NCBI GenBank assembly: GCA_018302335.1
Contig: JAGVZT010000046.1
Span: 1-60,743 of the forward strand
DNA: 60,743 nt
Direction of reading: 5' to 3'
DNA from: Candidatus Woesearchaeota archaeon
Lineage (GTDB): Archaea; Nanobdellota; Nanobdellia; Woesearchaeales; JAGVZT01
The notes under the pieces were generated by a model that saw only the letters and a list, made by a program, of their open reading frames with translations, searched no databases and was not told the DNA's origin. The stretch's first letter is position 1, and every line of letters starts with the position of its first letter. Below, piece by piece: positions 1-60,743 of the stretch. The translations under genes were made by a program, and so were the position numbers.

Positions 1-552
1 GAGGTGGGCAAGGTGCGTGCTCGTGAGCGTCATGGGCGATGATGCGATGAGCCTGCGATGGACGTCGAGGATCCTGAGCTCCGCAGCGCGGGTGAGCCCG
101 TACCCGCTCTTCATCTCAGCGGCGGTGGTGCCGTGGGAGAGCATCACCTGGAGGTCCGCGCGGGCCTTCCGCTCGAGAGACGCAGGGGACGCGGCAGACG
201 TCAGCCGGGCAGTACGGTGAATCCCGCCGCCTGCTTCCAGCAGCGAGCGGCTCGCACCGCGGAGCCGCGCCTCGAACTCGTCGCATCGCGTCCCGGCATG
301 CACCAGGTGGGTGTGGCAGTCCACGAAGCCAGGAAGCAGCACCTTTCCGGAGCAGTCCAGCGCAGTCGCCCGCGGGAGGAGCCGGAGTTTCCGTCGCACC
401 TCCTGCGTTGGCCCCGCCGCGACTATCCTGCCCTGGAATGCGGCGACTGCCCCATCTTCGATGACCTGCGCCTTCCGGAACGCGCGTCCGCGCAGCGGCC
501 CCGGGGGAAAGAGGACGAGCTGCCCGTGTTGCGCGAGGAAATCTGCTTCCAT
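1..552 (-). CDS. hutI: Imidazolonepropionase (amidohydrolase), 3' part runs off the window
   Basis: Manual translation from ATG 552: MEADFLAQ...LLPGFVDCHTHLVHAG...GGGIHRT...HGTTAAEMKSGYGL...ELRIL. Directly follows the cyclodeaminase stop codon. Not in the ORF track. Confidence 0.92.
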   Translation of the reverse strand, partial: MEADFLAQHGQLVLFPPGPLRGRAFRKAQVIEDGAVAAFQGRIVAAGPTQEVRRKLRLLPRATALDCSGKVLLPGFVDCHTHLVHAGTRCDEFEARLRGASRSLLEAGGGIHRTARLTSAASPASLERKARADLQVMLSHGTTAAEMKSGYGLTRAAELRILDVHRRLIASSPMTLTSTHLAHL

Positions 553-1176
553 CTACATCCGCTCGTGAACGGTACCCAGGATGAGCTTGCGCCGGGCGCT
601 GCTGCGCTCCCGGAGCGAGACTGCTCTCTTCCTGAGCTCCTCGGCCCGTGTGCTGTCGGTGATGGACTTCGCATTGATGTCTACGTTCAGCAGCGCCCCC
701 CATACCGCAGCCTCGGCGAGCAGCGCGGCGACCCCGGCGTCGCTTATCGCATTCTGGTTGCCCACCGGCGCGACGGCTTCGGCGAGCTCCAGCACGCTGA
801 AGCTCAGCTCGGCGCACTCCAGCGGCACGGACGACGCGAGGTGCAGGGCCGACTGTATCGCGGCAGTCCTAGCGGCCTTCTCCTCCTCCGTCCCCTTCGG
901 CAGGCGGTACGCGGCGAGCACCGCGGTGAACGCGCGTGCGTCCTCATCCATCAGCGCCGCGAGCCTGTCCCTGATGCGCACGGCTTCCGCGGCCGCCGGG
1001 CGCACCTTGCCCTCTGCGGCGGCGAACTTCTCCCTTCCGAGGGTGAGCTGGCACACCATGGAGACCAGGGATGCTGCGAGCGCACCCGAGAGTGCTGCCG
1101 CGCTCCCTCCGCCCGGCGCCGGGCTGTCTGACGAGAGCTCTGCGAGAAAATCGTTGACCTTCTTCGATGCCAGCAT
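553..1176 (-). CDS. Formiminotetrahydrofolate cyclodeaminase (FTCD C-terminal domain, stand-alone)
   Basis: FLAELSSDSPAPGGGSAAA, D-EDARAF, GNQNAISDAGVAA and NVDIN motifs. Confidence 0.92.
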   Translation of the reverse strand: MLASKKVNDFLAELSSDSPAPGGGSAAALSGALAASLVSMVCQLTLGREKFAAAEGKVRPAAAEAVRIRDRLAALMDEDARAFTAVLAAYRLPKGTEEEKAARTAAIQSALHLASSVPLECAELSFSVLELAEAVAPVGNQNAISDAGVAALLAEAAVWGALLNVDINAKSITDSTRAEELRKRAVSLRERSSARRKLILGTVHERM

Positions 1177-1180
1177 CCTC

Positions 1181-2155
1181 TCACCTCATGTACTCGATGA
1201 CCTTCTCCTCGGGGGCGAAGTCTCCGAGGCCAAGGAATGAGATGGCCTCTGCCACCAGCTTCCTCTCGCCTCCCTCGCCACCGGCCGCTTTCCCGGCGTC
1301 CAGCAGCGCCTTCTTCGGGACCAGCCCCACAATCTCGCTCCCGGTCACCTTGACCCCGCGGCCCTCCGCACGGACCTTCACCTCGCTGAACGCGCGATGC
1401 AGACCGGTGATGTGCATGTCCAGCAGGTTCATGGAGACCTGGGTGCTGCCGCGCGTGAGGGCGACTCCCATGGCCTGCACTGCCTGCAGGGCCCCGGGGA
1501 TGCGTTTTTTCGAGCCGTCAGCCAGCGTGATGCTCCTCCCGGAGGTGCGCACCTCGGCGGCGATGTCCTTCGCGACGTCAAGCCGCTGCGTGGCAAGGTT
1601 CACGTTGTACGCGATGAGGAAATCCCTTGCACCGACAACCACGGCGCCGGCTCTGGCGACGCGCCCGCCCCACTCCGCGGGACCTGCGTCCGGGAGCCAC
1701 TCGCCCATAGAAAGCTTCTCCCTCAGGGCCTCGTATTCCCCCTTCCGGATGTCACTCAGCAGGATGCGTCCTGGCCGCGCGCTCTTTCCGTAGAAGTACA
1801 CCGGCACCCCCAGCTCTTGGCCGATGCGCTTTCCCACCCTCCGAGACAGGGCGATGCACTGCTCCATGCTCGCCCCCTCGAGCGGCACGAAGGGGACGAC
1901 ATCCGCGGCCCCGATGCGGGGATGAGCGCCCTTATGCGAGCGCATGTCAATCTCCTCCAGCGCGCGGGAGACGAGCAGGAACGCGGACTTCTCCACGGCG
2001 CGCTCCTCACCAACAAAGGTGATGACCGTGCGGTTATAGTCAGCGTCCGGCTCCACGGCGAGCAGGCGCGCGCCCCCGTTCGCGACGGCATCGGTAATCC
2101 TCCGTATCCTTCCGGCGTCGCGGCCCTCGCTCACGTTCGGCACGCATTCAATCAT
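1181..2155 (-). CDS. ftcD: Glutamate formimidoyltransferase
   Basis: IECVPNVSEGR, DADYNRTVIT, HKGAHPRIGAADVVPFVP, GAR-FLIAYNVNL, QVSMNL, GSEIVGLVP. Confidence 0.95.
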   Translation of the reverse strand: MIECVPNVSEGRDAGRIRRITDAVANGGARLLAVEPDADYNRTVITFVGEERAVEKSAFLLVSRALEEIDMRSHKGAHPRIGAADVVPFVPLEGASMEQCIALSRRVGKRIGQELGVPVYFYGKSARPGRILLSDIRKGEYEALREKLSMGEWLPDAGPAEWGGRVARAGAVVVGARDFLIAYNVNLATQRLDVAKDIAAEVRTSGRSITLADGSKKRIPGALQAVQAMGVALTRGSTQVSMNLLDMHITGLHRAFSEVKVRAEGRGVKVTGSEIVGLVPKKALLDAGKAAGGEGGERKLVAEAISFLGLGDFAPEEKVIEYMR

Positions 2156-2162
2156 CGCAGCC

Positions 2163-2924
2163 TCAGATGACCAGATGCTCGAGCTTCTCCTTCACTGCCT
2201 TGAGCATCCCCACCACCGAATCCATCTCCAGAAGGAGGACAAGACTACCCTTGAGGGGGGTCTTGTTCTTCTGGGTCTCGTAGGTGGTGGAGAATTCTGT
2301 CAGGATGCGCAGGTACAGCGCGTTCTCTTTTCCTGCGAGAACCGAGACGGAGAGAAAGTTGGAGAGCGTCTTCCCACCTGCAGCGAGCAGCCGGAATCCC
2401 GAGGGGTCGAGCTTGAGGTCCAGCAGGGAGCCGACCGCGCTCAGGTACCGCTCGCATAGCTGCCCTCCGTTCGCGACGAGACAGCCCTGGTCTTCGTCGG
2501 CCGCGAGGCTCTTGGTCGTTCCCATCTGCTTCTTCTGCAGGACATCGGCGAGCACCAGGGCGGAACCCGCATCCCAGAGCATCATGATCTCTCCCCTCGC
2601 ATCGCCCTGGACATGGGAGAACACCAGCACCGTCTCCCCGGGAGGAATGCCATCCTTCAGGCCATCCGACATGGAGAAGAACGCCACCTTCGGCTGGCTC
2701 ACGCGGACGATGCTGCCGACGACGCGGGAGAGCTCGCCGCTCGCCCGGCCCGCGCCGATGTGGCCCACCTCGCTCAGGATGTCGCGCTGCTCCGGGACAA
2801 GGGTGCTCCCGCGCTTCACCTTTCCCCCCGCGATGAGCAGGTCAACCACCTCCGGCTCTCCCAGGATGGGACTACCCTTGGAATTCCGCTTGCGCGGCTT
2901 GGGGGAAGGCGGGCTGCGGACCAC
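2163..2924 (-). CDS. CheC-like protein with degenerate active-site motifs (start uncertain)
   Basis: QRDILSEVGHIGAGRASGELS resembles the CheC EIGNIGAG helix; V-GD-RG-I strand and YLSAVGSLL second repeat. Confidence 0.7.
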   Translation of the reverse strand: MVRSPPSPKPRKRNSKGSPILGEPEVVDLLIAGGKVKRGSTLVPEQRDILSEVGHIGAGRASGELSRVVGSIVRVSQPKVAFFSMSDGLKDGIPPGETVLVFSHVQGDARGEIMMLWDAGSALVLADVLQKKQMGTTKSLAADEDQGCLVANGGQLCERYLSAVGSLLDLKLDPSGFRLLAAGGKTLSNFLSVSVLAGKENALYLRILTEFSTTYETQKNKTPLKGSLVLLLEMDSVVGMLKAVKEKLEHLVI

Positions 2925-2996
2925 AGTCCCCTGTCCACTCCGAGGCTATTTAAAGTTTCTGTCATCCAAACGCGCGCTGCTCCTCAGGCGGCGATA

Positions 2997-3059
2997 CGGC
3001 CGCGATGCCCGGCAGGCTCTGCAATGTCTCCCGGGCATCCCGGCTCAGCACCAAGGCCA
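2997..3059 (-). repeat. Dispersed palindromic repeat, degenerate copy
   Basis: CGGCCGCGATGC end and internal GAGACA on the minus strand. Confidence 0.55.
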
Positions 3060-3127
3060 GGGTTTCCCGCACGTAGGTCACGGCTCCGCCAGAAACACAT
3101 AAATAGCGCCCCGGGCCCTTCGACGCG

Positions 3128-5659
3128 ATGCTGACCGACAAGCAGCTGAAGAAGAAGTACGAGGTCGAGTTCCGCAGGAACCCGGAAAAGTACTATCCCG
3201 CGAAGGCGATGCAGGAGCTCGGCTTCACCAGGGGGCAATGCTCGTGCGGCAGGTTCTTCTGGAGTCCGGCAAAGCAGGCTGTCTGCGGGGACCCCTCCTG
3301 CTCCGGAGGCTTCCGGTTCATCGGCGACACCCCCGCGAAGCGCAAACTGGACTACGTCGGCGTGTGGAAGTCGTTCTCCTCCATCCTGCAGAAGCGCGGC
3401 TACACCCCCATCCCGCGCTATCCGGTCGTGGCGCGGTGGAGGAGCGACATCGAGTTCGTCGAGGCGAGCATCGACGACTTCATCCCCTATGTCATCAACG
3501 GCGAGGTACAGCCGCCCGCGAACCCGCTGACGGTGCCGCAGTTCTGCCTGCGCTTCAATGACGTCGACAATGTCGGCATCACGGGCGCGCACTACACGGG
3601 CTTCGTGATGATGGGCCAGCACCGCTTCCATCCGCCTGCGGAATACCGGCCGGACGACTATCTCCTGGACCTGTACAGCTGGCTCAGCGAGGGGATGGGG
3701 CTGGACAAGTCCGAGCTGACCCTCCACGAGGATGTCTGGGCCGGGAGCGGCAATTTCGGCCCCTGCGTCGAGTTCTTCTCCCGGGGGCTGGAGATTGCGA
3801 ACCAGGTCTACATGCAGTTCCGCCAGACCGAGAGCGGATATGAAGACCTGAGGCTCAAGGTGCTGGACATGGGGCAGGGCCAGGAGCGCGCCGCGTGGTT
3901 CTGCCAGGGGAAGAGCACCAGCTTTGAAACCACCTTTCCCACGGTCACGGAGAAACTCTACCGACGCACAGGAATCTCCCCGGAGCCGGAGCTCATCGCG
4001 CGCTTCCTCCCCTATGCGAGCTATCTCAACGTGGACGAGGTCAGCGACATCGAGAAGGCATGGAAAGGCGTCGCTGAGAAGGTGGGTGTCCCGGTGCGGG
4101 AGTTGCGGGAGACCATCCTGCCGCTTGCAGCCATCTATTCCATCGCGGAGCATTCGCGTTCCCTGCTCATCGCGCTCTCGGACAGCGGGCTGCCCTCGAA
4201 TGTCGGAGGCGGGTACAACCTGCGCGCCATCCTGCGTCGCGCGTTGAGCTTCATCCAGCAATACAAGTGGGACATTGACCTCGCCGAGGTCTGCGCGTGG
4301 CACGCGCAGTACCTCAAGCCGATGTATCCCGAGCTCGCGCCCAGGCTGGACCAGGTGCGCGCCATCCTCGAGGTGGAGAAGGAGCGATTCGCAGCGACCA
4401 GGGAGAAGAGCCGCGCGATGGTGCAGCGCCTGGTGCAGTCCGATGTCCGCGAGGAGAAGCTCCTCGAGCTCTACGACAGCCACGGCATCTCCCCAGAGAT
4501 GGTACGCGATGCCGCGCGGGAACTCGGGCGCGACGTGGCGGTGCCGGACAACTTCTACGCGAAGGTCGCGGCGCTGCACGAGGAGCGGGAGCAGGCGCAC
4601 GCCACCCACAAGGAGCGCGAGATGTACCTGACCGAGGTGCCCGAGAGCGAGGCGCTCTACTTCGAGGATTATGCGAAGACGTCCTTTGTCGGCAAGGTCG
4701 CATCGGCCGCAGGCCCGCAGGTTGTGCTGGAGAAGACGTACTTCTATCCCACCAGCGGAGGCCAGGTCAACGACACCGGCTCCATGGAGGGCATCCGTGT
4801 CGTCGACGTGTTCAAGCACGGCAACGCCGTGGTGCACCAGCTGGAGCGCGACGCGCCGTTCGCGCGCGGCGCGAGCGTGCGCTGCGAGATAGACCGCGAA
4901 CGGCGTGTACAGCTCGCCAAGCATCATACGGCAACGCACATCCTGAACGCCGCCGCGCGCCGCGTGCTGGGAGCGCATGTCAACCAGGCCGGCGCGAAGA
5001 AGGCCCCCGACAAGGCGCACCTCGACCTCACCCACTACCAGAACCTCTCTCCCGAGGAAGTCGCTGCCATCGAGCAGGAGGCGAACGCCATCGTCCGCGC
5101 GGCGATACCGGTCGAAAGCTCCTTCCTCGGCCGCGATGTCGCGGAGAAGCGCTTCGGGATGGGCATCTACCAGGGAGGGGCGGTGCCGGGCAAGCGGCTC
5201 CGCATCGTGAATATCGTCGATACCGACGTCGAGGCCTGCGGTGGTACGCACCTCAAGAACACCTCGGAAGCGGGGACGATCCGCATCATCAAGTCCAAGA
5301 AGATCCAGGACGGCATCGTCCGCCTGTACTTCACAGCCGGAGCCGCTGCGCAGCGCACCGAGGGGGAACAGGAGGGGCTTCTGGAGCAGACCGCGGCGCT
5401 CCTCGGCGTCGCGCCGGACCAGTGCCCGGCCCGCTGCGAGGAGCTTTTCACCACATGGAAGCGCATCCGGAAAGCGCTGAAGAAGACGCCGCCTCCGGAC
5501 GCGAAGGAATTCGAGCTGGTCTCTCCTACGCGGTACGTCGGCGATGCCCTGCAGCGCTGCGCGGAGATATTCTCCACGCAGCCCGAGCACGTCCCGAAGA
5601 CCGCGAAACGCTTCCTGGATGAGCTGCGCCGCTTCCGCGAGGAGCTCGCTGCGCGGTGA
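3128..5659 (+). CDS. alaS: Alanine--tRNA ligase, archaeal type
   Basis: RYPVVARWR, VQPPANPL, QFCLRFND, GPCVE...GLEIANQV, LYDSHGI, editing motifs HTATH and YQGG..CGGTH. Confidence 0.97.
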   Translation: MLTDKQLKKKYEVEFRRNPEKYYPAKAMQELGFTRGQCSCGRFFWSPAKQAVCGDPSCSGGFRFIGDTPAKRKLDYVGVWKSFSSILQKRGYTPIPRYPVVARWRSDIEFVEASIDDFIPYVINGEVQPPANPLTVPQFCLRFNDVDNVGITGAHYTGFVMMGQHRFHPPAEYRPDDYLLDLYSWLSEGMGLDKSELTLHEDVWAGSGNFGPCVEFFSRGLEIANQVYMQFRQTESGYEDLRLKVLDMGQGQERAAWFCQGKSTSFETTFPTVTEKLYRRTGISPEPELIARFLPYASYLNVDEVSDIEKAWKGVAEKVGVPVRELRETILPLAAIYSIAEHSRSLLIALSDSGLPSNVGGGYNLRAILRRALSFIQQYKWDIDLAEVCAWHAQYLKPMYPELAPRLDQVRAILEVEKERFAATREKSRAMVQRLVQSDVREEKLLELYDSHGISPEMVRDAARELGRDVAVPDNFYAKVAALHEEREQAHATHKEREMYLTEVPESEALYFEDYAKTSFVGKVASAAGPQVVLEKTYFYPTSGGQVNDTGSMEGIRVVDVFKHGNAVVHQLERDAPFARGASVRCEIDRERRVQLAKHHTATHILNAAARRVLGAHVNQAGAKKAPDKAHLDLTHYQNLSPEEVAAIEQEANAIVRAAIPVESSFLGRDVAEKRFGMGIYQGGAVPGKRLRIVNIVDTDVEACGGTHLKNTSEAGTIRIIKSKKIQDGIVRLYFTAGAAAQRTEGEQEGLLEQTAALLGVAPDQCPARCEELFTTWKRIRKALKKTPPPDAKEFELVSPTRYVGDALQRCAEIFSTQPEHVPKTAKRFLDELRRFREELAAR

Positions 5660-5665
5660 GCGGCA

Positions 5666-5732
5666 CGGCCGCATTGCGGAGAATGCGCGGCATTCTTGCG
5701 GGACATCCTGGAACTCACGGGGATTCCGGCCG
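5666..5732 (+). repeat. Dispersed palindromic repeat copy
   Basis: CGGCCGCATTGCGGAGAAT...GCGGGACA..GGAAC...CGGCCG, just after the alaS stop. Confidence 0.75.
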
Positions 5733-5782
5733 GGGCCAGGAGACACGAAGCGGCCGGAGTCTGGAAGATTTCTGCGACGCCT

Positions 5783-7771
5783 TCACTCATGCGGTGCGCA
5801 GGCGGCACTCTTGGTCCCATCGGCACAGCAGCCGCAGTCGTCAGCGTCAGAAGTGTTCGCCCTAGTTTCCGACTTTTCTTCCCCGAAGAGACTCAGGCCA
5901 TTGAGCACCACCGCGACCGTGACCCCGACATCCGCAAAAATCGCCAGTGCGAGATTTGCATGGCCAGCGAGGGCCAAGGCCAGGACAGCCGCCTTGGACA
6001 CGGCCGCAAGGATGATATTGCTCCTGACCGTCCGCACCGTGCGCCGGCCCAGCCGTATGCCGTCGGCGATGAGCTGAAGCCTGTCGTTCATGATGACGAC
6101 ATCCGCGGTCTCGATGGCGGTGTCGGAACCCGCGGCACCCATCGCGATGCCCACGGATGCGCTCGCCAGGGCAGGGGTGTCGTTCACCCCATCGCCGACC
6201 ATGGCGACATGACGGTATCTCTCATGAAGCGCCCGCACCCTCTCGACCTTCTCCTCCGGGAGAAGCGACCCCGTATATTCGTCGATGCCCAGAAGGTCGG
6301 CGACCCTCTTCACTGCCTCCTGATTGTCCCCGGACAGGACCACGGTATGCAGACCCTCGGCCGCTAGGAACCGCACGAGCTCTTTGCTTTCCGGCCTGAT
6401 GTTGTCCGAGAAGGCGATGAGGCCTTTCACCCTCTTCGCGTCCGAGGCGACGATGACTGTTTTCCCCGCCTTCTCGAGACCCATGATTTTTTTCACCACG
6501 TCCTCAGGGACCAGATGCTCCTCTGCGATGAACTCCAGGTTGCCGACGCAGTGGTGGGTATCAAAGCAGACGGCGCACGTCCCCATCAGGCCCTTCCCCT
6601 TGTGGAACGTCACGTTCTCGAACCGGTGAGCAGGGATTCCCCCCTCTGCCGCCTTCCGCCGTATGCCTTTTGCGAGGGGATGCTCGGAATACTCCTCGCT
6701 GCCTGCAACGCATGCCAGGAGCTCTTCCTCGCTGACCCCATTCAAGGGCACGATGTCCGTTATTGCAAAGTCGCCCGTGGTGAGGGTGCGTGTCTTGTCC
6801 AAGGCAACCGCCTTCACGCGGCCCAGCTCCTCGACGTACCTTCCGCCCTTGATGAGCATCCCCTTGCGGGAGGCGTTGCCCATCGCGGAGAAGACTGCCA
6901 CGGGGGTCGAAAGCACCAGTGCGCAGGGGCACGCGATGACGAGCAGGGTCAGCGCGCTCTCCAGCCAGACAGCGAACGGCAGCCCGAGAACAAGCACCGG
7001 AACGGCGACGAGCAGCATCGCCAGGAGCATGACCGCAGGAGTGTAGTACCTGGCGAAGCGCTCGATGAATTGCTGGGCCGTGGACTTGTCCCGCAGGGCC
7101 TGCTCGGTCAATTGCAGAATCTTGGCATAGGTGCTGTCAGATGCGGCCCTGCTCACTCTGATTTCCAGAAAACCGTCTCCGTTCAGCGTCCCGCCGTAGA
7201 CGTCATCTCCGACGGTCTTGTCAGCAGGCATGGATTCTCCTGTGATTGCCGATTCGTCCACGAATGACCTGCCCGCGAGCACCGACCCGTCGAGGGGGAC
7301 CATCTCGCCTGGTTTCACCACGACGACCATCCCGGCCCGCACCTGAGCGATTGCCACCTGCGAATCGCTCCGCTCAACCCTCACCGTTGCGACCTCCGGC
7401 TTGCTCTTCAGGAGGTTCTGGAGACTGCTCCTGCTCTTCTGGTGGCCGAAGCGCTCAAGGTAATTGCCGATGGAGAAGAGGATGACGATGATGGCTGCCT
7501 CCTCGAATTCCCGGAGAAAGAGCGCTCCGATGATTGCCACCGTCATCAGCAGGTTGATATCCGAAAAACGGCGCTGCAGGAGGCTCTTCGCGCCCTTCGC
7601 CAGGGTGTCACGGCCGACCAGAAGGATGATGAAGAGAAAGAGGGGCAATTCGACGACAAGGGGAAGATGCATGGAGAAGAATGACAGTGCCTCGAAGGGC
7701 GCCACGAGAAGAAGGAGCAGGACCAACTTCCTGAATGTTGGCTCCCGGAGCAGTTCTGCATACATGGGCAC
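5783..7771 (-). CDS. P1B-type heavy-metal ATPase (ZntA/CadA-like, P1B-2 signature)
   Basis: TGES, CPC, DKTRTLT (variant), SEHPLA, GDGVND, M7 Lys and M8 DVG; Cys-rich C-terminal tail. Confidence 0.92.
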   Translation of the reverse strand: MPMYAELLREPTFRKLVLLLLLVAPFEALSFFSMHLPLVVELPLFLFIILLVGRDTLAKGAKSLLQRRFSDINLLMTVAIIGALFLREFEEAAIIVILFSIGNYLERFGHQKSRSSLQNLLKSKPEVATVRVERSDSQVAIAQVRAGMVVVVKPGEMVPLDGSVLAGRSFVDESAITGESMPADKTVGDDVYGGTLNGDGFLEIRVSRAASDSTYAKILQLTEQALRDKSTAQQFIERFARYYTPAVMLLAMLLVAVPVLVLGLPFAVWLESALTLLVIACPCALVLSTPVAVFSAMGNASRKGMLIKGGRYVEELGRVKAVALDKTRTLTTGDFAITDIVPLNGVSEEELLACVAGSEEYSEHPLAKGIRRKAAEGGIPAHRFENVTFHKGKGLMGTCAVCFDTHHCVGNLEFIAEEHLVPEDVVKKIMGLEKAGKTVIVASDAKRVKGLIAFSDNIRPESKELVRFLAAEGLHTVVLSGDNQEAVKRVADLLGIDEYTGSLLPEEKVERVRALHERYRHVAMVGDGVNDTPALASASVGIAMGAAGSDTAIETADVVIMNDRLQLIADGIRLGRRTVRTVRSNIILAAVSKAAVLALALAGHANLALAIFADVGVTVAVVLNGLSLFGEEKSETRANTSDADDCGCCADGTKSAACAPHE

Positions 7772-7860
7772 AGGGGAGGGCGTACAGTTAAGTGTTTTGT
7801 CCTTACGGCATGCAGCGGCGTGGGGAAAACTTCTTAAAGCGCCATCCCCGGGAGAGTGCT

Positions 7861-8145
7861 ATGCCGAACGCGCAGGTCCAGGAGTTCATCGAGCGCGAGA
7901 TGGCCGCAGGAAAGCCACGCGCGAGCATCAAGACCGCGCTGCTCCAGAGAGGCTGGCCCGAGCCGGCCGTGGACCAGGCCCTGAACCTCCTCGGCGCGCA
8001 CCATCAGCCGAAGAAGCACCAGCAGAGGCTCCCCCCGTCGGAGAAGAGCCCGGGGCTGCGCACCACCATCATGCTCGCGCTGCTGCTCGCGCTCATCCTG
8101 GGGGCCGCCCTCTATTACCTGTTCTTCCGGCTGCTCATGCGTTAG
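7861..8145 (+). CDS. Small membrane-anchored hypothetical protein
   Basis: MPNAQVQEFIERE...LLQRGWPEPAVDQAL helical domain plus C-terminal TM helix; TTAAA box upstream. Confidence 0.75.
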   Translation: MPNAQVQEFIEREMAAGKPRASIKTALLQRGWPEPAVDQALNLLGAHHQPKKHQQRLPPSEKSPGLRTTIMLALLLALILGAALYYLFFRLLMR

Positions 8146-8179
8146 GTTCTGCAGGCTCTGTGGAAACCCTCAGATTCTT

Positions 8180-8243
8180 CGGCCGCACTGCGGAGAATAT
8201 CCGGCCTGCGAGACACCCCGGAACGCATGCGGCAATGCGGCCG
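8180..8243 (+). repeat. Dispersed palindromic repeat copy (closest to consensus)
   Basis: CGGCCGCACTGCGGAGAATATCCGG..GCGAGACA..CCGGAAC..GCGGCAATGCGGCCG, between convergent genes. Confidence 0.8.
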
Positions 8244-8266
8244 AACGGCGGTGCTGATTCTCGTCG

Positions 8267-9205
8267 TCAGCGGTAGAAGTTGCGCTCCCAGCGGTGCCGC
8301 GCAAGTTTCGAAAGCTCCTCCTTGCTCAGGGAACCCTTCGCCGCAGCGACATTCTCGCTCACGTGCGACGCGGTGCGCATCCCCGGAATCACCGTGCTGA
8401 CCGCAGGATGGGCGAGGCAGAACTGCAGCGACGCCTGCGCAAGGCTCCGCCCGGGCCTCTCCAGCCATCGCAGCGCCTCGACCTTTTTCACGACCTCCGG
8501 CATCCGCTCCGGGGTGAAGTAGTTCCTGCGCCAATCGGAGAAACGCGTCCTCTCGCTGAAGACCCCGGTGAGAGAGCCCTCGTCGAAAGGGCACCGCGCG
8601 AGGATGCCGACGCCGTGCTTCTTCGCAGCGGCGAGCAGCCGGTCGACGGGAGACTGGTCGAAGATGTTGTAGATGACCTGCAGGGCGTCAATCTTGCCGC
8701 TCTCGGCGAGGCGCACCGCGCTCTCCGGCTGATGGTCGTTCACGCTGATTCCGAAGTGGCGCACGATGCCCGCGTCGCGGAGTTCCGCAAAGGCGTCAGA
8801 CCAGCTGCCTTCCAGCCACTGCTCATGCCAGACATGGAGCTGCAGCAGGTCGATGGGTCGCTGGAGATTCTCATGGCTCTTCTTCGCGTAGGAGAGGATA
8901 TGCCTCTTGGGAAAGACTTTCTCCGGGTCGGGATTGCCTGCAGGCCATTGCCAGTCCATCGGGGGGACCTTGGTGGCGACGACCGCATCGTCCGGAAGCT
9001 CCTCCCCGAGGAGGCGCTCGCTGTGCCCGTCGCCGTAGACCCACGCGGTGTCGAAGAAGTTCACCCCGAGCTTCAAAGCGGCGCGGACCGCCTCGCGGCT
9101 CTTCTCGTCGTCGACAGGGCCCCACATCGCGCCACCGATGCCCCATGCGCCGAATCCGATGGAGGAGACTTTCAGGCCGGTCTTTCCCAGGGTGCGATGT
9201 TCCAT
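8267..9205 (-). CDS. Aldo/keto reductase
   Basis: RTLGKTGLKVSSIGFGAW, FFDTAWVYGDGHSE, ATK, DLLQLH, QVIYNIFD, VSTVIPG. Confidence 0.95.
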   Translation of the reverse strand: MEHRTLGKTGLKVSSIGFGAWGIGGAMWGPVDDEKSREAVRAALKLGVNFFDTAWVYGDGHSERLLGEELPDDAVVATKVPPMDWQWPAGNPDPEKVFPKRHILSYAKKSHENLQRPIDLLQLHVWHEQWLEGSWSDAFAELRDAGIVRHFGISVNDHQPESAVRLAESGKIDALQVIYNIFDQSPVDRLLAAAKKHGVGILARCPFDEGSLTGVFSERTRFSDWRRNYFTPERMPEVVKKVEALRWLERPGRSLAQASLQFCLAHPAVSTVIPGMRTASHVSENVAAAKGSLSKEELSKLARHRWERNFYR

Positions 9206-9277
9206 GCCGCGACGTACCGGACGCATTTTATAAGCCTATCCGCAACGCTTTTAAGACCGCCTGGCATCACGCGGGAC

Positions 9278-9637
9278 ATGACCGACCTCGTCGCGTGCCT
9301 CTCCACCGGCAAGGGGACCTGGACGCACGTCTCGCGGCTCATGGCAGCAGCGGAGTGGAGCAAAGTGTTCCTGGTCTGCACGGCATTCGGGAAGGAGCGC
9401 TTCACCTCGGAGCGGCCGTTCGAATTCGTCGTGGTGAACGACGAGGAGCCGCTGCAGCTGATTGCCGAGAGCATCGCGAGCCAGCTCAAGGGCAAGTTCT
9501 CCGACCTCGAGGTCGCGGTGAATCTCATCTCGGGCAGCGGCAAGGAGCACATGGCGGTGCTCAGCGCGCTCCAGAAGGCCGGCGTCGGCTGGCGCCTGGT
9601 GCTGCTCGACGACGCGGGAAAGGTCCAGGAAGCCTGA
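9278..9637 (+). CDS. Small Rossmannoid protein, CARF-like
   Basis: MTDLVACLSTGKGTW...EVAVNLISGSGKEHMAVLSAL; own TTTTAA promoter. It is the tail of track ORF 8294..9637. Confidence 0.75.
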   Translation: MTDLVACLSTGKGTWTHVSRLMAAAEWSKVFLVCTAFGKERFTSERPFEFVVVNDEEPLQLIAESIASQLKGKFSDLEVAVNLISGSGKEHMAVLSALQKAGVGWRLVLLDDAGKVQEA

Positions 9638-9658
9638 CGACAGAATACACCAGGCATC

Positions 9659-9722
9659 CGGCCGGAATGCCGGGTTCCGGACTGCTTCACCGGAATGATT
9701 CGCATTCTCCGCATTGCGGCCG
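9659..9722 (-). repeat. Dispersed palindromic repeat copy
   Basis: Reverse complement reads CGGCCGCAATGCGGAGAAT...CCGGAAC..GGCATTCCGGCCG. Confidence 0.75.
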
Positions 9723-9780
9723 ACTGCCGCTTATGGTAAATTCCGAAAGGAATATAAACTAAATCGAATTATTCTCAGGT

Positions 9781-10335
9781 GTGCTCTACGACCTTCCGGA
9801 CATCAAGCGACTGCGCACCCAGCACGGACTGACCCAGGCGGAGCTGGCGAAGCGCGCAGGGGTCTCCCAGAGTCTCATCGCCAAGGTCGAAGCAGGAAGA
9901 CTCGACCCGACGTTCACCCGCGCGAAGCAGATCTTCTCGGTGCTGGAGAGTCTCGACCAGGAGCGAGAGCAGCTCACGAAGGACGTCATGGTTGCGGAGC
10001 CGCTGAGCTGTCCCCCCGAGCAACCCCTCGGCCAGGCCATCCAGGTGATGAACGAGCGGGGCATCTCCCAGCTTCCGGTGGTCAGCCAGGGCCGCATCGT
10101 CGGGCTGCTCTCCGAAGGCGGCATCCTCGACGCACTCGCCTCAGGAAAACGCAATATCACCTCAGCCCTCGTGCAGGACGTCATGGCCGATGTCCCTCCC
10201 ACGGTCTCCGATACCACGCGGATGAGCGCCGTCGCGCCCCTGCTGCGGCACTTCCCCATCGTCCTCGTCACGAGCAAGGGAGCCCTCCGTGGGGTCATCA
10301 CCAAGGCGGACATGCTCCGGGCGATGTCGCGCTAG
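9781..10335 (+). CDS. XRE-type HTH plus CBS-pair transcriptional regulator
   Basis: IKRLR..GLTQAELAKRAGVSQSLIAKVEAG followed by two CBS repeats (ISQLPVV, GVITKAD). Confidence 0.93.
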   Translation: MLYDLPDIKRLRTQHGLTQAELAKRAGVSQSLIAKVEAGRLDPTFTRAKQIFSVLESLDQEREQLTKDVMVAEPLSCPPEQPLGQAIQVMNERGISQLPVVSQGRIVGLLSEGGILDALASGKRNITSALVQDVMADVPPTVSDTTRMSAVAPLLRHFPIVLVTSKGALRGVITKADMLRAMSR

Positions 10336-11276
10336 TACTCCATCGAATCCAGGATGCCGTGCGCGTCCGTATCGAGTTCCTGCCAGAGGCTTCCCAGGCG
10401 GGAAGAGAGCAGGCTGCGGTGAAACTGCCGCTCCTCGTTGGAAATCCGTGCGAGCCGGTCCACTGCGATGAGCCCGTAGGGATAGCCCGGAAACGCGGCG
10501 TCTCTGCTGTGCCGTGCGAGGAGGCCCAGCGCTGGTCCCGAGGATTCGACGCGGAAGACGTGCCGGCTGCGAGGATGGAGTTTCACGGCGTGCACGCGTG
10601 CGCGATGCGCGTCGGTGCGTCCCTCGGCGAGCAGCGCACTCCATGTCCCCTGGGGCGCGCATCGGGAGACCGCCCGCAGCAGGTCCTCCCCTTCCTGGGT
10701 CAGCAGCGAGCAGCGCTTCGCAACCGCAAGCAGGGGTCCGCAGCGGTCGAGCAGCTCTCGCTCTCCGGGATATCTCGCCTCCAGGGTGCCGTCCAGCACC
10801 ATGGTGCCCGCGTGGGACATCTCCGCTGCGAGTTCCAGCTCGTAGATCCTGCGCACCGCTCCGGCGACCGCGCCTGGCTCCGGCCGCCTGCCCTGGACCA
10901 GGAATGCGCTGTCCTCGGGATTGAACGTGAAGGAGCCCTTGCCGAGCAGCTCCGCTTCGTACCGCAAAGCGCCCTGGCGGGAAGCGCGCACCACGAGGTA
11001 GTGCTCCTCCCTGCGCTGCTCCTCTCGCACAATCTCCTTCCCGAAGCGGTAGCGCAGGCAGCATCTGCGCAGCAGCTGGACGCTCACGTGCGGCGCGCTG
11101 AGCAGCTCCGCGCTCCCGCCATCGATGTAGCAGAGCATGCCCTCTCCCTCGGCCGGAAGAGGACGGAACCCCGGGAGATGCAGGTCGTACAGCGCGGCCG
11201 GGAGGTCCGCGAGGACCTCTCCTGAGGAGGGAATCGTGCCAGACAGCGCCTGGCGCAGGGCCTCGGTGACCTCCAT
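10332..11276 (-). CDS. nurA: NurA-family nuclease
   Basis: YIDGGS, VLDGTL, AVAK and PGYPYGLIAVDRLARIS motifs. Confidence 0.82.
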   Translation of the reverse strand: MEVTEALRQALSGTIPSSGEVLADLPAALYDLHLPGFRPLPAEGEGMLCYIDGGSAELLSAPHVSVQLLRRCCLRYRFGKEIVREEQRREEHYLVVRASRQGALRYEAELLGKGSFTFNPEDSAFLVQGRRPEPGAVAGAVRRIYELELAAEMSHAGTMVLDGTLEARYPGERELLDRCGPLLAVAKRCSLLTQEGEDLLRAVSRCAPQGTWSALLAEGRTDAHRARVHAVKLHPRSRHVFRVESSGPALGLLARHSRDAAFPGYPYGLIAVDRLARISNEERQFHRSLLSSRLGSLWQELDTDAHGILDSMEY

Positions 11277-11347
11277 GCCTGCGAAGAGGCCGGTCGGCTT
11301 TTGTCCGATGCGAAAGCTTTAAATATCAAGAAATTGCATGAGGTTTC

Positions 11348-11623
11348 ATGAGACTACTCAGGGGCCGGAAAGGCGATCTTACGCTCAACACAATCGTCGT
11401 CGCAGCGCTCGTCATCATCGTCCTCGTGGTGATGGTGATGATTTTCACGGGCAGAATCACCTTCTTTAACAAGGGGCTGGGCGATACGGAGAAGAGTTGT
11501 GCAGGAAGGGGTGGCAAGCTCTGCAATAACTGCGCGGGCTCCGAGATCCGGGACGAGAATAATCAGATTATATTCCAGAACGGCAAGTACTGCTGCCAGA
11601 TTATCTATTCCGGAGCCTGCTAA
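11348..11623 (+). CDS. Archaeal type IV pilin-like protein (class III signal peptide)
   Basis: RKG/DLTLNTIVVAALVIIVLVV cleavage-plus-hydrophobic pattern; short Cys-rich head; AAAGCTTTAAATA promoter at about 11313-11325. Confidence 0.8.
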   Translation: MRLLRGRKGDLTLNTIVVAALVIIVLVVMVMIFTGRITFFNKGLGDTEKSCAGRGGKLCNNCAGSEIRDENNQIIFQNGKYCCQIIYSGAC

Positions 11624-11654
11624 AGCTTAAGAGCGGAAGCGCGCTCCCGGATTC

Positions 11655-12096
11655 ATGAAGCGTCCGCACAAGGCGAAGCCTCGCAGGCAGCAGGACCTCG
11701 CGAGGGAGCGCATCGCCATCCTCCTCGGCCAGGCTGCTGCGCGCTTTTCCGAAGGACCTCGCGAGGGAGCGCATCGCCATCCTCCTCGGCCAGGCTGCTG
11801 CGCGCTTTTCCGAGGAGCCGGAGCTGTCCAATCGCTACGTGCGACTCGCGCGGCGCATCGCCATGCGCGCGAAGGTCCATCTCCTGCCTGCAGAAAAACG
11901 TCGCATCTGCGCGGGCTGCCAGCGCTTCCTGGTGCCGGGAGCGAACTGCCGCACGCGTCTCTCGGGCGCCAAGGTCACGCTCACCTGTCTTGCATGCGGA
12001 AAGGTCTCGCGCTTCCCCTACCTCAGAGAGCAGCGGACGCGGCGGACCGCTTCCGCAGCTCCTCCGCAAGGAACACGGTCAGCGACACCGCAATGA
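11655..12096 (+). pseudogene. rnp4: RNase P protein Rpp21 (component 4), frameshifted as given by a 61-nt tandem duplication
   Basis: LARERIAILL N-terminus in one frame; YVRLARRIAMR...CAGCQRFLVPG...TCLACG..RFPY in another. Removing one repeat copy restores a single ORF. Confidence 0.88.
11692..11813 (+). repeat. Exact 61-nt tandem duplication
   Basis: 11692-11752 is identical to 11753-11813. Confidence 0.95.
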
Positions 12097-14734
12097 TGAC
12101 AAGCCACTCCGCCCAGGAAAGGGGCACGGTGTGGAGGACCCGCTCGGCGAATGCGACCTGCACCACGAGCACCTGCAGCACGACGCTGAGAGCGAGAGCG
12201 CCGAGAAGGCTGGGGTTCGAGAGCAGCTGTGAGAGCCCGCTCCTCCTATAGGAGCGGCAGTTGAAGGCGTTGACCACCTGGTACATTACCAGGATGGTGA
12301 ACGCGAGGGTCGTCGCCCGGGCGAAGCCTGGCAGCTGCTCCGCCTCCGCATGTCCCATCCCCAGGGTGAACCCCGACCGGCTCAGCGAGTAGAAGAAGAC
12401 GCCCAGGACTCCGACGCCGATGATGAGGCCCGTGGCGAGCCAGACACGGACGTCGGCCCCATTGATGATGCGGGACTTCTTGCTCTTGGGAGGCCGCTCC
12501 ATGATGTCCGGCTCCGCAGGTTCTACGCCAAGAGCGAGCGCGGGGAACATGTCCGTCACCAGGTTGACCCAGAGGATTTGCACCGCGCTCACCGGCGCTA
12601 CGCCAAGAAGGATGCCTCCAACGATGGCGACGACCTCGCCGACATTGCAGGAGATGATGTACCGCACGAATTTCCGGATGTTCTCGTAGATGGTCCTGCC
12701 CTCGCGCACGGCATTCACGATGGACGCGAAGCTGTCGTCCGTGAGGACCATGTCGCTCGCCTCCCGGGAGACGTCGGTGCCCGTGATGCCCATCGCGACC
12801 CCGATGTTCGCCTCCTTGAGCGCAGGTGCGTCGTTCACCCCGTCGCCCGTGACCGCCACGACCTCGCCTTCGGCCTTGAGTACCGACACGACGCGGAGCT
12901 TGTGCTTCGGAAGGGTCCGGGCGAAGATGACATTGCCGGTCAGCAGGCGCCCGAGTTCGTTGTCCGTCAGCTCGTCCAGATGGGAGCCTTCGACCACCGG
13001 TGTCGCGTCGTCCGCGATGCCGAGCTGCTTCGCGATGGCCCGCGCGGTGATGCCGTGGTCGCCGGTGATGATGAAGATGCGGATGCCCGCGCGCTTGCAT
13101 TGCGCAACCGCCTCCTTCACCCCGTCGCGGGGAGGGTCCATCATCCCCACGAGCCCCACGAACACCAGGTCCTTCTCGAGCTGCTCCGCGCTGGGCTGCT
13201 CCTTGAGGTCGGTCCTCCCGGGCAGCTCGCGGTAGGCGCAGGCGAGGACGCGCAAAGCGCCTTCGGCCATCTCCTGGTTGGCGTGCCGGAGCCGGTCCAG
13301 GTCTTTCGGGGAAAGGGTACGTACGCGGCCGAGCTCCCGGACGGAGACGCTGCGCGCGAGCACCGCATCGGGCGCGCCTTTCAGGTAGAGCAGACGCCTG
13401 CCTCCCACCTCGTGGATGGTGGACATGAGCTTCCTCTCGGAGTCGAACGGCAGCTCCGCGAGCCTCGGATACTCCTTTTCCAGCGCCTCCCGCGAGAGGC
13501 CTGCCTTGCGGCCGAGCACGATGAGCGCTCCCTCGGTTGGGTCGCCGATGATTCCCCATCCTTTCTCCCCCTGCCGGAGCTGGGCGTTGTTGCAGAGGGT
13601 GGCGATGCGGACCATCAGCCCGAGCTCCTCTGCGTCGCCGTCGATCTTCCCCTCTGGGCTGTACCCTACGCCGGTGACGCGCAGGCCCTTTCCGTCGACG
13701 TAGAGCTGCTGGCAGGTCATCTCGTTCCTCGTGAGCGTGCCGGTCTTGTCGCTGCAAATGACGGTCGTGCTGCCGAGGGTCTCCACCGAGGTGAGCTTCC
13801 TGATGACGGTGTTGACCTTCACCATCTTGCGCACCCCGCGCGCGAGGGTGATGGTCATGATGGCGGGCAGGCCTTCCGGCACCGCGGCGACCGCCACTGC
13901 GACGGCGAAGATGACGCTCTGGAGGAACGGCTCCCTGCGCAGCGCGTTCAGGAGGAGGATGAGGACGCAGACGCCGAGAACCACCTTGCCGATGAACTTC
14001 GCCACCTCATCGAGCTCCCGCTGCAGGGGGGAAGCCTCCTCGTGCACGCTCTGGGTGAGGGAGGCGATGTTGCCGAACTGGCTGGACATCCCGGTCTCGG
14101 TGACCACCATGCGGCCGCGGCCATGGGACACCACCGTGCCCATGAAGCACATGTTGATGCGGTCCGCGACGTTGACCTGCACCTGGCTGAGCGCCTCGGT
14201 GCGCTTCCCCACGGGAAGCGACTCACCCGTGAGCGCAGCCTCGGCAGCCTTGAGGCTTGCGACCTCCAGCAGCCTGCCGTCCGCCGGGACGATGTCCCCC
14301 TCCTCCAGCAGCACGACGTCACCGGGCACGAGCTCCCGGGCGTGAATCTCGCGGAGCTCGTTGGAGCGCATCACGCGCGCCTTCTGGGAGAGCATCCCCT
14401 TCAGGGCCTCGACGTCCTTGGACGCCTTGAATTCCTGGTAGAATCCGACCGCGGCGTTCACGAGCACGATGGCGAAGATGAACAGCGCCTCGTAGACCTC
14501 CTCCATGGACTCGTGGAAGATGAGGGAGATGATGCCGGCGAAGATGAGAATCAGGACCATGAGGTCCTTGAACTGGGCGAGCAGCATCTGCAACGGAGTC
14601 TCGCCGACGGCGACGACCAGCTCATTCGGCCCGTACTGCTCCAGGCGCTGGGCCGCCTCCCCCTCGCTCAGCCCGGAGCGGGAAGAGCCGAGTCCCTTCA
14701 GGACTTCTTCCGGGGAAGTGTCGTAGTATGCCAT
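12023..14734 (-). CDS. P2A-type Ca2+-transporting ATPase
   Basis: TGES, PEGL, DKTGTLT, KGAP, TGD, GDGVND, SCNVGE, LWVNLVTD. Confidence 0.95.
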   Translation of the reverse strand: MAYYDTSPEEVLKGLGSSRSGLSEGEAAQRLEQYGPNELVVAVGETPLQMLLAQFKDLMVLILIFAGIISLIFHESMEEVYEALFIFAIVLVNAAVGFYQEFKASKDVEALKGMLSQKARVMRSNELREIHARELVPGDVVLLEEGDIVPADGRLLEVASLKAAEAALTGESLPVGKRTEALSQVQVNVADRINMCFMGTVVSHGRGRMVVTETGMSSQFGNIASLTQSVHEEASPLQRELDEVAKFIGKVVLGVCVLILLLNALRREPFLQSVIFAVAVAVAAVPEGLPAIMTITLARGVRKMVKVNTVIRKLTSVETLGSTTVICSDKTGTLTRNEMTCQQLYVDGKGLRVTGVGYSPEGKIDGDAEELGLMVRIATLCNNAQLRQGEKGWGIIGDPTEGALIVLGRKAGLSREALEKEYPRLAELPFDSERKLMSTIHEVGGRRLLYLKGAPDAVLARSVSVRELGRVRTLSPKDLDRLRHANQEMAEGALRVLACAYRELPGRTDLKEQPSAEQLEKDLVFVGLVGMMDPPRDGVKEAVAQCKRAGIRIFIITGDHGITARAIAKQLGIADDATPVVEGSHLDELTDNELGRLLTGNVIFARTLPKHKLRVVSVLKAEGEVVAVTGDGVNDAPALKEANIGVAMGITGTDVSREASDMVLTDDSFASIVNAVREGRTIYENIRKFVRYIISCNVGEVVAIVGGILLGVAPVSAVQILWVNLVTDMFPALALGVEPAEPDIMERPPKSKKSRIINGADVRVWLATGLIIGVGVLGVFFYSLSRSGFTLGMGHAEAEQLPGFARATTLAFTILVMYQVVNAFNCRSYRRSGLSQLLSNPSLLGALALSVVLQVLVVQVAFAERVLHTVPLSWAEWLVIIAVSLTVFLAEELRKRSAASAAL

Positions 14735-14799
14735 CGGCCACCAGGCTTATATAGGAGAATACCCGGGTCAGGAGTCAGCGCTCTTATAAAGGTTTCCCC

Positions 14800-15648
14800 A
14801 TGGTCCTCGAACTGATTGCGGACCCGGCGGCCGCCGCGCGTCATCCGGGGAGGACGGTGCTGCTCGGCTTCCTCTATTCGTGCGTCGCCATCGTGCTCTC
14901 GCTCTGGATATTCCGGCAGAGCGCGAGCCTGGTCGCGGTGTTCCTCACCGTCATCGCAGCTTTCCCCGTCTTCTACGACACCATCCGGAGGCTGGAGCGC
15001 AAGGAGGAGCAGCACGGCTCCGGACGGCTGCTCTGGAGGGAGCACTCAGCGGCGGTGCAGGGTCTCTTCTACCTGTTCCTCGGCGTCATGGTCGCGTTCG
15101 CGGTGTGGTACACCCTGGTGCCGTCTGCGCACCTGGAGACGCTCTTCAGCTCCCAGACCCAGGCCATCAGCGGCGTCCAGGGATTTGCAACCGCGCCTTT
15201 TGCGGGCGACCGCATGGGATTCTTCGCCGAGGTGCTCCTCAACAACCTGAGCATCCTGCTCTTCTGCGTGCTGTTCTCCTTCCTCTACGGCGCCGGGGCC
15301 GTGTTCATCCTGATATGGAACGCCTCCGTCATCGGCGTCGCGGTGGGGAATTTCATCCGCATGGGGGTCGCGCAGGCCGCGCAGATGCTCGGCGCCGGCG
15401 GGGCGTACTTCCACGTCGTCTCGCTGGGCATCCTGCGGTACGCCCTTCACGGAATCCCTGAGGTGATTGCCTACCTCATCGCTTCCCTCGCCGGGGGCAT
15501 CATCTCGATGGGGCTCTACCGCAGCCGCGGGAATCTCCATGCGACCAAGGAGCTGCTCTCCGACGCCCTGGAGCTCACGGGCGCTGCAATCATCCTGCTC
15601 GTCATCTCCGCCTGGATCGAGGCCTTCGTGAGCACGGCGGTGTTCTAG
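14800..15648 (+). CDS. SpoIIM/DUF95-family membrane protein
   Basis: Multi-TM protein with LLNNL, WNASVIG, HGIPE and SAWIE motifs. Confidence 0.85.
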   Translation: MVLELIADPAAAARHPGRTVLLGFLYSCVAIVLSLWIFRQSASLVAVFLTVIAAFPVFYDTIRRLERKEEQHGSGRLLWREHSAAVQGLFYLFLGVMVAFAVWYTLVPSAHLETLFSSQTQAISGVQGFATAPFAGDRMGFFAEVLLNNLSILLFCVLFSFLYGAGAVFILIWNASVIGVAVGNFIRMGVAQAAQMLGAGGAYFHVVSLGILRYALHGIPEVIAYLIASLAGGIISMGLYRSRGNLHATKELLSDALELTGAAIILLVISAWIEAFVSTAVF

Positions 15649-15669
15649 CCGTCAAGAGCGGCATCTCCT

Positions 15670-15723
15670 CGGCCGCGCTGCTGATGATTCCCGGCATGAC
15701 AGGCATTCTTAGCATCGCGGCCG
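15670..15723 (-). repeat. Dispersed palindromic repeat, short copy
   Basis: CGGCCGCG...CGCGGCCG termini between convergent genes. Confidence 0.6.
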
Positions 15724-15734
15724 AAATCCAGCAT

Positions 15735-17222
15735 TCACCGCACGTCGAACGGCGACGCGGAGAGCAGCGCCCGCGCGTGCCCGAGCTTCTCCGAGCTGTC
15801 CGCGTAGAGCGTGAAAAGCGTATCACCCTTCTTTACCCTATCTCCGACGTGGACGTGGAGGTAGACCCCCGCGCCCTGGTCCTTCGGGGAGCCGAGGGCC
15901 CGCGCGATGCGTGCGATGAACTTGTTGTCCGCGCTGCGGATGGTACCCGGACGCGCCGCGCGGACTTCCTCGGTCTGCCGGCCGAGCACCAGCTCCTCCG
16001 GGCGTGAGGCCCGACGTCCCTGCGCGTCGATGATCTCCACCATCTTGCGATACGCCTTCCCGGAGCGCAGCAGCTCCTCCGCGAGCTTCACTCCCTCCCC
16101 GAGCGGGGCCGCTGAGCCCATCTCGAGCAGCTTGCCTGCCATCATGATACTCTTCTTGCGCAGGTCCGCAGGAGCGCGCTCATCGCCCAGAAGAATCCAG
16201 AGCACGTCACGGGCCTCCAGCGCGGAACCGATGCCGTTGCCGATGGGCTGAGCACCGTCCGTGAGCAGGACGTGGACTTCCATCCCAAGCTGCTTCCCTA
16301 TCCCCTCGAACAGCCCGCGGAGCCGCTCCCCGCGCTCCATGTCCCACACCTTCGCGCCAGCGCCCACGGGAATGTCTATCAGCACGTGCGTCGCTCCGAC
16401 GGAACGCTTCTTGGCGAGGACCGAGGCGATCATCTGGCCCTCGGCATCAAGGGACAGCGGGCTCTCCACGCGGATGATGCGGTCGTCCGCCGGGGCCAGC
16501 GCAAGGGCCCCGCCCCACACCATGCAGGCTCCCACGCGCTTGACGATGTGACGCAGCTCCGGCAGCGGCACCTCCACCCTGGCGAGAACCTCCATCACGT
16601 CCGCGGTCCCCGCGGCCGAGGTGATGGCGCGCGAGCTCGTCTTGGGGATGGTGAGCCCCGCCGCGGCCACGATGGGAACGACCACCATGGTGGTGCGGTT
16701 CCCGGGAACGCCGCCGATGCTGTGCTTGTCCATCACCGGAGGCGGGAAGTCCAGGGTCTCACCGTACTTCACCATCGCCTTGGTGAGGGCCGCGACCTCG
16801 TCCGCGTTCAGGCCGCGGATGTACGTCGAGGCGACGAAATACGCAATCTCTATCTCGCTGAGCTTGTTCCGGGTGATGTCGTACACAATCTCGCCGAGCT
16901 GCTCCTCGCTGAGACACGCTCCATCGAGCTTCGACCGGATGTGCTGCAGGCTCGCAGGCTTCTGCTCGAGCTGCACCTCGATGTTCTGGCCGTCGCGGAC
17001 GCCAAGCTCCTTCACGAGTTCGTCCATCAGCCCGATGACGCCCTGCCGCACCACACCCTGCGATGAGGTGATGTCGAGGATGGCAACGACGCGTCGCTTC
17101 CCGTGCGAGAGCCGGACGCGGTCCTCGAAATGGAGGTCCATCCGCTGGGCGTCGGAAGAGTGCAGCACGGCGATGAGCGGGCCCCCGGTCCCGATGTCCA
17201 GGTCCTTCACCGCGAGTTTCAT
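15735..17222 (-). CDS. deoA: AMP phosphorylase (archaeal nucleoside-monophosphate phosphorylase)
   Basis: Start MKLAVKDLDIGTGG overlaps the upstream stop (ATGA); DKHSIGGVPGN, PKTSSRAITSAAGTAD, LAPADD; N-terminal archaeal extension. Confidence 0.93.
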   Translation of the reverse strand: MKLAVKDLDIGTGGPLIAVLHSSDAQRMDLHFEDRVRLSHGKRRVVAILDITSSQGVVRQGVIGLMDELVKELGVRDGQNIEVQLEQKPASLQHIRSKLDGACLSEEQLGEIVYDITRNKLSEIEIAYFVASTYIRGLNADEVAALTKAMVKYGETLDFPPPVMDKHSIGGVPGNRTTMVVVPIVAAAGLTIPKTSSRAITSAAGTADVMEVLARVEVPLPELRHIVKRVGACMVWGGALALAPADDRIIRVESPLSLDAEGQMIASVLAKKRSVGATHVLIDIPVGAGAKVWDMERGERLRGLFEGIGKQLGMEVHVLLTDGAQPIGNGIGSALEARDVLWILLGDERAPADLRKKSIMMAGKLLEMGSAAPLGEGVKLAEELLRSGKAYRKMVEIIDAQGRRASRPEELVLGRQTEEVRAARPGTIRSADNKFIARIARALGSPKDQGAGVYLHVHVGDRVKKGDTLFTLYADSSEKLGHARALLSASPFDVR

Positions 17223-18268
17223 GAGCGCTGCTCCGGGTAGATCTCCAGGACCGCGACCGTCACCGTGAGCGCGAGCGGACCGAAGATGATTCCCGGAAAG
17301 CCCATGAGCGCGACTCCCCCGAGCACCCCGATGAATACCAGGACGGAGCTCACCTGGGCCCTCCCTCCCACGACGATGGACCGGATGACATTGTCGATGG
17401 TGCTGATGACCAGGAAGCTGTAGGCGAGCAGCAGGGACCCGGTCAGGGTCTGGCCGTCGAGGAGCAGCGCCGCGGAGAGCGGAAGCCACACCGCCGCCGC
17501 GCCGACGAAGGGGACCATGGCCGTCACTGTCATCACCGCCCCCCAGAAGATGGGCGACCCGACGCCCAGGAGGACCAGCCCGACCGTGCCCGCGACCCCC
17601 TGCGCAAGCCCCGCAAGGACATGACCGAAGAGCATCGCGTGCAGCGCCCGGTCGACGCGCTTCATCATGAGCTCCTCGTCCTTCCGGGAAAGAGGCACGA
17701 GAAGCCGGACCTTGGCGATGATGCTGTCGCCGTCGCGCAGCGCGGCGAACATCACGAGCAGCATGACCACCAGCGACAGGAGGAACCGGGGCACCGCGAG
17801 GACCACCTGGGGAGCGAGATTCCAGAGCCCCTCGGCGACGCGCTGGAGTGCCCTGTCAAGAAGGGCGCGGGCGCCAGGCTCGATGACCAGGTTGCGGTAC
17901 CTCGCGTTCACCGCGCAGGTGAGCGACTGGTCTTCCGCGCAGTCTGTGGCGAACAGCTCCCCGCTCTTGAGGCGTGAGACCGTGCCGGTGTACGACTCTT
18001 TCGCCTGCTGCACCGCGACCTGGCCGAGAAACCCCAGCGGGAGCAAGACCGCCAGCGCGACGAACGCCACCATCGCCACCGCGGCGATGTTCTTCCTGCG
18101 CACCTTGCCGCGGAGCCGCTCGTACGGCGGATAGAAGATGTACGCGAGGACGAGCCCGCCGATGATGGGCAGCAGGTAGGGCAGCATGATGAGGGCTGAC
18201 AGCGCGATGAGGCCGACGAGCACCGCGGAGAAGGCGTACTTTGCCTGGGTGGCGGTGTCCATGGTCAC
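17219..18268 (-). CDS. AI-2E (UPF0118/PerM) family transporter
   Basis: Multi-TM; PFVGAAAVWLP, IDNVIR, GFPGIIFGP. Confidence 0.92.
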   Translation of the reverse strand: MTMDTATQAKYAFSAVLVGLIALSALIMLPYLLPIIGGLVLAYIFYPPYERLRGKVRRKNIAAVAMVAFVALAVLLPLGFLGQVAVQQAKESYTGTVSRLKSGELFATDCAEDQSLTCAVNARYRNLVIEPGARALLDRALQRVAEGLWNLAPQVVLAVPRFLLSLVVMLLVMFAALRDGDSIIAKVRLLVPLSRKDEELMMKRVDRALHAMLFGHVLAGLAQGVAGTVGLVLLGVGSPIFWGAVMTVTAMVPFVGAAAVWLPLSAALLLDGQTLTGSLLLAYSFLVISTIDNVIRSIVVGGRAQVSSVLVFIGVLGGVALMGFPGIIFGPLALTVTVAVLEIYPEQRS

Positions 18269-19257
18269 TTCAGCTCGTAGGCCTGCAGGTCAGGGGCGCG
18301 GAACGGCAGCAGGACGGAACCCAGCCCCTCGAAGAGTCCGCGCTGCCTGCGGAACTCCACGAAGCGGATGCGCTCGACCCCGAGCGTCGATTTGAGGTGG
18401 GCCTCCACCTCCTGCTTCCCTCCCAGCTCGTCCACGAGGCCGCGCTCCAGCGCCTCTTCGCCCAGGAAGAAGATGCCGCTCCGCAGCTCCTCGAGCTGCT
18501 CTTCATCGAGCTTGCGGTTCGCCCCGACCTCGCGCAGGAAATAGGCATGGATGCGGTCGAGCTTCTCCTGGAGGAGTTGCTGCTCTTCTGCGGTCATCTC
18601 CCGATAGGGCGTCCCGATGTCCTTCAGCTCGCCGGCAGTGAGCTTCCGGTACGTGACGTTATAGCGCTGCAGCAGTCCCGCGAACTCAAGCTGGGATGCG
18701 ACCACGCCGACGCTGCCCGTGAGGGACATGGGGGACGCGACAATCCAGTCCGACGCAGACGCAATCCAGTACGCGCCCGAGGCGCCCGAGTCGCGGATGA
18801 GGGCCACGGTGGGCTTGCTTGCCTCCCGGACCGCGCGGGCGACCTCCTCGGAGGCAACGGCGCTCCCGCCGGGGGAATTGATGGAGAGCATGATGGCGGC
18901 GATGCCGCCATCCTCGTCCGCGCTCTCTATCGCTGCAACGAGGTCATCGGAGCTCGCTCCCCCCGCGGAGAAAAGCCCGGCAGAGCTCTCGGACGTGATG
19001 GTGCCCTCGACAGGGATGAGCGCCACTCCGGCCGCGCTGACGCCGGGCAGGTAGGCGCGGGAGAGCGCCGCCGTGATGACCAGGCTGAGCAGGACAAGCA
19101 CCACTATGGTGACGAGCACCGGGACGAGCAGTCCCGAGCTCCTCTTCTTGGGCGCTGGAGCCTGCGGCCAGGACCTTCCTCCCTGAGGGGGGTACGCAGG
19201 TGGTGCGGTCCGATAGGCAGGGGCACGGTAAGGGGGCACCCCCTGAGGAACAACCAT
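18265..19257 (-). CDS. sppA: Signal peptide peptidase SppA (S49)
   Basis: INSPGGSA, ASGAYWIAS, TGSVGV, GELKD, GLVDELG; N-terminal TM helix. Confidence 0.94.
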   Translation of the reverse strand: MVVPQGVPPYRAPAYRTAPPAYPPQGGRSWPQAPAPKKRSSGLLVPVLVTIVVLVLLSLVITAALSRAYLPGVSAAGVALIPVEGTITSESSAGLFSAGGASSDDLVAAIESADEDGGIAAIMLSINSPGGSAVASEEVARAVREASKPTVALIRDSGASGAYWIASASDWIVASPMSLTGSVGVVASQLEFAGLLQRYNVTYRKLTAGELKDIGTPYREMTAEEQQLLQEKLDRIHAYFLREVGANRKLDEEQLEELRSGIFFLGEEALERGLVDELGGKQEVEAHLKSTLGVERIRFVEFRRQRGLFEGLGSVLLPFRAPDLQAYELK

Positions 19258-19298
19258 GAGAACGGACCAGACTGCCTCCTATTTATAATTAATGAAAT

Positions 19299-19357
19299 CG
19301 GCCGGGCTGAGGAGAATTTCGGCGGGGCAACCGGGAAGCCGCGCGGTCTTCCGGCCA
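19299..19357 (+). repeat. Dispersed palindromic repeat, degenerate copy
   Basis: CGGCCG..TGAGGAGAATTTCGG...GCGGTCTTCCGGCC; right end matches the copy at 55461. Confidence 0.6.
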
Positions 19358-19424
19358 GTTGCATGGACGGCGAACGAGAGTATTCCGACGCGTCCTCGGA
19401 GAGAATGCTGCAGAGTCGAGGGAA

Positions 19425-19535
19425 TCAGAAGAGCTCTTCCAGCTCGGGAATCTCCTCGACAATCACCACTTCCTGCTTCTCGATGCGCTTCCAGACCTTC
19501 TTTCCGGGTATCTTCTCGAAGTACCGCCGTTTCAT
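19425..19535 (-). CDS. 36-aa microprotein MKRRYFEKIPGKKVWKRIEKQEVVIVEEIPELEELF
   Basis: GGAGG Shine-Dalgarno 8 nt upstream; host-like codons; basic N-half and acidic C-half. Confidence 0.6.
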   Translation of the reverse strand: MKRRYFEKIPGKKVWKRIEKQEVVIVEEIPELEELF

Positions 19536-19982
19536 TCTCGCTTCCTCCGTCAGTGCCTTGCATGCCTGCCGAATAACTCAAGCACATGCCTCAGCAGCCA
19601 GGCATTCAACCACCGAACGATGTTGTCCAGCATAGTCAGTTCGCGCTCAGGAGCAACCTGAACACTCCACCGGTGTACATGCTTTGCATCACCACCTGCT
19701 CAGAAGACTCTGCTCGAAGGTGCATGATTTTCATGAGGCGGCGCCGCACGGTATTCACCCCCTGCTCTTTACCATTCCTTTATATGTTTTTGTATACTGC
19801 TTCTGTGTATATGATAATAGCATACCAAGTATATAAATTTATTCTCGCTTAAAACGAATGGGGCTTCCATCCTATCCCTGCGGAGAACGCGAAACAAGGA
19901 TGCCATCATGGGAGGGAAAGATTAAAGAGCGGGCTATCCGATTCGGAATATGCCGGATACCCGGAAAGGTGCTGCTCTACAC

Positions 19983-19998
19983 CGAAAACTATTTAAAA
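19983..19998 (+). promoter_or_regulatory. BRE/TATA promoter upstream of the tRNA-rpo cluster
   Basis: CGAAAA-CTA-TTTAAAA. Confidence 0.6.
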
Positions 19999-20095
19999 GG
20001 GTTGCAAACCTTCGTTGCGGTGGTGCCCCGCCAGTTTCTCACGCATGGAAGCGAATGCGCTGTCCATTCCTGCGGGGGTCCTTCTCATGACGCGC

Positions 20096-20192
20096 GCCCT
20101 GGTGGTGTAGCCTGGAACTCCTCTCCGAGGAGCAGCAGCTATCATGAAGCCCTGTCGAGGCTTCGACCCGGGTTCAAATCCCGGCCAGGGCG
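20096..20192 (+). tRNA. trnD: tRNA-Asp(GTC) with an approximately 22-nt D-loop intron (20117-20138)
   Basis: Acceptor GCCCTGG/CCAGGGC, anticodon arm AAGCC-CTGTCGA-GGCTT, T arm CCGGG-TTCAAAT-CCCGG; insert contains a CTCCTC/GAGGAG hairpin. Confidence 0.92.
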
Positions 20193-20241
20193 TCAGGAAC
20201 GCGCTGCCCGGGCTGTCCGGGCAGGGCGCTCTCATGAGTAT

Positions 20242-20346
20242 GGGCCGGTAGCTCAACCTGGTAGAGCACCTGACTTTTAATCAGGTGGTTGCGGGTTCGA
20301 ACCCGCCGCCCAGAGATGAGCGGCGGAGAACATCCCGTCCGGCCCA
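20242..20346 (+). tRNA. trnK: tRNA-Lys(TTT) with a 31-nt T-loop intron (20302-20332, position about 59/60)
   Basis: Acceptor GGGCCGG/CCGGCCC, CCTGA-CTTTTAA-TCAGG arm; GCGGG-TTCGAA[insert]T-CCCGT; insert contains a CCGCCGC/GCGGCGG stem. Confidence 0.92.
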
Positions 20347-20366
20347 TAATGGTCAGCGGTGGAAGC

Positions 20367-20720
20367 ATGGCGGCAAAGAAAATCAAGGCGGCGAAAAAGG
20401 CTCCACGGCCTGCTCGGAAGGCGGTCACGGTGAAGAAGGGCGTGCCCAGGGCGCGCAGGCCGATGCTTCCTCAGATCGACATCCGTCCGCACCAGCTCGT
20501 GCCCACGCACGAGAAGGTCGCGGAGAAGGAGCGTACCGCAATCCTTGAGCGCCTGTTCGCTTCGCTCAAGGAGGTGCCCCGCATCTCCATCAAGGATCCC
20601 GGCATCCGCCACCTCGAGCCCAAGCTGGGCGACCTGATTCGCATCTCCCGAAAAAGCCCCACTGCGGGCCGCACGGTCTATTACAGGGTGGTAAGCCAAG
20701 GGACGGTGAGCAATGTATAA
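20367..20720 (+). CDS. rpoH: RNA polymerase subunit H (Rpo5)
   Basis: HQLVPTHE, VPRISIKDP, GDLIRISRKSPTAG..YYRVV; Lys/Ala-rich N-terminal extension. Confidence 0.93.
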   Translation: MAAKKIKAAKKAPRPARKAVTVKKGVPRARRPMLPQIDIRPHQLVPTHEKVAEKERTAILERLFASLKEVPRISIKDPGIRHLEPKLGDLIRISRKSPTAGRTVYYRVVSQGTVSNV

Positions 20721-22194
20721 GCCCAATATCCTGGTGCAGAAATATTTCGAGCATGAGATGTTCACCCGCTCGGACATCGAGTCCTTCAACACCTTCGTCG
20801 ACGTCGAGCTTCCGCGCATCATCGAGGAGAACCGGGAGATAGAGCCCACCATCATCCCGCACAACATCGACGAGTTCAAGATACGCTTCGACAAGATATG
20901 GATACAGAAGCCCGAGATCATCGAGGCCGACGGCTCCCAGCGCAAGATTTACCCCACCGAGGCCAGGCTCCGGGAGATCACCTACGCTGCCCCGGTATTC
21001 ATCCAGGTCAGTTCCCACATCAACGGAGCCCAGCGCGAGTCCTTCACCACCCCTATTTGCAACCTGCCCATCATGCTCAAGTCGAAATACTGCCACCTCT
21101 ATGGCCTGAGCGCCGAGGAGCTTGCAGGCAAGTGGGAGGACCCCGACGATCCCGGCGGATACTTCATCATCAACGGCAGCGAGAAGGTCCTCGTGAAGAT
21201 TGAGGACCTCGCGGCCAACAAGCTTCTGGTCGCGAAGCAGAGGAGCGGGCCCGCGGGATACGAGGGCAAGCTCTTCTCCGAGCGCGGCTCGTACAAGATT
21301 CCCCACACCCTGGAGCTGATGAAGGACGGCATCCTCTACGTCACGTTCACGAGGATAAAGCGCGTTCCGCTCATTGTGGTCATCAAGGCGCTCGGCATCA
21401 CCAAGGACGAGGACATCATGAAGCTCATCGGCAACGAGCATGTCTTCGACCAGGTCTACCTGAACCTCTACGAGTTCACGGCAATCAAGAGCGCCGATGA
21501 CGCGCTGGACTTCATCGCCAAGAAGAGCGGCATCTCCCAGTCGCGCGAGATACGCGTCGAGCGCATCCGGGGCATCCTCGACAAGTACCTGCTGCCCCAC
21601 CTCGGCACCTCGCCCCAGGAGCGGGCGGTGAAGGCGTACAACCTCTGCAAGCTGATGAAGCGGTATCTCCTCGTGGTCGCGGGAGTGCTTCCGGAGGACG
21701 ACAAGGACCACCTGATGAACAAGCGCGTGAAGATGTCCGGCGACCTGCTCGCGGACCTCTTCAGGGTGAACCTCAAGCTGCTCATCGGGGATGTCCTGTA
21801 CAACTTCCAGCGGATAGTGAAGCGCGGCAAGTTCCCGAGCATCAAGGTCATCATCCGGGAGAAGCTGCTCACCTCCCACATCCACAGCTCCATGGCCACC
21901 GGGTCGTGGGTGGGGGGAAGGAAGGGAGTCAGCCAGCGCATCCAGCGGCTGAACTACCTGGAGATGCTTTCGCACCTTCAGCGCGTGGTGTCCCCGCTGA
22001 GCGCGACCCAGGAGAACTTCCAGGCGAGAGAGCTGCACCCCACGCAGCTCGGGAGGCTCTGCCCCATCGAGACCCCTGAGGGAACGAACATCGGGCTGAA
22101 GAAGAATCTCGCGCTGCTCGCCAGCGTGACGCAGGATTACGCGGAGGAGAGAGCCCTTGCCTCGCTTCGCGAGCTCGGGCTGAAGCAGGTCTGA
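20713..22194 (+). CDS. rpoB2: RNA polymerase subunit B''
   Basis: PTEARLREITY, DPGGYFIINGSE, DKDHLMNKR, GRLCPIETPEG. Confidence 0.97.
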   Translation: MYKPNILVQKYFEHEMFTRSDIESFNTFVDVELPRIIEENREIEPTIIPHNIDEFKIRFDKIWIQKPEIIEADGSQRKIYPTEARLREITYAAPVFIQVSSHINGAQRESFTTPICNLPIMLKSKYCHLYGLSAEELAGKWEDPDDPGGYFIINGSEKVLVKIEDLAANKLLVAKQRSGPAGYEGKLFSERGSYKIPHTLELMKDGILYVTFTRIKRVPLIVVIKALGITKDEDIMKLIGNEHVFDQVYLNLYEFTAIKSADDALDFIAKKSGISQSREIRVERIRGILDKYLLPHLGTSPQERAVKAYNLCKLMKRYLLVVAGVLPEDDKDHLMNKRVKMSGDLLADLFRVNLKLLIGDVLYNFQRIVKRGKFPSIKVIIREKLLTSHIHSSMATGSWVGGRKGVSQRIQRLNYLEMLSHLQRVVSPLSATQENFQARELHPTQLGRLCPIETPEGTNIGLKKNLALLASVTQDYAEERALASLRELGLKQV

Positions 22195-22196
22195 CC

Positions 22197-23996
22197 ATGG
22201 CAGAAGTCTATCTCAACGGGCGGTACGCAGGCACGGTACAGGACGCCGCGGCGTTCGCACAGCGCTTCGTGGAGCATCGTAGGAAGGGCGCCATGCCGCC
22301 GAAGGTCAACGTGCACCTCAACAAGACCGGCGACATCGAGGTGGAGACCGGCGGCGGTCGCCTCGTCAGGCCTCTCATCGTCGTGCGCGAGGGCAAACCC
22401 ATGCTCACCGAGAAGCACGTGAAGCAGCTCCAGAAGGGGGAACTGAACTGGGAGCAGCTCGTGAAGGAGGGCGTCATCGAGTACCTCGACGCTGGGGAAG
22501 AGGAAAATGCCCTCGTCGCGTTCACCGAGGAGGAGCTCTCCCCGAAGCATACCCATCTGGAGATAACGCCGCTGGCCATCATCGGGCTGTGCACTTCCCT
22601 GGTGCCCTACGCGAACTTCTCTCCCCCGGCGAGAGTGAACATGGGCTCCAAGAACCAGAAGCAGGCCGTCGGCCTCTACGTGAGCAATTTTCACCTGCGC
22701 ACCGACATGGACGTCAATATCCTGAACACCCCCCAGACCCCGCTGGTGCGCAGCATCATGCACTCCATCTCCGAATACGACAAGCATCCCGCCGGCCAGA
22801 ACGTCGTGGTGGCGGTGATGAGCTACCAGGGCTACAACATGGAGGACGCCATCGTCCTGAACAAGTCAAGCCTGGAGCGCGGCTTCGGCCGCAGCACGTA
22901 TTTCCGGCCCCTGAAGGCCGAGGAGCTGCGCTACTCGGGCGGCCTCGTGGATGAGATTGGCATCCCGGACAAGGACGTCAAAGGATACAAGAGCGAGCAC
23001 GACTACCGCTACCTTGAGCAGGATGGCATCATCTTCCCCGAGGCCCAGGTGAAGGAGGGCGACATCGCCATCGGGAAGACCTCGCCGCCCAGGTTCCTGA
23101 GCAGCATCGACCAGTACAATCTCTCCCTGGACACGAGACGCGAGAGCAGCGTCGGACTTTCGCACGGAGAAGAGGGCATCGTGGACCTCATCCTGCTCAC
23201 CGAGAACGCAGAGGGCAACCGCCTCGTCAAGGTCAAGGTCCGTGACACCAGACTACCGGAGATAGGGGACAAGTTCACCTCGCGTCACGGACAGAAGGGC
23301 GTGGTCGGCCTCATCGTGCCGGAGGCGGACATGCCCTTCAGCGCCAGCGGCATCATCCCGGACATCATCTTCTCTCCGCACGGCATCCCTTCGAGGATGA
23401 CCATCTCACATCTCATCGAGATGCTCGCCGGCAAGGTCGGGGCCCTGAAGGCCGACTTCGTGGATGGCACGATATTCAGCGCCGAGCCTGAGGACCGGCT
23501 GCGCCAGGAGCTGCTTCGCCTGGGCTTCCGGGAGAACGGCGTCGAGATGATGTACAACGGCCACAGCGGAGAGGCGTACCAGGCCAAGATATTCATCGGC
23601 GATATGTACTACCTGAAGCTCAAGCACATGGTCGCGAACAAGATACACGCGCGCGCCAGGGGCCCCATCCAGCTGCTCACCAGGCAGCCGACCGAGGGCC
23701 GCGCCAAGGAGGGCGGCCTTCGCCTGGGAGAGATGGAGAAGGACACCTTCGTCGCCCACGGGGCGTCGCTCCTCCTGAAGGAGCGCTTCGACTCCGACCG
23801 CACCGTCATCCCCATCTGCGAGGAATGTGGGATGGTCGCGGTGCACGACGCGTACAGGAACAAGTCCTACTGCGTCACGTGCGGCGAGGGGGCGCAGATT
23901 GACTTCATCGAGATTAGCTACGCGTTCAAGCTCATCATGGACGAGATGAAGAGCCTGTGCATCTACCCCAAGCTGGTGCTCAAGAGGAAGTGGTGA
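22197..23996 (+). CDS. rpoB1: RNA polymerase subunit B'
   Basis: GYNMEDA, GDKFTSRHGQKG, LKHMV, RQPTEGRAKEGGLRLGEME, zinc ribbon. Confidence 0.97.
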   Translation: MAEVYLNGRYAGTVQDAAAFAQRFVEHRRKGAMPPKVNVHLNKTGDIEVETGGGRLVRPLIVVREGKPMLTEKHVKQLQKGELNWEQLVKEGVIEYLDAGEEENALVAFTEEELSPKHTHLEITPLAIIGLCTSLVPYANFSPPARVNMGSKNQKQAVGLYVSNFHLRTDMDVNILNTPQTPLVRSIMHSISEYDKHPAGQNVVVAVMSYQGYNMEDAIVLNKSSLERGFGRSTYFRPLKAEELRYSGGLVDEIGIPDKDVKGYKSEHDYRYLEQDGIIFPEAQVKEGDIAIGKTSPPRFLSSIDQYNLSLDTRRESSVGLSHGEEGIVDLILLTENAEGNRLVKVKVRDTRLPEIGDKFTSRHGQKGVVGLIVPEADMPFSASGIIPDIIFSPHGIPSRMTISHLIEMLAGKVGALKADFVDGTIFSAEPEDRLRQELLRLGFRENGVEMMYNGHSGEAYQAKIFIGDMYYLKLKHMVANKIHARARGPIQLLTRQPTEGRAKEGGLRLGEMEKDTFVAHGASLLLKERFDSDRTVIPICEECGMVAVHDAYRNKSYCVTCGEGAQIDFIEISYAFKLIMDEMKSLCIYPKLVLKRKW

Positions 23997-23997
23997 C

Positions 23998-26571
23998 ATG
24001 GAATACGAAGGCGTCATCAGCAAGAAAGTCGGCAAGGTCGCGTTCGGAGTCCTGAGCCCCACTATCATCAAGAAGATGGCCTCCGCGAAGATCGTGACGC
24101 CAGAGCTCTATGACAAGGAGGGCTATCCTGTCGACGGCGGCCTCATGGACATCCGCCTTGGCGTCATCGACCCCGGGCTCAGGTGCAAGACCTGCGGCGG
24201 CAAGATCAAGGAGTGCGTGGGCCACTTCGGGTACATCGCGCTCGCCCGCCCCGTCGTCCACCTCAAGTTCGTCCCCACCCTGCTCCGCGTCCTCCGCGGC
24301 ACGTGCAGGGAATGCTCGCGCGTCCTCCTCCCCCAGGCAGACATCAAGAAGGCGCAGGAGGAGATGGAAGCAGGGTTCCTGGACGGCGGCGTCGAGGGGA
24401 AGCGGGATGCCCTGCACACCATCAAGAAGCGCATCAAGAACTCCGGGAAGTGCCCCCACTGCAAGGCTGTGCAGATGAAGGTCATGATCGAGAAGCCCAC
24501 CTCGTTCACCGAGAACGAGAAGCGCATCAATCCCATCGAGTTGCGCGCCCGGCTCGAGAAGATTCCGGACGACGACTGCGAGGTCCTGGGGCTCAGCGCG
24601 AAGGCCGTGCGCCCGGAATGGCTGGTGCTCACCGTGCTGCCCATCCCTCCGGTGCCGATGCGGCCGAGCATCACCCTGGAGACCGGGGAGCGGAGCGAGG
24701 ACGACCTCACCCACAAGCTGGGCGATATCGTGCGCATCAACCAGCGGCTCTTCGAGAACATCAACGCCGGCGCTCCGGAAATCATCATCGAGGACCTCTG
24801 GGACCTCCTGCAGTACCACGTCACGACGTTCTTCGACAACAGCGTCCCGCAGCTTCCTCCGGCCCGGCACCGCAGCGGCCAGCCGCTCAAGACGCTGACC
24901 GAGCGCATCAAGAGCAAGCAGGGCCGCATCCGGCACAACCTCGCGGGCAAGCGTACCAACTTCTCCGCGCGCACCGTCATCTCGCCGGACCCGATGATTA
25001 ACCTCAACGAGGTCGGCGTCCCGAGCATCATCGCCATGAAGCTCACCGTGCCCGAGCGCGTGACGCCCTGGAACACGGAGTACCTCCGGGCGTTCGTGGA
25101 GCGCGGCCCGAAGAAGTACCCCGGCGCGAACTACGTCGTCCGGCCCGACGGAAAGAAGAAGAAAATCACCGATGAGACGCAGGAGCAGCTCCTTGAGGAG
25201 CTCCAGCCAGGCTACGTGGTGGAACGGCATCTCCTGGAGGGAGACATCGCCATCTTCAACCGCCAGCCCTCGCTGCACCGGATGAGCATGATGTGCCATC
25301 GCGTCCGCGTGCTGCCGTACAAGACCCTGCGACTGAACCCAGCGGTATGCCACCCGTACAACGCGGACTTCGACGGGGATGAGATGAATCTGCACATCCC
25401 GCAGACCGAGGAGGCGCGAGCCGAGGCGGAGATTCTCATGGAGGTCTCCACCCAGCTCATCTCGCCGAGATACGGGCTGAACGTCATCGGATGCATCCAG
25501 GATGCCATCAGCGGCAACTATCTGCTCACGAGGTCGCTGTCGTACTCCTTTGAGGACGCCGTCCAGCTGCTCGCCAGGGTCGGCATCGAGGACTTCTCCC
25601 GCCTCCCCCGGAAGAAGGAAGTGAGCGGAAAGGAGGTCTTCAGCGCCCTGCTGCCACCGGACTTCAATTTCACGGGCGCCGCCAGGAAAGGCGAGGCGGT
25701 CATCATCCGCGGCGGCAAGCTCACCGAGGGCGTGATGGACCGTCAGAACCTCGGTGAGGGGTCTGGACTGATGTTCCGGAACTTCCACAGGCGCTACGGC
25801 GCGCAGCAGACCCTGGAGCTCATCGGCAACATCTTCCGCCTTGGCAACTTCGTGCTGCTCGACCACGGCTTTTCAACGGCCATCAGCGACACGGACCTGC
25901 CGCAGGAAGCGAAGGAGCAGATACAGCACATTCTCGAGGAGGCCCACCGCGAGGTGGAGGAGCTCATCGTCCTCTTCCGTCAGGACAAGCTGGAAATCCT
26001 CCCCGGCCGGACGCGCAGGGAGACCCTGGAGTTGAAGGTTCTGGAGACCCTGAATAAGGCAAGGAACAGCACGGGCAAGGTGGTGAGCGATTCCACCCAT
26101 CGGGAGACTGCGACGCACGTGATGGCCATTTCCGGCTCCAGGGGCAATTTCCTCAATCTTGCCCAGATGGCAGCCTGCGTCGGACAGCAGGCCATGCGCG
26201 GACGGCGCATCGACCGCGGCTACGTGGACCGGACGCTGTCCGCGTTCGGACGAGACGACCTCACTCCCGCGGCCAGAGGCTTCATTCGAAGCGGCTTCAA
26301 GGGAGGGATGAACCCCTCGGAGTTCTTCTTCGGCTCCATGACCGGAAGAGACTCCCTGATGGACACCGCTCTCAGGACGCCGAAGAGCGGGTACCTCTAC
26401 CGCAGGCTGGCGAACGCCATGCAGGACCTGCGCGTCGAGTATGACGGCACCGTCCGGGACGCGGCCGGAAAGATTATCCAGCTTGTCTATGGAGAGGACG
26501 GCATCGACGTCTCGAAGTCCGAGAAAGGTGTGCTGGATGTGAAGAAGATCATCGCGGAGGTGATTGAATGA
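23998..26571 (+). CDS. rpoA1: RNA polymerase subunit A'
   Basis: [13 protein letters not shown], catalytic [23 protein letters not shown]. Confidence 0.98.
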
Positions 26572-27701
26572 AACTTCCCTCCGACCTGAGGAAAGAGTAC
26601 GCCCAACGCCTGCCAGAGAGCGTTATCAAGAGCCTTGAGGAGGAGTTGCCTGACAAGATAGCGCAGGCAAAGGTCGAGAAGATACTCCAACGCACGGTTG
26701 AGGAATACGAGCGGATGCTTGTCGAGGCCGGAGAGTGCGTGGGACTGGTCGCCGCGGAGAGCATCGGAGAGCCGGGCACCCAGATGACCCTGGACACCTT
26801 CCACTTCGCGGGAGTCTCGGAGATGAACGTCACCGTCGGGCTTCCTCGCATCATTGAGATCCTGGATGCGAAGAAGAACATCACCACTCCCATGATGGAG
26901 ATCTACCTCAAGGAGCCGTACAGCAAGGGGAAGGACATCCGGCAGAAGGCGCTTGCCATCAAGGAGACACGCCTCGGGGAGATTGTCAAGAAGTTCGTCA
27001 TCAATCCCATGGAGCTGCGGATGGACATCACCCTTGACACCGAGAGGCTCACCGAACTCGAGATGAGCCCGGCCGACCTGAAGAAGGGGCTCAAGCAGGC
27101 CTTCAAGCAGTTCAACGTCGAGGCCGAGGGGGACCTGGTGGTCATCAAGGGAGGCCGCGGGAAGGCTGACCTCAAGGACCTCTACCGGGTGAAGGAGAAG
27201 TTGCGACAGGCCTTCATCAAGGGGGTGAAGGGTGTCAAGCAGGTGCTGCCCATCAAGAAGGGCGAAGAGTTCATCATTGTCACCGCGGGCACCAACCTCC
27301 GGACGGTGCTGGCCCTCGACTTCGTCGACATGACGCGGACCATCTCCAATGACATCCATGAGGTAGCCGAGGTGCTCGGCATCGAGGCAGCGCGCCAGGT
27401 CATCATGAACGAGGTCCTCAAGGTCATCGACACCCAGGGGCTGAATGTCGACGCGAGGCACATCATGCTCGTCGCCGACACGATGTGCGTCCTCGGAGCC
27501 ATCAAGGGGATCACCCGCTATGGCGTCGTCCAGGAGAAGAGCAGCGCGCTCGCCCGCGCCAGCTTCGAGACCCCCATCAGGCACCTCGTGCGCGCCGCGG
27601 TCATCGGAGAGGAGGATCTGCTCACGTCCGTGGTGGAAAATGTCATGCTGAACCAGCCAGTGCCGGTCGGGACCGGGCTGCCGAAACTCGTCGCAAAATG
27701 A
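26568..27701 (+). CDS. rpoA2: RNA polymerase subunit A''
   Basis: [38 protein letters not shown]. Confidence 0.97.
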
Positions 27702-27970
27702 AATCCACAGAGCTAGAGACGGAAATCAAGGGGTACCGCAAGCAGGACAAGCTGTGCTTCGGCATCAGGGAGACAAAGGAGCTCCTCACCCAGGGACAGC
27801 TGAGCAAGGTGTACCTCGCGGCGAACTGCCCTGACGGGACAAAGAGCGACCTCGTGCACTTCGGCAAGCTCGCCCAGGTGCCGGTGGAGACGCTCCAAGT
27901 GCCGAGCGATGAGCTGGGCGTCATCTGCAAGCGGCAGCACACCATCCTGGTGCTGGGCCTGCGAAAGTGA
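27698..27970 (+). CDS. rpl30e: Ribosomal protein eL30 (L30e)
   Basis: [23 protein letters not shown]; canonical operon position. Confidence 0.9.
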
Positions 27971-28380
27971 GCCGCGTCCGATTCGACACGTCGCTGATGC
28001 AGGCCATGGCCCTCTTCGAGCAGACGACCGGCGCGAAACTCAAGGACTGCATCCAGGCCGGCGACGCGCTTCTTTTCGTGGTGGAGCCGCAGGAGATGGG
28101 CCGCGCCCTCGGGAAGAACGCCCAGAAGCTCCACCAGCTTCGCTCGCTTTTTAAGCGAAAGATTAAAATACTGGAATTTGACCCCGACGTTGCGCAGTTC
28201 GTGCGGAATCTCCTCTACCCGCTGCGGCCGAGGGAGGTGGCCATCCACGAAGACGTGGTGGTCATCGACGGCGGCGACCCGGAGACCCGCGGCCGCATCA
28301 TCGGCACGGGGCACCGGAATCTCCGGGAGCAGGAGGAGATAGTGCAGCGGCACTTCCCTGTGCGGCTGAAGGTTGTGTGA
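27967..28380 (+). CDS. nusA: Archaeal NusA (KH domains)
   Basis: [27 protein letters not shown]; operon position. Confidence 0.92.
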
Positions 28381-28381
28381 C

Positions 28382-28819
28382 ATGGCGAAGAAGGCATACG
28401 GAATGCATGCGGGCGGCAAACTCCAAGCGAGGAGGCACAAGTTCCTCTGGAGCGACCCCTACTACAAGCGCCGCGTGCTGCGGCTCAAGAAGAAGAGCGA
28501 CCCGCTCGGGGGCGCATCGCAGGCCAAGGGCATCGTCATCGAGAAGACCCAGCTGGAAGCCAAGCAGCCGCACTCCGGGATGCGGAAGTGCGTCCGCGTG
28601 CAGCTCACCAAGAACGGCCGGCAGGTCACGGCATTCTGCCCGGGCGACGGGGCAATCAAGATGATTGACGAGCACGACGAGGTGCTCATCGAATGCATCG
28701 GCGGGAACAAGGGGCGCGCCAAGGGCGACATCCCCGGCGTCCGGTGGCAGGTCATCCATGTGAACGACCAGAGCCTCCAGGCCCTCCTCTCCGGCAAGCT
28801 GGAGAAGGCACGGCGCTGA
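28382..28819 (+). CDS. rps12: Ribosomal protein uS12
   Basis: [43 protein letters not shown]. Confidence 0.96.
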
Positions 28820-28915
28820 GCCGCTTAAAAACCCTGTTGAAGCCACAACATTTAAAAAGGCAGGGGGGTTCCGCTTATCACTGGCGTTTCTTGCGCCTAT
28901 GGAGCTATTCTCCTC

Positions 28916-29245
28916 ATGTCGACCGAACTTATTGATTTCAGCAAGCCGATGATTGTGTTGCGCGTCGGTGAGAAGCTGCGGAAGCCATACCACAAGAAGC
29001 CTTTCATCTACATCGACAAGAGCACTCTGGGCTCCGAGAAGCACTTCGTCACCTTCCTGAACGACGAGTCCCGGAGCTGGGACAACGGCACCTACATCCT
29101 CAAGGCAGCGCGGCAGGGAGACACTCTTCAGGCCCCGACGTTCGCCTTCGCGCAGTTCCAGCGCGAGGATGGCAAGGTGCGCGCCCTGCAGAATGGCAAC
29201 GGCCAGTACCTCTGCTGGGAGTTCTTCCGGAGGAAACAGCCATGA
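28916..29245 (+). CDS. Hypothetical protein
   Basis: Host-like codons, GGAG upstream, TTTAAA promoter near 28851. Confidence 0.75.
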   Translation: MSTELIDFSKPMIVLRVGEKLRKPYHKKPFIYIDKSTLGSEKHFVTFLNDESRSWDNGTYILKAARQGDTLQAPTFAFAQFQREDGKVRALQNGNGQYLCWEFFRRKQP

Positions 29246-29409
29246 GCGTTGAGGACCCGACAAGGAAGCTGAAGCAGGTCGAGCATCGCATCTCCATCCT
29301 CGAGTGGGATGCGGAGATGAACCAGATTCATCCCTTCCGATTGCACCAGCTCAAGGAGCTGAAGGCCGAGGCCGCGCAGCTTCGCGAGCAGTGCGAGAAG
29401 ACGGAGTAG
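29242..29409 (+). CDS. 55-aa coiled-coil protein MSVEDPTRKLKQVEHRISILEWD...
   Basis: ATGA overlap with the previous gene; heptad pattern; not in the ORF track. Confidence 0.7.
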   Translation: MSVEDPTRKLKQVEHRISILEWDAEMNQIHPFRLHQLKELKAEAAQLREQCEKTE

Positions 29410-29459
29410 CGTTCCGCGTCGTCTCGCAGTCATGACGATGATGCTCAGCAGTGCGGCCG
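29410..29459 (-). repeat. Dispersed palindromic repeat, partial copy
   Basis: Reverse complement CGGCCGCACTGCTGAG...GCGAGACGACGCGGAAC. Confidence 0.65.
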
Positions 29460-29589
29460 ACACTCTTTCTGTCCGCGGCGCAGTAAGTTTTAAATATCCA
29501 CTCCGTGGCTGATGGCAGAATCAGAGGGGAAACTCAATGTGGTGCGATATCCTGTGCTACGTATAGTTCTCTCCTCCTGAGGTGAGTCC

Positions 29590-31869
29590 ATGAGATTCTT
29601 CGCGCTGCTGCTGGTCGTCCTCGTGCTGCACAGTCTCGCCGCAGGCGCTCTGAGCGTCACCCTGAGCGACCAGGGCACCGGGGTGAAGAGCATCTCCTCG
29701 GGCACGCTGCTCACCACCGGGAATCTCACGGTGCTCATCTATGAGGCTCTCTCTGGTGGGGATCCCATCTACAATGAAACGTTCAACGCCATCGTGAACG
29801 GCAGCTGGAACGTGGTGCTCGGCGGGGGCTCCACCGCCCTCAATCTGGAGTTCGGGAGGGACTACTACAAGGACTACGCCATCAACGGCGAGGATGCGAC
29901 CTTCGCGAACGCATCTGGAGACCCCGTGGACCGGCAGCTGTTCTTCTCGCCGCTCGGGGACGTCGGGAGCACCGTCTTGCTGAGGAGCGACAGCACCGCG
30001 CTGGGAGACTACAACGCCACGCACGTCAACTTCGGCATCAACTCGACGACCGGAACGCTGGCGGACAACACGATTACGTATGCCACCGTGTGCGGCGGGA
30101 ATTTCAACAGGGCCACCGGCAACTACGATACAATAGCAGGGGGAATCCAGAATGTCGCGCAGGGAGGCTACGGCGCAGTGGGCGGCGGCGCCTATAACAA
30201 CGCTTCTGACTTGTACGCGGTAATCTCCGGCGGCGACAACAACCTCGCACAAGGGGAGGCGAGTTCGGTTGCCGGAGGCAGGCTCAATGTAGTCACTGCC
30301 GACCTCAGCTCCGTGGGCGGCGGATTTGCCAATCGCGCGACGGGAGCGGGGAGCACTGTAGCAGGGGGCTACCAGAGCACCGCGACAGGCCTGTACTCTG
30401 CAATCGGTGGAGGGCTGAGCAACAACGCCTCCAATACCCACGCGGCCATCGCGGGCGGCGAGGGCAACAACGCCACCGCGACGTACACCTTCATCGGGAG
30501 CGGCTACCAGAACGTCGTGAACGGCTCGTACGGCGTCGTTGGGGGCGGCTACCGCAACAGCGCGAAGGGCTCCTGGGCGACGGTCTCCGGAGGCACCCAA
30601 AACAACGCCTCGAAGGACTCCTCCACCGTCGGAGGAGGAGACCGGAACCACGCGAGCGGCACCGCAGCGACCATTTCAGGAGGCGCGCTGAACCTGGCGA
30701 ACGGCTCATACTCCGCGATAGGGGGGGGTGGGTCAAACGCTGCTGGCGGATACTCCTCCAGCATAGGTGGAGGGCTCTCCAACGCAGCGCGCAGCGACTA
30801 CTCCTCAATCGGCGGCGGGGCCTACAACAACGCCTCCAACAGTTACGCGACGGTCGCTGGCGGCGACTCGAACATCGCGAGCGGCGCGCGTTCCTTTGTG
30901 GGTGGTGGGCTCACGAACACCGCGAGCGGCGAAGGGTCCTCGGTGGGCGGTGGATCAGGTAACACAGCGAGCGGTATTAATGGCCCTTCGGTTGGTGGTG
31001 GTTATTCAAACACCGCCTCGGGAGCCTCCGCAAGTGTGGCCGCAGGATATCAAAATATTGCCCATTACTCCTTTGTGGGTGGTGGATACGGGAATGACGC
31101 ATATGGCAATTACGCAGCCATCTCCGGCGGGGCCTCCAACAACGCCTCGGGAATCTACGCAGCAGCAAGCGGAGGCTCCTCGAATCGCGCACGTGGGGAT
31201 TACTCTCTGGTGGGGGGACTACTCATGGAGCTCACAGCCTCTGCGGACCGCTCATTCCTGTGGGGGTACAATACCTCGATGGTGTCCTTCGACGACGCCG
31301 ACTCGTTCATCGTGTTCGACTCGAACTTCCAGGTGCGGAACAGCACGAAGGGTTACAGCCTCGTGGTGAACCGCACCACGGGCAACGTGGGCATCGGCAC
31401 CGCCGCGGCGGGCGAACGTCTGAGCGTCTCCGGCCGCATCAACGCCTCGGGCTCCATCACGGGCAACTCCGGCCTCGATTACGCCGAGCGGTTCCCGGCG
31501 AGCAGCCACCTCAGCGCTGGAGATGTGGTGGTGATTGACACGCAACTCGAGGAGTCCGTGCACCAGTCGAGCAGGCCCTACGACACCACGGTCGCGGGAG
31601 TCGTCTCGACCGAGGCCGCATTCATGATAGGCAGCGGCGGCACGCCCATCGCCCTTGCCGGCCGCGTCCCGGTCAAGGTGACGGACGAGAACGGCGCGAT
31701 TGCCACCGGAGACCTGCTCACCACGAGTTCGGTGCCGGGCCATGCGATGCGGTGCGACATCTCCACGCAGGAGGGCAAGCTGCGCTGCTTCGGCGCGGTG
31801 CTCGGCAAGGCGATGGAGCCCTGCGCGGCGAGGCGCTGCGTCATCACCGCCCTGGTCAGCCTGCAGTGA
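29590..31869 (+). CDS. Secreted adhesin/fibre-like protein with 14-aa GGGxxNxA repeats and a C-terminal DYAE (peptidase G2/intramolecular chaperone-like) domain
   Basis: Signal peptide, GAGGTGA RBS, more than 20 repeats, GNVGIG, DYAERF, GVVS, IALAGRVPVKV..ENGAI..GDLLTTS..PGHAM. Confidence 0.85.
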   Translation: MRFFALLLVVLVLHSLAAGALSVTLSDQGTGVKSISSGTLLTTGNLTVLIYEALSGGDPIYNETFNAIVNGSWNVVLGGGSTALNLEFGRDYYKDYAINGEDATFANASGDPVDRQLFFSPLGDVGSTVLLRSDSTALGDYNATHVNFGINSTTGTLADNTITYATVCGGNFNRATGNYDTIAGGIQNVAQGGYGAVGGGAYNNASDLYAVISGGDNNLAQGEASSVAGGRLNVVTADLSSVGGGFANRATGAGSTVAGGYQSTATGLYSAIGGGLSNNASNTHAAIAGGEGNNATATYTFIGSGYQNVVNGSYGVVGGGYRNSAKGSWATVSGGTQNNASKDSSTVGGGDRNHASGTAATISGGALNLANGSYSAIGGGGSNAAGGYSSSIGGGLSNAARSDYSSIGGGAYNNASNSYATVAGGDSNIASGARSFVGGGLTNTASGEGSSVGGGSGNTASGINGPSVGGGYSNTASGASASVAAGYQNIAHYSFVGGGYGNDAYGNYAAISGGASNNASGIYAAASGGSSNRARGDYSLVGGLLMELTASADRSFLWGYNTSMVSFDDADSFIVFDSNFQVRNSTKGYSLVVNRTTGNVGIGTAAAGERLSVSGRINASGSITGNSGLDYAERFPASSHLSAGDVVVIDTQLEESVHQSSRPYDTTVAGVVSTEAAFMIGSGGTPIALAGRVPVKVTDENGAIATGDLLTTSSVPGHAMRCDISTQEGKLRCFGAVLGKAMEPCAARRCVITALVSLQ

Positions 31870-31870
31870 G

Positions 31871-32854
31871 ATGGCACCCAAAGCCGCGCTCTGGCTGCTG
31901 ACGCTGCTGTTCCTCGCAGCCGCTGCTGACGCGACCAACACCAGCAGCTACGAGGTGGAAAGCACGCATTCCGGCGTTGCTGGAGGCACTGGAAACACGA
32001 CCAGCTACGAGATGACTAGCACCACCGCCGCGTATGGCGGCGGCTCGGGCAACTCTTCAGCGTACGAGTTCCGCGGCAGCTGGCTGAACCAGACCTATAC
32101 GATTGCTGCACCTCCGCCGCCCCCGCCGCCGCCGCCACCTCCGAGCGGAGGAGGAGGGGGTGGAGGGGGAGCGACCGTTCCCTCGAACACCAGCACCAAG
32201 CTCTGGACAACCTTCGCTGCGGAGACGGAGCAGGTGATGAAGGTCTTCAGTACCGCGGTCCCGGTCAAGCAGGTCATCCTGGTGAGTGGGGAGGCAGGCA
32301 CCCAGGTGGAACTCAAGGCTGAGCGCCTCGGCAGCAATCCCACCCCGAAGGAACCGGAGGGCACCGTCTACCGCTTTGTCGAACTCTCGCTCACGGGGCT
32401 GGACAGCGCGAAACTGAAGCTCGTGAAGCTCCGCTTCCAGGTGGAGAAGAACTGGACCGCTGACCAGAGCGCCGATGTGAGCCAGGTGAAGATGCTCCGC
32501 TACACCACGCACTGGGCCGAGCTGCCCACGGAATACACCGGAAGCGATGACAACTACCACCATTTCAACGCGACTTCGCCCGGTCTCTCGGTCTTCGCCA
32601 TCGCGCTCGGGCCGCGCGTCGCGGCAGTGGCAGAGGAGCCTGCTGTCGAGATACCCTCCACCGTGGAGATACCTGAAGAGCCCATCGTGGAGGAAACCCC
32701 CCCGCAAGACCAAACAGAACCCCCTGAGGAACCCCTGCCCGCGCCAAAGCGCTCTGCCCTCCGCATCATCATCTCGGTGCTCGCGTTCATCGTGCTGCTC
32801 ACCGGCGCGGGCGCAATGCTCTATACGAGGGCTGCGCGCAAGAGGGCCAAGTAG
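31871..32854 (+). CDS. PGF-pre-PGF domain surface protein with C-terminal TM anchor
   Basis: Signal peptide, poly-Pro/poly-Gly linker, FQVEKNW, W.ELPT, ATSPGLSVFAI, TM helix plus basic tail. Confidence 0.88.
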   Translation: MAPKAALWLLTLLFLAAAADATNTSSYEVESTHSGVAGGTGNTTSYEMTSTTAAYGGGSGNSSAYEFRGSWLNQTYTIAAPPPPPPPPPPPSGGGGGGGGATVPSNTSTKLWTTFAAETEQVMKVFSTAVPVKQVILVSGEAGTQVELKAERLGSNPTPKEPEGTVYRFVELSLTGLDSAKLKLVKLRFQVEKNWTADQSADVSQVKMLRYTTHWAELPTEYTGSDDNYHHFNATSPGLSVFAIALGPRVAAVAEEPAVEIPSTVEIPEEPIVEETPPQDQTEPPEEPLPAPKRSALRIIISVLAFIVLLTGAGAMLYTRAARKRAK

Positions 32855-32857
32855 GAC

Positions 32858-32919
32858 TGGCCGAGTTGCATTCCCGATATGGCGTGAGACAACCCGGAAC
32901 TCGTACGGCAATGCGACCG
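32858..32919 (+). repeat. Dispersed palindromic repeat copy
   Basis: GTGAGACAACCCGGAAC..TACGGCAATGCGACCG immediately after a stop codon. Confidence 0.7.
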
Positions 32920-32964
32920 AAGTCTGTTGCACGAGGCCGAGGGATAAGCTATTTATAACGCACA

Positions 32965-35391
32965 GTGTCCCCGGAAGGCGTGGGGGAGCGCCTGACGCCG
33001 GCGATGCAGCAGTACTTCCGCACCAAGCGCGAGTACCCGGACTGCCTGGTGATGTTCCGCATGGGACGCGCCTCGGACATTCTGGACATCACGCTCACCA
33101 GCAGGGGGGAGCTGGACGGCGAGAAGATACCGCTCGCGGGCGTCCCGTACCACGCCCTGGAACCCTATCTCGCGAAGCTCGTCCGCACGGGGCTCAAGGT
33201 CGCCATCTGCGAGCAGCTCGAGGACCCGAAGCTCGCGAAGGGGGTAGTGAAGCGCGATGTCGTGCGCGTCGTGACCCCCGGAGTGGTGGTGGAGAGCGAG
33301 CTGCTCAACGAACGGAGCAACAACTATCTCATGGCGCTCACCATCAAGGGAGAGCACATCGGCGCCGCGCTCGCGGACATCTCCACCGCCGAATTCCTCG
33401 CCACGGAGCTTCCCGCGAGGGAGCTCGGCGCGCTGCTTGCGCAGTTCTCCCCCGCGGAGATACTCATTCCCCTGAGCGCTGGCGTGGACCGGCAACTGCA
33501 CGAGACGCTGGCGAAGAGCGCCTGCCTCACTCCCGTTGAGGACGGCGAGTTCCAGGGCGCTGCCGAGCGCCTGAAGGCGCATTTTGGCGTCGCGACCCTC
33601 GAGGCCTACGGACTCAAGGACCGGCACCTCGCCACCGCCGCATCGGGAGCGCTGCTCTCCTATCTTTCGTCGACGCAGAAACAGCGGCTCTCCCTGCTCA
33701 CCAGCATGCGCTTCTTCTCCCAGGAGGAGTGCCTCCTGCTGGACCAGGTCACCCTGAAGAACCTCGAGGTGCTGCACTCGGCGCGCGACGGCTCCACGAA
33801 AGACACCCTTCTCTCCACGCTTGACTTCACTCGCACCGCGATGGGAGCGCGCCTTCTCCGGCGCTGGCTCGTGCAGCCCCTCCGCTCCCCTCCGCAGATT
33901 GCGATGAGGCTCGATGCGGTGGAAGAGCTGCAGGGAGCGATGCTGCGTTCCGCTCTGGCGGAGCAGCTCTCCGGGATGGCTGACCTCGAACGCCTCTCCT
34001 CCAAGGTCGCGATGGCCCGTGCGAAACCACGGGACCTCGCCGCGCTCCGCGACGCGCTGCTCCGCCTTCCGGACGCGAAGGCAGCCGTAGGGCAGTCCTC
34101 CGTCGCTCTCCTCATGGAGCTGGGGTCGTTCGACACCATGGAGGACACCGCCGCGCTGCTGTCCGCCGCGATAAGCGACTCCCCCCCTGCGCTCCTCCAG
34201 GACGGCAGCGTCATCCGGGAGGGCTACTCGCCCGAGCTTGACGAGCTCCGCGCGGCGAAGCGCGGGGGCAAGCAGCTGCTCGCGAAACTCGAGGAGGAGG
34301 AACGGTCACGGACAGGGATCCGCGCGCTGCGCGTGCGGTACAACCGGGTGTTCGGCTACTTCATCGAGGTCTCCAAGGCCAACCTGCACCTCGTCCCGGA
34401 GCGATATGTCCGGAAGCAGACCATGAGCACCGGCGAGCGGTACTTCACCGAGGAGTTGAAAGAGCACGAGAGCAAGGTGCTGCACGCCGAGGAGCGCATC
34501 CTCGGCCTGGAGGAGAAGCTCTTCCAGGAAGTCGCCGCGAGGGTCGCGGCGCGCGTGGCCGAGCTGCAGCGCGCGGCGCGGAGTCTCGCGGCGCTCGACA
34601 CGCTCTGCGCGTTTGCCGAAGCAGCCAGCCGCAACCGCTATGTGCGGCCCTCGGTGGATGACACCGATGGCATCGACATCCGCGAGGGGAGGCACCCGGT
34701 GCTCGAGCGCGAGGGGAGCTTCATCGGGAATGACTGCGTCATGCAGCCAGGAGAGGTGTTCATCATCACCGGCCCGAACATGGCCGGGAAGTCGACGTAC
34801 ATGCGCCAGGTCGCGCTCATCTGCCTCATGGCGCAGGCAGGCTCCTTCGTCCCTGCGGAAAGCGCGCGCATCGGGACCGCTGACCGCATCTTCACCCGCG
34901 TCGGGGCATTTGACGACCTCGCCCACGGCCAGAGCACCTTCATGGTGGAGATGGGCCAGACCGCACACATCCTGCACCACGCGACCTCAAGAAGCCTCGT
35001 CATCCTCGACGAGATTGGACGCGGGACCTCGACCTTCGACGGCGTGGCGTTGGCATGGAGCGTCGCCGAGTACATCTACCGGCGCGTCAAGGCCAAGACC
35101 CTCTTCGCGACGCACTACCACGTGCTGAACAGGCTCGCGGAGCAGTGCCCGGGAGTGCGGAACTTCAGCATCGCGGTGAAGGAGCGCGGCTCTGACATCA
35201 TCTTCCTCCGCAAGGTCACCGAGGGTGGAACCGACAAGTCCTACGGCATCCACGTCGCGCGGCTCGCAGGCATGCCCGCCGAGGTGGTGGAGCGCTCCCG
35301 GGAGATACAGGAGAAGCTCTTCGCCGAGGACAGGATGCACCTCCGTCTCCGCGCGAAGCGCGAGGAGGAGCAGCGTTCGCTGCTCGGCTGA
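32965..35391 (+). CDS. mutS: MutS1 mismatch-repair ATPase lacking the DFYE segment
   Basis: [63 protein letters not shown]. Confidence 0.95.
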
Positions 35392-35420
35392 CCGCGCAGC
35401 TTCGTAACCCTCCGATGCTT

Positions 35421-35488
35421 CGGCCGCAATTCCGCATGATATCCGCGTTGTCCTACCGGTCTGCCGATGATTCCCCCCAGCTCGGCCG
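35421..35488 (-). repeat. Dispersed palindromic repeat copy
   Basis: CGGCCG termini 68 nt apart; internal GGACAACGCGGA on the minus strand. Confidence 0.65.
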
Positions 35489-35571
35489 GCTGTCTGCCCG
35501 AGCATTTCTATGCGGCCCACGGAGGGGCAAAACCTTTATAAAGAAATAATAGTCTCTAGAGAGTGATAACT

Positions 35572-36123
35572 ATGAACGACACACTCTATGAGGATATGAG
35601 CGAGCTGCTCGGGAAGGACACTGCTGACGGCTACCGGAGCTTCTCTGAGCGCACAGGCATCTGGTCCATGTACCAGGAGATGCAGGAGCGGCTCTCGTCC
35701 ATACGGGGAATGGCCTTCGGACAGCTGGCCTGGTATGCGCAGCAGGTCGAGGCCATGCTCCGTCCGGGGGAAGAAAGTGACCGGGAGGCGAAAAACCTGG
35801 TGGCAAGACTCCGCGAGATCCCCAAGCCTGACATCAAGACCTTGCTGGGAGCGCTCGATAATCTCAGGTCGCAGGGGAAGCAGGAACTCCAGAAGGTAGA
35901 GGACGGTCGCGCTGCTCTCGACACGTACCTCAGGCAGAGACGGAATGACCTGAATGCTATACCCATACATGACTTTAACGCCAGCGGAGACCTCACCCTC
36001 CTGCTGAAGCTCGGAGCGCGTGAAGATGATGATGTGTGGCAACAGTACGCGTTCATGACGAAACTCGATGACAATCTCGCCGAACTCAACCGGCAGATGC
36101 TCTTCGCACGGGAGTTCCACTGA
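35572..36123 (+). CDS. Hypothetical alpha-helical protein
   Basis: TTTATAAA promoter at about 35535, GAGTGA RBS, helical composition. Confidence 0.75.
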   Translation: MNDTLYEDMSELLGKDTADGYRSFSERTGIWSMYQEMQERLSSIRGMAFGQLAWYAQQVEAMLRPGEESDREAKNLVARLREIPKPDIKTLLGALDNLRSQGKQELQKVEDGRAALDTYLRQRRNDLNAIPIHDFNASGDLTLLLKLGAREDDDVWQQYAFMTKLDDNLAELNRQMLFAREFH

Positions 36124-36147
36124 GTGCCCGTTCTCCGTCGGAACCGC

Positions 36148-36215
36148 TGGCCGTGCCTTGTCCAGGGCTCGCTGAGTAGCGGACGGGATTCTGGGTATCC
36201 TCCGCAATGCGGCCG
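36148..36215 (-). repeat. Dispersed palindromic repeat copy
   Basis: Reverse complement begins CGGCCGCATTGCGGAGGAT. Confidence 0.65.
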
Positions 36216-36401
36216 ATGACTTTCAGGATTTCGGCGGAAGGCTTCATCTGCACACTGCAGAATATTCATTGGAGATGCTAAAGCTATTTATACAACCGTA
36301 TACTGGGAGCGATTAGGTAACTTTATATACCAAAAGACATAAGGTAGTATCCGAGAGAGCGCTTCCCCCGGGGCGATTTCTCGGAGGAATGAGGTGAGAC
36401 G

Positions 36402-37136
36402 ATGTACGCCGAGAGTCCGCGCAGAGCAAACCCGCAGATAGAACGTCTCGCGCAGAAATTGCGCGACAATGGCATCGCAGCGAGCTTCGCTGACGCACTT
36501 TCCCTGGCACAGAGCATCAGCGAGTCGAACACCGCAGAGGAGCGCTACGGTTCAGAGAAAATTCCCAATCGCTACCAGGAGCAACACAGAGGTCCTGGTG
36601 TCATCCAGAATGTCCGCCCCGAGGAATGCGGCACTCCGCTCGCGTACCTCAACCGCGAGCGGCGCGGCCCGGGCAGGATAGAGAACCTTCCCGAAAGGTA
36701 CCAGAAGATGCCGGAGCGGCAGGAGAGGCCTGCCCCCGTGCAGCAGGCTGCGGTCTTCGCTGCTGAGCCTGATGAACGCACCGTACGCGAGCTCGTGGAC
36801 GAGGACGCGAAGCGCGTCTACGCGCAACCTGTCCAACGGCCTGTGGAGACAACGCCTGCCCCGAAGGTGGACAGCGAGTGGTTCAAGCCGGTCGCCCAGG
36901 TCTCTCAGCCTGTTCCCCAGCCAGTCCAACCTGCTCCGGTCGTGCGTCCCGCGACCCCCGAGCAGGTCCAGGCACCTCCGCAGTTCGCCCAGCCGGCTCC
37001 GCAACCCCAGGCCCCTCCCCGAACAGTTTCCCGCCACCCCCCCGGAAGTTCCCCGGAGCAGAGAGGACGCGGCCTCAGCAAGGAAGAGGAGTCCAACACC
37101 GACATCTCGAAGATATTCTACTTCGGGAGACGGTAG
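36402..37136 (+). CDS. Largely disordered Pro/Gln-rich protein with ordered termini
   Basis: GAGGTGA RBS; N-terminal LAQKLRDNGIAASFADA helix; C-terminal DISKIFYFG. Confidence 0.8.
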   Translation: MYAESPRRANPQIERLAQKLRDNGIAASFADALSLAQSISESNTAEERYGSEKIPNRYQEQHRGPGVIQNVRPEECGTPLAYLNRERRGPGRIENLPERYQKMPERQERPAPVQQAAVFAAEPDERTVRELVDEDAKRVYAQPVQRPVETTPAPKVDSEWFKPVAQVSQPVPQPVQPAPVVRPATPEQVQAPPQFAQPAPQPQAPPRTVSRHPPGSSPEQRGRGLSKEEESNTDISKIFYFGRR

Positions 37137-37141
37137 GCTTC

Positions 37142-37194
37142 CGGCCGACTGCCTTTCGGCGACGTCACCCGGACAACCCGCTGCATTGCGGCCG
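37142..37194 (+). repeat. Dispersed palindromic repeat copy
   Basis: CGGCCG...GGACAACCCG.TGCATTGCGGCCG just after a stop codon. Confidence 0.6.
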
Positions 37195-37253
37195 GCTCTT
37201 CCATTTCACGTCTCGGCGGAGGCTTTATAATCCGGAAGGCATGAGCCTTGCCC

Positions 37254-37925
37254 ATGCCCCCGGTGATTGAGCTCCGCGACGTGTGGAAGACCTACCGCAT
37301 GTCGGGCGTCGAGGTCCATGCGCTGCGCGGCCTCTCCCTGACGGTTGAGCAAGGCGAGTTCCTCTCCCTCCGCGGCCCGAGCGGAAGCGGGAAGAGCACC
37401 GCGATGCACCTCATCGGATGCCTCGACCTGCCGAGCAGGGGCAAGGTCCTCCTCAAGGGCAAGGACATCGCACAGCTTCCGGAGAGCTCTCTGGCCCGCA
37501 TCCGGGGCAAGACCATCGGCTTCGTGTTCCAGCAGTTCAACCTCATCCCGACGCTCAGCGCGCTCGACAATGTGTGCCTGCCCATGCTCTTCCAGGGTGT
37601 CTCCCGGGAGAAGCGTGAGCAGCGGGGGCGTAGCCTGCTGGAGCGGATGTCGCTCTCGGACAGGCTGCGCCATCTCCCCGCGGAGCTCTCGGGAGGCCAG
37701 CTCCAGCGCGTCGCCATCGCCCGAGCCCTGGCGAACGACCCCGAAGTCATCCTCGCGGACGAGCCCACGGGGAACCTGGATTCCGCTACCGGGAAGAGCG
37801 TCCTGGAGCTCATCGGAAACCTGCACCGGGAGGACGGCAAGACCATCATCCTGGTGACGCACGACCAGGAAATCGCCCGCTATGCCAAGCGGGAAGAGTA
37901 TATTCTCGATGGGAGACTGAGGTGA
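37254..37925 (+). CDS. ABC transporter ATP-binding protein (LolD/MacB type)
   Basis: GPSGSGKST, GFVFQQFNL, LSGGQLQR, ADEPTGNLD, VTHD. Confidence 0.96.
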   Translation: MPPVIELRDVWKTYRMSGVEVHALRGLSLTVEQGEFLSLRGPSGSGKSTAMHLIGCLDLPSRGKVLLKGKDIAQLPESSLARIRGKTIGFVFQQFNLIPTLSALDNVCLPMLFQGVSREKREQRGRSLLERMSLSDRLRHLPAELSGGQLQRVAIARALANDPEVILADEPTGNLDSATGKSVLELIGNLHREDGKTIILVTHDQEIARYAKREEYILDGRLR

Positions 37926-37929
37926 GAGC

Positions 37930-39186
37930 ATGAGAGCTGCGGTATACATGGTCATCGCGATGCTGCTGGCTGCCGGTGCCGCGGGCCAGATTGTCGTCCC
38001 GCTGGTCTCCAGCGGCCCGGACATCCGGGTGAGCCTGCTCAGCCAGAGCCCCGACCCCGCCGAACCAGGGCAGACTGTGGAGCTGCGCTGGAAAGCGGAG
38101 AATTACGGCTCGGGGAATGTGGAGCGTGTCCTGATGGAGATCCTTCCCCGCTACCCATTCTCCCTCGAGCCCGGCGTCGAGGCCCGCAAGGACATCGGGA
38201 GCCTTTCTGCCCGGCAGAAGGACAACGATGCGGTCACCCTGTTCTACCGGCTGCGCGTGGACCCGCTCGCAAGCCCGAGCGATGAGAAGATGACCCTGCG
38301 GTACTCCATCGACGGGGGCGCCAGCTGGGTCACTCTGGAGGATTTCGAGGTGCGGATCGCAGGCCACACCGCCGTCCTCTCCCTCGAATCCGTCAGCGTG
38401 ACGCCGGAACGCCTCGAGCCAGGAAAGCCTGCGGAACTCGCGCTCAGGCTCAGGAACAACGCCGATGTGCTGCTGAAGAACATCCGGGTGAATCTCCAGT
38501 TCCGCACGGTGTACCAGACCACGACCGCGGTGCAGCAGACGGACCTGCCATTTACCGCCGTCGGCTCCAGCAATGAGAAGGAACTGGCGCAGCTCACCCC
38601 CGGAGCTTCCGGGGAGGTTGCGTTCCGCATCATCGTGGACGGCGACGCCTCCTCCGGGGTGTACAAGGTCCCCATCGGCCTCACCTATCTCGACAGGGAC
38701 GGCAACGCATACAGCGTGGAGGAGACCCAGATAGGCCTGGTCGTCGAGGCCCCTGTCGCGTACGCGCTCGCCCTGAAGGACCGCGACCTCTACACATCGG
38801 GCAACGGCGAGGTCGTCCTGAGCCTCTCCAATGTCGGCCCTGCGGACATCAATTACCTCACCCTGGAGCTGCTCGACGGTGAGCGCTACGAGGTCATCTC
38901 CGCGCGGGAGTCCTACATCGGGAACCTGGAGAGCGACGACTTCGAGACCGCCGCGTTCACCATCCATGCCGAGGGGAGCGAGGAGCTGCAGCTGCAGGTC
39001 CGCCTCCGCTACCGGGACAGCTTCAACGAGCTCCACGCGCGCGACGAAGTCGTGCCGATGCCGCTGTACAGCACATCCGCTGCGAAGCGCCTCGGCCTGG
39101 TGCAGGGCGGCGGCTCCGGATGGGTATTGATTGTCGCAGCGTTGCTCGGCGCGGGCGTGTGGTGGCTGCGCCGCAGGAAGCGATGA
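37930..39186 (+). CDS. COG1361-type S-layer-domain protein
   Basis: Signal peptide, QSPDPAEPG, Ig-like repeats, YIGNLESDDFET, C-terminal TM helix plus RRRKR. Confidence 0.85.
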   Translation: MRAAVYMVIAMLLAAGAAGQIVVPLVSSGPDIRVSLLSQSPDPAEPGQTVELRWKAENYGSGNVERVLMEILPRYPFSLEPGVEARKDIGSLSARQKDNDAVTLFYRLRVDPLASPSDEKMTLRYSIDGGASWVTLEDFEVRIAGHTAVLSLESVSVTPERLEPGKPAELALRLRNNADVLLKNIRVNLQFRTVYQTTTAVQQTDLPFTAVGSSNEKELAQLTPGASGEVAFRIIVDGDASSGVYKVPIGLTYLDRDGNAYSVEETQIGLVVEAPVAYALALKDRDLYTSGNGEVVLSLSNVGPADINYLTLELLDGERYEVISARESYIGNLESDDFETAAFTIHAEGSEELQLQVRLRYRDSFNELHARDEVVPMPLYSTSAAKRLGLVQGGGSGWVLIVAALLGAGVWWLRRRKR

Positions 39187-40364
39187 GAGCGGATGCCCTG
39201 TCCCTCGTCCTTTCCGGGCTGAGGGGCAGGCCTCTTCGCGCCTGGCTCACGGTCCTCGGGGTCGTGATAGGCGTCGCGGCCGTGGTCTCACTCATTGCGG
39301 TGAGCCAGGGACTCAAGCATGCCATCGGGGCGCAGTTCGAGCGCTTCGGGACCAACCGCATCGAGGTCATGCCGCGCGGCTTCGCTCCGCCGGGCACGCT
39401 GAAGGGCCTCACCGTCCGCGATGTGGAGCGGCTGGATGCGCTGCCGGAGTTCGAGTACGCGGTGCCTTACCTGCTCGGCCGCGCGGTGCTCGAGTACAAG
39501 GGCGAGGTCTCCGGAGGGAACATCATGGGCTTTCCCCTGGAGTACCGCAAGCAGCTCCGCGACGATTTCGGCATCGACATCGCGCGCGGCCAGGGCTTCG
39601 GCGATGCGACCTCCGATGCGGTGGTGCTCGGGGACCTCGCGGCGAAGGAGCTCTTCGAGAGCGAGATGCGCATAGGGGACAACCTGCTGGTCGCGGGGAG
39701 GAAGCTCCACATCATTGGCGTGATGGAGCCATTCGGCAACCCGGAGGACGACTACAGCATCATGCTGCCCATGGACGTCGCTCGCGAGGCTCTCGGGGAT
39801 GAGCAAGGGGTGAGCCTCATCGACCTCAAGCTCAAGAAAGGGGTGTCGTCCGCCGCGGGAGCGGAGAGCGTGCAACGTGCACTGGACAGGACCCATCCCT
39901 CCGAGGACTACCAGGTGCTCACCGCGGAGCAGCTCCAGGAGCAGTTCAACTCACTGCTGGGGGTGGTGCAGGCCATCATCGTGGGCATCGCCGGCATCTC
40001 GCTTGTCGTGGGGGGCGTGGGCATCATGAACGCGATGTTCACCGCGGTCCTCGACCGCACCCGCGAGATAGGGGTGATGAAGGCGGTGGGTGCGTCGCCG
40101 CGCTCCATCGCCATCCTCTTCCTCATGGAGGCTGCCATCGTCGCGGCCGCAGGGGGCCTGCTTGGCGTCGGGCTCGGCTTCGGCATCGCGCTGCTCATCC
40201 AGGCCATCGCTGCGGCGTCCGGATTCGGCCTGCTCACCGTCACGATGGAGCCCTGGCTGGTCATCCTCGGCATCGGGTTCGCGATGCTCACGGGAGTGCT
40301 CTCCGGGGCGCTGCCCGCGAGGCAAGCCGCAGCGTTGCAGCCTGTGGAGGCGCTGAGGGCCTGA
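39183..40364 (+). CDS. MacB/FtsX-like ABC permease
   Basis: WLTVLGVVIGV, GIMNAMFTAVLDRTREIGVMKAVGA, PARQAA.L.PVEALR. Confidence 0.95.
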   Translation: MRADALSLVLSGLRGRPLRAWLTVLGVVIGVAAVVSLIAVSQGLKHAIGAQFERFGTNRIEVMPRGFAPPGTLKGLTVRDVERLDALPEFEYAVPYLLGRAVLEYKGEVSGGNIMGFPLEYRKQLRDDFGIDIARGQGFGDATSDAVVLGDLAAKELFESEMRIGDNLLVAGRKLHIIGVMEPFGNPEDDYSIMLPMDVAREALGDEQGVSLIDLKLKKGVSSAAGAESVQRALDRTHPSEDYQVLTAEQLQEQFNSLLGVVQAIIVGIAGISLVVGGVGIMNAMFTAVLDRTREIGVMKAVGASPRSIAILFLMEAAIVAAAGGLLGVGLGFGIALLIQAIAAASGFGLLTVTMEPWLVILGIGFAMLTGVLSGALPARQAAALQPVEALRA

Positions 40365-41545
40365 TGCGCGACTACCTCCCGCTCGTGCTCGGCGGCATGC
40401 GGCGCCGCTCCCTGCGGAGCTGGCTCACCGTGCTGGGCATCGTCATAGGAGTCGCGGCCATCGTCTCCCTCATCTCCGTGAGCAACGGATTCAAGTTCGC
40501 GGTCGAGCATCAGTTCAGGCAGATGGGGCTCTCCAACATCAGGGTGGCCCCTGCGGACCTGCGCGGCCCGCCGACAGGAAACCTCGGGCTGCCCAACTCC
40601 CTCATCGACCGCCTGGAGCGGGTGAAGGGCGTCGAATACGTCAGTCCCACAGTGATGGCCATGCAGCCGGTGGAGTTCTCTGATGCAGATCGCTTCGTCT
40701 GGGTCATGGGCTATGATACCGCCCTCTCGGACAAGGGCTTCCTGGATATCGACATCGAGGTCCAGGAGGGACGGCTCTTCCGGCCCGGGGAAGGGGACAG
40801 CGCCATCATCGGGGCGAAAGTGGCGGAAGACGCCTTCCCCACCGATGTCCATCTGCGGAACACCCTCGTGCTCGGCGGACGGCATTTCAAGGTGGTGGGC
40901 ATCTTCGAGCGCACCGGCGGCGAACTGGATGAGCGCATCTACATCCCGCTGGACAGCGCGCGCGCGCTCTTCGGGGACCCGGACAGGGTGAACGTCCTCG
41001 TGGTGAAGCTTCAGGACGGCGTCTCCACGGAGGAGGGCGAGGAGCGCATCGGCAACGAGCTCTCCCGGGAGATAGAGAGCAAGGAAGTTGAAGTCTACAC
41101 TCCCGAGGACCTGCTCAGCCAGTTCTTCCAGGTGCTGGACGTGGTGCAGTTCGTCCTGGTCGGCATTGCCGCCATCTCCCTCCTCGTGGGCACGGTCGGC
41201 ATCATGAACGCGATGTTCACGGCCGTTCTGGAGCGCACCCGCGAGATAGGCGTGATGAAGGCCACCGGGGCGTCGAACACCCAGGTCATCGGGCTCTTCC
41301 TCCTGGAGTCCGGCCTGCTCGGCCTTGCCGGAGGTGCCATCGGGCTCCTCGGCGGGATGGTCTTCGCGTTCATCGTCGAGGCTGCGGTGCGCGCTGCCGG
41401 CTTCCCCTACCTGGACATCCGCGTGGAGCTTCCGGTCGTCGGCACCGCCATGGCGGTCGCCTGCATATCCGGAACCCTCGCGGGCCTCCTGCCGGCGATG
41501 CGCGCCTCGCGGCTCAGCCCGGTCGAGGCCCTGCGGTACGAGTGA
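40364..41545 (+). CDS. MacB/FtsX-like ABC permease (second copy)
   Basis: RSWLTVLGIVIGV, ERTREIGVMKA, PAMRASRLSPVEALRYE. Confidence 0.95.
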   Translation: MRDYLPLVLGGMRRRSLRSWLTVLGIVIGVAAIVSLISVSNGFKFAVEHQFRQMGLSNIRVAPADLRGPPTGNLGLPNSLIDRLERVKGVEYVSPTVMAMQPVEFSDADRFVWVMGYDTALSDKGFLDIDIEVQEGRLFRPGEGDSAIIGAKVAEDAFPTDVHLRNTLVLGGRHFKVVGIFERTGGELDERIYIPLDSARALFGDPDRVNVLVVKLQDGVSTEEGEERIGNELSREIESKEVEVYTPEDLLSQFFQVLDVVQFVLVGIAAISLLVGTVGIMNAMFTAVLERTREIGVMKATGASNTQVIGLFLLESGLLGLAGGAIGLLGGMVFAFIVEAAVRAAGFPYLDIRVELPVVGTAMAVACISGTLAGLLPAMRASRLSPVEALRYE

Positions 41546-41671
41546 GCGGCTGCGCGACTGGCTCTGCGGAACACAGGTAATCCCCGGCCGGGATTGCCAA
41601 CTGATGTTTCGAAAGTTTGAGTTCAGCCGTCCTGGTTGCCCGTAAGTATCTCTTATGGTGGAGGCATCTTG

Positions 41672-41698
41672 CTTACATGTAAGTAATATTTATAAATA
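41672..41698 (+). promoter_or_regulatory. Palindromic operator plus TATA box of the AbiE-like cassette
   Basis: Perfect palindrome CTTACATGTAAG (41672-41683) before TTTATAAATA; extra half-site CTTACAT at 41709. Confidence 0.65.
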
Positions 41699-41718
41699 AC
41701 CCTGTATACTTACATCTC

Positions 41719-42300
41719 ATGAGAGGAGACAAACGGGAAAGAATCCTCCGCGTCATACTGAATAGCCAGGAGAGCCTCAGCAAAAATGAAATCTCCCTGA
41801 AAGCGGGGTGTACCCGGCAATGGGTCATCCTTTTCCTGAGAACTCTTGAAAAGCGCAAACTTGTGAAAGGGACGTCTCCTCTAGACCGGGCAAAGCTCCT
41901 TTGTTATTGGGCTGACTTGGCCGAAAAGCCACGTAATTTCAAGAGTTACATGGTGAAGGAACCGATGGAGCTCTTGAAGGGAGTGAAGATGGATTATGCG
42001 CTCACCACCTACATGGGAGAGAACCTGGTCCAGCATTTCCTGTTCCCTTCCAGGATAGACATCTACATTCGGGAAAAGGACATGGACAGATGGCATAAAT
42101 TGCTGACAGCGAACGGCCTATACGGGAAAGGGAATGTCAGGATTATCTTAGCCGACGAGCACGTCATGTATGGCGCAACGAAGATTCATGGCATCACAGT
42201 TGTATCGGAGCCGCAGCTTCTCATCGATCTCATGAAAGAGGGGGGTCCATGCCAAGAAGCGGCTGAGATGCTCACAAAGAGGATATCACATGTACGCTGA
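41719..42300 (+). CDS. wHTH plus AbiEi-like antitoxin/regulator (type IV TA)
   Basis: N-terminal HTH, YALT, DIYI, GNVRI, VSEPQLLIDL motifs; lower GC than flanks. Confidence 0.72.
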   Translation: MRGDKRERILRVILNSQESLSKNEISLKAGCTRQWVILFLRTLEKRKLVKGTSPLDRAKLLCYWADLAEKPRNFKSYMVKEPMELLKGVKMDYALTTYMGENLVQHFLFPSRIDIYIREKDMDRWHKLLTANGLYGKGNVRIILADEHVMYGATKIHGITVVSEPQLLIDLMKEGGPCQEAAEMLTKRISHVR

Positions 42301-43060
42301 CTTCGAGACACGGACTTCCTTCCGGTATCTCAGGGAAGTGATACGGGGCCTGAACGACCCAATCTGCATACTCGGAGGCTGGGCGGTTTATTTCCATGTG
42401 AATGAAAGATTCGAGAGAGGGCAGGGAAGGCCGTATCTCGGCAGCAGGGATATCGACCTCGGTTTCTCCATGTCAGGGGACATGAAGGAGTCAGCGCTTG
42501 CCAAGGCTATCATCATACTGAGGGATACACTTGGATTCCGGCCGCTGAGCTTCCGGTTCTTCAAGGAGATTCATACCGAGACCGGAGAAGAAATCCGGAA
42601 AGGGGAGATTGTCCCGTCCTACTACATATTTCCTATGTACGTCGATGTCATAGTGGATACTATACCTGCTGGCTTCAGGAAGGTCTTCGGATTCGACCCT
42701 ATCGATGAGTCTCTGCTCACCCAGGTCTTTGAGAAGAAGGAATATCTCTCCGTGAAAGTGTTTGGCAGGAGAATCCTGCTTCCGAAGCCGGAGCTCCTGC
42801 TGGCAATGAAGGTACATTCCCTTCCGAATAGGGACAAGGAACATAAGCAGGTCAAGGATATCTGTGACGCATTTGCCCTCGCATGGTACACAGGTATCAG
42901 GCTGGACAAGCTCAGTCTCGCAGAGTACCTACCGAAGAAGGATTTCGGCAGATGCCTCAAGGCGATAAGCAGAGAGCGCATCGAGAAAGCATCGGCTTTG
43001 GTAGGCCACGAGCCGGAAGAGATAACGCGGATTCTGAACTTCGTGTGCGAAAAAAAGTGA
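42290..43060 (+). CDS. AbiEii-like nucleotidyltransferase toxin
   Basis: ILGGWAV, SRDIDL, LLAMK, KDICD; overlaps the upstream regulator. Confidence 0.78.
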   Translation: MYADFETRTSFRYLREVIRGLNDPICILGGWAVYFHVNERFERGQGRPYLGSRDIDLGFSMSGDMKESALAKAIIILRDTLGFRPLSFRFFKEIHTETGEEIRKGEIVPSYYIFPMYVDVIVDTIPAGFRKVFGFDPIDESLLTQVFEKKEYLSVKVFGRRILLPKPELLLAMKVHSLPNRDKEHKQVKDICDAFALAWYTGIRLDKLSLAEYLPKKDFGRCLKAISRERIEKASALVGHEPEEITRILNFVCEKK

Positions 43061-43106
43061 CGAAAGGCAGTTATGCCCTTCTTTGTAAGAAAAACTCTTG
43101 ATGCCC

Positions 43107-43174
43107 CGGCCGGGATGCCGTACGGTATCCGGCTTGTCTCGCAGGAATCCCGGAGATGTTCCATGGCACGGCCG
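43107..43174 (-). repeat. Dispersed palindromic repeat copy
   Basis: Reverse complement CGGCCG...GCGAGACAAGCCGGA..GTACGGCATCCCGGCCG. Confidence 0.72.
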
Positions 43175-43232
43175 ACGTGCGCTCCACTCGGGAGATGGCA
43201 GCTTTATAAGGAGCGCTCCACTCCCTTCCTCC

Positions 43233-43967
43233 ATGCCGGAGGAAGTCCTCTTCGCAGGCAAGACCTTCACGGTACCTGACCCCAGGCACACCGCGGTGCT
43301 TCCAGGCCAGCTCGGCTACGAGAAGCGAGACCTCATCAGGCTCCTCGGCGAGCATCTCTCCCCTGATTTCACCGTGCTGGACGCCTATGCCGGGGTGGGG
43401 ATAGGGACCTACCTCTACCTCCGGGCGGGCGCATCCTGCCTTGCCGTGGAGAAGGACGCAGAGATGTTCGCATGCCTTGAGCGCAACCTTCGAGGCGAAC
43501 GGGCAGTCCTGCGGGAACAGGACAACAGGCGCACCCTTGAGGAGCTTCTCGGTCGCGGCGCTGCCTTCGATGTCATCGACCTCGACGCTCCCGGGGATTT
43601 CCATGAGCAGCTGGCGATGTCATTCCGACTCATGGATAGCGGGTATCTCTGGCTTACGACCTGCGAGTACATGCATATCCAACGGAATCTCAACAGGAGC
43701 ACCCTTGAGCGCCGCTACGGGGCCGGGATTGAGGAGCTCTACCTCACCAGGGACAGGTACGCCTTCCAGGAGATGGTCTCCAGGCACGTGGAGGCCATCG
43801 GAAGCACCGCAGGCCATGAAGTGCAGCTGGTGCACCATGCCATCGGCCGCACCGCGGTGCGCCTGCTGTTCTCCGTGGACACGACGGTCCCGCGTGGACT
43901 TACTGATGAGCTTTCGGCGAGGGAGCGCTATTTCGGCCCGCGCCGGACGGGACAAGCCCCTTCATGA
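43233..43967 (+). CDS. Class I SAM-dependent methyltransferase (Trm1-like motifs, short)
   Basis: VLDAYAGVG, AVEKD, FDVIDLDAPG, GYLWLTT. Confidence 0.75.
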   Translation: MPEEVLFAGKTFTVPDPRHTAVLPGQLGYEKRDLIRLLGEHLSPDFTVLDAYAGVGIGTYLYLRAGASCLAVEKDAEMFACLERNLRGERAVLREQDNRRTLEELLGRGAAFDVIDLDAPGDFHEQLAMSFRLMDSGYLWLTTCEYMHIQRNLNRSTLERRYGAGIEELYLTRDRYAFQEMVSRHVEAIGSTAGHEVQLVHHAIGRTAVRLLFSVDTTVPRGLTDELSARERYFGPRRTGQAPS

Positions 43968-44403
43968 GCTTCTTCACGCGCTCCTGGCTCCAGGTGGTGT
44001 CGCACTGCAGCAGGGAGTCGCACTGCGGGCAGTAGTGCGGGATTTTGACCAGGTCAGCGAGGCGCATCACCGTCTCCGCGGAGAAGGTGTGCTCCAGCTC
44101 GCAGACCTCCTGGTGGATGCCGTTCGCGTCGCGGCCAAGGGTCTCGGTGAGGAAGAGCGCGATGACCATGTACTTGTACGCGACCATCCGCGCCTGTTGT
44201 TCGCCATCCTTGGTGAGCGCGAGCGTCCCGTAGCGCTCGTGAGAGAGCATTCCTGCCTTGGCGAGCCTGCGGACCATCTCGGAGACGCTTCCGGCGCGGA
44301 CATGGAGGTACTTCGCCAGGGCCTGTGCGCGCACCGGATGATGGCCTGCCTTCTGCAGGAAGAAGACTCCGCGCAGGTAGTTCTCCTCTGCCTGGGTGAG
44401 CAT
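43900..44403 (-). CDS. DtxR/MntR-family metal-dependent regulator
   Basis: EENYL, LAKYL.V..GSVSEMVRRL, LTKDG, VCELEH, C-terminal CPQC. Confidence 0.9.
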   Translation of the reverse strand: MLTQAEENYLRGVFFLQKAGHHPVRAQALAKYLHVRAGSVSEMVRRLAKAGMLSHERYGTLALTKDGEQQARMVAYKYMVIALFLTETLGRDANGIHQEVCELEHTFSAETVMRLADLVKIPHYCPQCDSLLQCDTTWSQERVKKLMKGLVPSGAGRNSAPSPKAHQ

Positions 44404-44452
44404 GAGGGAAGAGGCTGTTCAGCGCCATTTAAAGCTAACGCCGCGCTTTCCT

Positions 44453-44514
44453 GAACCGCGGTGCCGTAGTTCCGCATTGTCTCGCTGGCATGCCGGAAAT
44501 TCTCAGCACGGCCG
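44453..44514 (-). repeat. Dispersed palindromic repeat copy
   Basis: Reverse complement CGGCCG.GCTGAGAATTTCCGG..GCGAGACAATGCGGAACTACGGCA. Confidence 0.7.
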
Positions 44515-44555
44515 ATGTCCACGTAACTAGAAGAAAAGAAAAGAAGCAGGCCGAC

Positions 44556-44612
44556 TTACTCGTCGGTGTCGAAGTCGTCGTCGTTGTCGTCCCAGTCGTC
44601 GTCCCAGCGCAT
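44556..44612 (-). CDS. 18-aa acidic micropeptide MRWDDDWDDNDDDFDTDE
   Basis: GGAGGT Shine-Dalgarno, upstream AAAAGCTTAATA box, downstream T-rich tract. Confidence 0.55.
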   Translation of the reverse strand: MRWDDDWDDNDDDFDTDE

Positions 44613-44765
44613 GGTGGTGACCTCCTCGCCCGCTTGGGGCGCACGCGGTTGAGCCAAGCCTCCTATTAAGCTTTTCCCCCAAAAAACCGGAAAAGTGTAC
44701 ATTTCCCAGGAAAAGTATTCGGTATGCCCGTAAAGCTCAACTGCCCCGGCAGCGCTGGAGAGAGC

Positions 44766-46511
44766 ATGCCTCGCATCGCCCTCTGCCAGACGAATCCGGT
44801 GACCGGAGACCTCGAGGGCAACGTGCGTCAGATTCTCCGCGACATCGAGCGCGCAAGACGCTCCGGAGCGGAGATAGCCCTCTTCCCGGAGGCTGCCATC
44901 ACCGGGTACTGCTGCGGGGCGCTCTTCGAGCAGGAGCGCTTCATCCGCGACAATCTCGCTGCTTTGGACGACATCGCTGCCGCTGTCCCCCAGGATATGC
45001 TCGCAGTGGTTGGTTTCGTGGATTGCCGCGGCAGGGAGAAATCCGGGGCGCTGCGGCTGACGAGCAGCGCCGCGCTCCTCCAGGGAGGCCGTAGCATCGG
45101 GGCCTACGATAAGATGCTGCTCGCGAACGAGGCCCATCACGAGGACCGGAAATACTTCACCCCGGGCGATGCCGCGAAGGTCTTCGAAGTGATGCTTCCG
45201 TCCGGACCGATTCGCGTGGGGACTCCCATCTGCGAGGACGCCTGGGCGCACCAACACGAGCGCGACGTCATCGCGGAGATGGTCGCTGGAGGCGCTGAAC
45301 TCATCCTCTGCCTCAACCAGAGCTATTTCCACCACGGGAAGCAGCAGCTGCGTAGGGAACTCTTCGGCACCCATGCGGCCCACAAGGGGGTTCCCGTTGC
45401 CGCGGTGAACGCCTCGGGCGTCGGAGACATCGTGAAGAACATCATGCTCTACGACGGTGGGAGCCTCGCGTTCAACGCCCAAGGAGAGCAGCTCGCGGAG
45501 CTCGCGAGGTTCGCTCCGGACTTCAGTGTCATCTCGCTGGACGGGCCGGCAGTGCGACCAAGAGAGCGGGGGAAAGAGGAGGAGTTGCATGATGCGCTGC
45601 TCTTCGCCCAGCGGGAAGTCTTCCGGTGCCTGGGCATCCCGAACGCCCAGGTGCACCTCTCCGGGGGAGTGGACAGCGCCTTGGTCGCCGCGCTCGTGGC
45701 CGAGGCGATGGGCCCTGAGCATACTGTGCTCATCAGCAATCCGACCGAGGACAATGGCCCGGAGCTGCGGGCGATGGCGCAGGCAATCGCTGACAATCTC
45801 ACTCTGCCGCTGCATTGGAACGACAGCCAGGCGGCGTACGAAAGCATCGTCCGCGCGCATACTGCTGCGTTCGGCGCTGCTCCCTCGCCCAAAGGCAGGG
45901 GATGCATCGAAGCCGTGCTCCGCACCGCCCAGGGGGTCGGGGCGTACCATCACTTCCGCTCGGGCATCGTCGCGACAGGCAACCATACCGAGATTGTCGA
46001 AGGCTGGGCGACATTCCACGACATCGGCTCCATCGGGGTGCACGCCCTCATCGGCGACCTGACCAAGACCGAGGTGTACGCGCTCGCGCGATACGTCAAC
46101 CAGCGCGCAGGGCACGAGATTATTCCCGCGCAGCTGTTCGACGGCAGGATCCGCCCTGCAGCAGAGCTTGCCGATGCCAACGAGGACCCGCTGGACTACT
46201 TTGTCCGCGCAGGAATCTGCGCGGAGCTGGTCCGCTGCGGCAGGCATCCGGACGATATCATCGAGCGCTTCCGCAGGAAGGAACTGGACCCGCAGCTCTT
46301 CCCGGAGGACTGGAGCGGCCGCAGCGTCTACCGACACACGGAGGAAGAGTTCTCGGCCGAGGTATGGGAGGCTTTCCGCAACGCCAAGGCGAGCGTCTTC
46401 AAGTCTGCGCAGGGCGCGCCGGTGGTGCTCGTCTCCCCGAGAAGCCGCGGCTTCTCCTCGCGGGAGACCGTCATCAATCACTATAGCGGTGGCTACCGGA
46501 GGCGCTCGTGA
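44766..46511 (+). CDS. nadE: Glutamine-dependent NAD+ synthetase (nitrilase plus synthetase domains), divergent
   Basis: Nitrilase triad FPE / YDK / ICED; LSGGVDS P-loop, ATGNHTE, IGDLTKTEVY, PAAEL. Confidence 0.88.
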   Translation: MPRIALCQTNPVTGDLEGNVRQILRDIERARRSGAEIALFPEAAITGYCCGALFEQERFIRDNLAALDDIAAAVPQDMLAVVGFVDCRGREKSGALRLTSSAALLQGGRSIGAYDKMLLANEAHHEDRKYFTPGDAAKVFEVMLPSGPIRVGTPICEDAWAHQHERDVIAEMVAGGAELILCLNQSYFHHGKQQLRRELFGTHAAHKGVPVAAVNASGVGDIVKNIMLYDGGSLAFNAQGEQLAELARFAPDFSVISLDGPAVRPRERGKEEELHDALLFAQREVFRCLGIPNAQVHLSGGVDSALVAALVAEAMGPEHTVLISNPTEDNGPELRAMAQAIADNLTLPLHWNDSQAAYESIVRAHTAAFGAAPSPKGRGCIEAVLRTAQGVGAYHHFRSGIVATGNHTEIVEGWATFHDIGSIGVHALIGDLTKTEVYALARYVNQRAGHEIIPAQLFDGRIRPAAELADANEDPLDYFVRAGICAELVRCGRHPDDIIERFRRKELDPQLFPEDWSGRSVYRHTEEEFSAEVWEAFRNAKASVFKSAQGAPVVLVSPRSRGFSSRETVINHYSGGYRRRS

Positions 46512-47128
46512 TGGACCTTGGCGTCGTGGGGGTCATCGGACGGTGGAAGCCGCTGCACAACGGCGGCGCGCTCATGCTGGACACCCTCTGCGCAAGGGCA
46601 GATCTCGTCAAGCTCGGCATCGGGAGCGCGAACCGCTACGATGCGAGAAATCCGTTTACCGCAGAGGAGAGCGAGGGGATGCTCCGCGCCTATCTCAAGC
46701 CTGAATGCAACTGCGAATTCATCCACGTGCCGGACTTCGGCCATCTGCCCGAGCACGCGGACGGACAGCGGTGGCGCGAGGAAGTCCTCCGTCTGTACGG
46801 TGAGCTGGACTGCTTCGTCTCCGGGAACGCCTATGTCCGGGAGCTCCTCAAGGACGATTACCGTGTCATCCATCCCGCGGAACTCATCCCGAAGGAGGAG
46901 CAGCTCTGGCTGCGCGCGGCCCAGGTCCGGGTGGAGATGGCGCGCTCCGGCCCGTGGGAATCGCTGGTGCCGGAGGAGGTCTCGCGCTACATCACGTCCG
47001 CCCGGCTGGACGAGCGCTTCCGCAGCGAGTTCGGGCTCCAGACGCTCGGGGAGCTGGTCAGCGACGCCTACCTACGAGGAGAAAGTAGCGAGCAGGAACG
47101 CTCACATATCGGAGGGGAGACACCATGA
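46508..47128 (+). CDS. NMN/NaMN adenylyltransferase-like (NadM) protein
   Basis: IGRWKPLHNGG, GIGSAN...NPFTAEE, WESLVP. Confidence 0.8.
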   Translation: MMDLGVVGVIGRWKPLHNGGALMLDTLCARADLVKLGIGSANRYDARNPFTAEESEGMLRAYLKPECNCEFIHVPDFGHLPEHADGQRWREEVLRLYGELDCFVSGNAYVRELLKDDYRVIHPAELIPKEEQLWLRAAQVRVEMARSGPWESLVPEEVSRYITSARLDERFRSEFGLQTLGELVSDAYLRGESSEQERSHIGGETP

Positions 47129-47886
47129 AGATAGGGAACTACAAGGTCATACGGCAGATTGGCGAGGGAGGCTTCGCGCGGACGTACGAGGCGGAGCATC
47201 TCGTGCTGGGCAAGAGAGCCTGCCTCAAGCAGAATCTCTCCCTCTCCGACCTCGATGCCGAGGTGCTCAAGGAAGAAGCCGCCCTGCTCTGGGACGTGCA
47301 CCACCACTCCCTGCCGCAGATGAAGGACTTCTTCCGCGCTCCGGACGGGAGCTGCATCCTGGTGATGGACTTTGTCGAGGGCAGGAACCTTGAGGAGCTG
47401 GTCGGCGCGAAGGGCCCCCTACATCCGGAGGACGCGAGCTGGGTGATGCAGCGCCTGCTCCAGGCCTTGCACTACCTGCACAGCAAGGGCATCGTGCATT
47501 CCGACGTGAAACCCCAGAACATCATCGTCCAGCCGAAGCAGCACAATGCGGTGCTCGTGGACTACGGCCTCTCGTCATTCCGGCCTTCGGGGGACACCCG
47601 GCCGCTGGGTTACACCGAGGCATGGGCGGCCCCGGAGCTGCTGCTCGGCAAGCCTCCCCTGCCGGAGAGCGACCTCTACGGCGCGGGGATGGCGCTGCTC
47701 TATGCCCTGGGAGGGGATATCCTCACGAAGAGCATCCCCGACAGCGTGCCCGCTCCGTTGCGGGAGTTCTGCGAATCGCTCCTGAAATACGACGCGAAGG
47801 AGCGGCCGCGCTGGGAGAGCGTGGACCTGGTGAAGAGACTCTCGGATATCAGACAAGAGGCCTTCGGGAGAAGGCACACGAGGTGA
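47125..47886 (+). CDS. Hanks-type Ser/Thr protein kinase (cytoplasmic, kinase domain only)
   Basis: GEGGFA, ACLK, HSDVKPQN, DYG, APE, SDLYGAG. Confidence 0.95.
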   Translation: MKIGNYKVIRQIGEGGFARTYEAEHLVLGKRACLKQNLSLSDLDAEVLKEEAALLWDVHHHSLPQMKDFFRAPDGSCILVMDFVEGRNLEELVGAKGPLHPEDASWVMQRLLQALHYLHSKGIVHSDVKPQNIIVQPKQHNAVLVDYGLSSFRPSGDTRPLGYTEAWAAPELLLGKPPLPESDLYGAGMALLYALGGDILTKSIPDSVPAPLREFCESLLKYDAKERPRWESVDLVKRLSDIRQEAFGRRHTR

Positions 47887-47891
47887 GGGAG

Positions 47892-48854
47892 ATGTACAGC
47901 TGGGGAGACGACACATCGACATGGACAGGACCGGGCAGCTACGACTACGGCTCCGCGCGGCGCGCGTATCTGGACTCGCTGGCGAAAGCCGGTCCGCGGA
48001 CGTACGCGGCGAGGAGCGAGCCGGACATGAAACTCGTGGCTCCGCAGAAGACCATCCGCTCGGAGAGCAAGAATCCCGTGGTCATCGCGGTCGATGTCAC
48101 GGGAAGCATGGCGCACTGGCCCGCGGAGATCTTCGACCGGCTGCCCCTGCTCTACCAGACCCTGACGAAATACCAGCCGGACGTCGAGTTCTGCTTTGCC
48201 GCGATAGGGGACGCGAGCTGCGATGCCTATCCCCTGCAGGTCAACGACTTTGCCAAGGAGACGGACCTCGACGCGAAGCTCAAAGCGCTCTGCGCCGAGG
48301 GCGGCGGAGGAGGGCAGCACTTCGAGAGCTATGAGCTCTTCGCGCAGCACATGGCATCCAGGTGCGAGACGCCCAACGCGACGTCGCCTTTTCTCATCGT
48401 CTTCGGGGACGAGGGATTCTACCCCAAGGTCAACCCGGACCAGGCTGCGCACTATCTCGGAGCAGGGCTGGAGGCCGAGGTCGATTCCCAGGAGCTCTGG
48501 CAGAGCCTGCTCCAGAAGTTCGACGTGTATCACCTGCACAAGGAATACGCGGACCTGCGCCTGGACAAGGAGATTGTCTCCCAGTGGCAGTCCGCGCTGG
48601 GAAAGCAGCGCGTCATCCCCCTCTTCGAGGCGGAGCGTGCGGTGGACGTCGCGATGGGGCTCATCGCGAAGCGCTGGGGCCACTTCGGGGACTTCGAGGA
48701 CAATCTCAGCGCCCGGCACGACGCTTCGGAATCGGCCTCCGTGTACGCATCCCTGCGCCACGTCCCCGCTGCGACAACGGACGGCAAGAGCGCCATGACG
48801 CGCACGGGCACGGCAGGGAAGAGCACGGCGCTGGACGGTGAGGACGATGCCTGA
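47892..48854 (+). CDS. vWA-domain protein
   Basis: MIDAS DVTGSM, AIGD, EGGGG, ESYEL, FGDE; GAGGTGA RBS. Confidence 0.88.
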   Translation: MYSWGDDTSTWTGPGSYDYGSARRAYLDSLAKAGPRTYAARSEPDMKLVAPQKTIRSESKNPVVIAVDVTGSMAHWPAEIFDRLPLLYQTLTKYQPDVEFCFAAIGDASCDAYPLQVNDFAKETDLDAKLKALCAEGGGGGQHFESYELFAQHMASRCETPNATSPFLIVFGDEGFYPKVNPDQAAHYLGAGLEAEVDSQELWQSLLQKFDVYHLHKEYADLRLDKEIVSQWQSALGKQRVIPLFEAERAVDVAMGLIAKRWGHFGDFEDNLSARHDASESASVYASLRHVPAATTDGKSAMTRTGTAGKSTALDGEDDA

Positions 48855-49737
48855 CGCCATCGTCACCGTGCCGCCGCATGCCTCCTTCATCACGGAGGTG
48901 GCGTGCCATCCCCTCGTGTCGGGGCTGCGCCTCAACACCGTCATGCCGGTCAAGGGCTCCCTGGAGGATACGCTGAAGCGCCTGCTGGACACCGGGAAGA
49001 CCATCTACGTCGATCTGAAGTGCAGGCAGCTGCGCGTCAGAACCTTCGGAGTGCCGCCCTTCACCGAGATTGAGCTGACCCATCGCATCGCCGTAGAAAC
49101 GCCGGTCACGGCGTACTTCAGCGGCGGGAAAGAGCGCGCGACGGTGCTGGAGGTGGACGGGAACAGGCTCATCATGGCCGAGGGTCCTCATCGCGTGGTG
49201 GGACCGGGCGAGAGCGTCAACATCCCGCATCCCTCGCTCCGCGTGGAAGGGTACCTCACCGAGCTGGACAGGAGATACATCGAGGCAGGGGCGCGCGTCG
49301 GCGTGCGGGACTACATGCTGTCCTTCGTGGAGAGCGGCCGTGATATCACCGAGCTGACCGCGCTGCTCCCGGAGGCGCGCGTCGTGGCGAAGATAGAGTC
49401 AGCGCGGGGACTAGGGTACATCGCGGCCGAGTGGGACCACGAAGCGCGATTGATGGCCGCGCGAGGAGACCTCTACCTCGAGGTCGAGCGGCCGCACCAC
49501 ATCGCGGCGGCGCTGGACAGCATCATCCGCACCGACGCGAGCGCCATCGTCGCATCACGGCTGTTCGACTCCATGGCACTGCACGCTGAGCCGGAAAGCG
49601 CGGACATCATGGACGCGGATGCCCTGCTCCGCATGGGCTACCGGACCTTCATGCTCGGGGACGAGGTCTGCCTGAAGCGGGAATCGGTCCTGGGAGCATT
49701 GAATCTGCTGGAGGCAGTCGCGGAGCGATACGCTTAA
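48847..49737 (+). CDS. Pyruvate-kinase-fold protein lacking the C-terminal domain
   Basis: GLRLN, DLKCRQLR, B domain, LSFV, AKIES, ARGDL, SRLFDSM, MLGDE. Confidence 0.82.
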   Translation: MPDAIVTVPPHASFITEVACHPLVSGLRLNTVMPVKGSLEDTLKRLLDTGKTIYVDLKCRQLRVRTFGVPPFTEIELTHRIAVETPVTAYFSGGKERATVLEVDGNRLIMAEGPHRVVGPGESVNIPHPSLRVEGYLTELDRRYIEAGARVGVRDYMLSFVESGRDITELTALLPEARVVAKIESARGLGYIAAEWDHEARLMAARGDLYLEVERPHHIAAALDSIIRTDASAIVASRLFDSMALHAEPESADIMDADALLRMGYRTFMLGDEVCLKRESVLGALNLLEAVAERYA

Positions 49738-49766
49738 AGCGGCGGCGTCGCTCCGGAGGGACAGGA

Positions 49767-50264
49767 ATGGCAAAGACGCGGAATCCGCCTACTGCGGTGG
49801 ATGTGGTCATCGAGCTGTACCGTCCGGGAACGAATCTCGCTGGCCCGGAACTGGAAGCGCTGGAGGGCATCGTGCTCATCGAGCGCGGCCGTCCTCCATT
49901 CCAGGGAAAATGGGCCCTCCCTGGCGGCTTCCAGGAGTACGGGGAGTCTCTGGAGCAAACGGCAGTACGAGAGGCGAAGGAGGAGACAGGTCTGGATGTC
50001 GTGCTGGTGTCACAGCTCTCGACTTATTCTGCCCCTGACCGCGACCCGCGCGGGCATGTCAACTCCGTCGGCTATATCGCGCGGGCGACTGGCTCTCCGC
50101 TAGGCGCTGATGACGCAGCGCAGGCGCAGGTCTTCCCGTTGGACCAGCTGCCCGAGCTGGCCTTCGACCATGCGAAGCGAATAGAGGAGGACTACTGGGG
50201 ATGGCGCTCACACCAGTCCCTGCGGAATCTCATCGACCGTCTCTACGGGGGAGACAGATGGTAG
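49767..50264 (+). CDS. NUDIX hydrolase (ADP-ribose pyrophosphatase-like)
   Basis: WALPGGF..GESLEQTAVREAKEETGL Nudix box, RDPR, DDA, LAFDH. Confidence 0.93.
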   Translation: MAKTRNPPTAVDVVIELYRPGTNLAGPELEALEGIVLIERGRPPFQGKWALPGGFQEYGESLEQTAVREAKEETGLDVVLVSQLSTYSAPDRDPRGHVNSVGYIARATGSPLGADDAAQAQVFPLDQLPELAFDHAKRIEEDYWGWRSHQSLRNLIDRLYGGDRW

Positions 50265-51250
50265 AACGCTACAAGGCGACGTTGCTCGGCTGCGGGATAG
50301 GCGACGCGCTGGGCCAGCAGGTGGAGGGCTGGTCCGCGGAGGAGATTGCGCGGTATGCCGGCCGCATCACCGGACTCATCGGCCAGCCTTACCTTCCCGC
50401 TGATGCGACCGTGCGCAGGCACAACAGGAAGAGAGGCGAATGCACGGATGACACCATCCTCACCCTTGCGGTCGCCGAGTCCATCGTCTCGTGCGGCGGG
50501 CTCAATCTCGAGGACATGTGCGCCCGGCAGCTCCGCGCGTACTCCGCGAGGAAGCGGCCCGACGGCAGCGTTGCCGGAGGCTTCGGCCGCACGACGCGGG
50601 AGGCATTCGAGCACATGCTGCGCGGCATTCCACCGGAGGACGCCGGTGTCGACGGACTTGGCAACGGGCCGGCGATGAAGATGGCACCCGTGGGACTGTA
50701 CATGGCATCCTCCGGGAGGTACGAGGAGGGCATCCGTTTCGCCGCAGCGCTCGGATACACCACGCACCTCGACCCGCGGAGCATCGCCTCGGGGGTGGTG
50801 CAGGCGCACGCCGTCTGCGCCCTGCTCTCCTACGCGACGCGCGATGCATTCCTGGATTCGCTGGTCGATGCGAGCGCCCGCTGCGAGTCCGCGCTCTCGC
50901 CTCCCCGTCAGCTTTCGAACGCAGGAAGCCTCACCGAGCGCCTTGCGTGGGTGCGGGACCACCGCGATGCGGACGCCGATACCGCGCATCGGGTCCTCGG
51001 CTCTTCGGGACTCGCGTTCGAATCGCATCCCTTCGCGCTCTTCATGCTCCAGCGCCACTGGCAGGAGCCGCTTTCGGGCATGCTCGCGACCATCAACGCA
51101 GGAGGAGACACCGACACCACCGGGGCATTGTACGGCGCGCTCTGCGGGGCGCTGCACGGCATGGTCTTCCCCGCGGAGTGGGTTACGCCGCTGGACTGGG
51201 AATCCCTTGTTGCGGCGGGGCAAGGTATTTATGCGCTCCGGAAACCCTAG
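50258..51250 (+). CDS. ADP-ribosylglycohydrolase (DraG/ARH family)
   Basis: GDALG, TDDT, GNGPAM..APVG, TH, GGDTDT. Confidence 0.93.
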   Translation: MVERYKATLLGCGIGDALGQQVEGWSAEEIARYAGRITGLIGQPYLPADATVRRHNRKRGECTDDTILTLAVAESIVSCGGLNLEDMCARQLRAYSARKRPDGSVAGGFGRTTREAFEHMLRGIPPEDAGVDGLGNGPAMKMAPVGLYMASSGRYEEGIRFAAALGYTTHLDPRSIASGVVQAHAVCALLSYATRDAFLDSLVDASARCESALSPPRQLSNAGSLTERLAWVRDHRDADADTAHRVLGSSGLAFESHPFALFMLQRHWQEPLSGMLATINAGGDTDTTGALYGALCGALHGMVFPAEWVTPLDWESLVAAGQGIYALRKP

Positions 51251-51254
51251 GGAC

Positions 51255-52082
51255 ATGAGCATGCTCATCGTCGCGCGGCAAAGCAAGTACGAGTGGGAGC
51301 TCGCCAAGGGCACCACGCACCAAGAACTCTGCCAGCGCTTTTCTTCTGCCCCGGAGAAGCTGGAAGCCATCCTGCAGAGCCACGAATCCCAGGTCCGAGT
51401 GCGAGAGGAACTGGCCTCGCTCACCTCGGCCGAGATGCGGATGCTCGGCGAGATTCACGAACCGCTTGCCCACGACCTGGTCATCTCGCTCGGAGGCGAC
51501 AACAGCTTCACCTACGTGAGCCATTACGTCACGGGCGTGCTGATGGGCGTGAACGCAGACCCCGGACGGAGCGCGGGCGCGCTGTGCTCCTGGAGCTCCG
51601 CGGACCTCGGCGCCGTGGTGAGGGCTGCGCAGGGCGAATATCGCGTGGAAGCATGGCCGAGACTCATCGCCGATGTCAATGGCGTCGCGATGCTTCCAGC
51701 GACCAGCGAATATTTCCTCGGGGAGCGCGAGCGCCTGCAGATGTCGCGGCATCTCCTGCGGTACCGCGGCACGGAGTACGACCAGAAGGGCTCCGGGCTG
51801 CTCATCGCGACCGGCGCAGGCTCGACAGGATGGTACCGCTCCTACGGCAGCGCGTTTCCGAGAACCGAGAGCAGAGCGGGCATCGCCCTGACGGAGCCCT
51901 TCATCGCGGCCGGACTGTCCCTTGGGGAGTTGCTTCCCGGGGAAGCCATCGAGGTGGTGTCCCTGAACGACAGCGAGGGCATCGTAAGCTGCGACTCCTG
52001 GCAGAGCGTTCCCTTCCCGAGCGGGGCGGTCGCGACGGTACGCATCGCTGAGACGGCGCTGCGCGTTGCCGTGCCGCGGTAA
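51255..52082 (+). CDS. NAD kinase, NADK2-like
   Basis: SKYEWE, LGGDNSF, GVNADP.RS.GALC, QKGSGLLIATGAGSTGW. Confidence 0.85.
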   Translation: MSMLIVARQSKYEWELAKGTTHQELCQRFSSAPEKLEAILQSHESQVRVREELASLTSAEMRMLGEIHEPLAHDLVISLGGDNSFTYVSHYVTGVLMGVNADPGRSAGALCSWSSADLGAVVRAAQGEYRVEAWPRLIADVNGVAMLPATSEYFLGERERLQMSRHLLRYRGTEYDQKGSGLLIATGAGSTGWYRSYGSAFPRTESRAGIALTEPFIAAGLSLGELLPGEAIEVVSLNDSEGIVSCDSWQSVPFPSGAVATVRIAETALRVAVPR

Positions 52083-52149
52083 GGGCGCGGGCCGCGGGGT
52101 GCTCGCCCGGGACTGCACATTTTTATATGGCCTCTGGCCCTTTCCTTCT

Positions 52150-53244
52150 GTGGGACGTCTCACGTCGTGGAAGCACTGGCCCCTGCTGCTCGGCGCAGTC
52201 ATCGTCGCTGCGGCGGTTCTTGCCGCTCTCCGCATCTCCCCTGAGGAGCAGGGGTACCGCGACGCGCTCCTGCTCAGCAGGGAATGGTACCTCAACAACC
52301 AGGACGACTTCTTCCTCCACTACACCTACTATCCTGAAGAGGACGCGTACAGCAACGAGACCCACAGGCTCCGGGAGGTGGCTGCGCTGTGGAATGTGGC
52401 GACGCTCGCCAATGAGCTCGACGACCCGGAACTGAGGACGCTGGCCCAGCGCGGTTTCTCTTCCTTCGAGAAAAGCTTCGAGTTCGACTCCGAGGGGAGG
52501 TTCTTCTACGTGGACATCACCCCGAAGAGCGTCAAGCTCGGCTACTCCGCCTTCATCATCCTCGCCCTGCTCGAGATGGAGCACCCGCGCAGGGACAACT
52601 ACCTCGACGGCTTCGCAGAGGGCATACTCTCCCTCCAGAACGAGGACGGCTCCTTCGACACCCACTTCTTCTCCAATAGCACGAGCAGCACGGACTATTA
52701 TCCCGGAGAGGCAATGACCGCCCTCATGGCGCTGTACTATCATGACGCCGATGAGCGCTATCTCAGCGCGGTGAAGAGGGCGTTCCCGTACTACATCTCT
52801 TACTGGAGGGGGAATCCAACCACCGCCTTTGTGCCCTGGCAAAGCCGCGCCTACAGCCAGCTGCACCGGACTGTGCCGGACACCATTGTCGGCGATTTCG
52901 TGTTCGAGATGAATGACTGGCTGCTCGAGAGGCACGAACCTTCAGGAGAGTGCAGGTATTTCGCATTTGACGACAGACGCAGCACCGTCGGCGTGTACAT
53001 GGAGGGGGTCGCCGAGGCGTATGCTCTCGCCAAGAGGCGCGGGGACGCCCTGCACGCGAGGTGCTACGGGAACTACCTGCGCGAGGGCGCCGGGTTCCTT
53101 GCCGACATGCAGGTGAAGGCGTCCGAGCACGCTGCTGCGGTCGGCGGCTTTCCCGGTGCTGACGGCTCCATGAGGGTGGACAGGCAGCAGCACGCGGTGT
53201 TCGCGCTCCTCGGGGCGTGCGATGCGGGCGCGATCGAGTGCTGA
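52150..53244 (+). CDS. Membrane-anchored extracellular protein with a probable alpha/alpha toroid fold (start uncertain)
   Basis: N-terminal TM helix, LQNEDGSF, YYPGEA, AFVPW, RVDRQQHA; TTTTATAT box about 22 nt before the GTG. Confidence 0.65.
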   Translation: MGRLTSWKHWPLLLGAVIVAAAVLAALRISPEEQGYRDALLLSREWYLNNQDDFFLHYTYYPEEDAYSNETHRLREVAALWNVATLANELDDPELRTLAQRGFSSFEKSFEFDSEGRFFYVDITPKSVKLGYSAFIILALLEMEHPRRDNYLDGFAEGILSLQNEDGSFDTHFFSNSTSSTDYYPGEAMTALMALYYHDADERYLSAVKRAFPYYISYWRGNPTTAFVPWQSRAYSQLHRTVPDTIVGDFVFEMNDWLLERHEPSGECRYFAFDDRRSTVGVYMEGVAEAYALAKRRGDALHARCYGNYLREGAGFLADMQVKASEHAAAVGGFPGADGSMRVDRQQHAVFALLGACDAGAIEC

Positions 53245-53419
53245 CATGATCCTCAACCTATCTCTGCTCTAGTAGCGTGAGGATTTGCAGATGCGCTGCC
53301 GCACCGGGCGTGCGGTGTCGGGGGCAGTGCCGCGGCAGGGCGCGCGCAAGCGACGTCCGGAAGACTTCCGTCTTTTCCCCGCATAGGCATATGAAGGCAT
53401 GCAGCGCCAATAGTCTTAT

Positions 53420-53737
53420 ATGTCTGAACATATTGCTAGAACATATGTTAGCGCATACCGGGGAAGGCTCTACCCAACGAAAGCGGCAGTCAGAGAGCTG
53501 CTGGACCTCGGACTGCGTCTTGAAGACTGCGTAAGGATTCTGGAGGATGGCTATGCACCACGGAAAAGGAAGAAAGGGACGGTCGAGCGCTGGCTGGACC
53601 GGGGGAAGAAGACCTACAACGTCGTTGCTGCGCGAAGTTGCGACGCGCTCGGAGAAGGCATCTGGCTGGTCATTCACGTCGGATGCTTCACGCGGCATCG
53701 TCTGCGTCTGCGGCGCAAGCACGGAGAGGAGCGCTGA
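53420..53737 (+). CDS. Putative RelE/DUF4258-like toxin (boundaries uncertain)
   Basis: PTKAAVREL..LG...ILEDGY..RKRKKG..E...VV...W.VIHVG; precedes an antitoxin-like ORF. Confidence 0.55.
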   Translation: MSEHIARTYVSAYRGRLYPTKAAVRELLDLGLRLEDCVRILEDGYAPRKRKKGTVERWLDRGKKTYNVVAARSCDALGEGIWLVIHVGCFTRHRLRLRRKHGEER

Positions 53738-54032
53738 CATCCGTTTCAACGGCTTCGTGACCGGCGGGTGGAAATGCGCGGCCTGCGGCGAAGAGTACGG
53801 GGACCCGGAGAAGACCGAGCAGACGCTTGTCCTCAGCAGGCTCCGGCAGCGCGGCAAGACGCTGAAGCTGAACAAGGTGAGGAGCAACCTCGTCATGCGT
53901 ATCCCGGTCGAGGTCAGCGAGGTCTTCGGGCTGCAGGACGGAGACTCTGTCGAACTCCGCATCGTGGGCGACGACATCGTGCTCCGCACCGCGAAGCCGC
54001 CGCTCGCGTGGATGCGGCGCAAGGCCACGTAG
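53697..54032 (+). CDS. Zn-ribbon (MqsA-like) plus AbrB-domain antitoxin-like protein; no nearby in-frame start
   Basis: CVCG...WKCAACGEEY, then LNKVRSNLVMRIP..V...GL..GD.V. Confidence 0.7.
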   Translation: MVCVCGASTERSADIRFNGFVTGGWKCAACGEEYGDPEKTEQTLVLSRLRQRGKTLKLNKVRSNLVMRIPVEVSEVFGLQDGDSVELRIVGDDIVLRTAKPPLAWMRRKAT

Positions 54033-54059
54033 AATCCACAGTCGGCCTCTCGTGACCGC

Positions 54060-54749
54060 TCACCCGACCGCATCGAAATAGGACCGCAGTTCCTCTTTCA
54101 GCTCGCCGATGGAATCGAACACGAACAGCACCTCGTTGAAGGTGGTGATGGCCTTGTCCCGCCTGAGGATATCGTGAATCCTGAACTTCTGCATCTTCGT
54201 ACCGCCGCTCATCACCTTGTCGGTCTCGCTCTTGGAGGAGATGATGCCCGCACCGAAGATTTTCATCTCGTCCTCCTCCATGATGAGGCCGAATTCGGTG
54301 CTGAACCACGCCAGTCGCTTGATGTTCTCCCGCTGCTCCTCGTTCGCGCGGCGGAAAACGGGAGCGAACATGTCCTGCAGCGCGGTGTAGTGAGGCAGGA
54401 CCATGAGCGGCATGTGGCCGAAGATATCATGGAACATGTCCGGCTCCGGCGTGAACTCCAGCTCTTCCCAGCTGCGCATGTAATCCGTGATGAGGAACTC
54501 CTTCTTGATGAAATGGTCGTTGTACCAGGGAAAGGCGTCGGTGTAGCGCACTGCGGTCCTCATGGTCCTCCATCCTGTGCGGGGGGTGATGACCGCGTTC
54601 AGCTCCTCCAGCTGCGGAATCCTGTCGTGAGGCAGCTTCAGGATGTCGAAGCCCCGCAGCCAGTCGCTGCACGCGTGCTTCCTCGCGCGCGGCAGCTGGT
54701 TGGCGTAGAGCCTTGCCCAAATCCTGTGCTGGTCCTCGGTGAACTCCAT
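54060..54749 (-). CDS. phhA: Phenylalanine 4-hydroxylase (pterin-dependent aromatic amino-acid hydroxylase)
   Basis: RIPQL, TGW, TPEPDMFHDIFGHMP (two Fe-binding His), WFSTEFGL (Fe-binding Glu), FGAGIISS. Confidence 0.92.
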   Translation of the reverse strand: MEFTEDQHRIWARLYANQLPRARKHACSDWLRGFDILKLPHDRIPQLEELNAVITPRTGWRTMRTAVRYTDAFPWYNDHFIKKEFLITDYMRSWEELEFTPEPDMFHDIFGHMPLMVLPHYTALQDMFAPVFRRANEEQRENIKRLAWFSTEFGLIMEEDEMKIFGAGIISSKSETDKVMSGGTKMQKFRIHDILRRDKAITTFNEVLFVFDSIGELKEELRSYFDAVG

Positions 54750-54856
54750 CCCGGACACTGAGGAACTCGCTTCTTTTAATGATTTTCGCCAGCCGACTCC
54801 CTGCTGGATACCGGGTGCGCGGCAAAGCTTATAATCCCTGAGGACAAGATGCACGC

Positions 54857-55459
54857 GTGCGCTGGCTCATCCTGGACTTCGACAATGTCATCTCTCCTAC
54901 GCACTACTGGTTCGACGCGTCCCTCGGAGAGGTCGCCAAGGAGCGGAGCCTCAACACGCGGAAGGCGGTCCTCTTCCTCTGCAGGCACATGCCGCAGTGG
55001 TTCCGCAACACCTGGAACACCTCGACCACCCTGGACAGGATGGGCCGTCATCTCCACCAGACTGTTCCCCTGCGGCTCTTCCGGGAGAAGCTCAAGGGGA
55101 CCCTGCGTCCGCAGCCCGAGGTCCTCAGGGCGGTCGCGGCGCTGCGCAAGCGCGGCGTGAAAGTCGCGGTGCTCACCGACAGCCCGGCCATCCGCATCCG
55201 GCTCATGCGCACGCTCCTCAAGGGCCAGTTTGATCATATCACCGGCTCGGGTTTTCTCGGCCATATGAAACGCGACCGGCGCTGCTTCCGGAAGCTCTGC
55301 GCAAGGCTCCGCGCGAAGCCCGAGGACTGCCTTCTCGTCGACGACCTCGAGCTGAACTGCGCCTCGGCGCGAAAGGCCGGGTTGCAAGCGCTGCGCTTCA
55401 GCATCGCAGAACGTCCTGCAAGGGAACTCGCGGCGAGGCTCCGTTCTCTCCGAGAGTGA
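54857..55459 (+). CDS. HAD-superfamily hydrolase
   Basis: LDFDNV, VLTD, K, LVDD...N..SA..AG. Confidence 0.85.
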   Translation: MRWLILDFDNVISPTHYWFDASLGEVAKERSLNTRKAVLFLCRHMPQWFRNTWNTSTTLDRMGRHLHQTVPLRLFREKLKGTLRPQPEVLRAVAALRKRGVKVAVLTDSPAIRIRLMRTLLKGQFDHITGSGFLGHMKRDRRCFRKLCARLRAKPEDCLLVDDLELNCASARKAGLQALRFSIAERPARELAARLRSLRE

Positions 55460-55460
55460 G

Positions 55461-55524
55461 CGGCCACATTGCGGAGAATGTCCGCCAGGCGAGACAGCAC
55501 GGAACCTGTGCGGTCTTCCGACCG
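55461..55524 (+). repeat. Dispersed palindromic repeat copy
   Basis: CGGCCACATTGCGGAGAATGTCCG..GCGAGACAGCACGGAAC..GCGGTCTTCCGACCG directly after a stop codon. Confidence 0.78.
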
Positions 55525-55590
55525 AGATTCCAGAGGCTCCGCATGGAACGCCGCCGATAACTATAAAACCACAGCGCGGACTGCCGGGGC

Positions 55591-57957
55591 ATGCTCTTCC
55601 GCTCGCTCGCCCTGAGGAACATCCGGAGCTACATCGACGAGCGCATTGAGTTCCCCGAGGGCACGGTGCTGCTCGCGGGGGACATCGGGAGCGGGAAGAG
55701 CACGATTCTTCTCGCCGCGGAGTTCGCGCTGTTCGGCATCATGCGCGGCGCGCTCAACGGCACCTCGCTCCTGCGCCACGGGGAGCGCGAGGGCGAGGTC
55801 AGCCTGACCTTCGCCATGAACGGCAAGGACATCACGGTGCAGCGCAAGCTCGAGCGCAGGAAGGAGACGGTAGAGCAGTCCAGCGGCGCGCTCATCATCG
55901 ACGGGCTGCAGCACGACCTCTCTCCCGTCGAGCTGAAGAGCAGGATGCTGGAGCTCCTGGGCTATCCCCCGGGACTCCTGACGAAATCCAAGGAGCTCAT
56001 CTACCGCTACACCGTCTACTGCCCGCAGGAGGAGATGAAGGCAATCCTCACCGAAGCCGCAGAGATGCGGATGGACACCCTGCGCAGGCTGTTCCAGGTC
56101 GAGAAGTACCGCACCGTCCGAGAGAACATCCAGGTGGTCAAGCGCGAGCTGAAGTCGCACATCGACTACCTTGGCGGCGAGATTTCGGATGTTGACGACC
56201 TCGGGAAGAGACTTCAGGAGCAACGGCAGCAGTGCGCCGATGCAGAGAGGGAATCGGAACGCTTTTCGGCCGCGATGGCGCAGGATACCCGCGCTGCCGA
56301 CGAAGCCAGGAGCGCGCTCGCTTCACTGGAAATCCGCGGAAAGGAGCTGGAGGCCCTTCGCGTGGAGGACGCCCGCGTCGGGAGCCTGCTCCATGCGACG
56401 ACATCCCATCATCTCCAGGTCGAGGGCGACCTCCAGCGCATGTCCGGCCGGCTCACGGAGCTGTCGCGCATCCCCGAGGCGGACCCTCGCGCCGAGGAGG
56501 AGTACCGCGAGGGGAGCGTGGCGCATGCCGAGGCGGAGCAGCGCATCCGCTCCCTGCAGGAGAAGCTTGCCCGGCTGGATGGCGAGGTGCGGCAGGCGCT
56601 TGCTGCGAAAGAGGAGCTGGTTCGCATCGCGAGAGAGAAACAGCAGCTCCCTCCCCCTGAGGACGTGAGCGGCCATCGGGCTCCGCTGGAGCGCGAGCTG
56701 CACGCCCTGCTCGCGGCAGCTGCGACGCACGAGCACGCGCGCCTGGAGGCAGGGAAGCTGATACAACGACTAGCGTCCCTGGAGGAATGCCCGCTGTGCC
56801 TGCAGAAGGTCGCTCACGAGCACCGCGAATCGCTGCTCTCCACGGAACGAAGCCGACAGGAGGAGAGCGAGAGGCAGCTCAGCCAGACGAACTCACGGCG
56901 CTCTTCACTCAGCGCGGAGCTTGCGGCGCTCGCGGCAAGGGAAAAGGTACAGGAGAGGGCCCGCACGGCGCTGGCAGCCCTGCTCGCCAACGAGAGCCAC
57001 TATCGGGAGCGGGCCGCGAAGCTGGACACGCTCACGGGAGAACGCTCGGACACCCAACGGGCCCTGGCTGCTGCGGAGGAGGCGCGGAGCGCCCTGCCGG
57101 ACCTCGACGGGCTGAAAAAGCGCCTGCACGCGGCGAAGGAAGCCGCGCGTCTCACCGAGGAGCGCGGCCAGCTCTGCAAGCGGCGGGAAGAGCTTCGGAT
57201 GGAGGGGGAGAGACTTGCGAAGGAGTCGCAGGAACTCCAGCGGAAGCGGAGCCTTCTCGAAGCGGACATCCAAAGGTTTAAAAACCTCCCGGAGGAGATA
57301 GGCGAGGCGAAGGCGCTCCAGGAGCGCGCAGGGCGCGCGCTCCGGGAAACTGCAGCCTCTGCTGCGGCGGCCGGGCAACGGGTCTCATCCCTGAAGCAGG
57401 GGATTGCCGCCCTCCAAGGGCAGCTGGCCGCCAAGGAGCTGAAGCGGAAGCGCCTCGGCGAGATGCGCGCATTGCGCGACTGGAGCGAAAAGGAATTCCT
57501 TCCCATGGTGCATGCGATGGAGCAGCAGGTGATGCAGCGGGTCCACCAGGACTTCACTGAGGGGTTCCAGCGCTACCTGAGCATCCTTCTCGAGGGCGAG
57601 GAGCTTACGGTGCGGCTCGACGGGGACTTCGCGCCCGTGGTCGAGCAGAACGGCTACGAGATGCCGGTGGAGGACCTCTCCGGAGGGGAACGGACCTCGC
57701 TGGCACTCGCGTACAGGCTCGCCATCAACCATGTCGTGAACGACCTCGTGACAGGCATCGAGACCCGCGAACTGATCATCCTCGACGAGCCCACGGATGG
57801 GTTCAGCAGCGAGCAGCTTGACAGGTTGCGCGTGGTGCTGGACGAGCTGGCGGTGCGGCAGGCGCTCATCGTCTCGCACGAGAGCAAGATTGAGAGCTTC
57901 GTGCAGCATGTCCTCCGCGTGAGCAAGCACGAGCACGTCAGCAGGGTGACCGCATGA
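55591..57957 (+). CDS. rad50: Rad50/SbcC-type SMC-family ATPase
   Basis: NIRSY, GDIGSGKST, Q-loop, coiled coil with CPLC zinc hook, LSGGE, LDEPT, VSH. Confidence 0.93.
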   Translation: MLFRSLALRNIRSYIDERIEFPEGTVLLAGDIGSGKSTILLAAEFALFGIMRGALNGTSLLRHGEREGEVSLTFAMNGKDITVQRKLERRKETVEQSSGALIIDGLQHDLSPVELKSRMLELLGYPPGLLTKSKELIYRYTVYCPQEEMKAILTEAAEMRMDTLRRLFQVEKYRTVRENIQVVKRELKSHIDYLGGEISDVDDLGKRLQEQRQQCADAERESERFSAAMAQDTRAADEARSALASLEIRGKELEALRVEDARVGSLLHATTSHHLQVEGDLQRMSGRLTELSRIPEADPRAEEEYREGSVAHAEAEQRIRSLQEKLARLDGEVRQALAAKEELVRIAREKQQLPPPEDVSGHRAPLERELHALLAAAATHEHARLEAGKLIQRLASLEECPLCLQKVAHEHRESLLSTERSRQEESERQLSQTNSRRSSLSAELAALAAREKVQERARTALAALLANESHYRERAAKLDTLTGERSDTQRALAAAEEARSALPDLDGLKKRLHAAKEAARLTEERGQLCKRREELRMEGERLAKESQELQRKRSLLEADIQRFKNLPEEIGEAKALQERAGRALRETAASAAAAGQRVSSLKQGIAALQGQLAAKELKRKRLGEMRALRDWSEKEFLPMVHAMEQQVMQRVHQDFTEGFQRYLSILLEGEELTVRLDGDFAPVVEQNGYEMPVEDLSGGERTSLALAYRLAINHVVNDLVTGIETRELIILDEPTDGFSSEQLDRLRVVLDELAVRQALIVSHESKIESFVQHVLRVSKHEHVSRVTA

Positions 57958-58049
57958 GCGAGGAGAAACTCTGCCCGGAATGCGGCGCAGAGCTGAAGAA
58001 GCGGGCCGGGGAGACGTACTGCCCCAAGTGCGGCCTGGTGGTGGAGTAG
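57954..58049 (+). CDS. 31-aa TFIIB-type zinc-ribbon microprotein
   Basis: MSEEKLCPECGAELKKRAGETYCPKCGLVVE; ATGA overlap with rad50. Confidence 0.8.
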   Translation: MSEEKLCPECGAELKKRAGETYCPKCGLVVE

Positions 58050-58196
58050 ATGGAGAGGCAGCTGCTCCTCGGCATCGCTGGCATCCTCGCCTCACTCTGG
58101 CTCCTGCGGCTCCTGCAGCGCAGGCCGCCCCGCGACGAGGTGTACCACATCCTCACCTCGAAGGAGCACATGGTCAAGGGCAGGTTCGAGGAGTAG
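58050..58196 (+). CDS. 48-aa single-TM microprotein
   Basis: MERQLLLGIAGILASLWLL...HILTSKEHMVKGRFEE; abuts the previous stop. Confidence 0.7.
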   Translation: MERQLLLGIAGILASLWLLRLLQRRPPRDEVYHILTSKEHMVKGRFEE

Positions 58197-58201
58197 GCCA
58201 C

Positions 58202-59842
58202 CTAACTAACGAGAACATGCCACCAGGGCAGCTCCATAGCCAAAATGTCCCCATCCTCTGCGCTGACATGCGCCTCAAACACCATCGTAACCGGAATGAT
58301 TGCCAGCAGGCGCCCTCTCCTCGTGGCGCGCACGGCATAAAACGGACCTCCTTCACCGCTCCGTAAGGTTACCTCTTCAGTCACGGCCTGCAGGTAGGAA
58401 CCAATAGCATCTGGAGTCACTTCAATCCTAGAACCCTCAAAGAGTAACTCCTCGTTCACGAGTTTCAGTGTGCCCTCGACACGTGCACTAGCACCTTCCA
58501 CCATGAAACCGCCTCCCTGGACTTCAAGGGTCTTTCCTCGAAACATCGTGCGACCGCAGTCATCAAGACATTCCTCGCCATCCTCGCACTCCTGATTGCC
58601 GCAGAAGGTCACGCAGGAGTTCTCCTCACAGCGCCTGAGAGAAGGGCAGCCGCAATCTGTTGGGCATATGCCGCATCCCTCCACTTCCGAACATACATTA
58701 TCTCCACAGGTTTGGCAGGGCCCGCAGTCCCTCGCGCACGTAGTACAAGTTTCTCCCCCGGAGCAGCGGGCATCCCCGCAGCTCGCACAGTCCTCCGGGC
58801 AATCCTCGCCCGCCTCGCACACCAGATTACCACAGTAGGCGATACAGATACCATCTACGCATCTCCTGTTGCTCGGGCATTCGCCATGAGTGACACATAT
58901 TCCAAATGAGGTATTATACGTTGCCCAGAGGTAATGTTCTCCATCGACGAACGGCTTCGCAAACCTTACGCTCGCAGAGGGCCTTCCGCTTCCATGCCCA
59001 GGTGAAACCTCTTTAACATAGAGAAAGGTTCCATCATCAAAAGCATAGTAGTTGTTGAGAAGGCGCCCAGTTGACATACTCTTTTCGTCATCCGTCAGCC
59101 TGAATTCCCGAGTTTTCACGCCATCGATAAGGAGCACAGCTCGTCGCGGAAGCTCCGAGGGAAAGGCCTCCAAGAGTGTTGCCGTGTGGCTATATCCATA
59201 GAGCGTGAACGTTGAAGTGAATCCCTTGAGGACATCACCCGTCGTCAGGGCAAGCCGACGCAGATTGTAGTCGGTGAGACCTTCTACACCGGGAACGGCA
59301 ATTCTGGGGTGCCAACTCCCCAGCACAGCCTGGCATTTCAGCGAAAGACAATCCATGCCATCCGGACAATCAGCTGCTTGCTCACAAGCTCTCTGCCGAC
59401 AGGTACTCCGGCAGTCCGAACCTACACTACAATCGTCGTCCACCATGCAGGACTGCCCCTCGGTGCTCTTGAGAGACTGTATAGCTGCTACCTCGCCCGC
59501 AGGGAGTGGCGATGCCCACAGATAGAATCGAACGAAACCGGGCTGGCCTTGGTGAATGGATTCTACTGTGAGACGGGAAGCATCAGGCAGGGCATTCCTG
59601 CGTCCCTCCGAAAAGGAGCCATGCAACCGTGCGCTGGTATTGTAGCTCCAGCCTCGAACTGATACTACCGCACTGTCAGTGTTCACAGACTCAACTCTTA
59701 CGGTGAAGAGCTTCCCCTGCAATGAGTATGTTCGGGCGATTCCTTCTGAGAGTTGATCTCTCACTGCGGTCTGTCCTATAGCTGAAGGAGCCCATAACAT
59801 GACAATTGCCACCAATAGCCCTACAAAACTTCTCCATCTCAT
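58202..59842 (-). CDS. Secreted Cys-rich repeat surface protein
   Basis: Signal peptide, GGAGGT RBS, CGNxxCExGExCxxDC repeats, C-terminal beta domain ending LPWW; lower GC. Confidence 0.82.
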   Translation of the reverse strand: MRWRSFVGLLVAIVMLWAPSAIGQTAVRDQLSEGIARTYSLQGKLFTVRVESVNTDSAVVSVRGWSYNTSARLHGSFSEGRRNALPDASRLTVESIHQGQPGFVRFYLWASPLPAGEVAAIQSLKSTEGQSCMVDDDCSVGSDCRSTCRQRACEQAADCPDGMDCLSLKCQAVLGSWHPRIAVPGVEGLTDYNLRRLALTTGDVLKGFTSTFTLYGYSHTATLLEAFPSELPRRAVLLIDGVKTREFRLTDDEKSMSTGRLLNNYYAFDDGTFLYVKEVSPGHGSGRPSASVRFAKPFVDGEHYLWATYNTSFGICVTHGECPSNRRCVDGICIAYCGNLVCEAGEDCPEDCASCGDARCSGGETCTTCARDCGPCQTCGDNVCSEVEGCGICPTDCGCPSLRRCEENSCVTFCGNQECEDGEECLDDCGRTMFRGKTLEVQGGGFMVEGASARVEGTLKLVNEELLFEGSRIEVTPDAIGSYLQAVTEEVTLRSGEGGPFYAVRATRRGRLLAIIPVTMVFEAHVSAEDGDILAMELPWWHVLVS

Positions 59843-60743
59843 GGTGACCTCCGCGCTGCGAACCGTATCCACCAAGGCCCGCTCTGTCGAATTGTATCAC
59901 CAGACAACGCATTTACCTCCACGGTGAGTTCAGCGCTTCTCGTGATAATACCGAAGAGCTTAACACTTCTTTCAACGTACACCTTGTACCGGGGACCCTG
60001 CTCATCCATCTCAAGGACGATGGAGGAGATATTTCCCTGGACTATTGAAGAGATTTCATCAGGCAGAACCCTCAGCTGCAGTGCCGCGGCTCCTTCGGTA
60101 AGATTGCGGACAAACAGGTTGCCTTCGCTAAGCTGAATTTCGTAAGGGCTCGTCACGGTCACAGAGTCTACTGAAAAATAGCCATCGGCCAGCTCCACCT
60201 CCGTGGTCCTTCCGCTTCTGTTAAGAATCATAATTGGGCAGTCTCGGGCGCACCTTCTCCTTCGCTACACTGAGCATCACCGCATCGATTGGAGCAATCT
60301 ACCCAGCACGTTTGCCGCTCTCTAGCATCGCATACATTGTTGCCACAAGAGATGATACAAGCACCCCGCTCGCAGCGCCATCCCTTTGGGCAATCATAAA
60401 CGATCTGGCAGGGGCCTTCAGTCCGATTATAAGTGAGCCAGTTTCTGTACTCCCCCTCAATGAACGGAACCGCAAGCCGGAGCGTGGCTCCGCTCCTAAC
60501 GCTCGGATGTTGGCTCACCGCAACGTCCACGGCGTACAGATACGATCCATCGTCGAATGTATAATTCAGATATCTGCTGTGTCCCCGCACCGTGGCTTCC
60601 TGGACGGACGGGTACAAGGTCCAGTTCAGGGCCCCGTCTACTTCCACGGTCACAGAGTCTACTGAAAAATAGCCATCGGCCAGCTCCACCTCCGTGGTCC
60701 TTCCGCTTCTGTTAAGAATCATAATTGGGCAGTCTCGGGCGCA
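59839..60743 (-). CDS. Paralogous Cys-rich surface protein, partial and disrupted as assembled
   Basis: Shares FDDG.YLY, PF..GE...W.TYN, CGN..C and KLFGII...GPWW blocks with the neighbour; frame breaks at about 60252. Confidence 0.7.
60154..60743 (+). repeat. Exact 99-nt direct repeat, second copy ending at the window end
   Basis: 60154-60252 is identical to 60645-60743. Confidence 0.92.

Follow-up and report, generated by a model that had tools for sequence, protein, structure and literature searches.

Of the eight genes at positions 44766-52082 of the window (the whole 60,743-nt stretch of Candidatus Woesearchaeota archaeon DNA that was analysed), five appear from their sequences to give this small-genome archaeon a second, accessory complement for NAD synthesis and ADP-ribose recycling. 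The other three, for a protein kinase, a vWA protein and a reduced pyruvate kinase, are uncharacterised partners that recur jointly in other archaea, in bacteria and in large phages. The conserved heart of the system is not the eight-gene set but the vWA gene and a pyruvate kinase-like (PK-like) gene, accompanied by an NMNAT-like gene in cells and by a kinase in archaea and phages. With somewhat less than even confidence, we read the cluster as an operon for accessory NAD(P)/ADP-ribose salvage to which a phospho-regulated unit of the vWA protein and the mini pyruvate kinase (mini-PK) is coupled.

All eight genes lie on the plus strand and either overlap or are separated by at most 29 nt (Table 1). 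The overlaps are 1 nt between the nadE-like and NMNAT-like genes, 4 nt (ATGA) between the NMNAT-like and kinase genes, 8 nt between the vWA-like and PK-like genes and 7 nt between the Nudix and ARH genes, whereas gaps of 5, 29 and 4 nt separate kinase from vWA-like, PK-like from Nudix and ARH from NADK-like, respectively. These coordinates and junctions bear out the tight one-strand operon described in the sequence-only reading, and Pfam, profiles and models agreed with all the domain identities claimed there. The region between the divergent DtxR-family gene and the nadE-like gene, presumably the promoter region of the latter, contains the A/T-rich TATTAAGC about 95 nt upstream of the nadE-like ATG, and the elements behind the last gene likely form the operon terminus and a promoter for the gene that follows. 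The cluster is not an assembly chimera, since contigs from four public DNA runs belonging to four studies bridge it at either end.

Table 1. Features of the cluster and its flanks; gene starts are the start codons selected in the present analysis.
Feature	Position	Strand	Basis
nadE-like	44766-46511	+	Pfam, NCBIfam, motifs
NMNAT-like	46511-47128	+	NCBIfam, family profile, motif columns
Hanks-type kinase (predicted)	47125-47886	+	Pfam, motifs
vWA-like	47892-48854	+	AlphaFold2/Foldseek, phrog_2971
PK-like (mini pyruvate kinase)	48847-49737	+	Pfam, profile, model
Nudix	49767-50264	+	Pfam, Nudix box
ARH	50258-51250	+	Pfam, motifs
NADK-like	51255-52082	+	NCBIfam, phmmer
DtxR-family repressor gene, divergent	43900-44403	-	DtxR Pfam matches
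Intergenic region, DtxR gene to nadE-like	44404..44765	+	Sequence read
GC-rich stretch, then T5 and TTTATA-like element	52083..52130	+	Sequence read

Most enzymes of the cluster scored far below the curated NCBIfam cut-offs. The NadE-like protein matched CN_hydrolase (1.4e-22) and NAD_synthase (3.7e-18) in Pfam, carries FPE, CED and SGGVDS motifs, reached 239 bits against NF010588 (cut-off 479) and is 33.5% identical to the second NadE of the same genome, indicating a divergent second copy of a glutamine-dependent NAD synthetase-like enzyme. No Pfam match above cut-off was obtained for the NMNAT-like, vWA-like and NADK-like proteins. The NMNAT-like protein scored 72.9 bits against NF002243 (cut-off 127), and its family profile (A3) matched the archaeal NMNAT 1f9a at 2.1e-28, which points to a NadM-type NMN adenylyltransferase-like protein. 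Its HxGH motif reads H-N-G-G, and given the missing second His the enzyme of the window may be impaired or altered. The second His was absent from 27 of 32 kinase-linked and 7 of 43 kinase-less NMNAT-like sequences, a contrast that tracks the split between archaea and bacteria and hence is not independent evidence. The gene is probably active, since it is the top NMNAT match in genomes G011 and G021 (the sole match in G021) and since the first His, R11, P14 and R140 are retained in 75-76 of the 76 family sequences. With regard to the remaining enzymes, the Nudix protein (165 aa; NUDIX 8.8e-21 in Pfam) has a complete Nudix box and lies nearest to the NtrR and NadM-Nudix ADP-ribose pyrophosphatase domain models of NCBIfam, all under cut-off, while the ARH gene product (PF03747, 4.2e-56; GDALG and GGDTDT motifs) is a predicted ADP-ribosylglycohydrolase of the ARH/DraG family. 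The NADK-like protein matched NF002892 at 7.8e-7, far under cut-off, and in phmmer the NAD kinase 1suw (1.8e-5) and human NADK2 (2.3e-5); it has GGDN in place of GGDG, as do 4 of the 16 NADK-like ORFs of the loci for which a GGD motif could be located.

The kinase (253 aa; Pkinase 4.7e-36 in Pfam) consists of the catalytic domain alone and, as judged by its Gly loop and HSDVKPQN, DYG and APE motifs, is a Hanks-type Ser/Thr protein kinase. The vWA-like protein matched phrog_2971 at 9.2e-27, and its AlphaFold2 model (pLDDT 84.2) gave vWA domains as the best Foldseek PDB matches (E ~1e-6). It contains a DxTGS metal site, an EGGGGGQ loop and a Ser/Thr/Lys-rich C-terminal tail that is predicted to be disordered (pLDDT <50). 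The Gly-rich loop beside the metal site is invariant in the family alignment and could be a binding site for a phosphate ligand. None of the 34 archaeal vWA proteins linked to a kinase has a zinc ribbon, and those with complete ORFs end in a Ser/Thr/Lys-rich tail, whereas 36 of 44 kinase-less bacterial vWA proteins carry a C-terminal zinc ribbon (CxxC...CxxC). The PK-like protein scored 50.7 bits against PF00224 (cut-off 30; PK barrel 1.8e-13) and 61 bits against the NCBIfam PK models (cut-off 432), and its profile (A2) matched PDB pyruvate kinases at 2.3e-15. Its model (pLDDT 95) had pyruvate kinases as all 50 listed Foldseek PDB matches (E ~1e-20), and alignment to the other PK of the genome showed every alignable PK catalytic residue to be retained. 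No fused forms that would demonstrate a physical link between the proteins were found; one long protein covered 16% of the query, which says little for or against such a link.

Moreover, the conservation of linkage, which had been put forward as a test of the earlier reading, was examined in other genomes: 80 further loci (36 archaeal and 44 bacterial) show linkage of these genes, and the arrangement is therefore not due to chance. The vWA gene adjoins the NMNAT-like gene in 77 of these loci, from both archaea and at least five phyla of bacteria, and the PK-like gene in 72. The archaeal loci contain NMNAT-like (34), kinase (34), PK-like (32), Nudix (26), NADK-like (16), NadE (15) and ARH (9) genes, and the bacterial loci NMNAT-like (43), PK-like (40) and NadE (29) genes and no kinase. 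Loci L014, L055 and L030 have all eight families. Mean column identity is 51-64% in the NMNAT-like, vWA and PK-like families. Recurrent archaeal neighbours encode isochorismatase/PncA-like proteins (20 loci), NAPRTase (19) and NadA (8), and no defence or mobility family was among the recurrent neighbour families examined. The loss of linkage in other genomes that would have refuted the earlier reading was thus not observed.

The NAD genes of the cluster are not the sole housekeeping copies of the organism, so that the second observation named as refuting the earlier reading was not made either: the same genome has a separate NadE (215 bits) and PK (210.8 bits) on contig C34, a canonical NadM on C66 (135.5 bits, above its cut-off) and a frame-broken NADK paralog on C72. 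None of the 7 relatives from the same family carried the vWA gene. It was present in 7 of the 33 relatives from the same order and, across the phylum, in 15 of 301 genomes, all of them at least 90% complete. A canonical NadD was found elsewhere in all five bacterial genomes checked, so that the NMNAT-like gene is extra there; the NadE of the module was the best NAD-synthase match in four of five bacteria. This last result, and the NMNAT-like gene being the best or only NMNAT match in some relatives, would suit an ordinary housekeeping operon for NAD that happens to have some unrelated genes beside it, but such a reading is very improbable, being contradicted here by the separate NadE, NadM and PK genes, by the absence of the module from all seven family relatives and by the supposedly unrelated neighbours, which are better conserved than the rest of the cluster. 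The accessory, patchy occurrence and the duplication of housekeeping genes also speak for a conflict system, in which the operon would protect from, or allow recovery after, NAD depletion and ADP-ribosylation by a virus, host or competitor, with the kinase-vWA pair as sensor or switch. vWA relatives are frequent in phages (219 phage records; 37 viral contigs analysed), one huge phage carries kinase-vWA-PK with ARH 5 kb away, and phages rebuild NAD against NADase defences according to excerpts of the published accounts (10.1101/2024.02.11.579819; PMC13464706). We nevertheless consider this reading unlikely, and no evidence emerged for the reversal of NAD/ADP-ribosyl attack suggested from sequence alone. 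PADLOC, run on the eight proteins, matched no system; its only hits were generic kinase models for the kinase and PDC-S07 (1.6e-8) for the Nudix protein, with none for the other six; the genes conserved nearby in cells serve salvage; NAD-synthesis genes were found in none and ARH in just one of the 37 viral contigs; and the base composition of the cluster agrees with that of the genome (0.633 for the window, 0.625 overall).

The contigs of large phages carry kinase-vWA in 27 of 37 cases and kinase-vWA-PK in 9, and a cassette that occurs there without NAD-synthesis genes is therefore useful without NAD enzymes. In an unrooted vWA tree, a branch with 99% local support separates all 81 cellular sequences from their sister group, which holds eight of the nine viral sequences that come with a PK-like gene; the ninth (L100) is a long branch placed elsewhere. 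The phage kinase bears a DnaJ domain, which suggests regulation at the protein level. These observations favour a self-contained, possibly phage-derived kinase-vWA-mini-PK cassette that governs the conversion of PEP to pyruvate or some other target, the NAD genes being merely co-regulated or hitch-hiking. This is quite doubtful, however, since the wide vWA/NMNAT-like adjacency makes hitch-hiking unlikely and start and stop codons of the genes overlap. It is likewise rather improbable that the NMNAT-like, vWA and mini-PK proteins (with the NadE-like protein) produce or recycle a nucleotide outside the canonical set, for example a dinucleotide derived from PEP or carrying extra phosphate, or NAD made by a new route through phosphorylation of a riboside or ADP-ribose intermediate by the mini-PK. 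Such chemistry would fit three strongly conserved and, in cells, nearly inseparable genes, an NMNAT-like gene surplus to NadD in the bacteria checked, the recurring changes of HxGH to HxG(G/A/S) and of GGDG to GGDN, and a loop that could hold a phosphate ligand. In contrast, the intact PK catalytic residues fit ordinary PK chemistry, the NMNAT-like protein of G021, as the sole candidate there, probably makes NAD, and no specific product is indicated.

No description of the eight-gene combination was found in the literature searched, in line with the earlier view that it is uncharacterised. Preiss-Handler/NadM-Nudix salvage clusters comprise pncA, pncB, nadM, nadE and nadK, including NrtR-regulated operons in bacteria. 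They have the NadE, NadM-type NMNAT, Nudix and NADK families in common with our cluster, and PncA-like, NAPRTase and NadA genes are clustered with these families in related archaeal loci. The present set differs in its embedded kinase, vWA and mini-PK genes, in being a divergent second copy under all curated cut-offs, and in a Nudix protein without a DNA-binding domain, hence without an NrtR-type regulator. Anantharaman, Iyer and Aravind reportedly described in 2012 a TerY-P triad of vWA, PP2C phosphatase and Ser/Thr kinase in tellurite-resistance-associated loci; there, too, a vWA gene is presumably paired with a Hanks-type kinase gene near nucleotide-like metabolism genes. Pfam, however, revealed no PP2C phosphatase in our cluster and has no model for its vWA family. 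The PK-like protein (296 aa) shares the A barrel, the B domain and the motifs R-x-N, D-x-K...R, K-I-E and A-R-G-D with canonical pyruvate kinase, but its B domain is shorter, the C-terminal allosteric domain is missing and its gene always adjoins a vWA gene. According to excerpts of two reports, ArnA-ArnB-ArnC/ArnD is an archaellum regulatory module of Sulfolobus acidocaldarius (PMC6509490; PMC12852372), and the C terminus of ArnB holds all known ArnB phosphosites (PMC6509490). The Arn module appears comparable in its Hanks-type kinase, in a vWA protein phosphorylated at the C terminus and in its phospho-switch-like control of a protein complex, but Pfam found no FHA partner among our eight genes, whose neighbours are metabolic enzymes and not motility regulators. 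The phage systems NARP1 (Adps and Namat), NARP2 (NadV and NMNAT) and NARP3 (PnuC and NadR), as given in excerpts of PMC13464706 and of other reports, are also NAD-rebuilding gene sets, on mobile genomes; by Pfam, however, the cluster lacks PRPS-like Adps, a Namat/NadV phosphoribosyltransferase, PnuC and NadR, and the viral relatives of the module carry no NAD-synthesis genes.

In the preferred reading of a salvage operon coupled to a vWA-mini-PK unit, the cluster would be a chromosomal, translationally coupled operon that joins an NAD(P)-upkeep set to the kinase-vWA-mini-PK cassette. ARH would free ADP-ribose from ADP-ribosylated substrates, the Nudix protein would split ADP-ribose or related dinucleotides, the NMNAT-like and NadE-like proteins would rebuild NAD from mononucleotides, and the NADK-like protein would make NADP. 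The mini-PK would move the phosphate of PEP to a nucleotide, most simply to ADP to give ATP, and this ATP may feed the ATP-hungry steps of NAD rebuilding. A role in ATP supply alone leaves the dedicated mini-PK of bacteria with large genomes and ordinary metabolism unexplained. The vWA protein may use its metal site and its Gly-rich loop to act as a regulatory or adaptor subunit of the mini-PK. Phosphorylation of the Ser/Thr-rich vWA tail by the kinase would switch this unit in archaea and phages, by analogy with ArnC acting on the C terminus of ArnB, and in bacteria the zinc ribbon would stand in for tail and kinase. The kinase/vWA/mini-PK trio probably marks a step by which NAD upkeep is controlled or supplied.

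The eight genes of the cluster (nadE-like, NMNAT-like, kinase, vWA-like, PK-like, Nudix, ARH and NADK-like) are open frames with high third-position GC on one strand, and their coordinates and junctions confirm the layout that had been read from the sequence alone, with overlaps or gaps of at most 29 nt. A spacer of 362 nt separates the first gene from a divergent gene of the DtxR family, and a GC-rich stretch with a T5 run lies 3' of the last stop. The host genome (1.56 Mb in 75 contigs, 93% complete) has an archaeal SSU rRNA, the window encodes AlaRS, split RNA polymerase B and A subunits, MutS and an AMP-phosphorylase-like enzyme, the GC content of the window matches that of the genome (0.633 versus 0.625), and both cluster ends are bridged by contigs of four DNA runs from four studies. 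These findings place the cluster on the chromosome and show that it was assembled correctly. A contig of viral or plasmid origin was ruled out by the genes for AlaRS, the polymerase subunits and MutS, and a recent transfer from a low-GC donor by the GC content of the cluster itself (0.63-0.66).

Some features of the surroundings were also recorded. Three ORFs flanking the operon lack a Pfam match, and the protein encoded downstream of the operon is hydrophobic in an N-terminal segment and had no match in five family relatives. When the flanking DtxR-like and 354-aa proteins were used as queries for insertion borders, in a search that had no positive control, they were not found in any of the five family relatives, and no borders were drawn. 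The GC content drops to 0.564 in one segment upstream of the operon, and a tiny ORF in the spacer, which may be a chance occurrence, encodes an 18-residue, highly acidic peptide rich in Asp and Trp. The AMP-phosphorylase-like gene lies 27 kb upstream of the operon; AMP, which the Nudix step is expected to release, would be the substrate of the enzyme. The window also contains a homologue (1.1e-36) of biopterin-dependent aromatic amino acid hydroxylases, which looks unusual in a small-genome archaeon.

Coordinates of features in the window and on related contigs; the junction figures rest on the start codons chosen in this analysis
Feature	Position	Strand	Remark
Eight-gene cluster	44766-52082	+	
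Junction nadE-like / NMNAT-like		+	1-nt overlap
Junction NMNAT-like / kinase		+	4-nt ATGA overlap
Junction kinase / vWA-like		+	5-nt gap
Junction vWA-like / PK-like		+	8-nt overlap
Junction PK-like / Nudix		+	29-nt gap
Junction Nudix / ARH		+	7-nt overlap
Junction ARH / NADK-like		+	4-nt gap
AMP-phosphorylase-like gene	15735-17489	minus	584 aa; Glycos_transf_3 and PYNP_C
Flanking ORFs (three)	41719-43060 and 52066-53244		193, 256 and ~354-392 aa
Segment of lower GC	42 to 44 kb		
Tiny ORF in spacer	44556-44612	minus	
Hydroxylase homologue	54060-54854	minus	
Other pyruvate kinase of this genome (G000), contig C34	46926-48074		
NADK paralog of this genome, contig C72	~48090-48795		
Tandem vWA-like genes, genome G009, contig C34 (locus L097)	8411-10342		between kinase and PK-like genes
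Kinase of phage LR745208 (locus L099)	10932-11966		

Whether the genome has separate housekeeping copies of these genes, a point raised by the sequence-only reading, was answered in the affirmative. Contig C34 carries a separate NadE (215 bits) and a separate PK, C66 a canonical NadM (motif HLGH) that scores over the curated cut-off, and C72, outside the window, a NADK paralog with the canonical GGDG motif. The cluster copies are 29-34% identical to the separate paralogs. The cluster is not the housekeeping set; each of its NAD enzymes has a separate paralog in the genome. In this assembly the NADK paralog is split over two frames, one with its N-terminal and the other with its C-terminal half, which may reflect an error in sequencing or assembly, or else a true pseudogene. 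If the split is real, the NADK-like protein of the cluster would be the only intact one in the genome.

Nearly all cluster enzymes score far below the NCBI curated cut-offs and are, judged by sequence, divergent members of their families rather than standard equivalogs. The NadE-like protein contains the glutaminase and PP-loop domains (CN_hydrolase 1.4e-22 and NAD_synthase 3.7e-18 in Pfam) and all of the nitrilase/synthetase motifs FPE, CED and SGGVDS, and reaches 239 bits against the cut-off of 479 of NF010588. ARH exceeds the cut-off of PF03747 (191 versus 26.2 bits), has the metal-site motifs GDALG and GGDTDT, and stays under the DraG equivalog cut-off (75.6 versus 337). The Nudix box is defined as GX5EX7REUXEEXGU; it is present in the translated Nudix protein, which scores 74.8 bits against the NUDIX cut-off of 21.1. 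The NMNAT-like, vWA-like and NADK-like proteins matched no Pfam family over cut-off and were identified by profile, by model and Foldseek, or by sequence search. The homology of the NADK-like protein to solved NAD kinases is weak but specific (1suw, 1.8e-5; NADK2 7r4j, 2.3e-5), and it is 34% identical to the C72 paralog over 109 aa. Its motif reads GGDN instead of GGDG, and GGDN is common to four related loci. NAD_kinase Pfam domains gave no match to this protein, and PF20143, searched in the whole genome, matched the C72 paralog only.

The NMNAT-like protein is a HIGH-type nucleotidyltransferase homologous to MJ0541, as judged by a 28-sequence profile (A3) that matches 1f9a over residues 6-171 (2.1e-28), and it scores below the curated cut-off of NF002243 (72.9 versus 127 bits). 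An archaeal NadM is expected to have a complete HxGH motif. In the window this motif is incomplete and reads H-N-G-G, with Gly at the position of the second His, which is kept in 41 of 76 members of the NMNAT-like family. The family probably consists of working NMNATs, since the NMNAT-like gene of the cluster ranks first among the NMNAT matches in two other genomes (G011 and G021) and is the sole match in G021.

The three remaining proteins of the cluster are a kinase, a vWA protein and a mini-PK. The kinase (Pkinase, 125 bits versus a cut-off of 31.7) has all catalytic motifs: the Gly loop, H-x-D-x-K-x-x-N, D-Y-G and A-P-E. The vWA-like protein gave no match (E up to 0.01) in Pfam or NCBIfam, and the family profile gave only a chance match (E 0.58) among PDB sequences, so that the fold assignment rests on the AlphaFold2 model (pLDDT 84.2, pTM 0.84). 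Its best Foldseek matches in the PDB were the vWA domains of CMG2/ANTXR, integrin beta I-like and Ku80 (probability 1.00, E from 1.3e-6), and according to this model the protein has the vWA alpha/beta fold. Invariant in the family are D68, T70 and S72 of the sequence D-V-T-G-S, a putative MIDAS-type site, together with D107, D111, D173 and E174. The ESM Atlas gave no functional lead, the nearest clusters being 'hypothetical protein' sets from bacteria and Uroviricota, and among fused or longer forms a single 597-aa protein was found that covers 16% of the query, which is weak evidence and no informative fusion. The PK-like protein (PF00224, 50.7 bits versus a cut-off of 30; TIGR01064 equivalog, 59.7 versus 306) gave a model with pLDDT 95, for which all 50 PDB neighbours listed are pyruvate kinases. 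Its invariant motifs R-x-N, D-x-K...R, K-I-E(-S) and A-R-G-D align to the genome's other PK, and the catalytic Lys, Glu and Asp are kept in the barrel. The protein is 296 aa long and ends after the barrel, and it therefore lacks the C-terminal alpha/beta (allosteric) domain. At 343 aa from the first Met, the second pyruvate kinase of the genome is short as well, and its C-terminal domain is seemingly absent.

With a limit of E 1e-3, 1052 relatives of the vWA-like protein were found. The top 120 share 51-63% identity with it, and the named ones among them stem from Woesearchaeota, Nanoarchaeota and other DPANN MAGs. For the PK-like protein, 1951 relatives were found, the best 120 being 57-68% identical. 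Linkage was then counted at 80 loci of species-representative genomes, 36 archaeal and 44 bacterial, by scoring ORFs against the window's proteins. The gene linkage is conserved elsewhere, as the sequence-only reading presupposed, with the vWA gene lying by the NMNAT-like gene at 77 and by the PK-like gene at 72 of the 80 loci.

Cluster families found by the vWA-like gene; contig ends explain part of the misses, as at least 1.2 kb downstream of the vWA gene is available in only 32 archaeal loci
Family	Archaeal loci	Bacterial loci
NMNAT-like	34/36	43/44
Kinase	34/36	0/44
PK-like	32/36	40/44
Nudix	26/36	0/44
NADK-like	16/36	0/44
NadE	15/36	29/44
ARH	9/36	0/44

The full set of eight families occurs at three loci (L014, L055 and L030). 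Further recurrent archaeal neighbours are isochorismatase/PncA-like (20 loci), NAPRTase (19), GNAT (9) and NadA (8) genes, and a gene of ~297 aa without a Pfam match lies between or beside the vWA and PK-like genes at 14 archaeal loci (L014, L019, L021, L026, L027, L031, L035, L037, L038, L041, L048, L055 and others) and is absent from the window. Two vWA-like genes stand in tandem in one genome (see table of coordinates), and more than one copy is also present in G011, G094, G221 and G307. The bacterial loci belong to Chloroflexota, Planctomycetota, Acidobacteriota, Myxococcota and two bins labelled Clostridia. A cultured myxobacterium has the four-gene form seen in bacteria. A canonical NadD is encoded elsewhere in the genome in all five bacterial carriers checked, and the module's NadE is the best NAD-synthase match in four of them. 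Among the relatives of the present archaeon the vWA gene is patchy: it was found in none of seven relatives of the same family, in 7 of 33 from other families of the order, and in 15 of 301 phylum genomes (completeness 90% or more throughout). NMNAT matches (E up to 1e-10) were obtained in six of seven order relatives that have the module, in 13 of 33 that lack it and in one of seven family relatives; about half of the order relatives searched had no NMNAT match at all.

The ends of the vWA proteins differ with the presence of the kinase. Archaeal kinase-linked proteins have a Ser/Thr/Lys-rich C-terminal tail of ~40-50 aa, which in the window's protein is disordered in the model (pLDDT <50 from residue 296), whereas the bacterial kinase-less proteins have a CxxC...CxxC end in 36 of 44 cases, seven being short (Planctomycetota-type loci). 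This zinc ribbon was found in no archaeal vWA protein of the loci compared. The HxGH motif of the NMNAT-like proteins also differs: its second His is present at 36 of 43 kinase-less loci versus only 5 of 32 kinase-linked ones. It should be underlined that both correlations parallel the split between archaea and bacteria and are therefore not independent tests.

The vWA family matches phrog_2971 and occurs in 219 phage records, 200 of them of mycobacteriophages; in phage I3, the kinase gp270 is followed by the vWA homologue gp271. PK-like matches in phage records numbered three, and a pattern scan of the viral contigs gave one locus with a PK-like gene. Across 37 viral contigs with a vWA gene, the kinase is adjacent in 27, PK-like in nine and ARH in one, and NMNAT, NadE, Nudix and NADK were found near the vWA gene in none. 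In the uncultured 485-kb phage LR745208, a kinase gene, a vWA gene and a PK-like gene are consecutive. The kinase bears a fused DnaJ (J) domain at its N terminus (1e-14), and Thg1-like, HNH, ARH and GNAT genes come next within 8 kb, ARH being 5 kb on. In an unrooted FastTree tree of 118 vWA sequences, a branch with 99% local support sets off the 81 cellular sequences. Next to this cellular side stand eight of the nine viral sequences with PK; the ninth (L100) is a long branch that falls among the other viral sequences. The bacteria form one group (98%), and the window branches at the base of an archaeal group of 21, with L008 nearest. Since the tree is unrooted, it shows no direction of transfer.

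Among known systems, the operon belongs with the NAD salvage clusters as a variant, set apart by the embedded trio of kinase, vWA protein and mini-PK. The phage NAD reconstitution pathways are defined in PMC13464706 by Adps+Namat (NARP1), NadV+NMNAT (NARP2) and PnuC+NadR (NARP3), and these sets are absent from the eight cluster proteins. The archaellum module of ArnB has an FHA partner, and no FHA domain occurs in the cluster. Searches in the main texts of the papers covered returned no description of the trio. The main text of a survey of viral NAD/ADP-ribose systems (PMC9503650) uses 'vWA' a single time, in an unrelated passage, and has no occurrence of 'pyruvate', 'NMNAT' or 'NadE'. New here are the genome with a paralog of every cluster NAD enzyme, the tail/kinase/zinc-ribbon pattern, the HxGH pattern and the nested viral-cellular tree.

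The conserved and unexplained heart of the system is the vWA protein with the mini-PK, joined by the NMNAT-like protein in cells and by the kinase in archaea and phages. From what is known of their families, the surrounding enzymes would form a salvage cycle in which ARH frees ADP-ribose, the Nudix enzyme cleaves it, the NMNAT-like and NadE-like enzymes rebuild NAD, and the NADK-like enzyme makes NADP. We propose that the mini-PK is an active PEP-dependent phosphotransferase for which the vWA protein would functionally stand in for the missing allosteric domain. The kinase may switch this unit via the vWA tail, by analogy with ArnB, whose C terminus bears all its known phosphosites (PMC6509490). 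Coupling to the NAD genes could then provide ATP for an ATP-costly pathway, or serve an as yet undescribed phosphorylation step.

New chemistry and an autonomous cassette are both live rivals of this proposal. It is also possible that the operon counters NAD/ADP-ribosyl attack, as the sequence-only reading suggested; the set is accessory, patchy and phage-borne, as such a role would have it, but the neighbourhoods are metabolic and no known defence family matched. In PADLOC-DB 2.0 no system's protein set was matched and six of the eight cluster proteins had no match, the remaining ones being the kinase, to generic kinase models (mad6, PD-T4-6), and Nudix, to PDC-S07. That earlier interpretation is partly supported: the confirmed operon, its conserved linkage and the separate housekeeping copies speak for it, and its link to defence is unsupported. 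The boldest reading, to which we give a small chance of being right, is that the NMNAT-like protein, the vWA protein and the mini-PK would make up a new NAD-metabolism complex, which the kinase would switch in archaea and phages, a role that would fall to a zinc ribbon in bacteria. PEP-driven phosphotransfer would here be coupled directly to dinucleotide synthesis or ADP-ribose recycling, on a route outside the de novo, Preiss-Handler, NadV/NadR and NARP pathways that would have been passed among phages, DPANN archaea and five or more bacterial phyla.

Few areas of biochemistry are mapped as well as NAD metabolism, and here two strongly conserved proteins without a described role, the vWA protein and a PK without C domain, adjoin an NMNAT paralog at most of the archaeal and bacterial loci compared, with their closest viral relatives carried by large phages. 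The question is directly testable, because a myxobacterium in culture carries the four-gene form and mycobacteriophages of a laboratory strain carry the kinase-vWA pair. If kinase, vWA protein and mini-PK are a functional unit, they would represent a new point of control that ties NAD supply to the PEP/ATP economy, or else a new salvage step or a new archaeal phospho-switch. The system also has a bearing on the way in which tiny symbiotic archaea become autonomous for NAD.
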